In this document: positions 1-64,000 of the stretch, piece by piece
How the letters are laid out: each line of letters begins with the position of its first letter
How positions within the stretch are numbered: position 1 is the first letter of the stretch
Assembly: GCA_036172245.1 (NCBI GenBank)
Contig: JAYWIR010000003.1
Location: 4,216,001-4,280,000 of the forward strand
DNA: 64,000 nt
Source: Raillietiella orientalis
Taxonomy: Eukaryota
Direction of reading: 5' to 3'
Program-made: the position numbers and the translations under genes
Notes under the pieces: model-generated
What the model saw: only the letters and a program-made list of their open reading frames with translations
Databases searched by the model: none
Told to the model about the DNA's origin: nothing

Positions 1-32
1 CAGCGTTAGCGCTTTCGTACATGGATCTCAGC

Positions 33-950
33 TTTTTTTTTTTTTTTTTTTTATGACCACACACGCAATCTGCACTGCGGCTGAAGTTTGGCCGCTGCTT
101 GGCCTGTGTCATCCGCACATCGAGTCGTTAAAGTATTTCTTGGTGCGTGATTCTCGGTTTCTCGATTTCGGGAAGATGAAGTGGAATGAAGTGGACACTT
201 AAGATATCGTAAATATAAGTTTGCGGAGGTCTTAACGGCGGCTACAGCATTCCCCCTTGAGCTTATACAGAAGGAAAAGCAATGAAAACCACGAGGTTTT
301 GGAAACATGGAAAGTTCGCTGGCTGCTTTTCAGCCTTGGCAGGCCTCCCAGGATTTCTGCAAATGGTCCCTACATCGGCCAGATGTGGCGAGGAGCCCAG
401 GAAAAGGAAAAATCTCGTGTTTTGATCCCTCGAGCTCGAATCTCAAAATGGAACTCCTGTGGTAGAGACCGAGCTGCTCAGAAGTGAGAAGTCCTGGAAG
501 ACACATGCAATACAGTGGTGAGCAAAGCATTTCTTTTCGGGAGTTCTTTTTTTTTTTTTTTCTTTTTTTTGAACGAGGAATCAGAGTGAAAATTGTTAAG
601 GAGACACATCTGGATTTGAAATCCCTCGAGGATTCGATCTCTCTTAGCTTCTTAACGTGGCCGGCTTTCTCGTGCGGAAGTTTCAGTATCCGTTCCTGCA
701 AGTCCCTGGTTCCTCCTCCCAACGAGACCTCTTGAAAATTAATCCCGAAGAACGTGCATTTAGGGTTACCACAAGAGCACATTTGCTTTTCCAGAACAGC
801 TTGAAGCAAGAACGAGCTACACACGCATTAAATGACTTGATCGCTCAATCTCCGGAAGCAACCATAGCCATGGAAAGGTGGAAAACATTCGGAAATATTC
901 CTCTGTCGGCGGGTTCATTACTTTCCATTGGTACTTAGTTAAGTACACGA
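33..950 (-). mobile_element. Decayed 3' end of an L1/Tx1-like non-LTR retrotransposon with poly(A) tail
   Basis: Ordered relic motifs TFFGINF (KYLG-like), CLPG..EQLGL (PK..GGLGL-like) and CP...ETENH...C (CCHC-like), then 20 T on the + strand at 33-52. Confidence 0.5.
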
Positions 951-2299
951 ACGAATCCCACAATCATGCTGAATCGTATACAGCGATTACTTGCGGTAAG
1001 AGGACCTCTCTTCTTAGACGCCATGGTCTCATGGTGTCTCTAAGAAGTCCTCTTCCCGCTGCATCTTATTTGTTACTGTCGTGTGAGCAAACAGCGCGTG
1101 CCCTTCAACTTGCGAGTAGTGCTGAGCTCATCATAACTCATCGTAACTTGGCGAACGGGCACTTCGGATGGATACCCTTCACGTGCACACACTTACAGGT
1201 GTACGCACTGATCCTATGTGTTTCACTGGCAGTTGAGAGCGGGTCTTCATTCCAATTGACTGCGGAACCGCAAGCTCACGGTCCTCAACGTTGAGCGTGC
1301 TTGGGTCTGCCCATCGGTCCACCAAAGCACGCACGCAAAGGCGCAAGTGTTCATGTTGTGTGCATGTTCAGCTGCTGAAGAATATTAAGGACTCGCCTGA
1401 TAAGTGCTGTCATGCGGAATAATGGAAAGTATGAGACAAAAAAAAAAAAAAAAACGAAAGAGTAAAAAACTTCAAAGTAAAAAACTGCGTGAAAAAAACA
1501 AAAGCAAAAAGACAAAAGCGAAATATGCATTCGGGGATGGAGGCGTCTGGAATGTCGAAAGAATGCAGAAGCCACGGAGATAAGCTAAGGAGCACGAAGC
1601 TGAAAGTCATCGAAAGGAAATTGAAACAAATCAGTTGAAAGCAGCCGAAGAGCACAATCAAAACCAATATGATCTCTGACACTCCTGACACCCGGAAGTT
1701 CATGGGAATCGGAACAGGAAAGGAGGAAAGAAATGAGACGGGACGTTCCGCGAATCAACATTGCATTAGCACGCTTGAAGGCGGCGGCCCCTATACTTTA
1801 CCGAGCACGAAATATGCCATAATGGCACGCCCTGTGAGCACGTGAAGCAGCGGTGGGCAGCGTGCAGCCTCATGTGACCAAAAGGCGACCCGCCGCTGGG
1901 CTCGGGTGAGCTCACTCTCTCAGCAGAAGAGCCTGGTTTAAGTGAATGACGAAAACAGTCAGTAGGAGACAGGACACGGGACTCATCTTCCTTGAGTCCC
2001 AAACACTCGAAATCCTACGCACGAAAAAAACCAAACTGAATTTTTTCATAGCACAGTACATATACTTAACTGAATGGATGGTTTTCAAAGCACACGCCAA
2101 CGATGGCAGCGATGCTTCTCTTCGACGGAAACATCCCATAATGAGATCAGCAATTGATTCATGCATGTAAAAGTGTAGAGTGTATGAATGAGCAAACACA
2201 CGCAAAAAAGCGTGCACACATGCCGATATTACCTGGATAGATGACTGAATTTATGCTTAAAATGGCCATTCGTTTCGTTTATTTAAGTGTGCATAGAGG

Positions 2300-5130
2300 A
2301 TCCGTCCAGAAGAACACCTTGATGACGAGACATCTTTGAAGTATCTTGTTCTGTATGGGCTGGTAAGAGCAGTCTCTGTATCGGTTGGTGTGCATCTGCT
2401 TGGAAGGCTTGCGAGACGGACACGACGTCCTGCACTCGAACACTGCGTTTCATTCTGAAATTCGGTCGGGTGGCACCTCTGAGCCTTTTTTTTTCCCCTC
2501 CCCCCATCGGAAAAAATGCCGGAGCAGCGAAACTTGTGCCACCATTTCGAAGAACCTTCTGGAAGGCTCCTACAAGTAATTATAATGAAGCGAATTGGAA
2601 AGCTTGCATCGTTGTTGCTTCATTAAAATAAATGAAGGAACCGGAGTCTGCCTCGCTTCGTAAGCATCCTGCCTGTTGATCACTGCGAGCCGTTGAGGCA
2701 AAAAAGACTGCCCACCTCTGGTCTGAAGGATTGAGTTCCCCGCACGGGAAATGGTGGACCAGTGTGGAGGAAACAAAGCAGAATATGAAGCGGCTGTCGC
2801 ACTTTACGAAAACGGAGGCACCAATGGAATCTAAGCTATTGGACCAGCACCTCCTCCCAGTGACGTTTCAGTCAAGATGGTCTCTGAGAATGCGCGCGTC
2901 ACGTCTGTAAATTGAGAAAGAACGAATTGACATCAGGATTCCTGAAACGTCCAAGATGAATGCTTCGAAACGCTCCGCTCTTAGTGCTCGTGACCGGAAC
3001 TGAGCGATCCGCTGAGATGATCCTTATCGTCCGAACGCGGTGGCTGCGTCGTACCAATGCGATGTGAGGAATGGTTCTAGACACTTTTGGTGGGATCCTT
3101 TTCCCGGAGCGAGGTCAGCCCTGCAGACCCTTTCTTGAGATCCCAAGAGCTCAAGTCTCAGAAATTTTCTTCTCAAGGAAGGCAGGATCAGAACGACTGA
3201 AAATGGCAGCTTGAGATGTCCCGGTGTCTACAGATCGCCCTTTCCCTCCTCCGAAATTTCCAGGTTTTCCGCTCTCCTTCCAAATCCTGGAGACAGGATG
3301 CCTCTAGGTGAAGTCCCGGACGAAGGAACAACGAAAGAGTGAAGATCTCGAAGGTCTCGGGAAGCCGTCGCCATTATGGAGGAATCCCATGTTGTGACAT
3401 TTCTCTCGCCTCTAGTAGCCCTGCTTCCCTCTGATCCTCCCCTCGATGGACGAAGGAAGGGAGGAGAACCTTGACTCTTCTGGACCCATCTTGCAAGAAG
3501 CTGCTTCCGTTACCATCCGGAAGAGAAGCCTGCGGCGCTTCAGGGACTTTGCTAACTGCTGCTCGTGTGCTCGCTACCGACTTGTGAACACAGAGTTTCT
3601 GGAGGGAGTACTCCGGAGAGAGAGGAAGCGGATGATCAGGAGCGGAAAACGGTAGTCATGGCTGCATGACACGGAAGCTGCAAGCTCTGCTTTTGTTGTC
3701 GCTGTTTTCAATAAGATCGCTCCTGAAGTTATTCCTCCCAGCTGCTACTCCGGGAAAGGAACCCTTCACTGGCAGAGCTACGGAAGAACCTTGCGCTTCA
3801 TGAGCATTCTTTGGACACATCATCTCTGGCTTCGAGTATCTCTCCAGAGTGTAGCAGACTAAGACTAGGGACTTGCACTTTCGCTCTGAGCACTGCTCGA
3901 ATGTTGCAGTTGCCTTGAACCGTCTACTGCTCTTTGCCACCTCTCCTCTCCTCTTCCTCTTCTCTACACCCTTCTGCTTCTTTGCTATCTCTTCCTCTCC
4001 CATCTTCTTCACTCCCTGCTCCTCCCCGTTCTTCCTCATCCGCATCCGCGGTTCGCAGGATGAGAAGAGGTTAGGATTTCGCCTGTCTCCTCCCGTTTTC
4101 CTCACGTCTCACGAGATCCTCCTCTGTCCTGTGAGCATCATCCCCACGTCAGAGTAAATCCAGCATATCATTGGAATTCCGGGACGGGAGCAGATGCGCG
4201 CCGGGGGCATGGAATCCCTGCGCGAGGAGAGAGGCGGCCATTGGCGCACGTTGATGTAGTCGAGATGGCTAGCTGAACTCAGAGGAGGAAAAGGCGGAGG
4301 AGCACACACACAAAGAGGGAGAGTTGCAATGGGTCGCCTGACTGTTGGAGGGTATCCCAGCAGAAGTTGCTGCACCACTGCGGACGTTGCAGTGCAGGTT
4401 GCCGGGCGATGGGACGACCTCGAAGAATGGCTGCGGGATGGCGGGCGGTTGTACGAGGATGCGGACGGTGATAGCGTCGTTGAATGACTAGGGGGGGAAC
4501 GTGAGACCTGAACCACTGGCGGCAAAGACGAAGACACCACCACGATGTGACCTTGTCTATCTTGCTTGAGGAGGAGGCAGCTTGATCATATGGTCATGGA
4601 GGTTAGGGTCCGAAAATACTGAGACATTCCCGCTCCATGATCCTTTCCGCATTCTTTCATGGGAGCCCCAAGGAACAGAATCTTAGAAAAAAAAAGTCTT
4701 AAGAGGGAAACCATTCTGAGAGCTACGGAAGCAAGGAAGAGAGACGTTGCTTCTACTCTTGGAAGAAGAACTCTTCCTTTCTGGTATGGAGCATCTTGTA
4801 TTCCCTGAAGATCTCTCTGGACCTTTCTTACCCTTCGGCTCAAGGGAACACAAATTTCAGCGAAACAAGGACTAAAAGGAGCTCAAGAAGGTGCAACGTA
4901 GAAGGTGGTGACCAATTTCCGTTGCTTCCAGCCTCTTTTTCTTCTTCCTCGCCATCCGTAAGTGACGCTGCACTGCCTTGATCCCTGTTTCTCCTGGGGG
5001 ATGACCTTCTTATGTGGCAGCGAGATCGAGAGAGCATCTTGAACGGCAGCAGCGAGATTGTCGAGCAGCGAAAGAAGCTGCTCCACTTGATAGTCGTGAG
5101 AAGGAAGGGTGGGGGCTCGCGCCTCCATTG
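2300..5130 (-). mobile_element. Decayed L1/Tx1-like ORF2 (endonuclease to RT); boundaries approximate
   Basis: Ordered relics ILFLG, SHLDYINV (SRLDY), SLPDG..SFLQ (SPGPDG..EFY), KGDL and QRLAVIN across frameshifts and stops. Confidence 0.5.
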
Positions 5131-8100
5131 TCCCTACGTCACTCCCGTCACCCCTACGTCACCTCGCACTTCTTTTCCTCCGCCTCCGTCCCTCCTTTTC
5201 ACTTCTTTCTTTCTTCCTCCTCGATGAATCTCACGGGTGGTGGCACCTTGCTGTTTGCGAGGAGGTGCATGGAGTCGAGGAAGCCCTTCTGCTGGTGGTC
5301 TTCCCCTCTGAAACCTAAGAAACTCCGTGTGCGTGCATGCGTGCGTGTATTTTTTTTGCGTGCTACTTGCGCGCACATCTCGGCACGCTCTGGGGATGTC
5401 GTTTTCTCCCCAGCAGCGCCGCACGCGGCTTCCAGATCATGATAACTTCCAACGGTGGCGCACGTGCCAAAAAAAAAAAACCTTTAGCGTTTTGGTAACA
5501 GCTCGACGAGAAGCTATGAGTAACGTGACCGCAAACAGTATGGAGGTCACGTCTCCAGCGGATCCAGGAGGGCGTCTACCCATAAATTGAGTTAGACTGA
5601 TCCGTCCATATTCTGAGAGGAAACTTCGGAGAAGACATTCCTCTTTCTAAGATGGGATGTGGGGTTCTAGCGGAAACGAAGAGTTGCCTTGTATAGGTGC
5701 GAGGATTCGGGAGATTTCAATCTGATGTGCTCCTGAGCTCTCCATTTCACTTTCCGCGTGTCCCAGACCCCTGCTCTCCCAGTTCTGCTATCGAGGTCTT
5801 CCCCTATAGGGCACATCAGACGTTCGGAAAGAACCAATAGACATCTTTGGCTCCCGGAATGGCAGGATGCCTCATTTGAAGCGCTGGTTCCCGAAATGTC
5901 CGTGATGAGGGTCTCGTGAGTCAGTACGATCAGTCTTTCGTGCAAGCAGGTCGGAGTCCTCTCTCAAGATCAGTTTGGCACTCATTCATCTAGGTCTTTT
6001 GAGTCCTGGGGCATGAAGGCGATTCTGAGGCCATTGCTGACGCGGAAGGAAGATTCGGGCTTGCTAATGACTGCAGGTTCTTCTGGCTGCTTGGGGGGTA
6101 GCAGACCACGCGCCGGCATCCAGCATATTCGAGAGGTCGTAACGGCTCGCTCACGGTACACTAAGGTGGTCTCATCTCTCGTGGGTGCAGCATGCTGTCC
6201 ACACTCATGGAGCACCCTACATCTCAAGCAATTCCGGAGGCGAAACAACCGTTCAAGTGATGCCGTCTTGTGAATGCGTTTTTGGAAAGCTGCCTCGCGG
6301 ACGCGGCTGGGCTTCCTTTCATCCACTCAACGTTGCTGATCTCGTAGCCGAGGGAGAAAGAGCATGAGGACAAGAAGCAGAGGCATCCCATGTCTCGCAT
6401 GAGAGCGATCGATATGCCGGTTGCAGGGTCACCCTTTGCGTTCCAAAGTCTTTCGATGCTGAGCGTGTGACGAAAGGACGCCGCCACTCAGCACCCGGAA
6501 TGGAGCTTGCCGCGAAAAGGGGGAAAAAGGGAGGAAAGGGAAGTGGGAAAGGTGGGATTCGCTTGACGAAGGTAACTTTAGTAGACCTCATCTCGGTATT
6601 TCAGGAAACTGCTTCCAGGACGCGCAGTTCCTGCAAACTCTCTCTAGAGACTACCGGAGGATCACTCACCTGCTTCTCCGGAATTGGTGGTACAGAAGAG
6701 GCCAGCAAGCAGAGGTGCGTGATTTTTTTTAATCAAAGCATCCGTCTCCGCTGCGCGCACTCCTTGTGGGTGGGCGCCGATGAGCCCAGGGACCGAGGTT
6801 TTTCAGGAAAGCACGCTCCGGAGTCTTCCCATCAACGCACACCACCCCTTTCCTTACAATGGTCCTGCCCTGTGATGCGCTGCGGTTTGTTCGCTTACGC
6901 ATCGCAGTTTGCGGGCAACGAGAGCAGGCAGCAGCAGCCCGTCTGGAATTCGCAGCCGGTATCACGCCAGCGAAACCTCCTGGGACGTGCGTCCCAGGCA
7001 GGGAAGACTCCGTCCAAGGACGGGAAGCCCTTCCGCGTCCGGTCAAAGGGCAACGGCGGGAAAGAAACGCCCCTGTCCCGGAGAAGGGGCCTGTGCTCCC
7101 CCCCCTCGTCCAATCTCATCCCCTTCCCCACGTCCGACTTGATTTACAATTTGTCTAATATCTTGTCCCCGTACCTTCTTCTCCCCCCTCCCTCCCTCCA
7201 CTCATCAGAGACCCTGATCTTTCTGATGCCCTGCCGGACGTTTCCCTGCAGGAAGCTTGCTCGCCCATTCCAGGAGGGGAGGACTGGAACAAAGGCTTTG
7301 TTTTCTCGTCGGAAAAAAAAAAAAAAAAAATTCCCTCGCCCCGTCGCAAACACCCGGGACAATGAGGACTTACCCGGCGAGGATTCGAGCTAATGACCCG
7401 CTCTCCTGTCAAAGATCGGTAGCCAAGAAGAGGAGAAAAGGAAAACGAAGGGCTCCCAACAAGTCTCCCAACAGGAGGCTCCGTTCTTCTCGAACGTTCA
7501 GGTGGAGGGGAAGTCACCTTTGGGTGAGGGCTGATGAGCAGCGGAAGCGACCCACTCTCCAGACGTACGCCGGCGGTGGTAGTTACGAGTTGTGGGAGCC
7601 TTCCGTGGGTCTTTTCGCTCCACCCCATCTTGTTTCCAGAGAGGCACACCAAGGAAGTCTCGTTCGGGTGGGACACAGTCTGCCTCGGGACGGCGTCGGG
7701 AGTCTTCCTCTTTCTGTCGAGTGTCTCGATTCCCTTCAGGCATAACCCCAGGATCCATTTTCATACCTTTTCACTTTTTCTTTTTTTTTTTTTTTCCACC
7801 CCTTTTCGGCTTCGTCATCATCGGATATGTGGCGCGAGCAGCTTCCAGTTCATTCCGCCCGCTTGTCTGAAACACTGTTCAGCTGTGCACTCCGGAGTCG
7901 GAGGGGACCCAACCAGCTCATGAGCGAACAGCAAGACGCAGTCAGGGATCCGAGCTCGGGCATCGGAAGGGGGCAACCGAGGAAGAGAGGCAACTTGGAA
8001 GGCCATCGCCTGAGATGGAACTCGAGTCGGATGGAACCCTGAACAAAAGTCATCACCGCCGCCACCTCCATTTTCCGACGTGAGTCAGCGAGACCGCGGA

Positions 8101-8760
8101 TGAGTCGATACGAGATGACACGGGTCGGCAAGACTGAAAGGAAGGCGTCGTGGTTCAAATCCGAATGCAAAGATGACTCTGATGGATTTTTCCGGCCGTT
8201 GAGCCAACAACAGCGATTCAAAAGATCGTGGATGCATCATCCAATCGCAACATCCGTATCCACGGGCAACGCGTCTCTTCCCACCAGCCTAGGATGAGAT
8301 GTGCGGTGTCTAAGTCGTGGTGCGCAGCTTACGCGAGAACCGTAACGAACGCCCTACGCAGCATTCAATCACTGAAAAATCCGGGAGCTCAAACTGGCCA
8401 GGCCAAGGTACATTGAATTGGGTTCGGGTCTTTCAGATGGCTTCCTATTATTTGTCGGCTCAATAACGAGGCTGTTAAGCTTACATCCGAGGGTTTTTAT
8501 ACGCAGTTATGTGGCAGCGCTCAGTAAGTATCGCTCCGGCCAACGTATTTCTCATAATTGTAAAAATCATCGGCAATCTGTCGAACACGCTCGCATCCCG
8601 GTGCCCGTGTTTGTGTGAGGCTATCTTTGTGGCAGTGTTCCACGAAGATAGTGGTGCATGTGAGCTGTATTTAGCATGTATTTAGCTGCACTCTGGGTTG
8701 CGAAGGACAGGAGAAAACCGAAAAAAAAAAAAAAAGTGATGAGCGGATGTGATGAGCAGT

Positions 8761-8786
8761 CACACACACACACACACACACACACA
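8761..8786. repeat. (CA)n microsatellite
   Basis: Direct reading. Confidence 0.95.
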
Positions 8787-9278
8787 AAACGTGTTTGTAA
8801 AATTCCTACGTCACGGGTGGCACGCATGCTGGTCTGCCACGTTTGTTCAAGAGCACTGGCATGCTCTTCCCTTCCGTGTTCACCGTGGTGTCAATATCGA
8901 GCCATGGCAGAATTGATGCACAGTAGCATCCGTACGTACTTTGCAACGGTTCGCAATAGGCACGTACAGATGCACACCCATTATCCCCACGTATCCCCAT
9001 GTAATGGGTGTAATTGCACGCACGTACTTTCGCTCGTTCGCGCGTTCCTCCGTCCCACGTCCGAGCGCATCGCACGATCTTCTCGTCTTACGATTTTCAA
9101 CGTTTTAAGTGGGTGAAGGGGGAAGGAAGACTGTATTCCCGGTCGTGTTCTCTGCTTTCCGTGAATCAATCTCTCTCGCGTGTGCGTGTGTGCTTCTCAA
9201 TTCACGTGCCACCACCACCTCCTACCGGACAGGGCGGAGCCTTCACTCGCGAAACCAAAGCTGAAAGACAGAACCAAA

Positions 9279-9311
9279 CACACACACATACACACACACA
9301 CACACACACAC
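9279..9311. repeat. (CA)n microsatellite
   Basis: Direct reading; one interruption. Confidence 0.95.
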
Positions 9312-11399
9312 GAAAGCTGTTCGCGCTCGGTCTTTCCTCCCTTTGATTTCTAGCCAATGGGGGTTCCACCGCAAGCGACGCAACTCTTTTGTTTCTCCCG
9401 AAGTTTCTCCGGGCACGGGAAAGCCACGGGCACCACCATTCCGTGTTCGCGGAAACCCATCTCGCGCACGTTCCGCTAACGGAGCGTTTTTTCAGGGAGT
9501 GCTGCTCCCCTCGGGACAATCATTTCATCCCATTTTGTTTTTCCATCGGCTCCGGGGGGACTTTGTCGCCGCTCAGCTTGGACGTTTACGTGAGCCACAA
9601 CGACTTTCCCAAGGGTTGAATTTCGCTTCTCGGAGCATCACAGAAAGCCTGCTTTTTTTTTTTTTCTTTTCTCTTCCTGTGATCTTCCGTGCACTTGCTG
9701 CACTCTGGGAGCTTACCGTTCTATCTCCAAGGATACCTTCTTTGCAATTCTAGCGCTCCTTCTTTTCTGCCACGAGTGAGTACCTTTTTCTCATGTAAAG
9801 CAAAGATTGCTCCTAAAGATATCTCCGTTTCTTCTGCTCGAAGTTAAGGAGGTCCAACTTTTTCGCTGCAGAGGAAAGGATCCATCGATTGGCCGAGTGC
9901 GTCAGACCTTCGTCAGCCACACAGCTCGTGTCGCGAATGTCACACACGCCCTGAATTTCAGGGCGGACATGGGGATTTCGGGAATCGCGGAATCGTCCTC
10001 GCAGTCTCAGAGGGGCTCACTCGAGCAGTTGTCGGAGCTGAGCGGTCGCAGGCAAACGTGCATCCAGCAGGTAGGTACGATTATGGCACCGAAGTAGGAA
10101 GTAGGTCGAAAGCTTTTACTTCTGAAGCAAGAGCGAGAATTGCTGTCAGCACCAAGGCGCAAGACATTTCAGGGAAAGAACGGTAATACTCGAGAATTTT
10201 CGATGATGGAGGGAAAGGTCCCGTAGGCAGATAGCAAAGAACTGCTCCCTTTCCTGCAGAAATGGGTGGCTCCCGTTTTCCTCCGTCTGACGGGAGCTCG
10301 CTTTTTTTCCGATTACGAAGTCAGATGTGTTGCAGGGTCCATTATGCACAGTGCCTATCCCCCTTCCCCTCTCAAAGAAAGCACAGGGCAGCAGCCAGGG
10401 CAAGAGAGAACTGGGCGACCCTTTGGAGTCATGCGGTCGAGAGGCCAAGCTTCACAAACGTCGATTTCTTTGGTGGTTTTCCAAACCAAAAACACGTCCC
10501 GCATGCGAGTGAACGTGACTCCGCATCAGCAGCAGACAGCAGTTTTCCGGATAGCAACAAAAGAGCATCACGCCTGGCGTTACAAGCTGCGGAAGGCAGT
10601 TCCTCCGGAAGATCGAAGCTGCCCAGAGGATTACAGCAAAGCCGCACGGTGCGCTCGCGTCGAGGAGGCAGCACCGGGCGGGTTTCCAGCAGTCGATCCG
10701 GAAGGGGTAGCAGCGCGTCCGTAGAGCAGCGTTCGAGATGGGTGCTAGCGGCATTCCTCTCTATTTTTCGCTTTCTAGCCTTCAGTTCCGAGCGGCTGGT
10801 CCGGGACTATCGCAGTCTTTTCTCTCGAGTCTCTCTCGCGCGCTGCACGCAGAACGGGAGAGCGCGTGAGGAACACCGAGGTGGCTGCAAAGGGTAAGTT
10901 GACAAGAGGAGTTCCCGAGGCGTCAAGTCGCGATCGAGTGATTTGGTTGGTGGGAGGCTGTGTTTACAGTTAAGCGCGTGCGGGGAAGCGCCGTAAACCT
11001 GACCGACCGCCTCAGTGCATCGGCAGCGAGAGGGCACCCTGCCCAACCCGTCGTCGTAGGTTTGAGTGTGCACTGCGGTTCGATCCAGTCAAACTCCCGG
11101 GAAGAAGTGTTTTCTCTGCAGGGAGAAATTCGTGGTGCACGCTTCCCAAGTTTGTGGAGGAGAGGGGATGTTTTTTTTTCCAGTCGATGGAGTTGTGGTC
11201 GGAGTGGCGTGCAAAGTTTCGGGAGGGGGAATATCCGGGCGCCAGCGATGCACAAAAACCGAGGACCTTGGCGCTTTGCACGAGCAGCATCAGCAAGCTC
11301 GTCCCGAGTCGCAGTCACAAGTTTTTCGTACTTTCTTTTTTACTAGTTAGCGCGGAAAATCTACCGCGAGATGCCGTTGCAATGAACTCCAGTTGTCGG

Positions 11400-12300
11400 G
11401 AGTTCCCTGTAGTGATGACTGTTAGGGAAGGGTCATTTGCGCATCGCTTCCAGAACGTCCAGTAAAAACCACTTGGACAACGGCCCGTATCCCATTTCAC
11501 GAGCCGTTATTTGTCGTGGATGCTCCTGTCAACACTTCTGCTGTGCTCTTCCCGCATACGGGTTGAACTTATGGCTGGTACGGAGGCTGGAAAAAGCATT
11601 GTGATACTCTCAAAGAGAAGAAAGACTTCATGTCAGTGCTCAAGCAGACATAGTTTTCGCATCATCCCAAAGGCCTGCCAAGAAATTTCCGGCGCCAGGG
11701 TCATTCTCAGAATACTCCAGGAATGTTCCCATAAGAACCCTCAAAGAAAGCGAGATCTGTTTATTCTCTCTTCTGACTCCATCCTTTTCTGTAGAGTTTC
11801 TTTTCTTTTCTTTTGCTTTCTTTCTCTTCTTTTATGAAAGATGCCACTGGCAGGTGCGTTGCAATGCGGGCTTCGTGGTTCATGCAGCCACACCATCGCA
11901 GTTTCTCCTGTCTTCCCTTTTATCTGGCTTTCACATCTTTCTTGCGCACTTTTATTTTTGGAACGAGGGAAGAGACCATCTTGGAAGATCTCTCCCCTCT
12001 TTTCAAAGGGGAAATGATCCTTTCGTATCCACTGCTCCCAGGATGGGACCCTCTCCTCTGCTAGTGTGTCCCAGTGGCTCTTTCTCAAGATCTTTGCCGT
12101 CCCGCACTGGCATTCCCTTTCTCCTCCCAAGTTTCCGCTTCACCGCTGGGTCCCCATCTTCTGATGGAGGAGCAAGAACCCATTAGAATCTCCCCGTGGG
12201 CATATGCCAGCGGATGTTTTCTGTCTTCCAGTACGCGCCTCTGCCTGCTAGGTCACTTGGCAGCGGAGGGTGCCTCCGACAAGGGTCTATTCCTCTTTCT
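11400..12300 (+). mobile_element. Decayed L1/Tx1-like RT/post-RT fragment
   Basis: QEISGARVI (FxxxSGxKIN-like) followed by FLRTFIFG...LSPLFKGE (FLW...LPKxxGG-like). Confidence 0.45.
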
Positions 12301-14534
12301 CCCTCCTCTACCCGTTTTTTCTCTACATCCGGTGGGGGAGTGAGTTCTCTAGGCCTGCTTTACCCTTCCCCCTCTCTCCCAGCTCGCAGAACCCTGCGAG
12401 AAGCAGCAGCAGCTGCAGTAGGGCCCGCTGTGTTTCGCGGGGCTCCCCTTCCACTCGTGCCAGAGACTCCGGTGAAAGCGCTTTAGCCGTTCCTCGTGAC
12501 AGAGAGCGCGTGGTCGGGCAGCAGAGTTAATGGTAATGGGATCTCGCTGACAGGGGCTCCACCCGTGCTGGATGCGCGCAGGCTTGCTTCCAGCCGGCGC
12601 GCTCCTCGAGTGCTTCTGGCGCCAGGTCGCACCTCTTCGGAGATTTCCTCAGTAGAGACGCACATACCTTCCCTCCCCTTTCTGAGGACCTCAGGAAGGG
12701 GATGTGTGTGTGTCTGGGGAGGGGGAGGGGGTACGAGAGATAGTGAGTCCCCGGAGGCGCTTTCCTAACTCCTTTCCTTACGACTTTATGATACACTTAA
12801 AGAGGGACTCTTTCTGAGCTCCTTTCCTTTCATAATCGTCCATCGACCCTCCAAGATGGAGGACACCCGAAGGGTGCATCTCCCTCTGGACCATGTCCTT
12901 CTTTCCTCTTTCCCTGATCCCGAGTGTTGCTTCCTGGGGAACGGAATGACCCCTTTTTCCTTCGCTTGGAGCCAACTAGAAGCTTCTCTCTTCGTTTCTC
13001 CTTCAGGAAAGTGGACTACGGCTTCGCGCACCTCTCCTCCTCCCCTATTCCTTTCTATTCCTCTATTTCTCCCCCCATCCTATTCCTTCCTTGCCTTCCT
13101 CGTGGTCCTCGAGTCCAGGGGAATTGCAACGTGGAAATGCAGAAGGGGGAGGGGGAGAGAAGGCCCTTTCTCGTTCCCTTTCCCCTCCCATCTCCTTCCG
13201 ATTCTCGGAAGGGCGAGACGGGCGGGCGGAGAAGTAGGGCGGGAGGCAGCGAGGAGGTTTCGGATTTCGGGAATTCGTCACGCCGAATCTCGAGGCCTCC
13301 CTTCCTCTGATCTCCTCTTCTCCCTCCTCCCCCTTCCTTCCCGGGGCTTCGCTCTTCGACCGGGGTCCCCTCGGCATCCGCCGCCTCAGCCAGGCGCGCG
13401 TGCATCCTGTCCAGGGCGTGGACGGGCCTCGGTGGTGGGACCTCCTGGAGTGCTTAACTGCCGCGCGTACGGAGGAGGTCGGCTGCCTGCTCCACCTGAA
13501 GACGTAAATCCCGGCCTCCTCCGGAGACAGGCGTGCATCCTTTTCGGATGTGAGAACAATGGAGGGAGGAAGGGACAGGTGGTCAGCGGCCTTCCGACGG
13601 CAGAAGCGAAGGAGAGTGTGCGCGCTCGATGATGATGAGGACGGCGGCGGCGCATCCGGCTACAGGAGCGAGAGGGGGGCGTTGGCGGCTAAGGCTGAGG
13701 GGCTGTCTCCCTTCCGCTCCCTACTTTCGGCCGGGAGTTTCCCTCCTGGCACCGAGGAAGAGAGGAGGTGCATGAGTACATTGTTTACTCAGCCTTCTCT
13801 CACATCTCTAGAAGAGAAGTGGAGAAGGAAGGTGACGCCCCCTCAGGCCAGGGGATCCCAAATAACCTCATATCTGCCCCGATCAGAAATGAAAGCACCT
13901 AGGTCTGGCGAGGAAGAGTAGGGGGATGGGACGAGGGAAAGTGACTGGGACTTCTCATTTTCATAGAGTCAAACTTGGGTGGCAGTGGACCGTCCTCTCA
14001 GTCTGCAACCTGCCTTGTGCCCCGGGGTCTGCTTCGTCCTCCTCTTTTCCCCTTTCTTCTCCTTGTCCATCGGTCAGAGCTGAAAGCAGGAACTAAGAGA
14101 GGAGCTGCTAGCCAGACAATCCGACCTGGTCGACCTCCACTTTGTGCCCACTCTCCTGCCCCAAGGCTGCCCTTTCCACGCTCAACACTCCGCGGACGGC
14201 AAGTGCCGTCGCCAGAAACTTCGCAGGACTCTGGTCCTTCGGCCTTTTCCGGCGGAAGAACTCCGAGTGCGTGACCGCCTTCCATCCTCTCCCTTTCCCC
14301 GCACTGGCTCATGGGGCTCACCAGGAAGCCGTTTTCCGGCGACAGGAGGCGGTGCCGCAAGTAGAGCTCCCTGAGACGGCGGAACGCTCCGCCTGTCCTC
14401 CCCCTTCTGTCTGCGGGGTGACCTGCCAGGCGGCATGTTGAGCAGTGACGATTAACCTCCGAAGGCGTTTGGATGTCGGCAAGCCTTGTCTTCCTGAGAG
14501 CGGACAGATTCACGCCATGCTCTTTCTCGCGCGC

Positions 14535-14577
14535 GCACGCATGCACACACGCACGCACGCACGCACGCACACACACA
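14535..14577. repeat. (GCAC)n/(CA)n compound microsatellite
   Basis: Direct reading. Confidence 0.85.
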
Positions 14578-17500
14578 AGGAAAGCCAATCGGAATCGCCC
14601 TTTTCCTGTGACTTTTCCGACGCGTACTCTGCCTCCCAAATGGAACCGTTAACGTCTCAGGAGATGCTATCCGTGGAATAGCAGCCCGTCCCGGAGCGGA
14701 GACGGGGATCGCGGCTCGGGTAGAAAACCCGGAACGGAAAAGAAACAAAGAAAACCGAAAAGAAGCCCCGGAGTTGGTTCTCGTACGCTCGATCGATAGG
14801 AAACCAAAGCTTGCGGGCTGCCTCCCTGTTGCACACATGCCGACACAAACGGGCGCAGGTACAACGCGCGCAAACGCACGCGGACGGTTTACGCACACGG
14901 AGGCACACGCGGATGCGCAGAGGCGCACCCATCGATGCACGCAGGGCATGCGACCAGAAAAGAGGCTCCCGCCAGGTGCGAGCGGGCATTCGTGGACATA
15001 TTTACAGGCGCGTGCGAGCACACGTCCACGCGTATCTACGGGAACGCGTGGGTCGCACGCCAAACACGATCAGCGACTGTGTACACGAAGATACATCGAC
15101 AAGGAAAGAAATAGACTGGCGTCTGTATGGAGACATACAGAATGCAAGTGGGGACAGGCGTACATACGCATGCGTGAAGCCGCTTGCCTCTTGGGCTAGG
15201 GGTCAGCGGAAGGATGTGACCAGAAGCAGCTTCTAGTGGGATTCGGAAGGAGGCGAGGGCAATTTGCTTTGGTTCCCGAGAGGACGTCCCACGGGAGGCA
15301 GTCGGCAGTCTCCCGTCTTTCCTCCCGCGTGGGCGAGGGGTCGCGTCGGTCGCCAGAGAGGAGGAGGGGAGCGCGTCATCGAGGGGCCAAGAAGGAAGAA
15401 CAAACCAAAAAAAAGGATGATGAAAGGTGGGGGAAGATGCTGCTGCGTTTCCGGTGAAGCGGAGGTCGCTCCACAGAGGGAACAATGGCGGCTGTCTGCC
15501 GTAGAAGGGTGGAGAGTGGAGGGGGGGGGGGGATTCACGTGCCCCCGTCTTCTCCGCCTGCCATGAGTCCAATGCCGTCGCGGGCGCGCTGCGGCATGGG
15601 ACAGAACATCCCGGACGGGAGCGGGAGGGCACGCGCGTCCCAGCCGCATAGGGGCGAGAGAGGCGAGGGGCGGAGAGGAGGAGCAACAGGGCTGAACCAT
15701 CCGGAGGGGGGATGTGCGGGGCGGCCTGACCGAGAGATCGTCCTGCCTTCCTGCTGCGACGGCTCCTTCCCGGCTGCTCCCGCGGGCTGCTCCGCGGGGA
15801 GAACTGCTCGTTCCCTCCACGTCTTCCACCCCTTTCCCCGAGGGAGCTCGACCGGGAGGGAACGATTGGCTCCGGGAGGGTTGGCCAACCGAGCGGCTGC
15901 GCTGCGGCGGACGACCCTCCCCTCTCAAACGGGGGGGAAAGCGCGGCTCGCGCGCGCGTGTCCCGCCCGGCCTTCCGGCTCGCTGCGTCCGAAACACGGT
16001 CGCGTCGCCGGAGGCAATGAGGTGGATAACGCGACTCAGCCACCCGGACTATGCTAATGGCTCCCGCCCGGGAGCCGCTGATGGAAGCCTTGCGCGCCGT
16101 CGCTGCCGCCACCCGCTCGGAGGGCGGTAGGGAAGACACGAGCGAAAGGGGAAGGAGGGAGGGGTTCGGGCGTATGACCCCTCCTCCCGTCTGCACCAGC
16201 TGGCGCCTCGCCGAGCCCTAGTGCCTTCAGTGCGCTCCGGAAAGTTTCGGGGAAGCTGCGGGACGCACGGCATCCGGTGCATCCCAGAGGGACTCTTCCC
16301 GGTATCGGAGGGGGGGAGGGGGCAATCTTGGCCTTTTTCCCTTCCCGCCTTCCCGCCCTTCCTCGGCTTCTGGAGGCGCCGCTCGATGGAAGGGGGGGGG
16401 GGGATTTTCTTTCATCGCGCTCCCTTCTTTGCAGGGAAGAGAAGGCGCCCCTCCCTGCGCCAGCCCCCGCTGTCTTGTCGCGCCAGGACGCACAGAGTTT
16501 CCGTGTGGGGGGAGGGGGAGAAAAGGATCCTGCCGCGAGGGAGAGCATGGCGGCACGTGCAGGTCCACCGGCAGGTCCGGAGGGGCTGCAGAAGAACGCG
16601 ACTCCCGGCAGATGTCGCCCCCTCGAGGTTCATAAATTTCCCTCCAGCGGAGGTGCAGACGGGGCAGCAGCGAGGGACGAAACCCTTCCTTGCCTGCCTG
16701 CTCCTCCCCCTCCTCCCCCTCCGGGACCTCCGCCGTGGTCTCGCGAGGGAAGGCAAAAGAAGCAGAGAGCGAGGGAAAAGAGGACTATGTGCGAACTCCC
16801 CTCCTCCTGGTCAGGGTTGAGGTCACCCCAGCCCGCGATCGCGTTGTTTCTTTCCCTTCCCTACGCCCTCCCGGTGCCCGGGCCGGATCACAACAAGGAT
16901 GAATTATGGGAGTGCACCCGCTCGCGGCAGCCGCCATCCGGAGAAGGGGAGGAGGAGGGGCAGGGAGCGCACTCACTCCTTCCTCCCGCCTCCGACCTCT
17001 CGCGCCCGAGGGGAAGGGCGGAAACCCGAGTCCCGCCGTGCCACCTTGCCCAGAGAGGGTGCGGATGCTGCGACGACGGACGGGAGAAATCCAATCCCTC
17101 GGGGGCGCTGCTCTGGATTCTTCCTGGCGCTGCTGCTGCTGCTTTCCTCCGCTCTCTTGCGGAGATCAGGGGCTCGGAGGTTGGGTATGTTATCTTCCAC
17201 GACCAGGGAGGGGGCCGATGCCCGGTGGGTTCCGGTCGGGTAGGTGGCTGCTTCCAGGTCCATCCGTTCTCCCCGGCGAGAGGAAGCGGCGTCCCAGCCG
17301 TCCCCCTTCCCTCCTCTCCCTATGGCGCTGTCCTCCCGCTAGCCCCTAGCACGTGCCCTGACCACAGCAGCCCCGGCTCGCGGGTTTCGTGCTCCTTCGT
17401 CCAGTGCCCCGCCTGCCCGCAGGCAGGCAGGCGCGGGGCTTCTCCCGCGCAGTTCTCACGGGCACGCGGACGCGGGGCGAGAGCCCGGCGAGGGGACGGA

Positions 17501-19339
17501 GGAAGAGGGGGAAAGCGCACCTTCCTCCGGGATGGCAGTGACGAGACGTCTTTCATCTCGTGCCAGGGAAAGCTGGGAACCTGAAATCGGAGCACACCGC
17601 CGGTGGGCCCAGCTGACCTACAGGCGACGGTCAGGTCAGCAAGGAAGCAGGAGGGGAAAAGAAAAAGTGTCCCGGATCCCGCCGGGAAGCGAAGACATCT
17701 CTCCCGTCTCCCCGCGAACGATCCCTACAGCCAGGGAGAGGCGCTTCTGGGGACGGCGTGAGAAACCGCGCCCCTCGCTTAATCGCCTCGATGACACCTT
17801 TCGAGTCTCGGAGTGAGCGAGAAGCAGCCTCCTCCCCCTTCCACCCCCACCCTCTCTCCCGGTTTCCCTTTCGTCTCTCTCATGGGGAGGGTCGGGAGAC
17901 GGGGAACGACAGTGGTTCGTGATGGGCTGTCCCTCGCTGGGAGAAAAGTTTGCATCCCAGGTCTCATTCCCGCGGTCCCTTGCCCGATGCAGGCGCCTCC
18001 GCTGGTCGCTTCACCGGAAGCGGGAGGATGGCAGACTCCATCCCTCACCATGGCATCAATGGAAGGGTAGGTAAGGGAGCGCAGCTCCTGGTAGGCTGTT
18101 GAGATTTCGGGAAAGGCTTCCATCCTCCCCCCCCCCCTCCCTACTTGGGGGTCAGGTAAAGACCACGGTGCTCCGGGAAAGGAACCGATGGATGCAATGA
18201 CTTCCCTCCTTCTTTGGAATCCACAGCTCCATATGATCCGCAAGAGCGAGGTCGATGCTGGGTGTCCCCCTTTTCCCCCGACTCCTGTTGTCACCCCACG
18301 GGAACCAGCTGGCAGTGCTTCGTCCAGGTTTCCTCCTCCCCCAGATGCCCCTCCTCCAGCCCGATCTCCACCGTCGTGGCATTTCGCCGGATGAGCTCGC
18401 CCGACGGTTGTTCCGCTCTCTGGAGGTCGCGTTGCCTGGTTCCAGATCTCGCGCTAACGGAAGCAAGCACAGCCGCACGCGTACGAGAGCACCCGACCTG
18501 GAGAGCGCACGATGGAGTGTGCCGGCTCGGGAGCGAGTCGCTTCCGGGAAAGCAGACCGAAATTCACCGCATTCCGGCGGACTACCGAGGATTTTCGCTC
18601 TCCCGAGGTCCTGCATCCAGTTCGATGCTCCGTTGGTAATAAGAGCTGCGATTCTTTGTAGCAAATCCAACGGACCAGCAGATCCTCCCCCCCCCCTTCC
18701 CCGAATGCCGAGACCGTTCACACATTGTTGCGTCAGCACCACCCACGTATTGTTGACACAGCATCGCCTACGCATTGTTACGCTTATTTTTCTTGAGATT
18801 GGCTTTTTCCCCCCTCCACTGCAGGGCGAGCATCCGCTTTGGTGCATCCATGTCGCTTGTAAAGGACAACATTCCTAATTTTTAATTACGGCGTGCATGC
18901 CTACCAATTTTTCTCAGCGTCCCCCTCCTCTCTTTCTAGCCCAGCGTTGCGCATTGTAAACTCTGATGAACTTCTCAAGGAAGCAGTGTGAGCAGAATCC
19001 TTTTTTGTTGTCCTAAAGCCGTTGTGCAGGAAGAGAACGCCACTCGATCTGACGGCCTTGCTCCATTAAAAACTCGTTCGCTGAGGTGTCGACCCTCGTT
19101 GACATGCTCCAGAAACTGCCTCAGCCTTTAGGAAGCTGCTTGTAGGAATAGTTTGAGTTGCTATTTCTAGATGTAGCGGTCATCAGCTTTCTCTCCGATG
19201 GGGGGAGAGGACCGAGAACACATGAGACAATAAAAAGAACGAATTAAGAAGAATCAATGTATTTCCAATTCGCCAAGTGGGGAGAATATCCAACGACTAC
19301 CTTCCTCAGCAATTTTTTTTTTCTTGTGTTTCGATGAAG

Positions 19340-20200
19340 ACTTGTGAACTTGCGCCAAGTGAGGTGCGCCACGGGCGGCTCAATTGTATCTTATCCGACA
19401 GAAAAGGTCTCTTCTGATCTCATCCTTTCTGAGTCGGAAGGAACCTTTTCAAAATCCTTCGAGATTAGGATGAGAAGCAGCGACGCTCATTCGCCCGAAT
19501 GGCAATTTCATTTGGCTGGGATGTTTCAAGCTGCTACTAAGAATATGCCTGATGGAATGGTGACTAGTGGATGGCGAGTGCAAGTGACTAATGCATCGGC
19601 GGTGCATTCGTGTCACAATGGCAGTTTCCATTTCTGGTTTTGAAGAAGGTCAATCAGAAATTCTCAGAAGGGAGTCGCAAACAGCAGCGAAACCACAGAG
19701 GCAAACGACAGCAGGAGAACAGAAAAGCAGGCAGTAAGGCACTCTGGGATCTTCTGAAACAAATATTGTTTCGGACATTCTTGCGCCTTCCTCCTCGAGC
19801 ACTTCCGAGCTCTCCCACCGGAGCTTTCCGTTCCGTTTCCTTCCGTGAGGCAGAAAAGAAGTGGAAAGAAAGGAGGAACCCTTTACGTCTCTAACTCTTC
19901 CGGAATTGCCAAGATTTAGGCAACACATCTGATCTCCAGAGCGAAGTCTCTCGACTGGGATGATGGGAGTCGAGGAGAAAGGCGAAACGACGCGGCAGAC
20001 TGCCTGCTGCAAGAGATGCCGGTCCAGAACCTCAAAATTCGGTCGTATTTCATCCAACGGTTTTCCCTGCTTTCACCTGCTGAATCCTGTCTTCCGCATG
20101 TCATTGTCAAGCAATGTTCCAGCCCAGGAGCAAGGGGAAGCGGGACCATCAATCCTAGGACTTCGACAGGCGGCTGAAAAGAGGCGCAGTCGATTTCGCC
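19340..20200 (+). mobile_element. Decayed L1/Tx1-like RT fragment
   Basis: EGTFSKSFEIRMRSSDAHSPEWQF resembles NGxxSxxFxIxRGVRQGxPLSPxLF, with downstream spacing consistent with RT. Confidence 0.45.
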
Positions 20201-23200
20201 GAATGGAGGCTACCATTGCGTCTGCAGGCGGCAGCACTTCCAGGAATCCCGAGGGATCGTTGCGGAGACACCACGGAAGCGCCGGAAGGAACAGGATGGA
20301 AAAAGAAAGCAAGAGTGTCTGCAAGGATGAACGGGGGCACAGGCGGCAGCAGCAGCCAGGAAGAGGGGCTCAAACGGCAGCAGCAGAGGTCGAGGAGGCC
20401 GTATGGGGGAGCGGTGGTGACCCAAGCACTGAGACAAAAGGGCGGAATCCCGGGTCCTGTCTGCCTTCCTGATTCCTGCAAGTGCCTTAAACGGATCCCG
20501 GCCACCGGAGCCAAAGGTGCTCATTCCCGCCCGCGATCCACATCACTGCGGCGGCTCCCCGAGAGGTCGGAAGCGGGGCGCCGCTGCTTAGCAGCCCCTT
20601 AACTTCTATGTGATTCGCCGGCGATGTTCATCCCTATCAGGAGGTGATGCTCGTACTTCGGGTGCCGCCGCGAATGGACGGCGGCAGGAGGACCGCGTTC
20701 TCCGGTCGCTTCCCCCTTTTTTCGACACCTCGCCGGGAACACGTCCCCTCCCTCTCTTCCCTGCATTGGCTCGACCCTCCGACGCGTTCTCCGATCGGGT
20801 TAGGGGCGTGTCCCGCCAAGGCCATCTGGAAGCAGGTGGCAGACTCGGCTCTACGTCCACTCCGCTGGCCCCGGAATCAGCGCTTCCCCCCTCCTCCTCC
20901 TCTTTCACTTCCCCTTTCCATACGTCCTCCTCCTCTTCCCGATCCTTGCAGCGAAGACTGGCGCTTCGTGGACTGCGTTCCCAGGTGGTGAGCGCGTGCG
21001 CTCTCTCCTCCGAAATGAGACGCCTCTGGAGAAGACGGTGATGATCCCACCACTGCCAGTGAGGGCCGGGAAGCAGGGAGCTTCAGCTCCCATCGCCAAA
21101 TGGCTCTGCCTTGCTTCCGGGCGTCACGCGCCTCTCGCGCTCCCTGCGAGGAGGTCCTCCTACGCACCGCTCGCATCGCGCTGCTCCCTCCTCAGGGAAG
21201 AAGAGGGGCGGGGAGAGTTTCGCCTGCCCTGAGGTTCTCTCGGAAAGGCTGCTGCTCCTTCTCATCCCTGGCTTCCCTGAAAAGGGCGCGGGAGTCTCCG
21301 CTTGTATCTCGGGGCGCCTTGAAGAGCAGCAGGGAGCTGCCCGTTGTCCGGAACTTTGGATCGCTTCCGCTCCCGGGAAGACAGGGAACAGGAGGAGGAG
21401 AAGGGGACTGACCCTCCTGCTCGCACGGTCGGGGCCGAGAGAGCTCCTCGAGCGCCGCTGCGAAGGAGCGTCCCCGTCGCATGCTTCCCCCTCCTGACCA
21501 AAGGGCTCTCTCCCGGTTGCGGGACCCCGCAAGCGCCTTGCTCGACCGTCGCCGGCTGTGGCAGCCCGGACGTTCCCGCCGAAAAGAGCGGGAGTGTCCC
21601 TCCTGTGACCTCTTCCCCTTCCTCCTCCCTCCCTCCCTCCCTCCCTCCCTCTCCCCGTTTTCCAGTGCCGAAGGAGGGAGCACTCAGGGAGGGACAAAAA
21701 GAGGGAGGGACAGGAGGCTGAATAAGACGTCGGCGCCTCTGTCAGCGCGCGGACCGCCCGCTCGAGCTGGCTGATGGATGGCGCGAGGCGGTGTGGCGGT
21801 CGCGCACGCAGCGGCGATGCGCCGTCGCCTCAGGGTGACCAGGGCGGAGAAGAGGAAGAAAGGGGAGGAGGAGGAGGAGAAAAGAAGGGAGAAAGGGAGA
21901 AGGGGTGGGAGGGATGGGGGGGGGGGGAGAGGTCGGAAAGCGGGATGACACGGCGCGGATCCCTGCGAGCCTTTCACGCCGGTCGCCCCGACAATGCCGC
22001 CGCGCCCGGATCCCGGCGCTGCCTCTTTCGGCGAGGCACCGGCGGGTGATAAATCGCCCTGCTTTGTCCCCCCCGCTCGCCGTCGCTCCCGGCGCATGTG
22101 CTCTCTCTCAGCGGGGAAACAGTTGGACTTTCGGGAAGGGGGGGGGGAGGGGGAGGAGGAGGAGGAGGGAGGAAGGATGGGCCGGGAGGAGCTGACATTT
22201 CTATTATGGTCCTGGAGACAAACGATCCCGCGGTTCGATTTTTCGCTCTTTTTTTCACTCCTCTTTTCCCGATTTTTTTTTCTTTTTTTTTTGTTTTGCC
22301 GCTTCCTCGGGATCGATCCATCGGTACTCTTTTTGGAGCTTTGACGTCATCAAGCCCTCCCTCGATACCCGGCGGTGTGAGCGGCCACGGCGACGAGGAC
22401 AGGGCGGAACTCCCGCGACGCTGCGGCGCGTAGCAGCAGCAGCAGCAGCAGCAGGCAGCAGGCTGATCGCCGTTGTCCCGTCCTCCGAGGAAGGGGAGGT
22501 AAAAGGGGGAGAGGTGCATCCCGAAGGAGAGGAAGAGGCAGAGGAGAAGCTGACCCGACTGAAGGGGGAAAGAAGATGCGGTCCAGTCCCGGCCTCCCTC
22601 CGAGAGCATCCCTAGCGAGCGACACGTCCTCGCCGTCTCCTCGCTCCCGGGAAGTCAGCAGCCCGAAGGCCGCCAGCGGGGCCTCCGGGCAGGCACGGGA
22701 ACGAATCCCCTCCTGGAAATCCACGGCGAGTTCCTGCAAAGCGGAACTCGCCGTGGCGGGCTCCGCTTCCGGTTCCCATGGAGACATTGCCTGGGGGCGT
22801 GCCGGGAACGCGCAGACCGGAAGCGCCTCCAGCCGGGATGCTCCCTTCAGAGCGCCGGTAGAGCTCCTCGCCTCCGGCCTCCCTGGAGGTCCCTCCCTGC
22901 CTAGGATCCAGCCCTCAGGGGGGAGGGATGCCGCTGCTTTCGGTCCCTTTCCTGTCCCTCCGATCAACCGCGCGCGAGGGCCCGCCGCGGGTTAAGTCGA
23001 TGGAGTCGCGGGAACTTATCAGATCAGCATCGCCCGTTCCCATGGAGATAATCGTTCACTTTGCGCCGCGTGCCGTGTACGCACACACCTCGCATCGCTG
23101 GAGCCGGCGGGAAGGATCGGAGCCGAGCGTTCAGGCGACATGCAGCCTCCTCCCTCGCAGGAGCGGGAAGATCCGGCAGCCTCAACGAGGGCGGAGGCGG

Positions 23201-23285
23201 CGGGCGGGAGCGGGGTGCGACCAGAGGAGGTGCCGCGGGGAGCGAGGGTTGGCAGGGGAGACCTGGGGGAGGGGAGGGAAGGTTT

Positions 23286-23498
23286 GCGGCGGAAGCTCTC
23301 ATTCTTCATGTCCCTCGTGGCGGCGGCGTTCAGAGGGAGAGCAGTCGGTAACTTCACGCTTGGGGGCCGCTCTGAGGTCCAGAGGCTGCTGTTCTCTGTC
23401 ACGGGGGGAAGCTTCTCGGACTTTTGGCTAAGATCAAAGTGGGGGAAGCAGCCATCCCTCCTCCGTCTTCCCGAGAGAGAAGCAGGCAGGAAAATGAG
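23286..23498 (-). pseudogene. Decayed partial third copy of the hamlet-like gene (PLDLS region)
   Basis: Aligns without gaps to 27371..27546 apart from one 37-nt insertion (about 73% identity by hand count). Encodes [15 protein letters not shown] versus [15 protein letters not shown], with a frameshift and an in-frame TGA. Confidence 0.85.
23411..23441 (+). pseudogene. 3'-truncated U2 snRNA retrocopy (about nt 4-33) with target-site duplication GGGGGAAGC (23404-23412, 23441-23449)
   Basis: GCTTCTCGGaCTTTTGGCTAAGATCAAAGTG matches the U2 5' end with one substitution. It is absent from the homologous site in paralog A. Confidence 0.88.
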
Positions 23499-23504
23499 TT
23501 TGTC

Positions 23505-23730
23505 AGTCTTCTTCCTATTCCTCCTTTTTCCTCTTCCGTTTCTCTTTTTCCCTTGTTCTTCCTCTTTCCTTCTCCCACCTGCCTTCCTCCTCCTTCCTTG
23601 TTCTTCCTCTTCCCCTTTCTCCTCTTCTTCTTTTCCTCCTCCTGTCCCCTTCTCCCCCCTCCTCCCTTTCTCCTTCTACCTCCCTCCTCTTCTTTCTTTC
23701 CCCTTCTCCTTCTTCTCCTCCCTCTCTGCT
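23505..23730. repeat. Polypyrimidine (CT-rich) low-complexity tract
   Basis: Almost purely C/T on the + strand. It adjoins the third-copy relic where paralog A has its poly-Glu tract. Confidence 0.85.
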
Positions 23731-26651
23731 TTCGAGCAGCCGCGTTCCTTTCGAAGGGACGTTCCCTGGTGCTGCCCGTTCTGGAGGAGGGCCGACGTGC
23801 TTGCTTACCCCGGAGGCAGTTACCAAAGTCTGCGCGGCTCCTCGCTGTTGCTGCTCTCGCTTTCCTTCCCGAATCCCGTCTCGAGGGTCGCAGGTGCCTG
23901 GAGAGGGAGGCGGCTTCTCCCAAGGCGCGCCCCTTTGCCCCCGCCCCCTCCCTCTTCCCGTGCTCTTACGCGGTGCGGCGCATTCGATCGGGCAAGAAGC
24001 CAGAAGGGGCGGGTGGTGCACCGCGGAGGGGAGCGGGAGACCAAGAGGGAGGAGGAGCGGGAAGAAGCAGAGGAGAGAGGGGATCCCGCCCCTTCCCTCG
24101 ACTCCTGCGGTTTCGGGTGAAGCCAGGCGAGCGGACGAGCTCGTGACACGGAGGGAAGAAGGCGGGAAGCGGGGAAGGGGGGGAGGAGGAGGAAAGAGGA
24201 GGAGGAGGAAGAGGGAGAAGGCTGACAGCTCCCGGCGTTCCCGGGAACGCTTCAATCTTCTCTAATAGAAACGGAGGAACGCGATTCGCCAGGTGCATCC
24301 TTGCGTGCCCTCCTTGCGCAGTAAGGAATTTAATAACCGCCGAGGCGCGAAATCCATCAATTCGGGACGCGTTCCGCCGGCGGTCCCGAGGCTCCCGAAC
24401 AGATAGGCAGGGGGACGATTAAGCGGCCGGGGATTCGTGACGCCGTGTTTTATCAATACGTGATCGATGGCGCTGTTCATCCGTTTCCGATAAGGCGGGA
24501 GGGCCCGCTCACGCGAGAGCGGTAGCGGCGGGCTTCCGCGCATCCTCCGCCGGGCATCGCGTGAGGGCGTCCCGGCGGACGACGGCACACGGAGATGATT
24601 CAATGAGATTAGGGGTGAGGAAACCTGCGATAATTCTATATGGGGGAAATGGATGGGGAGAGGAGGGGGGTCCCTGACGTCCTTAAACGCTAATTGGGTC
24701 CGGAATTCGAGGGCGGCACGCAGGGGCCGCCGCCGCCGCCGCCACTCGCGGTTGGACGAGTCCTCCGTCCGCCCCCGCCTTCTTCTTCTTCTTCTTCTGC
24801 CGCCGCCGCCGTCCCTGAAATCCGCATTCGTCCTGCTTGCCCGCGCCTCTCTCCTCTTTGCGGACCGAGGGGTTCCTCCCAGGCGACCCGGCAGTCCGGT
24901 CGGTGGTCGACTTGCCCTGCCCATCCCTCCTTTACTCCCTCTTCCTTGATCCAGGAAAGACCCATCCGGGGGCTACCGCGCCTCCCGCCCTCCTCAGGAA
25001 GGTAACCTTGCCGGAAGGCGGGTGATCGCCAAGCAGACTCCTCGAGGGAAACCGTGAGCGTGGACTCGCTGCTCCTCCTCTTCAGACGAGGGGATCCCCA
25101 CAGGACCGGACGGGGGCTCCAGTCGCCCCCCTCTCCCGTGGCGCGACTGACGAGCTCCCCGGTTCACAAGGAGGAACCGGAGGAGGAGGAGAAGCGGGAA
25201 CGTGGGGTCTATAGCTCCTGAGTTCAGGAAGGGAGGGTGGAGCGGTCGGCGAAGAGGTAGAGGGGCCGCCCTCTCGGCGTCGGGAAGGCGGAATAAGGTT
25301 CCCGGGAGCATCTTTAGGGTCGAGGAGTCGCAAGGGGAGCCACGTTTTCTCCTAGCCGGGGAGGAAGCGGACGGAGGAAGGAGAATGAAGGGAGGGGGTG
25401 GGAGTGGAAGGGGAGTTCGTGGCTCAGGAAACTTCTTTCCCCGTGGGGTCGCTACCGACATCTCCGGGCTGCCCATGAGAGGAGGGAGAGGGAGGAAGAG
25501 AATAGGGCGGGTAAGGGCAACCTTTTCTTTCGGTCTCTCTCGCGCCTCCGGAGGGGCTTCCCGGTGCCCTCTCAGAGGTCCTTCGTGTCTCGTGAGCGTT
25601 AAGCCCGCAGGAATGTCAGGGGGCAGACACCGCTCCGGGACCCCGTGCATCGGACAGGAAGTTGCGTTCCGGTAATGGGAGATCCCGGGAGGATGCTAAT
25701 TGGACCCCGCTGCTGCTCGAGAGGAAGCCGCTAATGCCTCGATCGCGGCGGCCAATCAGAGCGCGCGCGCCTCCTCCCGTTCTCCCCCACCCCTCTTCCC
25801 CTCCCGCCGTGCGCCTGGGAGCACCCGCGGGGAGCACGGAGCAGGAAGAGATGTTGAGGAAGCAGGAGTAGGAGGGAATACGCAAACGGCTCGCCACCCT
25901 CCTCCTCCCGGCCCACTGGCGCCCACTTCTTCCCCTCTGGAGGGGGGGTGACTCGGTCCCCCAAGTCCCGCCTCCCTGAGAGGGGGGCACCGTGGGGCGA
26001 AGGACATCCTCGTCAGAAGAGGAAAGGGTGATGGTGGAAAGGGCGTTTCTGGGAGGAAGGGGCGGAAACTCCCCGCCCTCACCCCATGAGAGCGCGCAGG
26101 AGGGTGGAGGCGGCGGCACAAGGCCTACGGGGACTCTCCATTCCCCGAGACGAGGACGGGCCGGTCCTTCCTGGCCCGCAGATGAGGCTCGCCCGCCGTC
26201 CGTCAGCGAGCGTTTAGGTGGGGCGCGCTCGAAGCAGGAAGTGGGCGGCGGGAACGCAGCCTCTCCGAACCGCTTCCCGTTCCACAAGGGCGGTTCCTCC
26301 CGATCCTTTCAGCTGGAGGATTCCATTAACGGAGGAGGAGCACTCCCGGCCCATTCCCTCCTAAGTGGCGTTCGCTGTTCCCACTCGCGATCTTCCCCTG
26401 CCTTCCCCTCCCCGCCCTCTCCCGGCCTGTTCCCGTCCTTTTTTTTCCTCTCTCTCTCCTTTTTTCCTTTTTTTCAACCTGCTTTTTTGCTTCTTCCTCT
26501 TTCCCTCACCCCTTCCTCCCGGAATTCTGGACTCCTCTCCTATTACGCCGGGGGCTGCGCGTGCGTCGCCTCCGGGAGGCTTTTCTCTCCCGCCTAGAGG
26601 GAGCTGGCACGGAAAGGAATGAGGGAGGGAGTGCAGAGGGCTCATCGACGG

Positions 26652-28158
26652 TCAGCTGTCCTTTCCTGGGGGCGAAGACCGGCCCCCAGCTGTCGCCCGC
26701 TCGGCCTCCGACCTCCCGCTGTCGCTGTCGTTGCTGCTGCTGCTGCTCCTTCCTCCTCCCGTTGCTCCCGCTCCGGAGGAGGCGTCGACGGAGACGCCTT
26801 CCCTTTCGCTGGCGCCGTGCTTCTTGCGATGCCTCTCCAGGTTGGTCTGCTGCCCGAAGCAGCGGGAACAGCGGGAGCACCGGAAGGGGCGCTCCTTGCG
26901 GTGGATGTTGCGCACGTGGCGCTGCAGGTTGGAAGAGATGCTGAAGCAGCGGTCGCAGTACTTGCAGCTGTACGGCTGCTCCCCCGTGTGGGTGCGCAGG
27001 TGGCGCGTGAGGTTAGCGGAGCGCGGGAACGCCTTCCCGCAGTACCGGCAGGCGTGGCGGCTCCTCCCGCGGCTCCGCTGGTCCTCGGCGCCCGCGGCGG
27101 CTCCGAACCGCAGCCCGTCCGGAGGGAACGGCAGGCCGGCCGGATCGGAGGGCGACGGGGGGGTGAGCGCGTGGAGGGCGGGCAGGCCGAACAGCGACGG
27201 CACCCGCAGGGCATCTCCCCTGCCCGGCATCGGGAAGGCGGGGGAGGAGGAAGGGTGGTGGAAGTAGGGGAACAGGGGTGGCCCGGGGGGCGGAACCAGG
27301 TCGGTCAGACCGAGCGGGGGCGGGAAGAAACGGTCCGTCGTGGGAAGAGCAGCAGGAAGCGGCGGCGGCGGCGGCGGGAGTCTCCTCTCTTCCTGCCCCT
27401 CGCGGCGGCGGAGGTCGGGAGGAAGGAAGCCGGGGGCTTCGCGCTTGGGGGCCGCGCTGAGGTCAAGGGGTTGCTGTTCCCTGTCGCAGGGGAGAGCGGC
27501 CGTTGCTCCCCGGTCTTCCCGGGCGGGAAGCGGACACGAGGAAGACCGCCTCCCTTCCTGGCGTCCGCTCTCCTCCTCCTCCTCTTCCTCCTCATCTTCC
27601 TCTTCCTCCTCCTCCTCTTCTTCGTCGTCCTCCCCCTGCCGCCGGTCTCCCGTATCCGCCGCTGCAGGGTCGCCACAGGACCTCCGGTGCTTGGCGAGGG
27701 AGGTGACGTTGCTGAAGGCGTGGCCGCAGCGGCGGCACGCCACCTGCACGCGGCAGTCGGCGTGCATCCGCTTGTGGCGGCACAGGTTGGAGAACTGCGT
27801 GTAGGCCTTGCGGCACACGTCGCAGCGGAACGGCTTGACGCTGGAGTGGATGTGCGCGTGCTGCTTGAGGCCGCTGGACGTGGCGAACGTCTTGCCGCAC
27901 CGGTCGCACGCGTGCGACCGCGCCCCGACGTGCTGCGAGCGGACGTGGCGCTGCAGGTTGCTAGGGTCGTTGAACTCGCGCCGGCAGAACTCGCAGGAGC
28001 GCTTCCGGTCGTCCCCCTGGGGTGGGCGAGGGAGGGGGGGGCCCGGCCAGCGCTCCCGCCACCAGGCCAGAGCACGGGACGCCTCTTCCTGCAGGCGGAG
28101 GTCATCGCCGTCGCCGCGACGGCGGAGGCAGTGGCGCTCCGCGAGGTGCGTCTCGAAC
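26652..28158 (-). CDS. ham: Paralog A terminal coding exon (end of finger 1, four N-cluster fingers, acidic tract, PLDLS, three C-cluster fingers, stop)
   Basis: Open frame extends ORF 26652..27818 upstream to the acceptor ctttgcccttgcag|g. TGA at 26654-26652. Confidence 0.93.
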
Positions 28159-30004
28159 CTGCAAGGGCAAAGGCACGCCCCTCTCCTGCCTCCGCTTCCT
28201 CCTCCTCCTCCCCACCCCCTCCTCCTCCGGAGGAGCCACCCTCGACGCGGAGGGGGAGGGGCAGAGAGGGAAGGGACTGCTGCTACTCACCTCCTGGCGT
28301 CCTCCAGGATTTCGTCGCAGAGGAAGCAGCCGAGGGAGGAGGCGGCGTCTCCATTGCTTGGCCGGCCTGGAAAGGACGGGCGAGGGACGCGTGAGCAGAG
28401 GGGGAGCGATCGTTCCCTCCCTGGAAGGGGAGAAGGAAGGGACCGGCCCGCTCTTCTCTCTGGCGGAGCCTCTGGAGGCAGGGCGCCGTGGAGCGAAGGA
28501 ACTCTCGTCCCTCCTCCTTTCGGTCCTCGTCCATCGCGTACGCGACGGGGAGGGGGAGGGAAGAGGAGCGGGCGGGAACACTTCGGGGTTTTCCCCTGGG
28601 CAGAGAGCACTCACCGGGGTGCGGCGCGCTGCTGTGCCGCTCTTCGGCGGCGGTGGCGCCCTCCGGCGCGGGTCTCGTCTTCTCCGCCTCCGTCTCCTCC
28701 GCTCTCGGGGTCTCCTCAGAGGGGGACACCTGGAAACAGGAAAGTTCAGGGAGCGGGGGGAAGAAATTCGGGAGCCGTACCTGTGCTCCTTGGTCCGCTG
28801 CTTCGGGGGCGTCTCCAGCCGCCGCCGCCGCCGCCGCCGCGGCAGCACCAGCAGCCTGCGGGGGCGTCAGCGCGCGCGCACGCTTCCCTGAGTTACCAGC
28901 GGCGTCCGGTAGGCGAGGGTCCGCCCTGCCCCGCAGCATCGCGAGCTGGAAGGCACACACGTGAGGGGGAGGAGGGGGAGGCGTGGCGGGGGCGCGACCT
29001 GGGAGGATCGCCTCCCGGCCGGAGGGAGCGCCCGCACTCCTCCCTAAGCGCCCTTTGACCTGTCAGTCACGATTACCGGCGGCAGCAGCGGCAGTCCTCT
29101 CCCTCCCCGTGCCGCTCCGCCCCATCCCCATATTCTCCCCACTCCCTTCTCGCCGAGGGACCTGCCGAACGGACTTCTCTCCTCTCCCCCCCCCTTTCTC
29201 TCTCCTCAGGGGGAAAAAGGGGGGAAGGACGATGGAGAGGGTGGTCTATGGGGAGAGAAGGGAAGAGGAGACTTCCAGCCTCCCCAGCCCAGTCCCTCTT
29301 TCGACAGGGGTCGCTTTCCCCCCTGCATGCCCCCCTCTCAGTCCCCGTGCCAGCCTCGCACCGCGATTGGGAGGGGCGGACCGGCCTCGGGGAATGAGAG
29401 GAGGAAGAGGCGACCCCCGCGCGAAAGAGCGTGGGGCGAAGGGAAGCCCCCCGCTTCACGAGCTCCCCGCGTGCGTGTGATCCTCTCCGCCTACCCTCGC
29501 GCCGTGCTGCGGGACCGCTCCTGCACCTGACAGCCGGTCCTCCCGGATAGGGAGGCAGAGTCCCTGCTCCCGGAGTAATCGGCGATTATCGGTCGGCGGG
29601 GCCCGTGGGGAGGCGGCGGCGACTGCGACATTGTCGGGGGGCCCCATTCGCGCGCCCTGCGTCCGGGAAGGCGGGCGAGGGTTAAAAAAAAAAAAAAAAA
29701 AGGAAAAAAAAAAGAAAAAGGAAGAGGAGGAAAAAAGGGGAGGAAAGAGAGAAAGGCAGAGAGAGAGGGAGAAAGGGGTGGGGGGGGGGGCGAAGGGGGG
29801 GAGGGAAGGAGAGAGACGAATGGTTCGCCACCGCCGTCGGCCGCCATTAAGCGACCGACGTTTGGATGCCTCTCGTCCAGGAAGGGGGGACAAAGGGCGC
29901 GCGGCAGATAAGCCGCGACCGACAAAAGGGAAAACGGGATTAGAGCGGAACGGGAGAGGAGAGAAGGGGAGGAGGAGGGAAGCGGGGAAAGAAAGAAGAG
30001 GAGG

Positions 30005-30036
<32 letters not shown>

Positions 30037-32218
30037 AAGAGGTGGGGAGGAGGAAGAGGAGGAGGAGGAGGAGGAGGAGAGAGGGGTCCTCCTGTCAGAT
30101 ACGCGGGAACATTTCAATCAACCGGGGAAGGGGTCGGAAGCGTCAGGAGCGATCGTCCCGCCGCCTGCCGAGGAGCCATCTGCGAGCGCGCGACCCGTTC
30201 GTGCCCCTGGGGGCGTCGCGGGAGACGCCCCCTTTTGCACTCCGCACATTCCTCCTTCTTTCCCCCCTTCTCTTCCTCCTCCCACCCCCTCCCTTCCCCT
30301 CCCCTGCTTTCCTGAGCGGACCTTTTCCAGCCCTCTTTCCACGTTTTTTTTCGCCTTCTCCCCCCTCCAGAGCACGCGATGCATCCTCGGTCTCCCATAG
30401 CAACGCGCGAGAGGTGCGAGCGTTCGGGAAGCTTACCTCCCACGCCAGCTCCGGGTCCAGCATGCGGGCTACCCAGGGCGCCCAGAATGGAGCCAAGGGG
30501 TTACTCCGGGAGACGTCCTTCCCGTTCCAGACTGCCTCGCACGGCTCCTTCAGCTCCAGCCTGCCGGGAACGTCGCCGCCGGGAGGGCGCTCCAAGGCGG
30601 GGCGCAGCAGCGACGAGACGGAGAACCGCAGGGGCGCATCCATTCGACGCTGCTGCCGGGTGACCTCTGGAAGCACAGGGAGCTGAGGAGGGGTTGGTCG
30701 TGACCCAGAGCAAAGGAGGGGGGGGGGGGGAAGGAAGGAAGGAACAACCCAACCTGGGGCACAGCCCAGCACGAAAGCTGGGAAGGAGGAAGAAAGGGCG
30801 GAAGGAAGGAAACAGCAGGTCGCCGCCAGCGACGGCAGCATCCGTCTCACCCCTGCACGGGATGGAGCCAGCGACGGAGGCCGCCATCGCACCTGGGCCA
30901 CGAGGAGGCTCCAACGATGGCAGGAAACCTGGAAACTCGGTTTTGCGCCTGTGCACTCCACCTGTGCGGTGGTGCCCGGAGGGCAGGATGGGAGCAGCCT
31001 CCGGATGGCTCTTCGAGCTTGGACGGAAGCGCGCGACTCCCGAAATCCCTGCCCGTGTTGCACACCCGTCTGCCCAAGGGTACAGGAGGTCGCAGGGAGA
31101 CTGCGAGCGTCCCGGCACCATCCCACGGCACCGATGAGGCCTCATCCGCGCTTCCTTTTCCGGGAAGGAAGGGTTTGCTTCCGGGAGGATGCTCTCGTTT
31201 TCGTGGCGACGATACGGCAAGAGGGGGAAAAATTCCTTAGCGAAGACGTCCGCGCTTCCAGGAGAGTACCTTCAGGAGAGGAAGGAGGGGAGGAAGAGAG
31301 AAAAGAGAGCAGAGGGACTCGGGGAAGTGGGGTCGGCTCTCCTGCTCTCCCATGCGAGAGGGGGTGGCCGGATCCAGTGACCTCCCGAGAGGCCGCAGCA
31401 TCCCCTCAGAGGAGTTTTGCGCCTTCAGAGAGGCCCCTGCAGAGGAGCCACAGGGGCAGGGGGGTTCCTCCCGAGGAGACGGCGGATGAGCCCGTGGGTT
31501 TCGACCTTGAGGGCGGCGAGGTGGTGCCGCGGAACCCCAGGAAAAGGGCAAGAGGGAGGTCCCTGGGAACGATCTCGTCGCAGGGATTCCTGGAATTCCG
31601 AGTTGGCCTGCTCCCAGACCCCTCGAGAACGATCCCCCTCCGGCAGGAGGAAACGTCTGGGCGGCCATCGGGATCGTGCGCGTGCCCATGGGGCGCCCTC
31701 CGCCGCTCCCGATCGGACCCGGGCAGGCCTGGAAGGGGAGAAAGAACAGCTCCTGGAGGTGCAGTGTGTCGGTTCACCCACCTCCCTACGCGCCACCAGG
31801 GAATTCCCTGGGTGGTGTCCCTTTGGTCTGCCGCAGGACCGAGACGGGTTCGCGGGGACCCGGTAAGGGCCGAGAGGGCGCATGCCCGGTGGCAGGAGGG
31901 TCGGTCATCCCGGAAGCGGAACGCGCGCGCTCTCCGGATCGCTCATGTCCTCCCCTTCTTGTCCCCAAGGAGGGAAGGGGCAGTGCAGGAGAGCCCCTCC
32001 CCCGCCAGTCGCTGCCGCCCCCGCAGCGCCGGAAGGCTTTCGTACCTGGGGAGGCGCGAGCCGAGCGAGGAGCCCCTCGCGCGTGCCCGAGGGAGGGCTG
32101 AGGGGTAGGGATGGGAGGAATGGGAGATGGTGAGGGTGCTGCTTACCTGCAATAGAAGAGGCGGAGGCTGCAGGCGGCGAGCGAGCGAGGCTTTGCGGGC
32201 GCGCCCAGCGCAGGTCAT
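26652..32218 (-). CDS. ham: hamlet/MECOM(EVI1)/PRDM16-family PR-domain C2H2 zinc-finger transcription factor, paralog A. Spliced model join(32218..32147, 30682..30437, 28945..28781, 28729..28615, 28366..28291, 28158..26652), about 726 aa
   Basis: EVI1-diagnostic fingers ([88 protein letters not shown]) and a PLDLS motif. All introns are GT-AG with compatible phases (0,0,0,1,2). N-terminus MTCAGRARK resembles MECOM MRSKGRARK. Exon 2 ends ...LDPELAWE| like MECOM ...KDPSYGWE|. The 5' exons are less certain than the 3' exons. Confidence 0.85.
28291..28366 (-). CDS. ham: Paralog A exon 5 (first half of C2H2 finger 1)
   Basis: Acceptor cctttccag|, donor ag|gtgagt. Splicing rebuilds [22 protein letters not shown] with exact C-x2-C-x12-H-x4-H spacing. 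Confidence 0.88.
28615..28729 (-). CDS. ham: Paralog A exon 4
   Basis: Acceptor ttcctgtttccag|, donor ccg|gtgagt. Phase 0 in and phase 1 out, as in paralog B. Confidence 0.75.
28781..28945 (-). CDS. ham: Paralog A exon 3 (eroded central PR segment plus poly-Ala)
   Basis: Acceptor tgtgccttccag|, donor cag|gtacgg, 165 nt, phase 0/0. Confidence 0.7.
29684..30080. repeat. Polypurine tracts including poly(A), (GA)n and (GGA)n in paralog A intron 2
   Basis: Direct reading. Confidence 0.8.
30437..30682 (-). CDS. ham: Paralog A exon 2 (N-terminal half of PR/SET domain)
   Basis: Encodes [46 protein letters not shown] followed by the strong donor gag|gtaagc. Acceptor is cctcctcag| (alternative ccag| at 30666; alternative start ATG at 30643). 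Confidence 0.75.
32147..32218 (-). CDS. ham: Paralog A exon 1 coding part ([24 protein letters not shown])
   Basis: Strong donor cag|gtaagc, GRARK motif, and a CCAAT box about 140 nt upstream. Confidence 0.6.
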
Positions 32219-32239
32219 CGAGGGACCGCCATCCGGCCG

Positions 32240-32370
32240 CGAACGACGGTTAATGAGCCAGCGGGGTAGCCACGCGCCGCCGCTTTCCCCACCGGGAAGC
32301 CGGTGGCAGCCCCGCCGGGGACCGCCTCCGCCGGTGACGCGACGGCGGGAGGCGCGCCAATGGGAGGAGA
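32240..32370 (-). promoter_or_regulatory. Candidate promoter of paralog A
   Basis: GC-rich sequence directly upstream of exon 1, CCAAT box at 32357-32361, Inr-like TCATT near 32254. Confidence 0.45.
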
Positions 32371-35300
32371 GCGCGGAGCCGCGGCCTGCTTGCGGGAGAC
32401 GGGGGAGGGGGGGGGGGAGCGGCGGCGGAAAGGAAGGAAGGGAGGAGGAGGGAGAGGACGACAACGACCAGGAGGAGGCGGGAAGAGCCCTCCTACGCCG
32501 CCCCCTCCTCTCATGGGGCGGGGGTGGGCCGGCGGCTCGCCCGGCAGGCGGCCGCCACGCAGCAGCAGTGACGGCAGGGAAAGAAACACACGCGTCCCGT
32601 ATGTGCCTTGCCATTCGATCTCCAGGAACTTCTCGTTGACCAAGGTTTGAGGGAGGAGAAGGAACACGCCTCTTCTCCCATCTTCCCTATTTTAATTTTT
32701 ATTTTTTTGCGTGTGTCTTTTATTTTTTTTTTCTTCCTGCCCCCCATGCTCATGGAGCTTCGCCAGACGCTCGCGAGAGGACTCTCGCCAGACTGGGCGC
32801 TGATCTCCCGCAGCCTTGCTCTCGCGCGCGGCCGCATGGCTCCTTCCCGACGGGAGAAGACGTCCCCGTCTGGTCGGCAGAGGGGGGATCGGGAGAGGGA
32901 CGCCCTCCTTCCCTTCCCTGATTCCCTTCCCCTCCCCCCCGCGTCCTGAGTCAAGGGAAGTTCTCGTGGGCCCCGGAGATTTGCCTTTCGATCCGGGCAG
33001 TGAGGATGGGAGGGGGAAGTGGAGGAGGCTCCCCCTACCTCCCCATTGGAACCTCCCTCCTTTGCTCCCCGTTCCTCCGATAAAGGTCAAGGTGGAGAAA
33101 ACGCTCGCCCTGACCTGCTCCTTCTGAGGGCTGCTGCTCCTGAAATCCTCGACTCCTTCCTTCCTCTGTACCTCGCCCCATCTCTCCTCTTTCTCGGAAG
33201 CGGGAAAAGTCCTCGAGTCTTCCGGGTCGTGCCGCCGTCATCCCGGTCCAGGCTGCTCCATCCAGCGATCTGCACCTGGGCAGCCTCCACGGCAACGAGT
33301 CCTGCAAGCGATCTTAGAGGGGTGTGAGGGACGCCGCCGCCTCCTGAAGACCTTGCATGCCCCCTGCAGGGGTCCCGGTCCCCAAGTCTGCTCCGAAAAG
33401 CTTCCGGAAGGAGCGAGGAGGGGCCACGGGAAGAGCGGGAGAGATTCCCCTCCCCTTCCCTTCCTTCCCGCGCTCCCGTCGGCGAGTCCCTGGGAAGGGT
33501 CCGGCCTCGCCGCGAGGGGCCTCTCCCTCGCGCGGGAGGGGTCCCTCCTCCCGGTCCCGCCTCCGCCTATTATCCCTCACAGGCGCCGCGCCCTCCTCCC
33601 GCGGGCGAGCGAACCGCGGCCGGGAACTCTCGGCCAATTAGCCGGGACGCGCGCGTTTCGTCCTCGCCGCCCCGTCGGGCGCGTCCCGGACGACCGGGAG
33701 CGATAATTGCAGGTTCCCCCGTTCCGTCGGCCGCGCCCATCCCGGGTTGCTGCCTTTGTCCCCCCCCCCTTTCGCCCGCCCGCCCGCCGCGTCTTGCGCC
33801 TGCTCGGCGCAGCCCGGGATGAAAAGGGCGCCCCCCCCTGCCCTTCCCAGAGGGGAAGGGGGGAGGAGGAACGACGGGGGAGCCGGCTATTCCCAGACGC
33901 GGGGAACGCCCACGGGATCTCCAGGAAGGAGGCCGACAAAGGGGGGACTCCGGAGGAGTCCCGGAAGATGCCCTCCGGGATGAAAAGGAGGAAGAGGGGA
34001 GGCGAGAAAGAAAAGCGAGAAAGCCGTTAAACGGGGTCGAGGGGTGGCAGTCCCGGAAAGTGGGGCGGGATGGGGGGAGGAAAGCAGAGGGTTCCCGGGG
34101 GAGGAAAGGAGGCGCCTGCCTCCCGGATGTTCCGCGCGGGGGACGCGGCGCCACTCCAGGAGAGGCGGCGAGGAGAGCGAGGGGTGAAGTCCCGGTCCCT
34201 CGCTCCCGGATGAGGGATCGGCAGTCGGGAGGCGTGCGGGCCAAATGACCCCCACATTTGTCTCCCCTTTGTGCGTCGCTCCTGGTGACGGATGGGGCGT
34301 CCCCCTTATCGGCTGCTCTCGCCCCGGGGACGAGCGGGGAGGAGCAGGGAGATCGCCGCTTCCGATAGCCGGCCGGGAGGATCCGGGAGTGAGGGAGTTC
34401 CGGAGTGCGGAGAGGGCGTGGAGCAACCCTTTGGAGGAGGAGTTTGGACGGGTATGATCGGAGGGCCCCACCGGTCCGTCGGCGGGAAGAAGCACGCCCC
34501 TCTGCATTTTCCTCCTCTTCCTCCCCTCCACCTCTCCCTACCCTCCGGATGTCCCGGAACGCACCGTCGCTCGGAGGGACAACACCTCCCTGCGGACTGC
34601 GCGTCCCGGCGCCGCCACCTCCTGAGAATCCTCTTCGCCGAGTCCCGTCCCTCGTGGGGATCGCTCCGGGATGGGCGTCGGAAAGAGAGGAGGAGGGGGC
34701 AGGAAGTGGTCTCGGCGGTGCGTTCCTGGGACTCCAGCTCCGGGGAGCTCCACCGCCCACCCAGGGATGTCCGGCTTGGACCGGGCGAGCGCTGCGGAAG
34801 GGGACCGGCCCTCGCCCCTGTCACAGCCTTTCGCTGGACTTCCGCTGTCTCGTCGCAAGGAGGACCCGGAGGGCTTCGACTGGGTGGAGGGGGACGGAAA
34901 GTCGCCGGCCGACTCTCCCCGGGCGCCAAGGCGGGCCATCTCCTTCTCCGATGCCGCAACAGAATTTCTCATAATTAGACAGGTGGAAATGGAAAAGGGA
35001 AGGAGGGGGAGGCTGTCTGACCACGTCCCGCGCCCCTGCTCCGAGCTCAGCTCCTGGGCGGGGGAGGATTCGCTCTCCCCTGAATTCGAACCCCCTTCCA
35101 GGAGGCCTTTCCCCGACTCGGAGCGCCCAAAGGGCCGAGGTATTTCCTGGAAAGAGCCGCGGACAGCTCGAAGGGACGGTGCTGGACTTTGCCCGATGGG
35201 GCAGATGGGAGTGGAGTCGCAACGCTGCCTCTGTCTGTTGCCCTGCCTAGAGACGGCGCTCACCGGCGAGGCGACCAGGGAATGCCTCCTTTTCCCTGGA

Positions 35301-38300
35301 GGCCATGGAACGGAAGGAGACGAAGGAGTTCCTCCTCCTCCTCCCTGCCGCTGCTCCACTGTCTCTTCTCTCCGCAGGGCGGTCTGCGGACCCAAAGGAG
35401 GGGACCGGTGGACGAACGCGGCAGGGGAAGAGGGAGCGTGTGTAGGTGTGTGTGTGTGAGGGGGGGAGAAACAGGAACAGGGGGTGGTCTTCCTGGAGGA
35501 GACGGACGTGGGCGCTCCTTCCCCGAGTTCCGGTTGTTGTCAGAGGGGTACCTCTGACCACCCGCGAGCAACGAGGGCAAATCCGACCTCGTAGCCTCTG
35601 CCGATTCCTACCGGATGACGACCGGGAGGGGACGGTGAGCTATCAGTGGGTTTCATGAAGGCAGAAGGAGTTGGGGCGGGTAGGACGGGAAGGAAGGCTG
35701 GTCGCCTCCCCTCCCTTCCGCTGCTTGCAGCCCCAGAAGGCGACGAGCGTTCGCGATGCAACGCTGGCGGTTCGCATCATGGGGACGGTGGCACGCAGCC
35801 GCTGCAACCTTCCTTCGCGACCACGCTGCGGAGATGGGATTGAAGGGATCACGGTGGATGGCGGTCCTTCCTCACCCTTTCCGTTTTCCTGCCCTTTGCA
35901 AGAAGACCAGAACGCTGCCCGGACTGCTGCCGAAACCACTTAAGTGGAGCCTCGTACGCGTTGCCGTGACGACGGGACGCGATGAGGAGAGACGCCAGGC
36001 CTAATGAAACGGGCCGCTCGGCTAATGCACCGTGGAGGACCGCGGCGCTTCCCCAGCCAGAGTCCGGCGCTCCCTCGGTCACGGAGAGCAGGGAGCGCAT
36101 TATTCGATCCGCCGTGTAGGGCCGGTTGGTCTCTCCCTCGTCCCGTGCGCCCTTCCCTACTCGGGCGCCGGCAGAGCAAGCGGCGGATGGCGATCCTGGT
36201 TTTCCCACGGCTATGGATGGGTAGTTCCTAGGGAACTGGATTGGTCTTAAAGAAAGCAGAGGATGCAAGGGTCCAGTGGGTGAGCGACTTGGACCAGAGA
36301 CCTGACCCTCTCCGCAGCCACGGGGCGAACCCCGCCAGCGGCACGCATTCCCCTTCCGAGTGGACCGGTCGCGGTTCCCTCAGAAGGCATCGCGAAATCT
36401 GGCTGCGAGGATTCCCAGGGCTGCAGGAACCATTGCGGCGAGGCCGCTGCAAAAAGAGGTCGGGACACGGCCGTGGGAGCTACAGTGACTCAGAGGGTAT
36501 GGAAGAAGAAATCTCTCAGGAGGTCCAGAAGTTCACGAAAGCATCCGAGCAAGCAGCAGAGACGGAAATTATGTATATAAATATTTTTATGTTACATAAT
36601 AATATTAAAATTATGTAAATTTATACTAAAATAAGAAGAAACGCGAAGAACGAGTGGACGCGGTCTTGAAGAACGGACAGTGAAGGCGCGGGACAGGTGA
36701 GGAGTACTGAGAGGAACAGATGAACGCGACTGCGAAGGACGAGAATCTGAGATTGCAAGAAAGGATTTAAGTCCTTGCAGGAGCAGTGAGTGAGAGGGGT
36801 TGCTCCCGAGAGCCAGTAATCCTCCGCGAGCACCCATGTTAACAGTCGGCGGCAGGCATCATGCTGCAGCCTGCACGCGCCACCACTGCGATCTCCTGCC
36901 GGCGGGAGTGTCAGAGCAGCACCACGAGTCATCCGGCGCGCGAGCGCTCCTCCGCGCGGATGGGTTCGCGCCTGCCACTCGGATTTCGTTCGGCAAAAAT
37001 GAAGGCGAAAGGTGCCGTGCGTGCGTGTGTGCTTGCGTGCGTGGGGAGGGGGGAGTTACACGCTGAGGGGAAGGCCGCGAACTGCCCACGGATCGTTCCG
37101 CGGCTGCTGCCACTCCTCGGGTCAGCTGCCGGCGTCTCGTCTCATCCGAAGAGACGTGGAAAGACGCTGCTGCCGCTGCCGGACCTTCACCTCTCTCCTT
37201 CACCCTCTCACTCTCTCTCTCTCCTCGATCGGTCAACCCCCCCGTTTCCTCTCCTCCGTCTTTCCTTAAGCAGAACAATCGCTCTGGAGACGGCGGGTGT
37301 CTGCTGAGTCCGCCGTCTGGCGACGTCTTCTGCATCCGCCGCCGCACGTACATCAGAAGCGCCTCGGTCAAACGAGATGATCACGATGACGATGACGGCC
37401 ATGAGGAGGAAGAGGACAAGGGGGAAGGGACTCTCTCTGCCTCTCCGTGTGCCCATCTTGCGAGAGCAGCATCCTCGGCGCTCGCCCAGGTCGGGCGCCT
37501 CTTCGTTCCGACAGCAGGCGCTCCTCTAGCCAGCTCGTCGGTGGGCAAAGAGAACGGACGGCGTCCCGCACTGATGGGAGAGACCAATAGGAAGGCAAAG
37601 ATCTACGGGCTCCACGGGAGCTCCAGAGATGCCAGTAAATCAATCCGCGCGCGGATACCGCCGGACAAGCGGGGGAGCTTCGTCGGCAGCCTTCCTCCCT
37701 GGAATGCGTCTCTCCACTCTCGAGGATCCACGCCTGCGGAGACGGACTCCGCCGCCGAGGGTGGCGTCCATCACACGCGGAGTAGGGTTAGTTTCCCCCT
37801 CTCTCATCCTATTCCTCCCCAGTTGTGCAGCCTCCGGCGATTCAAGTGGCCACGGCACTCTCCGAGAGCCTGGGAAGTGTCAACGGGGTTCTTTCACGGC
37901 CGACACCCTGGTCGACCATCCCTCCCTCCGTCCTCACGCAGGCAATCCTCGTGCATTTCCTTTAGGGAATGGGATGGGTGCGGGGGGGGGGGGAGGGAGA
38001 TCCGTTTCCCCTGCGTTCTCTTCTTTCTGGACCTCGGCTAGCCACACGTCTCTCGATGCAGCTTCCGGTTCCGGCGGGGGTGGGGAAGGGGCTGGAAGGG
38101 AAGAGAGCAGGAAGATTGAACGAGGCGGTCCTGGGGGTCACAGACCCCTCCGGAAGTCGGTAGGATCTCCCGAGGCTAATCTGCTTGCCCCCTGCATGTC
38201 CAGGAAGGGGTTCGGGTATGGCTTCTTCCCCCTCGTCCTCCTCCCTACCTTGCCTGCCCCACGCCAACGAAGGCGTTTGGCTGTGCCCTGCCGGCAGCCG

Positions 38301-39699
38301 GTCGTCTCCTGGCGCTCCGCCTCGGGGGGCGGGAAGCGAAGGGTCGGAGCAGATGGCTGCCTCCAGCTTCCCCTTCTGCCTGTGAGGGATGCTCCCAGTG
38401 AAGCTCAGAGACGACCGGGATCTCCGGGAAAGGAGGCGGCGGGGTGAGCGTCCCCCGGATAGGGTGACGGGAGAGTCCTTTTGCCCCAGAGGGAGCCTCT
38501 GGCCAGCACTGAGGTTAGCACCACTCCCTTCCGCCTCCCTCCATGCCCGGCTCTTACGAGTCCGGCGAGCGAACGGGTGCCGGACTCGTGAGAGAGACGG
38601 TCTGAGGGCTTCCCCGTTCCTACGGGGGGCGGAATCGGAGTGAATGACACCCTCGTGCAAGGGTCCCTCGACCGTCGCGGTCCGCTTCGCCGCCGTGGAT
38701 TTCCCTGGTCCACAGGTGCCACCGCGCAGGGAATCCACGGGGTTTCCTGTGACGCGGGGAAGGAATGGAGGGGAGGGAACGCACTCCCTTCCGTTGAGGA
38801 GCGCTCCCGTTTCTTCTGCTGCCTCTCGCAACTCCAACCCTCCCCAGCCGATCTGAAGAAATTTCCCATCCCTCTTCCTCTGGAAGGGAACTCCCCCCTC
38901 GGATCCACTGAGGTGCTCTCGGGCATTCTCCTGTTCCTGAGTCCACCCTTCGGGGTTTCTCCGGAGGGATCCCAGAAGGAGGGGGTTCAAAAGTGGGCCT
39001 AAGAGACGCTGTCTATTTGCGTGTCGAGCATCTTCTGGATGCCGCGCTCCCCTGTCCCTCGTTCCCAAGGTAGACGGGAGACCCCGTTGTTTCCTTCAGC
39101 CCTTCCCACCTGACGCTCCTCCGACAACGCAGGACCGTAGAGGGTTTTTTGGAAAATGGCAACCTCTCCAGGGACTCCTCTCCTCGGGTTATGCCTCTCC
39201 TGGTTCAGTCGGACAGAGCGGTTTACCGGCTGGGAAGTGGATCGGGAGCGGAAAGATTCCTCCCTTCCTCCCTCCTCTCCCGAACGGGCTTCTCACTTCC
39301 TGCCCTGTGGCTCGACCGCCTCCGACGGCCCTCCTTCGCACGCGAGGAACCCGGTATCTTACCAGAGTCCGCAGGTACATCCAAACTCGTCCCCGGGGTC
39401 TCGGTGAGTCTCCAGGAAGAGTCGCCTTCCGCCTCCGTGGGGTCGCGCCCTCTTTTTCCAGGCTGCCTCTCCCCGCGCACCACAAGAAGGAAATAGGTTC
39501 CGGGATGCGTTTTCTCGTCTCGATACCCGCCAGGCCGACGGTAACCCCGGAGGAGCGAGGTTACCGTACCAGGCATTCCTCACCTCGCTGCGGTCCTTCG
39601 CCCAGGTCACTTTCCGCCTGGAGGCTGCGCGTGCCCCTGAAAGACGCCATCCGCAAAGGCAGCTCCCTCCCGCCCTGCCGGGAGCACAAGTCGTTCAGC

Positions 39700-41900
39700 C
39701 CCAGAACCGCACCCCGGCCATTCGTCCCGCCGCTAGCGCGCCCCTTCCGTGTCTATTGACACACCGTGGCGTACGCAAAGGAGCGTAAGTTCCTCTCACT
39801 CCCCGGGGACTCTCCTATGCGCCTGCTCACAGCTCTGACCTCCCAGAGCGCAGTGCCACGGTTAGGGCACTTCTTGTGCGCGGAAAAGTAGGTCTTCTGA
39901 AGGGCAGTGGACCCCGCCAGAGTGGGCGAAAGGGTCAGGAGTTCAGGGAGACTCCTTGAAGGTTGGTCCGATAAGCAGCACCGGCGTCCTCGGCCCGCAA
40001 GGGGAACGGTTGGCGCACTCCTGTTGGCGGGGGTAGGCGCACATTCTTGAAACTGCTGCTCGGAGCATATTCCTCGCGACGTCGCGTTTCTCGAGTGACC
40101 TGGAAGAGTCCTCAGGGTCTCTCCCGGCAACGCCCAAACTGCTATTCACTTGGCTCTCCTCGGCATCTCCTAATCCGACCTTTGCTCTCTTCCCTCTCTG
40201 AGTCTCCTGGAGATGCCCTTTGCTCCACGAGTTTCCCTTTGGAAGGAAATCAGGAGTTCGGTAGATACGGCATCACCAGCGGTCGAGGAGGAGGGAGAAA
40301 GGGGAGGGGGGCACGAGTATCCCTGCGTCGAATCAGAGCCAGAAACTCTTCTTGCCACGGAGCATTCTGGAACGTTCCGCAGGTCTTCTGCTGCCCGAGG
40401 GGAAAGGAGAAAGCAAGGAATAAGTCGCCTCGGGAAGAGGGATGCACGCATCTCTTCTGCCTGAGGGCCTGCTCCGAGCTCCCTTTCCGGTTTTCTCCCC
40501 TCCGTGGGAATCTGCGTCCACTCTGCCACGTATAGGGGCACCTCTTGCGCTACGGAAGGAGGTGCAAGGTCCATCGGCGTTGACCTCCCTACCCTCTTCC
40601 ATCCATGAGAGACGAACAGATCAAGAGGGACGGGATCTCTCGCCCAGGCTCCTCGGCCTGCCTTCCTCCCCACAGAAAGTCGTTGATCCCCTGGACACGT
40701 CCAGGGGAGAGAAACGAGGAGGTCCTTCCGGGAACTTTGAAGCTGCACGGATGCCCGCCGCCACACTCGCCTCTCCCCGTTGAGCAGAAGTTCCCCTCCT
40801 TCCCTTTCCTCACTTCCTCTCTTCTCCCTCCCTCCTTCCTGACATCCTCTGAGATGCCTCCCGGTCCCTCTCAGAGAAGAAGAAGCCCAGTCTTCCTTCC
40901 TTTACGTTCCGGATTATCTCCAGAACATGAAAACTTTCGAGTTTCTCTCCTGGAGAAAGAGGAATGAGGAAGAGGAGGAGTAAGAAGAGGAGGAGGAAAA
41001 AAGAAGGAGAATTCTTGACTCTTTTCGTCTGAAACGAGGCAGCAGCTGTTGCAGATGGAGTCTCCTCGACCCCAGGGAAGACCCTGCCGGAGGGAACAGT
41101 GAACGCGAAAGTACGGACAGTGGCAAAGACGCCCTTGAACAGCTACGCTGCCATAACCAAGGCAACAACAATGAAACTGCCGCTGGCAGTGGCGGTGATT
41201 GTAATGAAGAGTCAATGGGCCAGTAAGCAGAACAGCAGCCGATATGAAGGCCGCGGCCGAGGAGTTCCGGACTTCGCTCCTGGGTGCCATCCGTCCTATG
41301 GACGGATGTGCCTTCGCGGCGAGAGGTCAGGCTCCTGACCAGGCACTTCGTCGAGGGGCACCTCCGACCCGGAAGCAACATGCCGGCTCGGGAGAAGCTG
41401 TCGCGCCGCTCTTATACCTTTTTTTTCCAGGCGCGCTCGAAGGCCACCTAGCCACGGCCACCCCCTCCACCAGCTGCCCTGCAGCCTCCGGTCAGGAGTA
41501 GCGTCCTCGCCACGTCTCCCGCCACCCCAGGTCAAAAGGATGCTAAAAGGCAGAAAGGCCTTCCGACTGCCGCCTGTCGCGCGCGAGCTTGGAAGGACCT
41601 GGCAGTCGGAGGTCCTCGGAGTGGCTTCCAAGCACGGTAGAGGCCCTTGGCCACCTGTGTGCCCCCGGAGGAGGTCCCGACCCTTGAAAATGATGTGCAT
41701 ACCCGCAGCATCCCTCAGAAGATCGGCCTGGTGTCGAAGTCTTGGGTCTGCGGGGAAGATCGCCAGCTAGCTTTCGGGATCGGAACCAGCAGCCTCTGAT
41801 TCCAGTTCCAGTCCCCTCGCACCGCTGGCTTGCGCCGACTCCCGGACGCATCTTCCTTCGAGGGGGAGACCCATTCTCCTCCGATCCTTCTGCGTCATCT
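39700..41900 (-). mobile_element. Decayed non-LTR retrotransposon RT fragment; boundaries approximate
   Basis: GSVAVQGRLCHCPYFRVHCSLRQGLPW resembles VxVNGxxSxxFxVxxGVRQGxPL. Confidence 0.4.
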
Positions 41901-42799
41901 CTGAGTGGCTCAGACGTCTGAGTGTGCATGGCCTGCCCCTGCGGGGGGGCCCTTCTTGCCCTGCTGGCCCGGGAAGAGCGAGCGAGGGAGCTGCTTCCCC
42001 ATGAGGAAGGAGGCACTCGCGGATGAGGAGGCCCAAGCGGCTCCGCCGGGAGGGGCGAACGGGGAGGTTCCCCGGGATCGCCAAAGTCCGCACAGGAGTG
42101 GGGCGGTGTTGCGAAACCGTTCCCAAGGGAACCTGAAGCGCGCGGGGATTATTTGGAGCGAACCGAACAGTCTACGAGAGCGCAGACCTTCTCCTCCCCC
42201 GCCTCAACTCCACCCTTCTTCTAGTGGCGTCTTCTACGCTGCTCGCTCCTCCTTCTCGCCCTGCTTTTTCCGCGTCCGCCTGCTCGATCTTTCGCCTCTC
42301 GCGGCGGAACGGGAGGCCGAGAGGGCGGGGGCGGGAGAGAGGGAGGCGGAGGGAGGGATGCCCCGGCCCGCCGGAAGGCAGGTTTCCTGTTTCCAGGTCC
42401 CAAGCCCCCGCCGTCAGCAGCCGGGCGGCGAGCGGTCGCTACCGTTTCAGCGAGGCGGGTGTTTTCCCCACATCCCGCCCAATCCGTTCAGAGAAAGATT
42501 CCGCAGACGCCGGACCCGATGGGAAAACACTTCTCAGATGCGGAGTCTGCGGGTTGAGATACGCCCCCGGACTCCCTCCTCGGCATTCGTGCCTGTCAGC
42601 GGAGCAGGAAGAGCGTTCGCAGATCCCGAACAGCGCGGACGCTCCTGGCAGCGCCGCCGAACTGGAGGCGGAGGCGGCGGACGACTCTCGGAGGCCGCTC
42701 TCCGAGCGATGGACCGTTCGCTCCCTAGGGACTGTGAGTGGTAGTGCCGGATCGTCCGCTCCGATAGAGAGAGGGGGGGAAGAGAAGAAGAGAGGGAAA

Positions 42800-43930
42800 G
42801 GAGGAGCAGGACGCTCTCCCTATGACGCAGCTCCGCCGACACAGGAGATGCACTGCGGTTCCTCTCCCGTCTCCGGAAGAGTCCACCTTGCCGAGAGGAG
42901 TTCCACCCTTGGATCCTCTACACGTACCTCTCCATCTCCCCCTTTTCTGTCCTCGCAGTTCCTTTGCGCTCTGGGAGGCATGATCCTCGCCTGCTCCTTC
43001 GAGTGTCTCTTGGTGCTCCTCCTAGGGAGAGATGCGCATCCTGCGGGAATAAGAGTAGACAGCGAAGGGGACGTAGCACTTTTCTGGGCGGAACACTAGC
43101 ACACGTTTGAAAGGGAAGAGGGAGGGGGGTTGGAGACGCGAGAGGCCACGGAAGTGGGAAGATCGGCTCTGAAGAGATGTAGAGAGCTCGCGCTGGCCGA
43201 TCCTCGGGCCTGGAGTCCCCTCACCGGCTACTCGCTCATGAGCAGGCAGCAAGGGCTGCTGCTGAACGAGTCATTCCGGTTTCGCTACGGATTGCTGTCA
43301 ATGCTACTCGGTTGCTCTGGACTACCGGAAGCGCGAAGTGCGGAGCGTTCTGAAGCAGCCGTCTCAAAGTCTAGCGCTGAAAGGCGGTTCCTTTGTGACG
43401 AAATCCCGGGTGATGAGTTGCTGGAGAACGCTGACCATCTGCGAGAGACTACGACGAGCTCCATGTCTAGGGACCGCTCTCTGCAAGCCGGCTGCAGGAA
43501 GAGACGCTCTCGAACAAGCCGGCCTCCTCCACGTTTGGCACGTCTTTGCTTTGCGAGCCGCAGTCTTGGGAGAGAGGGAAGAAAAAATCTCCAGGTTCAC
43601 TCTGGGACGCTGCGAGCTTTTCCTCAAATGGAGCATCCTTGCTGATGGACTTTCAGATGGATTGCTCTCTGATGAACTCTGTTGAGCAGCCATTGAGCTG
43701 CTGGGACTCGACTCCCCTATGCTATCGAGGAAACCTGTGTCTCGGTGTCACTCGTGGGATTGGGTCGATCGGGAGAGTGCTCGAAGCAGAGGGGATCCTG
43801 TCTCGTCGGGTCCGCTCTTCGTTTCCGAATTCGGAGACAGGCATTAAGCTCAGCCGCTCCTCGTTATTAAACGACATCGCCTGTTTCGAGGGAAAAAAAG
43901 AACCCTCTCATAAATCCACGATTTCTTGTT
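42800..43930 (+). mobile_element. Decayed L1/Tx1-like post-RT fragment
   Basis: TPLCYRGNL...GIGSIGRVLEAEGILS resembles the PLWxN...GIxxIxDL...GxxLS post-RT segment. Confidence 0.35.
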
Positions 43931-43969
43931 CTCTGTCCTGGTAAGGCTTGTAGAGCTCTCCTTGCTTCG

Positions 43970-44200
43970 GGGTTTTCATCCATGTAAGATTTTCATTGCT
44001 TTCTATTTTCATCGTTGTCAGATTTTCACTATTGTTCTATTTTCATTGTTGCCGGATTTCCATTGTTGCTTCATTTTCATTGTTGCCGAATTTCCATCGT
44101 TGTTCAAGTTTCATCGCCTTCGGATTTTTTAACTTCTGCAGTTCTCATTGTTGCGAGGATTGCTTATTACTGATATCTCTACGAAATTTCATTGTTGCAA
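43970..44200. repeat. Degenerate 17-18 bp minisatellite (ATTTTCATTGTTGCCGG-like)
   Basis: Recurring TTT(T/C)CAT(T/C)GTTG core at 17-18 nt spacing. Confidence 0.75.
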
Positions 44201-44219
44201 AGGTTTATTTGACCCTTCG

Positions 44220-45500
44220 TTAGACCCAATCTTCAGCACATTTCTCTCTCGTTCTCATCGGAAGAGATTGGTGGGAGATGGGCGGATCTGGACTTGCCTC
44301 CCTGCTTCCTCCACGTAGTGCGCGCGCCTTGAAATCTGGAATTCCGGGGACGTACCAAGCCAGCGTCAGAGATCCGAGGCCAGCGGTCGTAGGGTGAGGA
44401 CTCTCACTAGCATTCCCGCCTCCGAGGGAAGAGGATGCGAGCCCCAGCGTTGTTGTTTTCATGTCCATCGTGACCTGCTGACCTTAACCAGCCCGAAATA
44501 CAGGGTGGAAGGCAAAACTTCACCCACAGCGTTCATTCTTGCATCCTGCGAAAACGGAGGTGGGAAGTGGAGATCCTGGTGATCAGTGGGGAGGTGTGCT
44601 CGGAGTGTTCTCGCCTTCAAGGATGGCTGTCTATCTTTTCACCAAGTTCGCACACAAGACCTCTCTCTGCTCGTGATGGGGGGCTCCCAGACTCTTTTCC
44701 CCTATGCAAGATGCAGAACTCATTGCTTTCCACGGTCCTATCTCTTCTTCCTTCCATCTCTACTCAGAACAAATCTCCCCTCCCCGCCTGCTGCCTACAC
44801 GACTCGGTTTCCTCGGAAAACAGTCTGTAGACCCATCTTCCCTTCCTCATCCTTCCCATTTCAGAAAGTACCACGTGCCCTTCAGCAGTCAGCCTCCGAC
44901 AGAAATGCGTGGGTCCGCGACCCTTTCTCCAGATCACATTTCTCCCATCCCTCCCAGCTACTTCCTCCCTTAAAAAGTTGGACGCAGAGAGAGGCAGGTG
45001 GGATGAAGGCGAACGAGGTGACCACTACCTTGCGCTGAACTCCGGAGAAACCACTGAGAGGCACCTCTGTCACCCCCCCGTCTCATCGTCTTCCCAGATG
45101 CCAAGGAAAAGTGGAAAGGTGGAGTCCATGAAGTATTTAAGGAGCCCATTGGAGGAGAGGGGACTGAAGGTTCTCCAAGGCAAACGGGATGAACCGAGGA
45201 GGTGAAGGCGAAAGAAAGAACGGTGCCATGACAACATGCCCAGCCGAACCCACGCTTCTAGCAGTATGGACCCACAAGGAAGTTACCCTCCACGGGCAAA
45301 AATTGGGTTCATTCTTAAACACATACGGAAAATTCTTCCAGATGACACGAAACTACAGTCGGCAGACGGAGAGTCCGACGTCCCGTAAGAATTCTGGGAG
45401 AGAGTGGCAGAAACGATTCTCTGCTGCCTGACTGGGTTGCCGGAGGGACTTCCCGAGGATGCCAAGAGGAGAGGGGACTCTGTCCGGGTGCGCAAAAAGG
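44220..45500 (-). mobile_element. Decayed L1/Tx1-like RT fragment just downstream of paralog B
   Basis: LSPSPPRFIPFALENL (LSPxLFxLALEPL-like) followed by GIPDFK (GLGxPD-like). Confidence 0.45.
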
Positions 45501-45594
45501 CTTCAGAGGTCCTCGACCCGTTAGAATAGGTGAGGGTTGCGGAAGGAACAGGGATGAAGGTTTCTAAGGAACGACTGTCGCGGCGTAATCGAAT

Positions 45595-45600
45595 TTTATT
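45595..45600 (-). terminator. Polyadenylation signal AATAAA of paralog B
   Basis: AATAAA on the minus strand about 105 nt downstream of the stop codon, in an AT-rich patch. Confidence 0.6.
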
Positions 45601-45705
45601 GATTTTTTTTTTCCCTTATCACAGATGGGGCGTCTTCCTGTTCGCTCCGTCTCCCGAAACAAGGCAGAGGGGGTGAGAAGTGGGGTGAGACTCCCTTGTG
45701 TATTG

Positions 45706-47152
45706 TCAGGGCTTTGTCTCCGAAACCTCTTCCTTCATGTTCTGGCCCTCCTGGGAAGACGGATCCTTCGTGACTGGTGGTGGTTCGGCGGAGTCCACCT
45801 CATGCTTGCGCAGGTGACGATCCAGATTGGTCTGCTGCCCGAAGCAGCGGGCGCAGCGCGAGCATTGGAAGGGGCGCTCCTTGCGGTGGATGTTGCGCAC
45901 GTGGCGCTGCAGGTTGGAAGAGATGCTGAAGCAGCGGTCACAGTACTTGCAGCTGTACGGCTGCTCCCCCGTGTGGGTGCGCAGGTGGCGCGTGAGGTTA
46001 GCGGAGCGCGGGAACGCCTTCCCGCAGTACCGGCAGGCGTAGCGGTCTTTGCTCCTGGTGGGCAGGGGTTGCGAGGGCGGCGCTCCAGAGACCGTGCGGA
46101 TGCTGCCGCTGCCGCCCACCATCAGCGCACTCATCCTTCTTCCTCCTGGCACCAGCAGATCGGTCGGCAGACCGACGAGCCCGTAAGGGAAACCTGCAGC
46201 CGCGGCTAGCAAGGCCTCGGCCGGCGCTGCCGATGAGGGCGCGTGGGTGAGACCGACTCTGTCCTCCTCTTCTTCCTCCTCTTCTTCCTCCTCGTCCTCT
46301 TCTTCGTCCTCTTCCTCGTCTCCTTCTTCCTCCTCTTCGAGGCGATGCCTCCCTTCGCTGCTGAAGTTCTTGCTCAGATCCAGTGGTTGCAGCTCCCCGC
46401 CTGCTTCCCTCGGCCCCTCTTCGCAGTCCGAGGTTCCCTCCCGGTCGTAGGGGCACCAAATGCCTCCCTTCCTGCGGTTGGGCGGCTGGGAATGGACGGG
46501 ACGTTGCACCCCGGCGCGGTTATCCCGAGGCGTGCCCACTCCTGCGGCCGCAAGGGAGAATGCAGCGGCTGCGGCTGCGGCTGCCGGGACGGAGGAGGCA
46601 TCGCAGAAGCGGCGGTGCTTGGCGAGGGAGGTGGTCGTGCTGAAGACGTGGCCGCAGCGGCGGCACGCCACCTGCACGCGACAGTCGGCGTGCATCCGCT
46701 TGTGGCGGCACAGGTTGGAGAACTGCGTGTAGGCCTTGCGGCACACGTCGCAGCGGAACGGCTTGACGCTGGAGTGGATGTGCGCGTGCTGCTTGAGGCC
46801 GCTGGACGTGGCGAACGTCTTGCCGCACCGGTCGCACGCGTGCGACCTCATGCCAGCGCCTCCTGCTGACGGTGGTGCTGCGCGGACGGGATGCTGAGAA
46901 CGCACGTGTCTCTGTAGACTGCCTGGGTCGCCAAACGTCCTTCCGCAGCTCTCGCAGAGGTGCTGCGGCTGCTGCTGCTGCTGCTGCTGCTCGAGGTCGC
47001 TCTGGTGGCGGTGGCGGCTCCTCGAGTAGTGGTGCCGATGGGATACAGGGCGTAGTAGCAGTTGTGGCTGCCACGAGAAGGCTTGCGTGTACATCCCGCA
47101 GGGGTGCCAGTCGCGCGCAAATCCGTGACCCTTCCTCAAGTGGACGTCCATA
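45706..47152 (-). CDS. ham: Paralog B terminal coding exon
   Basis: ORF 45706..47151 (481 aa) with seven intact fingers, poly-Q, acidic tract and PLDLS. Acceptor ccactcctcag|t. Confidence 0.93.
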
Positions 47153-50100
47153 CTGAGGAGTGGTGGTGGTGATTGAAGGAGTAAGAGGAGCGGGAGGGGA
47201 GGTGTGGATTGGGGAGAGGAAGAGGGGGAGGAGGGGGGGAAGAAATGCCCTAGTGAGCTGCCCCCCCGTTTCGCTGCGTCCTGGTTCTCTCACCTTCTTC
47301 GTTCTTGCTGCAGCTTCCGGCAGACGAGGCACTTGGCGTCGGCGGCATCGCTGGCAGCTTCTGGGAAACATGCCGTCAGGGAATGCGTGCGGGAAGGGGC
47401 GGACTCCAAGAAGCGCAGGGTTCTCGATTCTACGTTACCTCCTTCTTTCACGCCCAGCGTCAACTCCTGGCGCTTCTCGAAGAATCCTGGTGAAACGTTC
47501 ATCCCATTGTGCTGCTGCCCAGCCCAGGATTCGAAGGGCTCCTTGCAGGGGAGGAGCAAGTTCTTCCTCTGGCAGATGCTTCGGATAACCTCGCAGTAGA
47601 TCTGCAGCGCCCGACGGTGAAGGAAGAGCAACGGCATCATCAAAATCCGTGTTCATCTGGAGACAACGGCTTTACCTTGAGGTTCTCTAGGTGGTCAGCT
47701 GGGTGTTTTGCGCCTGTCATCCATTCTGCCGAGCCCTTAGCGCCAGTGATGCTTCTGCGCTCAACTGGAGCCTCATTCATCTGCAAGGGGAACACGGGAG
47801 GTAGGCAGCCTTCTTTCCACGTTCATCCTCTTAGCACCCATTCATTCGCTTTACTTGCAGCCAGCCTCACTGCTCCAAAGTATTGAAACAGAGCACCGCG
47901 CTCTCCAAGAAGATACGTTAGCTCTTTGGAGCACTCTTGAGATCTGAGAGGTGTTGCACGTTTTCTCGCAAGGAAACTCGTGAAACGCTCACAGCAGATG
48001 CAACGCAGCAAGTAGCTAATGGTTTTTTCTTTCTGGTAGATGCACAGCAGGAATCAGGAATGCACCTTGATTCCAGTTCGCGTATCTTCGCAGAATCCCG
48101 AGAGGATCGGCGGAGCGTTTCTGATGATCCGGCATGTTTGAATGCTCGAGAGAACATGATTTGTCGAGAGCGGCGCGGACGCAGATGCAGAGTGTGGAGC
48201 TCGTGAAAGAGAGGGGAAGGAGGAGAAAGAGAGGAGGGGCATCTGAAAGAAAAGTCTGGAAGTGCAACAACTTGCTTAACGAGAAAACTCGGGAATGCAA
48301 GGCTCCCGGATCGACGAGCCGTGGCGGATTTTTTCCCTCCCTCCTGTATCCATTTTTTCCCCTCGCTTCCCTCCTCATTGTTCTTTCAGATTGCAGTGGC
48401 AATCTGGTTTGTGAGCTCCTCAGCTTTCCAACATGGAATCAGGACGATAGATGCAAGGCGGGACGGGCTATCCACAATAATTTCCCGGAACTGAATGGAT
48501 ACCTATTCCCATGCTCTTTGATAACCGAGTTCAAAACATGCCACAAGAAATTATGAACTGTCCGAGCACATCTTGAGGCTTACAGGATCATTGTTGGGAT
48601 ACTTGCAAGGAATTGTTGGAATATTTGCGAGGAATTGTTGCGATATTCACGGGGCATTGTTGGGATATGCGCGGAGCATTGTTGGGATACTCGCGAGGCA
48701 TTGTTGGGATATTTGCGAAGGATTGTTGGGATACTCGCGAACCGTTGCTGGGTGTTCGCAAAGCATTATCAGATCATCAACGATTGATCAAGAAATCGCT
48801 TGTAGTAAATCGAAATAAAAAGCCACTGAAGCCTTGTAGCTGCATGCGACAAAAATTTCCACAGAGTGCAAACAGGGAGGAAAGAAACATGATTGCTTCG
48901 GCTTAGATCTGATAATGAGAGACCTTGACGTTGTTGCGTGAGTGGTAATACGGTACAAGAGTATCAGAGTTGCTACGAAAGCACAGTGCCCCCAGATGGC
49001 GACTTCCACACATCCGTGCATTGAACACGTCCACCGAAAAAATGAGAGAAGTGACTCGTACGCGCGGCGTGATCGCAAATCTCCAGTCTTTAAGGAACTC
49101 ACGCTTCTCGACAAAGAGTTCTTGAACCTTCTCAGGAGCTCTCTCATTGCTCGTGTTCTCATCGGGGCCTGGTCTGGAGAATCCCTTCTAGAAATAAAGA
49201 AGCAAACAGCTTCTGCTGCCTTGTACGTGCGTGCGTCGAGCCTTTTCCGGACGGTTAGGTCGCGATTAGAAGATGTTGGAGAGAGGCTTTATTTTGCATG
49301 ATTACACGCTGTTCCTCCATTTTCGGTCCACAGGAAGATGAGAGATGAGACGAAGTCTATTCAACGAGAGTAGGAAACCCATAATGGGAAACATCACTAG
49401 CGAAGGATGGTCGCCAATGGCTGCTATTTGGATTCTAGTCCGAAATAGAAAGCGGGTTAAAGATTGACGGAAGGCTTAGCAATGCATCTCTGACCGATCA
49501 TGGACCCTCAGCCGCAAGGATTCGGCCTAGAAAGGCACCTCTGCCAGAAGATGCTGTAGAAAGAAAAAAAAGAAAAAGAAAATGGAGAGCCAGCAGATGA
49601 ATCTCCAGATTGTCGGGAGTCCCGAAAACGTCCGGACCGTACTTCGCTCTCTTGTCCACCACAGGGTGCCAGACAGTGCGAAAGAGGGACGAGGATCTCA
49701 CCGAAGATCCCGAATGCCGTAAGGGGCTGCAAGGTGACTTCTGAGAGCGGGCCGGCATAGCCATTCAGAAGCAGGGTTTCTACGCCTCGGAAGACGACCC
49801 CTGCAGTCCTCCTTTCAAGGGCACGATGTTCACAGCTAGGGGTGGAGTGTGAAGGAAGGAGCGAGGGCAGTAGGAGCGGCCGTCTCCCTTCCTCTCGAAG
49901 TTTCTTGGACGTCGGCCTGTGAGCCGAAGCGCCCGTGAATGTTGGAATCCGAAGCGTTACTTCGGCTGTGGGTCGGGGCGACTCGTCTGGCCCGGGAATT
50001 GCCAGAAGGCACGTCGGAGCCCGAGGTTCCTCCGCGACCCAGAGGTTCCGAAGAGGTCTCCCATGCTTGGCATCCCAGCATGGGGAAGGGCGAAAGGTCG

Positions 50101-51768
50101 CGTTCCGGCAAAGGGGATGGCGGAGGAAGCTCCCTTCCTTCCTTTCTCCCTGCTTTCCGCTGTGTCCACAGCCCCACATGACTGGGGGATTGTCTCGGGT
50201 TCCCTGCGGGAGGAGAGATCCATCTCATGAACGCTCTCCATCCTCGCAAGAACCTTTGGAAGGAGGGGGAGCGATTACCGTCCCCCTTTTTCTCCTCTCC
50301 TTCTGCTCCCTCCCTCCCGGATCCCGTGGCCATTTGGAGAGCGAGGAGGGAGAGGGAGAAGGGGCGGGCGTGGGTGTACGTCCGGGAGGTTCTTTCCCCT
50401 TTCCTCCCGCCCACCTGTTCGCGGGGTAAGGCGGGAGGGAGGGGAGGGGGGAATGTCGCGGACGCGCCGGAAGGCGGCGGGGTCGGGAGGTCGCCGCCGT
50501 GGTCCCGCTGGAAGGGAGTGGTCGGTCGCCCGGCACGCGCTCGCGAAGGCCGCGCGCGCGATGCACGTGCCGGGCGGCCGGCCGCGCACTCCTCCCGGAA
50601 CTCCCGGACTTCTTCGCCCCCGCCGACGGATGTTTTTTACTGCCGCCTCGGCGAGCGTTGCCCCGGGAGACGCTCCGTCTTAATCGCTTGTAAATAAGGA
50701 GCAGCCCGCGCTCCCTGACAACGCCAGGCGAGCGCCCGTTCCACCCGGATGCGCCCGGGGGACGTGCGCGCGCGCGTGGGGAGGGAGATCTCCCTCTCCT
50801 CCTTCGCCTCTTCCCGGACTCCTCCTCTGCTTCTTTCTCCTCCTCCTCCTCTCCCCCTCCCTTTGTCGCGGGGGAGACGAACTTTCCATCCATACGTCCG
50901 GAGCTCCTAGGCCGTCCACGGATCGGGGGCGAGAGCGGGAAGGGGGCAAGCGGAGAGGAATGGGGGAGCTTGCGGAGAGGCCCTCTCTCCTCACTCCTTG
51001 CCTTTCTCCTCCCCTTTCTCTCCCCCCCCCCCCGATCGATGCCCGTCCGTGCGCGCCACCGGGACGTCATCCCCACTGCAATTATGAAATATCGCGTTTA
51101 ATTATCCCGGGAGGGCCTCGCAATGCCGAAGGGAAGGAAAGAAGGAACGGGAGGAAGAGGATGAGGAGAGGGAAAAGCTCCGGGGGATGCCTCCCCCGCA
51201 GTGGGGTAGGAGAAGGAACTCCCTTAATCAGACCCGGGGACCCCTGGGGTCCGTCTCAAGGGCAAGGAGGGGGCTGGGAACGGGACGGTTTCGCGATTGG
51301 GGAGCCACCCTCAAGGTAGCCTCCCGGGATGCACCTCTCTCTTCGGCATTCCCTTCGGATAGCTCTCCTCCCGGAGAAACCTCCCTGAGGGTCCCTTCGC
51401 CCCGGTCCTCCCGGTGCCCCGTGAGCGGTAGCGGCTGACCGCCGCTTCCCCCCTCCCCTACTCGATGAGGGCTTCTGGATAAGGTCGGGGGCTCCGCATC
51501 CGGGAAGGGAGCCGAGGGCTTCCCGTCGCTGCCCCGTTCCCCGAAAAGCAGGCCCTTTCCGGGAAGGGCTGCGGTGGGGCGGGGAGGCTTCCGGCCCTTG
51601 CTGGGAAGAGACTCCGGGGAGAAGGTTCACCCCAGAGAGAGAAGAGGAGACGCTGACCTTCTTCCATAAAAGGCATTCGGGGAGGGGGACGGAGGAACCG
51701 TGGCCGCAGCTCCCCATAGGATCTACCCCGGGGTGAAGAGCGGCGGTGAAAGGGACGAGGGTCCTCAT
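45706..51768 (-). CDS. ham: hamlet/MECOM(EVI1)/PRDM16-family zinc-finger transcription factor, paralog B. Spliced model join(51768..51658, 47780..47676, 47601..47439, 47360..47294, 47152..45706), about 630 aa
   Basis: Same EVI1-type fingers and PLDLS motif, GT-AG introns with phases 0,0,1,2 matching paralog A, PR-like segments GSAEWM...[21 protein letters not shown], and AATAAA about 105 nt after the stop. The first coding exon is tentative; translation could instead start at ATG 47780. Confidence 0.8.
47294..47360 (-). CDS. ham: Paralog B exon carrying the first half of finger 1
   Basis: Acceptor gtttcccag|, donor ag|gtgaga. Splicing rebuilds [22 protein letters not shown] (C-x2-C-x12-H-x4-H), with the intron at the same position as in paralog A. 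Confidence 0.87.
47439..47601 (-). CDS. ham: Paralog B exon with the C-terminal PR-like segment
   Basis: Acceptor ctgcag|, donor gag|gtaacg. [17 protein letters not shown] resembles the PR consensus IYYRVxxDIxPGEELL. Confidence 0.75.
47676..47780 (-). CDS. ham: Paralog B exon with the central PR-like segment
   Basis: Acceptor gttccccttgcag|, donor aag|gtaaag, 105 nt open. Encodes [35 protein letters not shown]. Confidence 0.72.
47900..49800 (+). mobile_element. Decayed L1/Tx1-like ORF2 5' part, antisense within a paralog B intron, interrupted by a minisatellite
   Basis: [25 protein letters not shown] (YAPN..R..FF..IIxGDFN-like) and [11 protein letters not shown] (WKxNxSLLxDxxF-like) occur in order. 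Confidence 0.45.
48589..48770. repeat. 22-bp minisatellite, about 8 copies (CATTGTTGGGATACTCGCGAGG-like)
   Basis: Units start at 48589, 48611, 48633, 48655, 48677, 48699, 48721 and 48743. Confidence 0.9.
51658..51768 (-). CDS. Paralog B candidate first coding segment (within exon 51889..51658)
   Basis: Acceptor ctctgcccgcag| at 51890, donor aag|gtcagc in phase 0. [37 protein letters not shown] ends near a Trp as the PR first-half exon does, but similarity is weak. Confidence 0.45.
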
Positions 51769-52039
51769 CGCCTCCCTCCCTCCTTCCCCCTTCCGGGGGA
51801 GGCGGGGGAGGGGAGTTTTTTCCCGTCTTCCTCCTCCTCCTCCTCCTCCCGGCTCCACCCGCGTGGGTGGGTGAAGGGCGTGGGTGGGCCTGCGGGCAGA
51901 GCGCAGGAGAGCCGCGAGCGCCGCGAGGCGGGAGAGCAGCGACGCTTACCTTCGGGGACGCGGCGGCGGGCGCGGTGTCCTCGGCGGCGGCGGAGCTCCG
52001 TGGCAACCGTCTCTGAGGGGATGGGCAGTCCGGCTGCTT

Positions 52040-52145
52040 CCTTAAAAGGCACTGAGCGCGGGAGGACAGGCGGACGGTCCGGCGCGGCGGGGCCGCCAAT
52101 CACAGCGCGAGCAACACGTAAGCCAATTAGACGGGAAGTTGATTA
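52040..52145 (-). promoter_or_regulatory. Candidate promoter of paralog B (first exon about 52053..51950)
   Basis: Arthropod-type Inr TCAGT near 52051-52055, two CCAAT boxes (about 52096 and 52123), strong donor aag|gtaagc at 51950. Confidence 0.55.
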
Positions 52146-54879
52146 ACGTGATGGCATCCGCCCCTCAGGCCCCGCCCCCCACGTGCGGCTGCCGCTACCG
52201 CCACCACTGCTGCTGAGGCCAAGGGTAGGCGAGGAGGACGCCAGTGGAGCCGTCGCGAAGAGGGGTGGTCCTCAGGGGCGGACGAGTCAAGGAGGATGCG
52301 GGAGACGAGGAGGAGGCAGACTCCTGAGTTGGCAGAGTCGCGCGCGGCTGCTGCGGTGCCACCTCACCTTCTGTTCCCCTCCTTTCTCCCATCACTTCTC
52401 CTCGTACTGGGCCTCGGAGCGAACCAGCAGCCCCGGCGGACTCTTCGCCCGAAAGCGCCTGCCAGCGCGCCAGCCCGTGGAAGCGGTGGGAAGGCGAGGG
52501 GGAGCAGACAAGAGGAAGGAACACGAGTGCTCGGAGAGGGACGACTCAGGAGCCACACTTGTCGCCATCCGCGACCTCAACCAAATCGATGGGGGAAGTC
52601 TGGAGCTACGGGGGCCGCGGCCTTTCCGCGGCGGCAGAGGCGCGTCCAGCGTCGGCATCTACCGGCGAGTGGAACAACTAAGGGAGCGGCAAGTTGGTTT
52701 CCTTGCTCTCCCCCTCGCTCCCAGTCTCCAGATGTCGGAGAACCCCGGGGGATCTTCGTCTCTTCCATGTGATTGCGCGCTTCTCGGACGACTCCCCTCC
52801 GCCTCCTGTCCGATCCTTCTTCCGTTGGACAGCCATCGCTCGCTCCGATGTGGCTGCCACGAGTCATCTACCAGCAGGAAGCCAAACTCTGCGCGGGAAC
52901 AAGTAGAGGGAGCGAGTGAGGCGTGCGTGCGGCAGATCCGAGGGTGCTCCTCCTGCCCGCCCGTCTCGGGTTTCCGGCTGCAAGAAGCAGTCGGGGGCTC
53001 CGGTAGGCGATGAAATCTTCGTGGCGGGTCACGTCGGCATGATGGACGACCCCTTGTCCCTTCCTCCCCCCCTTCCCCTCCTGCTGTCCCCTCCCCCCGT
53101 CTCTCACTCTTTTTTTTGCCTTTTCCCACTCTCTTTCTGCCTCTCTTTTTTCCCGGAGCAGAGGGGTTTCCACGGGAGCGTGGAGAACGGGAAGGTCAGA
53201 CGATGGATGGGAATGTGGACTTTCCTCCGTAGCCCGGGGGCGTGGGAAAAAAAGAAAAGAAAAGAACCGAAGAAGAAGAGGAACGCGGGCAGCATCCACT
53301 CCGCGAGCAGCCGCCGTCCATCAGGCGCGTCCGTCCCTCCACCGCTGCGCGCGTCCAGTGCTGCGTGCTTGGTGGGGGTCGACGGCAGCCGCCCCGCCCC
53401 ACTCACCGCCGAGGAGGGAAGCCCCTCCCCCTCCTCTCCACTCAGAGGAGGGATACGGAGGCGGAGGAAGGGCTGTGCGGGCACGTTCCTTCGTCTAGCG
53501 CGATCCGCGCGATTCCCGGGCACGAGCAAGCGAGTGTGGACCGCGGTGGTCTCTCGAAGGTGGCTCCATCCTTTCCTTGGAACAGGAAAAAAGGAAGAAG
53601 GGGAGCCGAAGGAAAGGGCATACTCATGTTGGGGCCGGACGTTAACCTGGAAGAGGGCCGCGGTTCCTTTCCACGGGAAGGATCGATGTTCTGGTGCCTC
53701 CGCGAAAGAAGATTCTCAACCCGTTCTCTCCGCCCTCTCCGAGGTCAGGAAGGCCCTACTCCAGGTACCACAGCCTCCTCGGGGAGGGACTCCTGGAATA
53801 CAACGGGAGAAGGAACGCAGAGCTACATCTCAGTCCCCTTCCCTGCTGCTCCCCCCGTTCCGATCCATGCCGGAGCGCGTCCACAGAGCGAAGGCCTCGT
53901 CTTTCCCCTTCAAGAGGGTACTCTTGGGCCTCGCCCCCTTCTACTTCGAAGGAAATGGGACTCCACGATGTGGTCTCTCCTACTGATAGTCAGAAACTAC
54001 AAACTGTCCTGACTGCCCCGCAGCTATAAATGGAACTGCCCTCACTCTTGTCCTCGTTCCTTTCCCTTCTTCCCTACCCAGTTTTCTCCCAACATTCCAG
54101 ATAGGAGGCAGCAGGAAGGAACGGTTTTGCCTGAGTGGTTGGGCACACGGCACTCCACATCAGAAAAGGGGGAGGGAGGGGACAGCCGGGAACCGGAGAA
54201 GAGATGGGAGTCGCTCCGCTACGGTCAGTCTCCGGACCGTCACGATGCCATCTGTACCACAGAGGAGTGTGCACAGATCTCCACTCATTCTTGAGGGAAC
54301 GCAAGAACGTTCGACGGAGGAAGACAGGGAGAGGGCAAGAGATAGCTCTTCCTCAAGGATATCCTCCCAGTAGACCAGTTCAGCTGAGGTTCCGGAGCTC
54401 AGAGGACGACACAGAGTTTGACCACCTTCGGCAATGAGAAATGCCCGTGGAAGTTAGGGAAGACTCCACGATACGATCATTCTCGTAGGAAGACAGGAGC
54501 CAGGAACCGCCGTGGATCGTCCACAGCTATGAAGAGAACTACAATGGACTGCTCTATCTCTCGATGAGCGCTAGGAAGGGAAAGAGAAGTTTCCCAGGGT
54601 TCCGAGAAAACGCAGGTCAACTGCTGCACGTCCGCCACTCCTTACTCCCTTCATGAAGAACAGGAAAAGAGCCAAGACAACTCCTAGAGGGCGCAGCTCC
54701 CGAGGAACGGGAGCTGCGTCCTCTAGGAGACAACGCTCCAGATTGCAGCCGGTGTTTCTCATGGGGGTGGGGAATGCCCTAGAGAAAAGAAAGGGGGTAG
54801 CGGAGACCTTCAGCAAGGGCGTAACTAAGCCATCAGGTGCAACCATGGGAAACCAACAGCTGGGAAACGTCTCAGATCC

Positions 54880-55055
54880 TCAGGTTCTGTAAATAGAATA
54901 CTTCCGACTCCTCCAGTTACAAATAGAGCTTTCCTGGCTGTTCTTTCGTTATAGACAGAGCTGCCTTGGCTTCTTCTCAGCTATAAATAGAGCTGTCCGA
55001 ACCCTTCACAGCTATAAATAGAGCTGCTCTGGCTTTGTGGCGGTTACAAGAGCTC
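54880..55055. repeat. Degenerate 30-32 bp tandem repeat with core CAGCTATAAATAGAGCTG, 5-6 copies
   Basis: Cores at 54887, 54917, 54949, 54981 and 55012. Confidence 0.8.
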
Positions 55056-55799
55056 ATGCACTCCGAAAGGCAGCCGGAAATCTCTTGCACACCGAAGACA
55101 ACACGATGGTTCTTAAGTGTCTTGGAAGAACGCCGCTTTAGGAAAAGGCTACTGGGGAAGGGATACGTGCAAAAATCACGAAGTAAGGAGGCCGAGTTGG
55201 CGCTCGCTACGATTCCGCCTCACAGGGTGGCTTGAGGCAAAACCGTCCAGGAGTCTCTCTTTCGGCAGCCGCCAGACACATCTTGTGAAGGGACATCTGC
55301 GGCTGCTTTGACTTTCCGCAAATCAGGAAGGGTCATCAAGCGGACCTCGCCCAACGCGTGACCCGATCTTTCTCCTGCAATGCACCGGTCTCCCTAACTT
55401 TGCGTTTCGCCTGCGGCGACGTTCTTTCCCACCTTTCATCGTGCCGCCGCTCGTGGAAATAGGGGGGAGCGTCAGAAGTTGGCGGGATGAGGGAATAAGG
55501 AAGTTGCGGTAGGCACTGCAGCGGCTGCGGGCAGCTCCAGGCAGAGAGGAGGCTGCCGGAACTCCGTCTTCGGAACCGGCCTTTTTCCTACCTAGATCCG
55601 CTCGTCACCGAGGGGACGGCAGCACGTGCCCCACCTCACCCACCACCCAGCAGGGAAACCCCTTCCCCTCCCCTCTCCCCTGAGGTGGAGAAAGGTGCGG
55701 GCGGTTGTCACCTGCGCCCACGCACCACCCTCCCTCCGCTTTCTCGAGGGTCTGTCCTTCCTGTCGGAGGGCGCTCTGCACCCGATAGCAGGGTGAAGG

Positions 55800-57050
55800 G
55801 GTCGCGTGGGAGTCTGAGGGGAGAACCAGGAAGGGCACAAGGGGCAAACAACTGCTCTGCGTCCCTCAAAAATGGTTTGGGAAGTGGAGTATGCTGAACA
55901 GCTTTGCAGCTTCCTGGACGATCCCCTCCTCGTCGACTGGAACCCTCTTCCATCCTTTTTCTTGCTTCTTCCGCTGGATGTTGCCCCCGACCACGGGCTG
56001 CTCTCGGAGGGCTCTTGAAGAATCTCCCGCAGCTGGGGTCGGGTGGCAGCAGTGGCAGCACCAAGATGGGAAGGTTGAGCAAGCTGAGAGCAATGCTCCC
56101 GGAAGCTCCGAGGCTGTCCTTGAAAACCCCAGACGGCCCTAACAGGAAAGCTCTTCCCGAAGATCGTCCGGAGATCCTTCTCGAGGTCGTGGACACTTTG
56201 TCCTTCGGCATCTCAACGACCTTACCAAGCTTTCCCCGTTTCTGGACGGCTTTCCAGAGTCTCCACCAGTGTAAGCGAAAGGGTAGTGCGAAAAGGGCTC
56301 TCCGAAGATGATTCCTGAGTGACCACCGAGGGAGATGCTGGAGACGGAGCATAGAGCCGGATGGGAGACCAAAGAGCTCCACTTTGATCTTAGCCAAAGG
56401 GCCGAGAAGCTCCTGTGCTGTCTAAGGGTCTTCTTCTCTCAAGGACCGGGCAGAGGGTGGCTGGATTTTCTCACTTGCTCGGGGGACACAAACGGTGCCA
56501 ACTGGAGTCCCGGGTCTCCGCTACCTGCCTCGAGCTCGTGTTCGGTTCTCTGGCCTCGGAGTTCTAAGCAACCGAGTCGCCAGTGACCTCACAAGGCCTT
56601 GAAACCGAGGTCTCGGACGGCTCAAAACCACCTTCCCTTAAGCCCTGTCTTTTCGATTGCGTCATCACCCACAGATGCTGACGGGTGAAGAAAGCGCCAG
56701 GCAGCTGCTCGAGTCGCTGTCGGATTCGTCTGCGTTGATTTGCCATCTGGCGTTTCCTCGGATCATTAGAGCAGTGAGAAATTTGTCCATCAGATGGAAG
56801 TCCGAACCGAGCCACACTGCCCCAGGCTGGCAGACAGTAGTTATCCTCAGCTCCTTGCAGCGGAGAGCCAAGTCCACTCGACGTATCACTGATGAGCTGA
56901 ATGGATCACTAATCCTGAATGTGGTCCGTGTAGCGAGTGTGGCTCCTCCCCAATTTTCTGCGTTCAAGAGAGGCTGGTGGCCATCAGCATCTCTCGGGTA
57001 AGAAGACCGAAGTTCCTTCCGCTCCCAGAGGCCGAAGGATGCGTGCCTTG
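55800..57050 (-). mobile_element. Probable decayed non-LTR RT fragment hosting the second U2 insertion
   Basis: RGNARWQINADES...RQGLREG and SIALSLLNLPILVLPLLPP resemble RT and post-RT segments; similarity is weak. Confidence 0.35.
56380..56410 (-). pseudogene. 3'-truncated U2 snRNA retrocopy (about nt 4-33) with target-site duplication AGCTCC (56375-56380, 56408-56413)
   Basis: Reverse complement GCTTCTCGGCCcTTTGGCTAAGATCAAAGTG matches the U2 5' end with one substitution. Confidence 0.88.
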
Positions 57051-57099
57051 CTTGCAAGGGAGCTTTTCAGTTTCCAGGAAGGATGCCGGTCGAATCCTG

Positions 57100-58530
57100 G
57101 AAGCATACCCGAATGTTCCTGGAAAGGAAAAGCCAGAGGGAAGGCGGAGTTGCCTACAGAACCGAGAGGGGATTCCCAGCTGCTCTCGGGATGCTCTGCA
57201 GTCACAACGAGCGAACTCCGGAGACGTGCGCGCTAGAGTCGCTGCAGACTTTCAGCTTTCGCGCGCCACCTCCTAGATGTTCCCCCTTCTCTCCCTCCTC
57301 CCACTTCCTCGATCTTCCGCCGATGTCTCACGTGATGTCGAATCCCTTCGCCTCTCCGCAGCGAAGGGAAGGCACGGAAGGAACGTGTGGTTTCCCCCGA
57401 GCTCGTTTCACGTCACCGGGAATTAACTTTTTACTGGGTGCTGATGGTTATCTCCGCGGCGGCCAATCGATCCTTGAGCTCCCGGGGAGCAGCCGTTCGC
57501 ATCCCGATCTGCTATCGCCTGCTCGCAGTGTTTGCGTTTCCTGCTCTCCCAGAGGGGTGCGGGGGCAAACGGCGGAGGCACTGTAAAGCCAGGTTACGGA
57601 CGGATCCGGCTCATTCCCGCCCTCGGCGGGCGAACCCATCTTCCACCTTCCCGTTGCTAGGAAGCAACACCGGCCGTTCCAGAGGGGGAGAATCAAGAGC
57701 GCGAGCCCCGGAGCGGTCTACGGCCCAGGCGGAAGACGCCGTGCGGGAAGACTCCCGCGAGTTCCGATGCGCCATGCCGCGACAGGGTCTCGTGAAGTGC
57801 CGCCGAAGCTGGCCGAGGGCGCGGCGGCGGGGAGGAGCTAACGGGAGCCAAGCTCTCGAGCGCTCGCGGAGCGGCGCCACGGAGATGAGAGGTCGTGCGA
57901 GATCGCACGAGATCGACAGCCGAAGGGTTTCACGCGCCCGACAGTCCGGTCTGGCTGGGGTCGCGGTCTGCCCTCCTCCGTGCTGCGGCTGGCGAGAGCG
58001 AAAGTTGCGATGTCAGCCCTTTCGTCGTTTGCGGGCCGCAGCTACCTTAGTACCTTCGGGACGCTTCCCTTCCCGACACCGCACCGGTCAGCACGGCTGC
58101 AGAGTCGAACGTGCTCTTCGAGGGAAGCCCAGCGGCCCATCTGCTAGCCACGGTGGACAGTGGGGGCAGAAGGCAGAGCCTCTGCCTGCCGCTCTCAGAG
58201 TGGTGCAGAAGACGAGGAGCTTCGGAGACTTCGGTTGAGACTTGCCACACCCACGCCTCACTTCGGACCGTCCAGGCGGCGGGAGGCGAGGCGCGCCGTG
58301 CAAGAGAAGGCGCCTCGAAGCAGCATGCTTTCGGACCTTCCTCCGAGCTCCAGAGGGTTCCAGCCGCCGTACAGAACCTGCCCTATTGAAAAAAGGGGCA
58401 GGTAGGCCCTCCGAAGGACCATCGGACCTACGCAAGGACCGGAGGCTTCTAGACGACGACGACGACGACGCGAGAGGACTCTCCGGCTGTCCCCTGCGGA
58501 TCCTCCTCCTTTTCACCCTCCCGCCAATGT
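57100..58530 (+). mobile_element. Decayed L1/Tx1-like RT fragment
   Basis: TCGFPRAR..INFLL (QxGFxPGR-like), YRLLAVFAF, NPSSTFPLLG and FRTFLR...LLKKGAG in order. Confidence 0.45.
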
Positions 58531-58699
58531 AGAAGGAACGGCATGGCCCCTGCAAGAGAAGAAGGGGGAAGAGAGGAAATCGCGAGTCCACCCTAGCGGC
58601 ACCGCAAAGTCCAGGCGCTTTCGAGAGGAGCGATGGCAGTGTTTCCCTGTCAACCGCTCTTGAAATGCGTCGAAGAGCGAATGGAAAAGGGCGCAGCCG

Positions 58700-59700
58700 C
58701 CGAGAGAAGACCCTGAAGCAAATTCCTTCGCGCCTCCTCGGAGCACCCCTTCCGGAGGCAGCGGGTGGACTCTCCGGGAAGTCCTGCTCTCTGGGCGCGC
58801 GCCGACCATCGCCTGCGGCGCGCTTCCTTCCTACCCCGCGCTCGCGAGGAAGGGAAAGCGGCCTAGAATGGCCGACGCTGAGGGCCGTGGGGATTGGGCG
58901 GGTACACCTGCCAGCGCCCACCTACTGTTTTAAGCGTGGTCAGCTGCTTCAGCCTCCTCTCCGTCCCCCAGAATAGCGGTAGCAGCAGGCGGCCGAGGGT
59001 GTCGAGAGAGGGGTAGCTGCTCCTCAGGATGGCCGTCGCCGTATGCACGCAGAGCTGCAGCCGCCGCAACAAGCAGGTCAGCTGGGCGACCGAATCCTGG
59101 AGGTTTAAACGGGGCCTGTCAGCGTCTCGTCCAGCCCATCCGCCACCCCTGCGTGGCGCGGAAGCTCCAACAAGAGAGGACCCGGGTTTGTCCGGCTGCT
59201 GTTCCTTGCAGCTCCCTGCAAGAGGTAGAAGGACGCATCTCTGTGGTGCGGCGTGGGAGGAATCTGCCGCCGCGACGGACGCAACGGTCCTCCAGGTGCT
59301 TCGCTTTGAGACCATCAGGTGAAAGCGAAGGAGATAGCACATCAGTAAGCGTCATCAGGGTGGACACCTCGGTTTTTTGGATCAGCCGACATCTTCGAGG
59401 AAGCTGTTTTTTTTCTGGAGAAGCATCGGACACGGCGATGAGAGGAGGGGAGGGGGGAATCATAAGAAGAAAAAAAGAACAAAGCAGAGGAATGGAAAGA
59501 GATGAAGCAGCTGAGAAGGCAACCTGCTGCAGCATCCGCGTTCCAAAACCATCCGGGCACCCAGAGAAACTCGATGCACATGAATGCGCAAATGACCACC
59601 AGTTCGATCCTGCCGACGCAGATGGGGTCCCAGCGGCTGCCCATCGCGGTGTAAAGGGGGCGTGGGAGCTGGAGCCTTCCGAAGGGTCGGTTTTCGGTCC
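58700..59700 (-). mobile_element. Decayed L1/Tx1-like RT/post-RT fragment
   Basis: LDTLGRLLLPLFWGTERRLKQLTTLKTVGG resembles the IDxxxxxFFWxG...LPKxxGG segment. Confidence 0.45.
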
Positions 59701-61299
59701 CTCAGGAGTGTGCGACCTCTCTTCTCCGTGGTGCCCCTCCGCGTGCGCTCGAGTGCTTGGCGCCCGTTGGTTCTGTTCCGCCGCTGTGTCCCCTGCCAGC
59801 TTCTACAGCACTTTCGATCTTCACGAGAACCCGTCGCAGCATCGCGCACCGGGTCTTGGCTCATATCCGTGTCTTCGACTTATCTTCGGATTTGCGCTCA
59901 TTTCATCCACTCATGGAGATTCCGCCGCGAGGTATTGGCCGAGAGTGGAGGAGCGGTGACTGCAGCAGCTCCTCGGGATGTTCTCTGTTCTGTGGGAGAG
60001 AAGCGCATGGGGGTCGTGGCTTCCTAAAGGTGACAATGGAAGGCAACCCAGGGCTGATCGGCAAGCAAAAGAAGGTGCGAACGGGAAGAGGGGAGGCGAT
60101 GACCCGAAATTAGCGCGCGAGGAGAAGAGAAACCGGCCGCTTCTTCCGCGAGTCACGTGTCTCTGCCAAAGAGGGAAAAAAGGACTCCTTCCGCCTGTAG
60201 TCCGCTCCCGCAATCCAGTTCGATGCGAAGACGTATCCCAACGAATGCAGGACTCGACGGCAAACTGATTGCCGATGGACATGACCGACAAGGTCGAGGA
60301 ATAGCTCACAGAGGCGTTCCGTCCATTCCTTCTTCTCCACATAAGCTTCCTTGCCGCTGGAAGGTTTCAGAGAAACCTCGGACGCCTGTCACAGCCCATC
60401 TCCATCCGGCCCCTAAAAGACGAGTCGTTTTAACAATGGTGAAGAGAGACAGGAGTCTAAGTCTGTCAGCCTAAGGAGGTCGCAGATAGCACAGCAACGG
60501 GAAACTCTATGATGTCCTTCAAGCGGCAGCACTGTTTCCGCAATGAAGTCTCCTGCGCAACGCCTACCGGTGCCAGCTGACCAGGGAGAGAGTCTCCTCT
60601 GAGCGGTCTGCCACGCGCGGGAGGCAGATCAACCCTTTTCCGCAGCTGCTGCCGGTACTGCAGTGCCCTTCGTCGCGGGCGGACCTGTCTGGCTACTGTC
60701 ACAAGAAGGAAGGAACCCACAGGGCACCAGCTCCGACGCCCTCTCTACGCCGTGATGGACAGTCGCTGCGCCCGCCACCTGAGCCCAGTGGGATCGAACT
60801 GGCACGTTTTTCAAGGACGGGGAGGAGAGAAAGGCACCTCAGCTGACCATCTCGGCTGTGGGTTGGGACGATCCCGCCTGCGAGGCGGAGGGAAGGACGC
60901 AGAGCACATCTCCAGAGAGGCGCAGCAGAGGTGAGAGCACAGAAATTGCCCGTCACCTCCCTCTCTCCGCCCTCACAACTTGCCCTCCCCTTTTTGCTTT
61001 TTCTTTTCGGCTACAGCAGCAGCAGCATTATATTGGTCAGTCAGGTCATCAGCTCATCTCTGTGTCGCCGTTGTTTGATCATCATGTCTTGAGCTCATGT
61101 CTCGTGTCATCGGCTGATCTCCATGTTGTCGATATCCAGGTCAAATACTTGTCCCCCGGCATTTCCTCGTTGCCCGAGTGGATGTCACGGGTTCGTGGGG
61201 ACTGGACTGGTAGCTCGTCGGGACGTCCTTACGCTGCCGCCGACCTCGCCTGTAGCCCACCTTGGCACCATCGACGCCCTTTCTGGGAACTCTCCCTTC

Positions 61300-62350
61300 C
61301 CCTTCCCTTTCCCCCGAGTGACGCTCGCTGACGTGTCCTCACCAGGTCCGGCCACGCCCCCTGGTCCCGTTCATCCTTCGGTGTGCTCTCCCGGGACTCA
61401 CGGACCCTAGCAGGACCCGGACTCCTGCTGTGATTTCTTTATCCTCTGCGTTTCTTGCATGGGAATGTAACCAGTGCTTCCGGTCTTGATCGAGTCGGAC
61501 ACGGAAAGAGCAGAGGGAGGTACTCTCCTGCAGGAGGCGAAGATGGCTGCCCCTGAGAGACCTGCGAAAAGATGAAGTCGCGCGGCGGGGGCTGGAACTG
61601 GACTCCCGAAACATCTGGTCCAGGGAACCCTTCCCTCTCCTCCCTCCTGTTCCCCATGAGAGATTCCTTCGTCGGCTTGGAGATTGCTGCGGAAGCTGCG
61701 AGCACATCTCTCCGCGTGACCTGCAGTCGTCCTCTCCGGGCACAGCCTTCGGGGTGATCCCTCGAGAGTCCTCCTCAGGAAGCACCTGAGCAGCAGCATC
61801 GCGGCGAAATGGGAAGTTACGGTGAGCATCTCCGGAAGGGAAAAAGGACTAGACAAGTGAAAGACGAGCCAGTTCACCGACGCTGTGACCCCGAGTACAT
61901 TGCACCACGGACTCCTGCGCCGGGACGAGTGGACCCCAAATGTGTCAGGTGCGGGAAACGTGAATCCCTCCCCCACCTGTTAATGGACTGTGTTGCCCTC
62001 CGGCCCCTCTGGGAATGCTTTGCAGCGACCCTAGGAACCCCCGGAGGCAACTCCAGAGACGCTATAAAACCCCTCTTTGTTCGCGAAGCTCTTCGGCCAG
62101 CGGGCTCCCTGGAAGCCCTGGAAGCCTACGCAGGATCGTCGCTGCGTGGAGTGATGCAAGGGGAGGGCGCAGCAACAGGGATGCCACATCAACTTCGCCC
62201 GCCGCTTTTTCAGGATGGCAACGAGATGGCCCCACCCAGATAATCCAGCAAGACCTTGCCAACATCACACAGAGGATGAACAGCTCCGCCCCTGGCACAA
62301 CCTGATCCCTTCTCGCATCCCTCCTCCCCAAAAGTGTATTTTTATTTTTT
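61300..62350 (+). mobile_element. L1/Tx1-like ORF2 C-terminus with CCHC (zf-RVT-type) zinc knuckle
   Basis: CVRCGKRESLPHLLMDCVALRPLW in ORF 61809..62243 is a clear non-LTR C-terminal zinc motif. The 5' boundary is approximate. Confidence 0.7.
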
Positions 62351-62489
62351 GTCTCCTTTTTTTTTTTTGTTTAATCCCTCCTTCTGCTGTCGTGGTGGAC
62401 CACACCGGTCTGTGATCCGGGGACCCGGCAGGCTCCCGTTAAGTTGCACGTAGTTGAACCGCCTCTCCAACCACAGTTCTTAGAAAATG

Positions 62490-64000
62490 TTTTTTTTTTA
62501 TTGGAATAAACGCCCCGGATCACGCGGGTAAAAATCGAGAGCCCTCCTGACCGGCTCGATGCTTCCGTCCTCTTCGCCCCGTTCGAGCTTTTGACGCGCC
62601 ACACTGCGGCGAGAATGACGTAGTGGGCTGCTTCCGCGACGGACCCGACTGGGCGGTCCCTCGGCACCCTGTGGGCTCTCGAGTTTTCTACTTGGTCGAC
62701 GATGAGCGCCGCAGGCTGCGCGCAGGCCGGGGGGTTGGGTGCGAGGAGGGAAACACGCCGGGAGCGGCGATGATGGCGACCTCGAGGAGGCCCAGCTGCG
62801 AGCCCGAGGTCTGAGGTGGTTCCCCGGTAACCGGCGCAAGCGGAGGAGCCCGCGGAGTAGCAGAGGAGTCGCTTCGCGACCGGAGGGAAGCTACCGCAGC
62901 TTCGTGTCCCTCTCCGAATCCCTCCTTGGAGCTTCCAAGATAGACGGGAAGACCACTCCCCGACCTCGAGGCTCTCCGCTCTCGGCCTGCCGTCTTCAGG
63001 GTGACGCACTCTCCGGGTGACAAATGCCCTGCCCGCAGCTTCCACTCCTCCACATTCTGGTCGCAGGGGCCGCCTCATTCCTAGGTGAGCAGCCTCCCTT
63101 CGAGGTTTGTGCCTGGAGGTTCGGGGTCTAGCGTCCAAGGAGGCTCTAGAAGGCGAGAGGGGGGTCATCACTGGACGCCGTGTAGGAGGGGCTGTCCGCC
63201 CAAAAGCGCGCCCGATGAGGCGGCACCGTGGGGTCCGGTGGTATCCCCGACGAGAAGGAGCACCGCGTTGTCCTCATCGGGACTTTTCCAGAGTGCCGCA
63301 ACCCCGCGACGAAGCGACTCCCGGATTCACCTTCTCGCGCACCCATTTTCCAAGAGCGAGTCGAGCCACAGGAGAGCGCTTCTTGCCTTGGAATCCACCG
63401 TTAACATGGTCGTAATTGCCCTTCCCCCCTCCCGCTCCCTCCCCCCCGAAAAGAAAATGGACCGAAAATGCCGGGAGATAAAACGGAGGAAAGTGCTTTC
63501 CCCGGTCAACTTCCGGTATGCGTTTTTCCTCGCTCCTGGTTCTACGAGCGGCATCGACCCGAGCCAATCCAGGTCCCCTCTCCTTTCCCAAAACGCGGGC
63601 GCAATCCCGGAGGCATTGCGTGATAACGGGATCCGAGCGGCTGCTGTGATAGGGAGCGAAAACCGAGGCGGTTGGGAGACCGGACGAGGGAAGGAGGGGG
63701 AGGGGGATTTAGGAGCGTCTGATAAAGGAAAATTACGGATGACAAAAAAAAAACGCCGTGGACAGCAGAGTCAGCCTGAAAAGGGAGGTGAAGAAAAAAA
63801 AAGTGACTTGGATTTGGATTGCTGCTGAGGCCCGACAGCTTTAATGAGCAATCGCGAAGCCTTCGACGGTCACAGTCCCTCAGCCTGGACGCGCAGGTCG
63901 GCTGGAGTCTCCGACGTGCCGTCGCCCATCATGACAGGCGAGGAGGGGGTCATCCTGGCTGCCACGGCGAAAGCCTGTCCGCCGCCCTCCGACCCCCATC
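62490..64000 (-). mobile_element. Decayed L1/Tx1-like element with AATAAA and poly(A) end
   Basis: Minus strand ends caataaaaaaaaaa at about 62490. Relics include FRLTLLST, EKRIPEVDR, HVNGG, WKLRAGHLSPGECVTLK and AAHYVILAAVWR. Confidence 0.55.

Follow-up and report, generated by a model that had tools for sequence, protein, structure and literature searches.

The locus at 23404-23449 of the window, by which we mean the whole 64-kb stretch of DNA analyzed here, raises the question of how a short piece of U2 snRNA came to lie between two direct repeats inside the remains of a protein-coding sequence. A sequence-only reading of the region had proposed a mobile, tail-less copy of the U2 5' end, brought in by a LINE reverse transcriptase and flanked by a 9-bp duplication of its target. 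The parts of this insertion, referred to below as copy 1, are located as follows:

23404..23412, plus strand: left copy of the target-site duplication, GGGGGAAGC, which aligns to 27489-27497 in the paralogous gene A
23413..23440, plus strand: U2-derived 28-nt core, TTCTCGGACTTTTGGCTAAGATCAAAGT, corresponding to U2 nt 6-33 (AAAG-type numbering) with C13 changed to A
23441..23449, plus strand: right copy of the target-site duplication, GGGGGAAGC, at which a second blastn match begins, again onto 27489-27497 of gene A

The core (TTCTCGG...AAAGT) is thus bracketed by two perfect copies of the repeat, exactly as had been reported. With the overlapping repeat bases counted in, the U2 piece becomes a 31-mer (23411-23441) that corresponds to U2 nt 4-34 and carries the change at C13 as its single substitution, i.e. 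30 of its 31 bases are identical to AAAG-type U2, and the identification as the U2 5' end in its AAAGUG form held up. Closer examination of the junctions revealed that the last GC (or AGC) of the left repeat can equally be attributed to U2 nt 4-5 and the first G of the right repeat to U2 G34, with which the branch-point recognition motif GUAGUA begins. If this first G and the last GC of the repeat are assigned to U2, 6 bp remain that belong to the target only. The 3' end of copy 1 falls on the first G of GUAGUA, the position at which the fragment had been said to be cut, and no A-tract or A-run is present in the sequence 3' of it, in agreement with the earlier remark that a poly(A) tail is lacking. 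At up to three mismatches the 31-mer had two matches in the 64-kb window and none in 100 shuffles, while a 17-nt part of it was found at the same two places, compared with 0.09 expected.

In the comparison with Rfam that the sequence-only reading had suggested, model positions 3-33 of Rfam U2 (RF00004) do align to copy 1, but with 13.8 bits (local E 0.65) the match stays below the gathering threshold of 46 bits that applies to U2 genes. The second copy described below aligned over the same model positions with 22.7 bits (local E 0.006), and the window had no RF00004 match at the gathering threshold. Both copies are far below 46 bits; they are fragments and not U2 genes.

To judge whether the U2 piece is an insertion, the sequence that harbors it can be compared with a paralogue that lacks it. 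The relevant elements are:

23242..23572, minus strand: host fragment B, a decayed MECOM/hamlet-like gene linker recognized by tblastn, blastp and its translations
26652..28286, minus strand: gene A, an open MECOM/PRDM16/hamlet-like C2H2 zinc-finger frame, which served as the empty-site comparator
27489..27497, plus strand: empty paralogous site, GGGGAGAGC, located inside gene A by blastn
45706..47289, minus strand: gene C, a second open paralogue; its linker has diverged so far that no alignment is obtained where the insertion lies

By blastn, 23286-23412 of fragment B matched 27371-27497 of gene A (74.8% of 127, E 9e-24) and 23441-23491 matched 27489-27539 (72.5% of 51, E 7.7e-5). These two matches overlap on 27489-27497, and both copies of the repeat consequently fall onto the same 9 nt of gene A. 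When the 37 nt from 23413 to 23449 were left out, 129 of the 170 columns of the DNA alignment between B and A were identical with two gap columns, so that the gap-free alignment announced earlier was nearly, although not strictly, obtained. At the protein level the same removal restored the reading frame and yielded a single in-frame blastp match to residues 199-300 of gene A (45.7% of 105, E 5e-19), compared with a best match of just 27.6% of 163 when the insert was kept. The claim of a true insertion opposite an empty paralogous site was upheld by this result, and as far as sequence comparison reaches, copy 1 is confirmed as a true insertion with a target-site duplication.

The translation of fragment B reads ...SREDGGGMA directly before the insertion junction, retains a DREQQPLDL motif and, 37 codons beyond the junction, encounters a stop codon in frame, in addition to the frame shift introduced by the 37-nt insertion. 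No zinc fingers were detected in or near B by tblastn. Judged by these features, B is no longer a gene, and the insertion struck a fragment that is decayed at least now. The sequence-only reading had aligned the host to paralogue A, of which the host is only a decayed piece of ~330 bp and not a complete copy. Its statement that the insert is much younger than the host was loosely grounded, because the ~25% divergence dates the split of the paralogues and not the site. In the preferred reading neither of the U2 copies has a function, and the only effect of copy 1 is a further frame shift in a fragment already in decay. Fragment B as such is an orphan MECOM-like linker piece with a DREQQPLDL motif that resembles a CtBP-binding motif. 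The two open paralogues, for their part, exhibited 96% DNA identity confined to two zinc-finger blocks of 225 and 244 nt (26836-27060 and 27676-27919 in gene A vs 45821-46045 and 46604-46847 in gene C) with linkers that could barely be aligned, a pattern that suggests either gene conversion limited to the parts coding for the fingers or a constraint that varies greatly along the genes.

The second place at which the 31-mer matched, 33 kb away and on the opposite strand, had been absent from the sequence-only reading and is referred to as copy 2:

56408..56413, minus strand: left GGAGCT repeat, overlapping U2 nt 4-6; weak, with four of its six bases possibly U2's own
56380..56410, minus strand: second copy of the U2 5' end, nt 4-34 with T15 changed to C, two mismatches to copy 1, matched by Rfam U2
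56375..56380, minus strand: right GGAGCT repeat, overlapping U2 G34

Copies 1 and 2 have the same U2 ends (nt 4 and nt 34), and both are without the first 3 nt of U2, while their substitutions are private and different (C13 to A and T15 to C, respectively). As in copy 1, there is no A-tail in the sequence of copy 2. Its repeat is treated here as an unproven duplication, since four of the six bases can be explained by U2 nt 4-6 and G34. With unrelated flanks and opposite orientations, the two copies represent independent events. The word "mobile" used in the sequence-only reading is not supported: the two copies in the window differ in their private substitutions, and nothing suggests that copies beget copies. 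An assembly artefact or a chance resemblance is hardly credible as the origin of these stretches, given 30 of 31 U2 bases, the absence of such matches from 100 shuffles, the presence of another copy 33 kb away and a duplication that corresponds to a single site in the paralogue.

No third copy was found in the window by a relaxed scan that allowed up to 9 mismatches of 31; among the 20 shuffles that served as control, 19 were without a match and one had a single match. An 11-nt match to U2 nt 2-12 at 9623-9633 was no better than chance (blast E 9.3). No matches to short motifs of U1 and U6 were obtained in the window, which also contained no tRNA genes. Among the 62 weak matches of an Rfam scan of the whole window by E-value, the sole relevant one was U2 at copy 2. 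From the sequence, a U2-derived spliced-leader gene or a tiny intron was considered and rejected, as on the gene strand the insert is not spanned by a GT..AG pair and does not continue into anything like an Sm site.

Tail-less retropseudogenes were reportedly treated in 2004 by Schmitz. In the description given by Noll 2015 (PMC5322556), these elements are 5'-complete, truncated at defined single-stranded positions, devoid of an A-tail and flanked by duplications. That paper counts 2402 human elements, with U2 tied with tRNAs as the largest source (666 each), as well as 638 in mouse, 63 in anole, 8 in maize and none in chicken or platypus; its survey, in the portion of the text available, extends to vertebrates and three plants and includes no arthropods. 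The class is reported there from therian mammals, anole and, with few copies, maize, and it is tied to a relaxed L1 in therians and anole (PMC5322556). Among the human and cattle U2 entries visible in its supplementary tables, 16 of 19 measure 33-39 nt (PMC5322556). Similarly, most human U2 copies are assigned by Doucet 2015 (PMC4476161) to Group III, heavily 3'-truncated with a duplication, which that paper cites as the former Class IV of Denison and Weiner 1982.

The features of the window copies were compared with this class. Both originate from the 5' end of an snRNA (nt 4-34, with the first 3 nt absent), both are truncated at a G that is unpaired in the structure line of the Rfam consensus, and both are without an oligo(A) tail; for copy 1 there is in addition a perfect 9-bp duplication of a single paralogue site. 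In their near-5' start, defined single-stranded truncation, missing A-tail and U2 source, and in the case of copy 1 also in the duplication, they resemble the elements described in the accessible part of Noll 2015. They differ from Doucet's Group III, which is human with L1 as the enzyme according to the text available, in that the first 3 nt are missing. On balance we regard it as reasonably probable that the two stretches are dead-end, tail-less retrocopies with heavy 3' truncation, made from the U2 snRNA of the cell itself, and for both we infer an RNA intermediate. The copies are a fresh example of an already known class of snRNA retropseudogenes and as such mostly ordinary. In the literature on tailless and invertebrate snRNA retropseudogenes, no title reported arthropod snRNA copies of the tail-less class; judged by title and start of the abstract, the papers retrieved for snRNA retropseudogenes in invertebrates concern human L1/Alu biology or general retrocopies, and the sequence AUCAAAGUGUAGUAUCUG had no match in the literature.

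The target sites of the two copies set them apart from the class made by L1. For the latter, the parts consulted of Noll 2015 (PMC5322556) give TT/WAAAAWW as the target consensus, state that target and RNA are complementary over 2-18 nt, and make the case that L1 reverse transcription is primed internally where the RNA is exposed. In contrast, copy 1 sits at GTCACG/GGGGGAAGC (i.e. GTCACG/GGGGG) and copy 2 at AGCACA/GGAGCT, which together read as a G-rich CACR/GG, and the complementarity of the target to the 3' end of the RNA amounts to only about 1 nt for both copies, so neither the L1-type target nor the L1-type complementarity was found at either of them. The window duplications (9 bp and at most 6 bp) are also shorter than those of the class as presented there, and the host looks arthropod-like. 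With regard to the proposal of a tail-less retrocopy made by a LINE reverse transcriptase, the structure does fit a class attributed to such enzymes, whereas the enzyme itself was an inference and the targets are not L1-like. No reverse transcriptase or endonuclease domain was detected in 243 of the 259 ORFs of at least 120 aa in the window; the 16 ORFs outside that scan overlap genes A and C, and four further ORFs covering the stretches of these genes (with ends that differ by at most 3 nt) contained no reverse transcriptase domain.

Only the end product of the process is seen in the sequence, and its steps can be proposed after the internal-priming model of Noll 2015. An endonuclease of a retroelement, or a break, would produce a staggered cut of 9 bp at the first site and about 2-6 bp at the second. 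The 3' end thereby released on the bottom strand (...CC-3') would then pair with U2 where the RNA is exposed and single-stranded, at the G34 that opens the branch-point recognition sequence, and from there a reverse transcriptase would copy U2 back toward the capped 5' end. A microhomology of 2-3 nt, (A)GC, might serve to join the end of the cDNA to the far side of the cut, whereby the first 3 nt would be lost, and filling in of the stagger would give rise to the target-site duplication. Microhomology is indeed present at the junctions on both ends of both copies.

These same junctions bear on another explanation, according to which a double-strand break with staggered ends arose by chance and its repair took up a fragment of U2 cDNA or RNA, by endonuclease-independent end joining and not by target-primed reverse transcription by a LINE. 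Target sites that are not LINE-like, junctions that both have a microhomology of just 1-3 nt, which resembles end joining, and a window in which no LINE was found are all in its favor. However, a 9-bp duplication that is clean, with nothing deleted and no filler added, would more typically result from an enzyme that cuts with a stagger, the identical U2 ends of two copies point to a regular process, and the literature on templated insertions contained no paper linking repair insertions to snRNA. We therefore consider capture during break repair unlikely. Less probable again, and by a clear step, is a copy of a U2 gene or pseudogene made directly from DNA, through ectopic templated repair or gene conversion and without any RNA step: the insert is short and nothing in its sequence proves an RNA intermediate, but it starts within 3 nt of the 5' end of the transcript without bases from the promoter side, as fits an RNA template, and it ends within the exposed single-stranded region of the RNA as do members of the published class. 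We rate this origin as very improbable and retain a retrocopy of the U2 transcript as the preferred reading.

A different relation to reverse transcription would exist if the copies were products or remnants of a U2-headed, SINEU-like retroposon, whose reverse transcriptase would switch template onto U2 at the same point and whose body would here be lacking or have a length of zero. According to the portion consulted of Kojima 2015 (PMC4494074), SINEU and Tx1 elements of crocodilians have repeatedly gained short U2 pieces at their 5' ends, and like the window copies these elements possess a short U2 5' module acquired through template use by a reverse transcriptase. In contrast to them, SINEU has a shared body and a poly(A) tail according to the same text (PMC4494074), and the window copies have neither. 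The sequence directly after copy 1 is host sequence that can be aligned to the paralogue, which excludes a U2-headed retroposon for the window copies, and the flanks of the two copies match neither each other nor the rest of the window nor any of the fetched loci; a SINEU-like body was rejected for the same two reasons. Overall, an origin from such an element is decidedly improbable. Also rejected was a U2 gene split by a Utopia or Keno LINE. These LINEs, which are also found in arthropods, interrupt U2 genes within the same conserved stretch, but their site is at nt 38/39 with a U2 gene and a LINE as flanks, as stated in the available text of Kojima and Jurka 2015 (PMC4640811), while the break in the window is at nt 33/34 between unrelated host flanks and the window has no LINE.

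U2 heads outside the window were examined by two scans. For the first, of metagenome sequences, the query was the 3' end of the copies followed by a non-T, and 62 loci with 48 distinct sequences were obtained. Similarity to U2 extended past nt 34 in five of these (four full-length U2 genes and one copy limited by its contig), about 15 consisted of a U2 head and one of two shared bodies, about 15 were heads followed by unique sequence, and about 12 were not U2-like upstream; an ungapped sorting rule had misplaced L008, L027 and L053, which were reassigned by eye. The combinations of a head ending in ...AAAGTG with a shared body, ~15 of the 48 distinct stretches, speak for an origin from a U2-headed retroposon, as does locus L044 with two tandem heads, the first of which ends in ...AAAGTG and is directly followed by ATCGCTTCTCGG..., an arrangement that would be expected from template switching onto U2. 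On the other hand, the query demanded a non-T after GTG and the endpoints are biased by this design, so that the scan demonstrates the existence of heads and not a preference for nt 34. Among the heads with unique sequence behind them, to which L044 also belongs, a 9-bp duplication is seen at L010, and at L027 and L049 there are ~21 extra bases and then repeats of 8 and 7 bp, respectively.

Two U2-headed, retroposon-like families are present in this collection of metagenome contigs. In each of them, one comprising L002, L019, L021, L023, L026, L028, L031, L034, L037, L041, L053 and L060 and the other L043, L050 and L056, a U2 5' head that ends in ...AAAGTG leads into a shared body. Several copies are 5'-truncated within the head, and from their sequences the families look like SINEU-type elements outside crocodilians.

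The second, unbiased scan was directed at genome contigs and returned 50 matches in 48 loci. The majority continued as canonical U2 (36), ten were variant U2 genes and one was cut by the end of its contig, while truncated heads accounted for only three matches, ending at nt 33 (L083), nt 37 (L091) and ~nt 41 (L071). The match at L091 (positions 138-176) is a 37-nt AAAG-form U2 5' fragment with no duplication visible; its contig, 291 nt in length, is from a MAG titled Candidatus Midichloria. Members of Candidatus Midichloria are tick symbionts. A separate observation concerns L070, L092, L095 and L105, all from one bacterial MAG bin, which contain U2-like genes with GATCAAGTAGAAATAACTGTTC in place of the branch-point recognition sequence and account for 6 of the 50 matches; with two U2-like matches each, L095 and L105 form arrays.

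Regarding the lineage of the host, the sequence-only reading had called AAAGUG the invertebrate form of U2, and this is supported indirectly only. The vertebrate consensus is GATCAAGTG, with 11 occurrences in the file of Table S10 of Noll as far as it was visible, compared with AAAGUG in the window copies, and AAAG-type genes are present in eukaryotic contigs. Full-length U2 genes on contaminated contigs of bacterial MAGs (L063, L064 and L066) scored 166-173 bits and begin with ATCGCTTCTCGGCCTTTTGGCTAAGATCAAAGTGTAGTA or ATCGCTTCTCGGCCTTTTGGCTAAGATCAAAGTGTAGTATCTG. In a quick tree of 29 homologues chosen among 120 listed and the two MECOM-like proteins of the window, the latter grouped within the arthropods, with ticks and a sea spider as their neighbors, and the clade of 14 rows received an SH-aLRT of 100. 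Both proteins sit on long branches, and the arthropod placement is therefore a lead and not a proof. By the MECOM/hamlet tree the host genome is probably arthropod-like, and by the U2 form together with the tree it is probably not that of a vertebrate.

The occurrence of two copies in a single window was considered in terms of density. The human density is 233 per Gb according to the part consulted of Noll 2015 (PMC5322556), a value at which 0.015 copies would be expected in the 64-kb window, and the presence of a second copy has p ~ 0.015 under a simple Poisson for one window. A second copy beside the one already flagged is thus a hint of a density above that of human. A wider idea, which we put forward as doubtful, is that in this probably arthropod genome the first 34 nt of U2 constitute a high-copy, retro-inserted module, made by a reverse transcriptase other than that of L1 which would begin, or change template, precisely at the G that opens the branch-point recognition sequence; families of U2-headed retroposons from unrelated eukaryotes do share this U2 endpoint. 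If this were true, a property of the U2 particle and not of the enzyme would dictate the entry point of the reverse transcriptase, and two independent copies in 64 kb would represent a density far above the human value.

Taken alone, copy 1 is a small genomic fossil of comparative value. The empty site, the non-L1 targets and the second copy suggest that in an arthropod-like host another reverse transcriptase can act at the same position of U2, and the interest of the locus is modest and resides chiefly in the lineage and in these target sites. A genome-wide count would separate a rare accident from a process common in the lineage and would be a natural read-out of U2 snRNA exposure in vivo.

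Two further observations were made elsewhere in the window. G-rich or C-rich low-complexity hairpins at 21608-21725, 28190-28281 and 50261-50464 gave weak microRNA-like Rfam matches far below gathering, which are most likely effects of base composition. In addition, a tandem array of ~8 copies of a 22-nt unit with the consensus CATTGTTGGGATATTCGCGAAG is located at 48563-48767.

What the first reader, a model, noticed from the sequence alone, without database searches (positions are those of the whole stretch)
26842..46848. Tandem hamlet/EVI1 paralogs with concerted evolution confined to the two DNA-binding blocks
Seen: 27721-27919 versus 46649-46847 differ at 1 of about 199 nt, and 26882-27055 versus 45867-46040 differ at 1 of about 174 nt. 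The shared sequence includes T-ending synonymous codons (TCT, GCT). The flanking parts of the same exon, the other exons and the introns cannot be aligned by eye. Intron phases are conserved, so this is an old whole-gene duplication. Inference: recurrent gene conversion keeps DNA-binding specificity identical while the effector regions diverge. Extreme GC3 bias could explain part of the identity.
Basis: partly seen in the sequence, partly recalled or inferred. Interest (0 to 1): 0.72.

Follow-up and report, generated by a model that had tools for sequence, protein, structure and literature searches.

The report
Gene conversion between tandem hamlet paralogs
Two old neighbouring copies of a developmental gene in an arthropod are almost letter-identical only where they encode DNA-binding zinc fingers, most likely because one copy has recently overwritten the other there, a known process that also affects other close gene pairs in this genome.

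Summary
Two same-strand Prdm3/16 (hamlet/EVI1) paralogs, 19 kb apart, share three intron phases. Synonymous sites are saturated in finger 4 and the PLDLS motif, yet only 2 of 122 codons differ synonymously in the two tracts (dS 0.025), against 22 of 50 outside (p=5e-12). Codon bias is rejected: an unlinked paralog differs at 17-18 of 49 codons and a homolog with GC3 1.00 at 13 of 53. Gene conversion is the best explanation. The adaptive gloss is not supported: contact residues of the converted fingers are invariant in all 116-120 parsed homologs anyway, and the paralogs differ at contact positions in fingers 4 and 7, just outside the tracts. Other close transcription-factor pairs in this genome (Otx-like, 16 kb; FoxO-like, 31 kb) show the same domain-limited tracts, while 12 pairs 45 kb or more apart do not. 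Precedents: engrailed/invected, Capitella Dlx, TPRX1/2. The scan noted the same pattern before in odd-skipped paralogs of another genome, and conversion elsewhere in this one. Recurrence and assembly quality could not be tested: no close relatives or reads were found.

The parts
26652..32218 (-). Gene A, Prdm3/16 (hamlet-like), model of 7 exons, 738 aa: 32218-32147, 32097-32046, 30666-30437, 28945-28781, 28729-28615, 28366-28291, 28158-26652. The first two exons are tentative.
   Evidence: GT-AG junctions and open frame; homologs named hamlet/MECOM/PRDM16 (query was gene B); no transcript data
45706..47780 (-). Gene B, Prdm3/16 (hamlet-like), model of 4 coding exons, 593 aa: 47780-47676, 47601-47439, 47360-47294, 47152-45706
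   Evidence: GT-AG junctions, phases 0/1/2 equal to gene A; 7 C2H2 matches in the last exon
27719..27919 (-). Tract 1 in gene A: fingers 5, 6 and start of 7; one difference from B at 27753
46647..46847 (-). Tract 1 in gene B
26882..27055 (-). Tract 2 in gene A: fingers 8 and 9; one difference from B at 26955
45867..46040 (-). Tract 2 in gene B
27930..27995 (-). Finger 4 of gene A, not homogenised: 9 of 16 shared codons differ synonymously; keeps the common contact set D/S/N/R
46891..46956 (-). Finger 4 of gene B, not homogenised; contact set D/G/S/R; GC3 0.59
46849..46890 (-). Linker between fingers 4 and 5 in B, 11 codons longer than in A; forms the sharp 5' border of tract 1
27675..27718 (-). 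Tail after tract 1 in A (helix of finger 7): N at position -1 where B and most homologs have T
26817..26881 (-). Finger 10 in A: same contact residues as B, 6 of 17 shared codons differ synonymously
27456..27473 (-). PLDLS (CtBP-type, label recalled) motif in A; counterpart in B at 46372-46389; 4 of 6 codons differ synonymously
30437..30666 (-). Exon of A with the N-terminal half of a degenerate PR domain; no such exon found for B in the window
   Evidence: own HMM from 8 homologs, E=3e-4 over the six-frame window, next hit E=0.97; no Pfam hit
47439..47601 (-). Exon of B with a C-terminal remnant of the PR domain; not detected in A
   Evidence: own HMMs, weak (E=0.004 against the two proteins); no Pfam hit
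23198..23412 (-). Decayed partial copy of gene A's inter-finger region including the PLDLS motif, with a stop; 78% over 123 nt, 68% over 219 nt

Best explanation
Genes A and B come from an old tandem duplication of the arthropod hamlet (Prdm3/16) gene. Purifying selection kept the finger-coding stretches alignable while everything else drifted apart. Because the copies lie 19 kb apart on one strand, a double-strand break in one copy is sometimes repaired on the other, and the copied tract runs only as far as homology lasts. That leaves two tracts of about 200 and 175 nt, bounded on the 5' side by an 11-codon length difference and by unalignable sequence, and fading on the 3' side. Shown: tract identity far above every control, sharp borders, old divergence elsewhere, similar tracts in other close gene pairs. 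Inferred: conversion as the process, at least two events, A as the likely last donor (or GC-biased repair), and conversion as a tolerated by-product and not an adaptation.
For: Synonymous differences 2/122 inside vs 22/50 outside, Fisher p=5e-12; dS 0.025 in tracts, 0.74 in tails, saturated in finger 4 plus PLDLS. Unlinked paralog on contig C2: 17/49 and 18/49, with 9 of 10 four-fold codons differing. Metagenome homologs: lowest 12/53 among 32 loci for tract 1 and 10/48 among 64 loci for tract 2. At protein level A and B differ at 0 of 123 tract residues but 15 of 59 other finger residues; among 735 homolog pairs with 13-17 such differences none has fewer than 2 tract differences, median 11. 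Contact residues of the converted fingers are invariant in all parsed homologs. Same genome: an Otx-like pair 16 kb apart shares a 115-nt exact run that includes a 54-nt GT-AG interruption; a FoxO-like pair 31 kb apart is 96% identical over 174 nt; 12 pairs 45-293 kb apart are 73-85% identical where measured, with 26-73% synonymous differences. A copy of A's non-finger region 4 kb away has decayed to 68-78%. GC3 of B jumps from 13/22 in finger 4 to 118/122 in the tracts (p=4e-6) while A does not change (p=0.39).
Against: No close relative with both genes was found (best homolog 104 of 123 tract residues), so clustering by species could not be tested. No reads could be laid on the locus. Recurrence is not demonstrated: whole tails 9/28 match the unlinked level (p=0.46) and only a post hoc inner part is lower (2/19, p=0.017). 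Distance is confounded with age among the control pairs. The passive reading is an inference: selection favouring homogenised fingers would give the same tracts.
Confidence: 0.74

Rival explanations
1. Conversion is real and is kept by selection: the two proteins must bind the same sites (or share finger-binding partners) while carrying different effector parts, for example a long form with a NuRD-binding N-terminus and a form without it. Tract ends mark sites where selection keeps them different.
For: 21 residues found in under half of 120 homologs are shared by both copies inside the tracts. Tract 1 ends just before contact-position differences in finger 7, and finger 4 differs at +2/+3. A has a PR N-half and a tentative N-terminus resembling the start of homologs; B lacks both. 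In mammals only PR-containing isoforms bind RBBP4/NuRD through residues 1-12 (PMC6379669, abstract and passages read).
Against: Contact residues are invariant across homologs without any conversion. Other close pairs show the same pattern, which proximity alone explains. A's first exon is tentative and lacks the R-S-K start seen in the homologs. The 5' border of tract 1 coincides with an indel, a mechanical barrier.
Confidence: 0.16
2. Assembly artefact: polishing or consensus calling copied one paralog's sequence onto the other.
For: Tract lengths (170-260 nt here and in the other pairs) are close to short-read scale. No reads were available to check.
Against: Inference: reads from copies about 82% identical (the level of the C2 paralog) map uniquely, so cross-correction needs copies that are already near-identical. 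Each tract keeps one internal third-position transition, frames are intact at the borders, the contig is 7.4 Mb, and the effect depends on genomic distance, which read mis-mapping would not.
Confidence: 0.06
3. Purifying selection on the protein plus extreme GC3 codon bias, without any exchange.
For: GC3 in the tracts is 0.95-1.00; the fingers are among the most conserved parts of the family.
Against: A codon-usage null built from these finger codons expects 42.5 differences in 122, P(<=2)=2e-23. L008 with GC3 1.00 differs at 13/53 and L043 with GC3 0.98 at 10/48. All 29 four-fold and 33 six-fold codons are identical between A and B.
Confidence: 0.02
4. A recent duplication followed by very fast divergence of everything except the tracts.
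For: Head-to-tail arrangement; both proteins are fast-evolving relative to homologs.
Against: Synonymous saturation in finger 4 and PLDLS, unalignable introns, and an A-specific fragment that has itself diverged by 22-32%.
Confidence: 0.02

Closest known systems
Capitella teleta Dlxa/Dlxb (PMC3199776; abstract and passages read)
   Same: Closely linked old transcription-factor duplicates with a conversion tract (150 bp by GENECONV) confined to the DNA-binding domain while the rest of the gene is diverged; unlinked or distant pairs in other annelids show none.
   Different: Homeobox, inverted pair, tract includes intron. Here C2H2 fingers, same strand, two separate tracts inside one exon.
Hexapod engrailed/invected (Peel, Telford and Akam 2006; not held; known only from its citation in PMC3199776 and from recall)
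   Same: Cited there as gene conversion in the homeobox genes of a linked arthropod pair.
   Different: Shown across many species (recalled); here one genome only.
Mammalian TPRX1/TPRX2 (PMC8208926; passages read)
   Same: Repeated conversion, more frequent in the homeobox-containing part, has prevented divergence of the DNA-binding domains; functional consequence unclear to the authors.
   Different: Demonstrated by phylogeny in many species; young fast-evolving genes on either side of CRX.
Prdm3/16 subfamily, Drosophila hamlet = Prdm3/16a and CG10348 = Prdm3/16b (PMC4760075; passages and supplement hits read; supplementary file 1 not searchable)
   Same: Two finger clusters with the family's invariant helices; arthropod-type PR remnants. 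Duplications are known in Gnathostomata, Pancrustacea and Hymenoptera.
   Different: This genome has three copies. The C2 copy with only the last three fingers is probably the b-type gene (inference), so A/B looks like a further duplication. The word 'conversion' occurs once in that paper's main text and 'tandem' not at all; the passages shown did not include it.

Membership tests
Prdm3/16 (hamlet/MECOM/PRDM16) | C-terminal cluster of three C2H2 fingers with the family's helices | tested here: met
   Contact sets RANR, ISNR, QTNR equal those of 120/120, 120/120 and 117/118 parsed homologs
Prdm3/16 (hamlet/MECOM/PRDM16) | N-terminal finger cluster | tested here: met
   Fingers 4-7 present in both genes; more N-terminal fingers are degenerate remnants. 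Numbering inferred from the 7+3 layout in PMC10553128 (passages)
Prdm3/16 (hamlet/MECOM/PRDM16) | N-terminal PR/SET domain | tested here: inconclusive
   No Pfam hit. Own HMMs find only the N-half in A and a C-terminal remnant in B
Prdm3/16 (hamlet/MECOM/PRDM16) | PLDLS co-repressor motif between the clusters (recalled feature) | tested here: met
   Present in A, B and the C2 paralog
Prdm3/16 (hamlet/MECOM/PRDM16) | Placement in a tree with Prdm3/16a or b | not tested
   No tree was built; homolog searches returned no close relative
Interlocus gene conversion | Tract of synonymous identity significantly longer than expected within an old paralog pair | tested here: met
   Fisher p=5e-12; permutation p=4e-5
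Interlocus gene conversion | Identity not explained by codon bias or protein constraint | tested here: met
Interlocus gene conversion | Paralogs cluster by species in the tract and by locus outside it | not testable with these tools
   The genome has no relatives in the genome tool; best homolog is 104/123 identical in the tracts
Interlocus gene conversion | Sequence confirmed by independent reads | not testable with these tools
   No run was listed
Long-term concerted evolution | Repeated events over evolutionary time | tested here: inconclusive
   Two tracts separated by 665 and 608 nt of unalignable DNA; tails only partly intermediate

The most novel reading that the evidence does not exclude
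The long and PR-less isoforms that mammals make from one MECOM or PRDM16 locus have been split here into two genes: A with a NuRD-recruiting-type N-terminus and the PR N-half, B starting inside the PR domain. Ongoing conversion locks their core fingers together so that they compete for the same sites with different effector ends, while selection holds fingers 4 and 7 apart. More widely, this genome would homogenise the DNA-binding domains of most transcription-factor pairs within about 30 kb (hamlet, Otx-like, FoxO-like), which limits how such duplicates can diverge.
Probability: 0.13. Interest if true: 0.62.

Novelty: new member of a known kind. Interest (0 to 1): 0.36.

Why it matters
It is a clean case of domain-limited gene conversion, with unusually good internal controls: an unconverted finger next to the tract, an unlinked third paralog and a decayed neighbouring fragment. 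I found no report of it in the Prdm3/16 family (paper searches; listings only, open-access library only). Practically, trees or duplication dates based on zinc fingers or homeoboxes would make such old pairs look recent. With the Otx-like and FoxO-like pairs, the genome offers a testable distance rule for conversion between developmental regulators. It does not show a new mechanism.

Tried and rejected
Sequencing runs: none was listed for 26600-32300, which is no evidence either way; no reads were laid. Search of 50% cluster representatives with A's last exon: the 150 listed hits were many-finger proteins of at most 48% identity, so no close relative was seen. Second homolog search with the C2 paralog: 120 listed, no close relative, taxon not resolved. 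Solved structures: 14 matches at E<=1e-20, all unrelated finger arrays, no EVI1/PRDM16 finger structure among them. First metagenome scan used a wrong reading frame and found nothing; repeated correctly. Pfam scan of 63 other long ORFs of the window: 0 of 63 hit, so no neighbouring gene was identified; ORFs were picked by length, not exhaustively. Same-prefix paralog pairs among metagenome loci (9 pairs) differ at 10/57 to 34/52 synonymous codons in tract 2, so none shows the hamlet-pair pattern; their linkage is unknown. L088/L089 (2.6 kb apart, 96% over 260 nt) was not counted as conversion because L089 ends in a stop and looks like a partial duplicate. In one search the synonymous counts for L118/L119 and L126/L127 were made on an antisense frame and were discarded; L122/L123 gave no alignment. 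A protein tree was not built because without close relatives A and B would be sisters under every hypothesis. No structure or complex prediction was run.
Full report
Observation. Self-BLAST of the window finds these as the only long, high-identity matches (235 nt at 97.4%, 225 nt at 96.4%), plus a 123-nt match at 78% near 23.3 kb and low-complexity hits. The window is G000:C3:4216001-4280000 of a 210-Mb assembly in 491 contigs, and only these two copies of tract 1 exist in it.

The genes. Two minus-strand reading frames of 544 and 527 codons carry the fingers. A search with gene B's last exon returns proteins named hamlet, MECOM or PRDM16 from many arthropods, molluscs and annelids. GT-AG models give gene A seven exons (738 aa) and gene B four coding exons (593 aa); the last three introns have phases 0, 1 and 2 in both. 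No transcript supports the models, and A's first two exons are tentative. Profiles built from homologs find the N-terminal half of a PR domain only in A (E=3e-4 in the six-frame window, next hit 0.97) and a weak C-terminal remnant only in B; Pfam finds neither. The PR remnants resemble the arthropod homologs, so I treat the organism as an arthropod; it was not identified further. A third, unlinked family member on contig C2 matches only the last three fingers. Vervoort et al. (PMC4760075; passages and supplement hits) report Prdm3/16 duplications in Gnathostomata, Pancrustacea and Hymenoptera. The C2 gene is probably the b-type copy and A/B a further duplication; this is inference, as no tree was built.

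The duplication is old. In finger 4, 9 of 16 shared codons differ synonymously, and in the PLDLS motif 4 of 6; together these are saturated by Nei-Gojobori counting. Two of the three shared introns give no BLASTN match and the third only 10-18 nt matches. A fragment at 23198-23412 copies A's middle region specifically and has itself decayed to 68-78% identity with a stop, so the A/B split is older than that copy (inference).

The tracts are young. They contain 2 synonymous differences in 122 codons and no amino-acid difference in 123, against 22 in 50 in alignable codons outside (Fisher p=5e-12); dS is 0.025 inside and 0.74 in the tails. A permutation test on runs gives p=4e-5.

Codon bias does not explain it. 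A null from the finger codons' own usage expects 42.5 differences (P(<=2)=2e-23). The C2 paralog (GC3 0.89 in the tract) differs from A and B at 17 and 18 of 49 codons, including 9 of 10 four-fold codons, whereas A and B agree at all 29 four-fold and 33 six-fold codons. A metagenome scan gave 70 loci with homologous DNA. Of these, 32 had a scorable tract 1 and 64 a scorable tract 2; the rest were absent, cut or interrupted, and many loci are near-duplicates of each other. The lowest values were 12/53 and 10/48, and a locus with GC3 1.00 differs at 13/53. Protein constraint alone also fails: of 5151 pairs among 102 usable homologs (of 120), 735 differ at 13-17 of the 59 finger residues outside the tracts, as A and B do (15), and none of these has fewer than 2 differences inside (median 11).

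Where the tracts stop. Tract 1 begins right after a linker that is 11 codons longer in B, and tract 2 right after unalignable sequence. Both fade on the 3' side. The inner parts of the tails are less diverged than the unlinked level (2/19, p=0.017, boundaries chosen after looking), but the whole tails are not (9/28, p=0.46). The tracts are separated by 665 and 608 nt that cannot be aligned, which suggests at least two events. Recurrence over long times is plausible but not shown. B's GC3 rises from 13/22 in finger 4 to 118/122 in the tracts while A's does not change, and both residual differences are T in B. This fits A as the last donor or GC-biased repair; the data cannot separate these.

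Does conversion keep specificity identical? Using the recalled rule that helix positions -1, +2, +3 and +6 contact DNA, the converted fingers 5, 6, 8 and 9 carry the same residues in 119/119, 116/116, 120/120 and 120/120 parsed homologs. Selection alone keeps them. A and B differ at these positions in finger 4 (D/S/N/R, as in 106 of 117 homologs, against D/G/S/R) and finger 7 (N/T/S/K against T/T/S/K, as in 98 of 113). So the C-terminal cluster, which binds ETS-like motifs in EVI1, is predicted identical, and the N-terminal cluster, which binds GATA-like motifs (PMC10553128, passages), is predicted to differ. What the tracts do share is 21 residues found in under half of the homologs, all at non-contact positions. 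Whether these arose before the duplication or were spread afterwards cannot be told without relatives.

Genome context. Earlier scan notes reported conversion in other gene pairs of this genome (unchecked), which prompted a test on linked transcription-factor pairs. I fetched 40 of 79 homeodomain matches and 12 loci chosen as linked neighbours among 16 Forkhead, 30 HLH and 17 HMG matches, and compared 16 pairs, 15 of them alignable. Family labels are mine, recalled from the domain sequences. Three pairs lie within 31 kb. The Otx-like pair (16 kb, same strand) has a 115-nt exact run that includes a 54-nt GT-AG interruption of the homeobox, with unalignable flanks over 5 kb; that interruption is in frame and stop-free, so it could be coding. 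The FoxO-like pair (31 kb, inverted) is 96% identical over 174 nt, reaching about 15 nt into the intron, with a small divergent island. The third close pair looks like a partial duplicate and was set aside. Twelve pairs lie 45-293 kb apart: eleven have 26-73% synonymous differences, and one, scored by DNA only, is 73% identical. Distance and age are confounded in this set, but the pattern fits a proximity-driven process that is not special to hamlet.

Artefact. No sequencing run was listed, so this is argued, not tested. Copies about 82% identical would attract their own reads, each tract keeps an internal third-position transition, frames are intact at the borders, and the effect depends on distance.

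Comparison. Conversion limited to the DNA-binding domain of linked regulators is described for Capitella Dlx (PMC3199776, abstract and passages), for engrailed/invected (cited there; the paper was not held) and for TPRX1/2 (PMC8208926, passages). Five searches (listings only) showed no report for Prdm3/16. An earlier scan note describes the same pattern in odd-skipped paralogs of another arthropod genome (unchecked).

Most novel reading. Mammalian PRDM3 and PRDM16 bind RBBP4/NuRD through residues 1-12, which the PR-less isoforms lack (PMC6379669, abstract and passages). A's tentative N-terminus contains a G-R-A-R-K stretch like that of many homologs but lacks their R-S-K start, and B begins inside the PR domain. 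The pair could therefore be a long and a short isoform split into two genes that share core fingers. I put this at 0.13.

Verdict. Real, well controlled, and best explained by interlocus gene conversion confined to what purifying selection left alignable. It is a new example of a known process. Interest 0.36.

Noticed in passing
window 23198-23412 (minus strand): Decayed partial copy of gene A's inter-finger region with the PLDLS motif, 4 kb downstream of A; weaker similarity continues to about 23600 in a purine-rich stretch.
   Followed up: partly
window 23410-23442 and 56379-56411: A 33-nt sequence inserted in the decayed fragment has an inverted copy (94%) 33 kb away, on the far side of gene B.
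   Followed up: no
G000:C2:537701-539482 (L001): Third Prdm3/16 family member with only the last three fingers and the conserved motif that follows them in homologs; A and B lack that motif in their last exons.
   Followed up: partly
L086/L087 (G000:C28, about 92.7 kb and 108.7 kb): Otx-like tandem pair with the 3' part of the homeobox and a 54-nt GT-AG interruption identical, and the rest unalignable.
   Followed up: partly
L116/L117 (G000:C6, about 5.643 Mb and 5.612 Mb): Inverted FoxO-like pair, 96% identical over 174 nt of the forkhead exon, with a four-codon divergent island inside the tract.
   Followed up: partly
L088/L089 (G000:C29, 958.3 kb and 960.9 kb): NK-type homeobox with a 260-nt partial copy 2.6 kb away that ends in a stop codon.
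   Followed up: partly
window 30437-30666 and 47439-47601: Complementary decay of the PR domain: A keeps the N-terminal half, B a C-terminal remnant. A's exon also holds an F-S-V-S-S-L-L stretch like an eh1 Groucho-binding motif (label recalled).
   Followed up: partly
window 51950-52050 (minus strand): Possible non-coding first exon of gene B with a strong donor site and an AT-rich box upstream; no start codon seen.
   Followed up: no
window 48589-48767 and 43973-44116: Two degenerate minisatellites (22-nt unit, 8 copies; 34-nt unit, 4 copies) in AT-richer DNA upstream and downstream of B's coding exons.
   Followed up: no
whole window: None of 63 other long ORFs has a Pfam match; the two genes appear to sit in a gene-poor, GC-rich (60%), CpG-undepleted region.
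   Followed up: partly

Follow-up and report, generated by a model that had tools for sequence, protein, structure and literature searches.

Two dead 31-base copies of the U2 snRNA 5′ end, inserted independently within one 64-kb window

Short matches to the start of U2 snRNA at two places in one stretch of DNA raise the question of whether they mark genes, members of a new mobile family with fixed ends, or dead retrocopies. The stretch that was analysed, 64,000 nucleotides long and referred to here as the window, has a G+C content of 48-67%. A 30-mer search allowing ≤3 mismatches recovered exactly two U2 5′ fragments from it, at 23411-23440 on the + strand and 56381-56410 on the - strand, and returned 0 matches in 100 shuffles; by blastn, the two loci have 33 bp in common and their flanks share nothing. 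Both searches thus agree with the first-pass annotation, which had proposed a second U2 fragment on the opposite strand with the same ends but a different flank and a different substitution. The two objects are dead 31-base copies of the U2 snRNA start, probably pasted in by reverse transcription, and are laid out with their target-site duplications (TSDs) as follows:

23411-23441, + strand: copy 1, U2 snRNA 5′ fragment, U2 nt 4-34, with one substitution (GGACTTTT)
56380-56410, - strand: copy 2, U2 snRNA 5′ fragment, U2 nt 4-34 (numbering with the extra A)
23404-23412, + strand: upstream TSD of copy 1, GGGGGAAGC (9 bp), of which the last two bases, GC, are also U2 nt 4-5
23441-23449, + strand: downstream TSD of copy 1, GGGGGAAGC, of which the first G could also be U2 G34
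56408-56413, - strand: upstream TSD of copy 2, GGAGCT (6 bp), of which the last three bases, GCT, are also U2 nt 4-6
56375-56380, - strand: downstream TSD of copy 2, GGAGCT, of which the first G could also be U2 G34

The U2 origin of both copies was recovered with an nhmmer profile of 44 distinct full-length U2 genes, which matched the two copy loci only, at profile positions 4-37 (E 6.9e-9) and 4-34 (E 5.1e-8), and found no U2 parts beyond the two fragments anywhere in the window. Aligned to the Rfam U2 model (RF00004), copy 2 covers positions 1 to about 34, has a single additional A, and scores 22.7 bits (E 0.099 in 3 kb), far under the gathering score because the piece is just 31 nt long. 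An Rfam scan of the window at the gathering threshold found neither a complete U2 gene nor any other RNA gene. Relative to the U2 consensus, each copy carries one private change within the stem-loop I loop (GGACTTTT for copy 1, GGCCCTTT for copy 2). In both, the U2 5′ end is nearly complete, with 3-5 nt missing and the alignment starting from position 4, and the 3′ end of both is AAAGT(G), at U2 nt 33/34 of about 190, with the direct repeat following directly. An A-rich tail and attached element sequence are absent from both copies. In the consensus structure line of Rfam, the fragment end falls in the unpaired stretch behind stem-loop I. Within this window, the fixed end point is an observation made on two copies (n = 2).

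The direct repeats are perfect in both cases, 9 bp long around copy 1 and 6 bp long around copy 2. The AGCTCC duplication previously assigned to copy 2 is present on the + strand at both 56375-56380 and 56408-56413, such that the minus strand of 56375-56413 reads GGAGCT, 27 nt, and GGAGCT again. When the upstream and downstream flanks of unrelated U2 heads were paired to obtain a null distribution (698 pairings), chance repeats of ≥6 nt appeared in 0.86% of the mismatched pairings and repeats of ≥9 nt in 0/698. At least 28 nt of copy 1 (23413-23440) and at least 27 nt of copy 2 (56381-56407) are not derivable from the target. With unrelated flanks, private substitutions, and target-site duplications of their own, the two insertions are independent, as had been claimed.

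For copy 1, the state of the target before insertion can be read from a paralogue within the same window, and three further features are needed to describe it:

27489-27497, + strand: empty site for copy 1 in the paralogue, a single GGGGAGAGC without a U2 fragment
23242-23572, - strand: decayed third MECOM/hamlet-like paralogue, linker region only, with copy 1 antisense within it
26655-28286, - strand: intact, single-exon MECOM/PRDM16/hamlet-like C2H2 zinc-finger ORF, 544 aa

The sequence upstream of copy 1 has its paralogue at 27371-27492 (78% identity), and the alignment of 23270-23680 with 27355-27680 contains one 37-bp gap at the insertion point, equal to 28 unique bases plus one 9-bp repeat. 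At 27483-27501, the paralogue reads GTCGCA-GGGGAGAGC-GGCC, inside the intact zinc-finger ORF at 26655-28286 (-). It follows from this empty site that the A of the AGC preceding the U2 part belongs to the target, and thus that the U2-derived part begins between nt 4 and 6; since the whole copy 1 insertion amounts to 37 bp, there is also no element sequence beside the U2 piece. The third paralogue was recovered by tblastn in two pieces, 23572-23438 in frame -1 and 23412-23242 in frame -2, which abut the insertion, so that the reading frame switches exactly at copy 1. Copy 1 therefore helped break an already redundant gene paralogue. A CT-rich low-complexity stretch follows the third paralogue at about 23500-23700. 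The target resembles a 3′ splice site, having a polypyrimidine tract and CAG/G in the paralogue; this resemblance was set aside, as the strand concerned is antisense to the covering ORF.

Taken with the tailless ends, this structure makes it probable that both copies are tailless (Group III) U2 snRNA retropseudogenes, heavily truncated at the 3′ end, that arose by LINE-type target-primed reverse transcription begun inside U2. We infer an RNA intermediate, a LINE enzyme, and internal priming rather than the copying of a pre-cut RNA. In such a sequence of events, the target would first be nicked by a retrotransposon-encoded endonuclease/reverse transcriptase, and the freed DNA 3′ end would prime inside U2, in the single-stranded stretch after stem-loop I where the branch-point-recognition box starts. 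About 31 nt would then be copied toward the capped 5′ end, the cDNA end would be joined across the staggered break by 2-3 nt of microhomology (GC or GCT), and gap filling would duplicate 6-9 bp of target. The copies themselves are inert fossils.

The junctions bear on how the fragments were joined to the target. Microhomology amounts to GC in copy 1 and GCT in copy 2 at the 5′ junction, and to G at the 3′ junction. Bases shared at both junctions, together with the very short insert and the lack of a LINE remnant nearby (none among 301 window ORFs), would also fit a double-strand-break repair patch, in which microhomology-mediated end joining or template switching copied a U2 gene or RNA without any retrotransposon. 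However, perfect target duplications of 6 and 9 bp are a sign of staggered nicks rather than of end joining, and chance microhomology would not be expected to select the same two end points twice in an RNA of roughly 190 nt, which leaves a repair origin quite improbable.

Where priming is presumed to have started, target and RNA share 1 nt (G) with certainty, and 3/4 in copy 2 (GGAG versus GUAG). For the mammalian tailless class, the insertion site is described as matching the final 2-18 nt of the annealed RNA by complementarity (PMC5322556), and an overlap of 1 nt (or 3/4) at or below that range was counted against internal priming. The nick sites are G+C-rich, CACG/GGGGG and CACA/GGAGC (CACR/GG on the top strand, the slash marking the nick). 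On the U2 strand, CACR/GG...AGC is found at both insertion sites (23400-23412 and 56408-56420), and the empty paralogous site (27481-27497) reads CGCA/GG...AGC. This common pattern could represent a nick-site preference or mere G+C-rich composition, between which two sites cannot tell.

The first-pass annotation had described the window itself as rich in L1/Tx1 relics. That description was not supported: among 301 stop-to-stop ORFs of ≥110 aa compared with Pfam, a search that badly decayed, frameshifted relics could escape, 0/301 had a reverse transcriptase or endonuclease domain, and the only matches were to C2H2 zinc-finger families plus one weak F-box-like match. Other small-RNA fragments were likewise not found in the window by Rfam at E up to 10, a scan only weakly sensitive to 30-nt pieces because copy 1 itself is missing from its list, and ARAGORN found no tRNA in the window. 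The absence of a LINE from the window, the G+C-rich nicks, and the absence of any other small-RNA fragment were counted against the LINE-type reading. Weak matches to miRNA models cluster at 21608-21725, 28190-28281, and 50277-50464 (22-30 bits, far below the gathering scores); these probably stem from G+C-rich DNA that forms hairpins or is of low complexity.

Tailless retropseudogenes of U2 snRNA were reportedly described by Schmitz et al. in 2004. Noll et al. (2015; PMC5322556) describe the members of the tailless class as ending at set places in single-stranded parts of the RNA and as flanked by TSDs; they favour internal priming as the mechanism, and their chief examples come from U2 and 5S rRNA. 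The same objects are treated by Doucet et al. (2015; PMC4476161), who place most human U2 copies among them, as Group III (formerly Class IV) snRNA processed pseudogenes. The two copies in the window have the 5′ snRNA origin, the 3′ truncation without an A-tail, the TSDs, and the single-stranded truncation point of this class. A further mark, a relaxed L1 present in the host and a TT/AAAA-like nick site, finds no counterpart in the window. Because the nicks are G+C-rich and 0/301 ORFs encode a reverse transcriptase or endonuclease, the copies are considered to work like the tailless class, with no L1 assigned as their maker. As the class has been reported only from therians, the anole lizard, and maize (8 copies), and according to the accessible part of the source, which names no invertebrate among its genomes, not from platypus or chicken (PMC5322556), an enzyme with relaxed template choice is assumed for the present host.

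The first-pass annotation had presented the fixed end points as novel, which overstates the case, since a form of about 35 nt dominates the mammalian U2 tailless copies and occurs hundreds of times per genome in the material consulted from PMC5322556 and PMC4476161. U2 tailless copies number 246 in cow (93 per Gb) and 471 in dog (PMC5322556). Lengths of human U2 entries, computed here from the supplement of PMC5322556 for all 98 rows of chr1 and chr2 (24 + 74 rows; rows for chr3-chr8 and later lie outside the count), range from 30 to 58 nt, with 80/98 at 30-39 nt, 63/98 at 33-37 nt, and a mode of 35 (30 rows). Because 80/98 of these entries are 30-39 nt long, an end fixed near nt 33-37 is a known hallmark of the class, as far as the supplement rows counted here go. 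The window copies thus resemble mammalian tailless U2 in consisting of a 5′ fragment of about 31-35 nt that lacks an A-tail, is flanked by TSDs, and ends after stem-loop I, and also in that independent insertions have their end points in common. They differ in that the host is a non-mammalian animal, probably an invertebrate as the first-pass annotation supposed and without a close annotated relative, with an AAAGUG variant of U2, the TSDs are short (6 and 9 bp), the targets are G+C-rich rather than TT/AAAA as for L1, and the target/RNA overlap at the priming site is 1-4 nt. Outside subscription journals, no report of snRNA retropseudogenes in an invertebrate was found in the literature. The kind of object is therefore ordinary, and what is new is the non-mammalian host and the short TSDs at G+C-rich sites.

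An inherited rather than regenerated end point would be the prediction if the copies descended from a master copy, either a self-propagating micro-element or the head of a SINE. The two have equal ends, and SINEU-3 of crocodilians is headed by about 32 bp of the U2 5′ end (PMC4494074). They also have an extra A in common (AUCAAAGUG): their sequence is GATCAAAGTG, against GATCAAGTG in the consensus of Rfam and in that of bovine U2. The distribution of this base was assessed by scanning metagenome contigs with a 20-mer ending in AAAGTG, which gave at least 122 matches at at least 121 loci. Among the matches listed, 80 of the 114 that were not cut by a contig end run on for ≥33 nt after AAAGTG as canonical U2, and the extra A is thus a native U2 variant in many eukaryotes. 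As a mark of a master copy it was rejected; as judged from sequence, it points to a non-mammalian host and not to kinship between the copies. Nothing is common to the copies beyond 31-33 nt, neither body nor tail is present, both substitutions are private, and U2 is stated in the literature consulted to have no internal promoter, all of which makes a master copy very improbable. The resemblance to SINEU therefore ends with the reuse of roughly the opening 32 bp of U2 and, for SINEU, mobilisation by a LINE; SINEU has a body, a poly(A) tail, and a Mariner target preference (PMC4494074), none of which was seen here.

The same scan was considered as a source of more TSD-flanked micro-insertions. 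Among the matches listed, 34 U2 heads stop ≤25 nt past AAAGTG, including 20/34 within 0-3 nt, a count that takes in two near-duplicate contig pairs and one satellite. Of the heads listed that stop within ≤7 nt and have enough flank (25 in all), 22/25 lack a repeat of ≥5 nt, and the 3/25 with such a repeat are two units of the satellite on contig L024 and a rearrangement on L098, so the contigs were rejected as a source. Because these 22 truncated heads have no TSD, they represent another kind of object than the micro-insertions in the window. Downstream sequence is common to several of the heads (L033, L055, L061, L099, L109, and L052), and the upstream flank of L120, which is interrupted right after AAAGTG, is that of an intact U2 gene in L067. 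On this contig evidence, the truncated heads resemble U2 genes, or heads of U2, fused to repeated elements, may be the 5′ junctions of U2-targeting elements, and show the stretch just behind stem-loop I to be a hot spot of U2 breakage or joining in many organisms. L024 (1-805) itself is a tandem array in which every unit is about 37 bp long and consists of a U2 5′ fragment from nt 5 to about nt 36; it is a U2-derived satellite reminiscent of U2_sat of Ciona, as that repeat is presented in the available part of PMC4640811.

It is owing to this hot spot that a pre-cut template was kept under consideration at low odds. In that case, instead of intact U2, the template would be a pre-existing short RNA that covers U2 from nt 1 to about nt 34, and would come from a U2 cleavage product or from the junction-processed, U2-promoter-driven transcript of a U2 gene into which a U2-targeting retrotransposon had inserted, the latter spelling out the by-product idea of the first-pass annotation. 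The identical final base in both copies, the 20/34 truncated heads that stop 0-3 nt past AAAGTG among the matches listed, and the interruption of L120, whose upstream flank is that of the intact gene in L067, are as such a template would predict, and the 5′ junctions of U2-targeting elements do differ among families (PMC4640811). However, zero element-derived bases lie between fragment and TSD in either copy, 0/22 of the truncated metagenome heads among the matches listed (L024 and L098 left out) have a TSD, and the window contains no reverse transcriptase or endonuclease remnant (301 ORFs). For human U2, the authors of PMC5322556 state, in the portion consulted, that they found neither truncated RNAs nor A-tailed truncated copies. 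A pre-cut template is therefore considered unlikely, and priming inside intact U2 is preferred.

The known U2-targeting elements also bear on this choice, since a link to Keno or Utopia had been suggested for the fragments. Keno (Tx1 clade) and Utopia (NeSL clade) have the same 3′ junction, with U2 resuming at nt 39; reptile families have 20-bp TSDs and arthropod families have none (Kojima and Jurka, 2015; PMC4640811). The insertion site of these elements lies a few bases from the fragment ends, and they leave U2 5′ heads beside foreign sequence; however, they insert into U2 genes and, as characterised in the source, do not scatter bare U2 pieces. Their junction at nt 38/39, not 34, is 4-5 nt past the ends of the fragments, and no element sequence separates fragment from TSD, so the suggested link was not borne out by the junctions, which also speak against a template processed from an interrupted U2 gene. 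Chimeric snRNA/LINE retrocopies formed by template switching (Group IV, U6/L1 type) are alike in that an snRNA is copied by a LINE reverse transcriptase, but, as far as the sources consulted describe them, they carry a LINE, SINE, or mRNA 3′ part, whereas here the TSD follows directly after U2.

The density of the copies invites a wider reading. Two copies per 64 kb correspond to about 31 per Mb, a figure from a single window chosen as interesting and thus no basis for extrapolation, whereas “perfect” U2 tailless copies in cow and dog are put at 0.09-0.34 per Mb (PMC5322556). A dense population of fixed-end U2 micro-retrocopies, at tens per Mb or about 100 times the cow and dog values, made by a LINE which is not the therian L1, has its nick sites in G+C-rich sequence, and begins reverse transcription in the U2 branch-point box, seems doubtful at present. 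If it were true, the relaxation of template choice hitherto linked with therian L1 would have arisen independently, and U2 would be the preferred bystander template of that LINE. Short snRNA fossils have been used as a marker of a “relaxed” L1 reverse transcriptase (PMC5322556), and the occurrence of clean copies at G+C-rich targets in an unrelated animal suggests one of two things: initiation inside U2 is also within the reach of another LINE lineage, or it is U2 itself, rather than the enzyme, that sets the end point. Annotators should read a 31-nt match to U2 flanked by direct repeats as a dead retrocopy, neither a gene nor a new mobile element.

The zinc-finger ORF that contains the empty site has a relative in the window:

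45709-47289, - strand: intact, single-exon MECOM/PRDM16/hamlet-like C2H2 zinc-finger ORF, 527 aa

The 544-aa and 527-aa ORFs are about 80% identical over their finger clusters. For the 527-aa ORF, no near-identical protein was present among database proteins of 289-923 and 924-2635 residues; its best long matches, in tick, beetle, and moth, have 39-42% identity over 75-90% of the ORF, and the zinc fingers alone reach up to 72% identity in many phyla.
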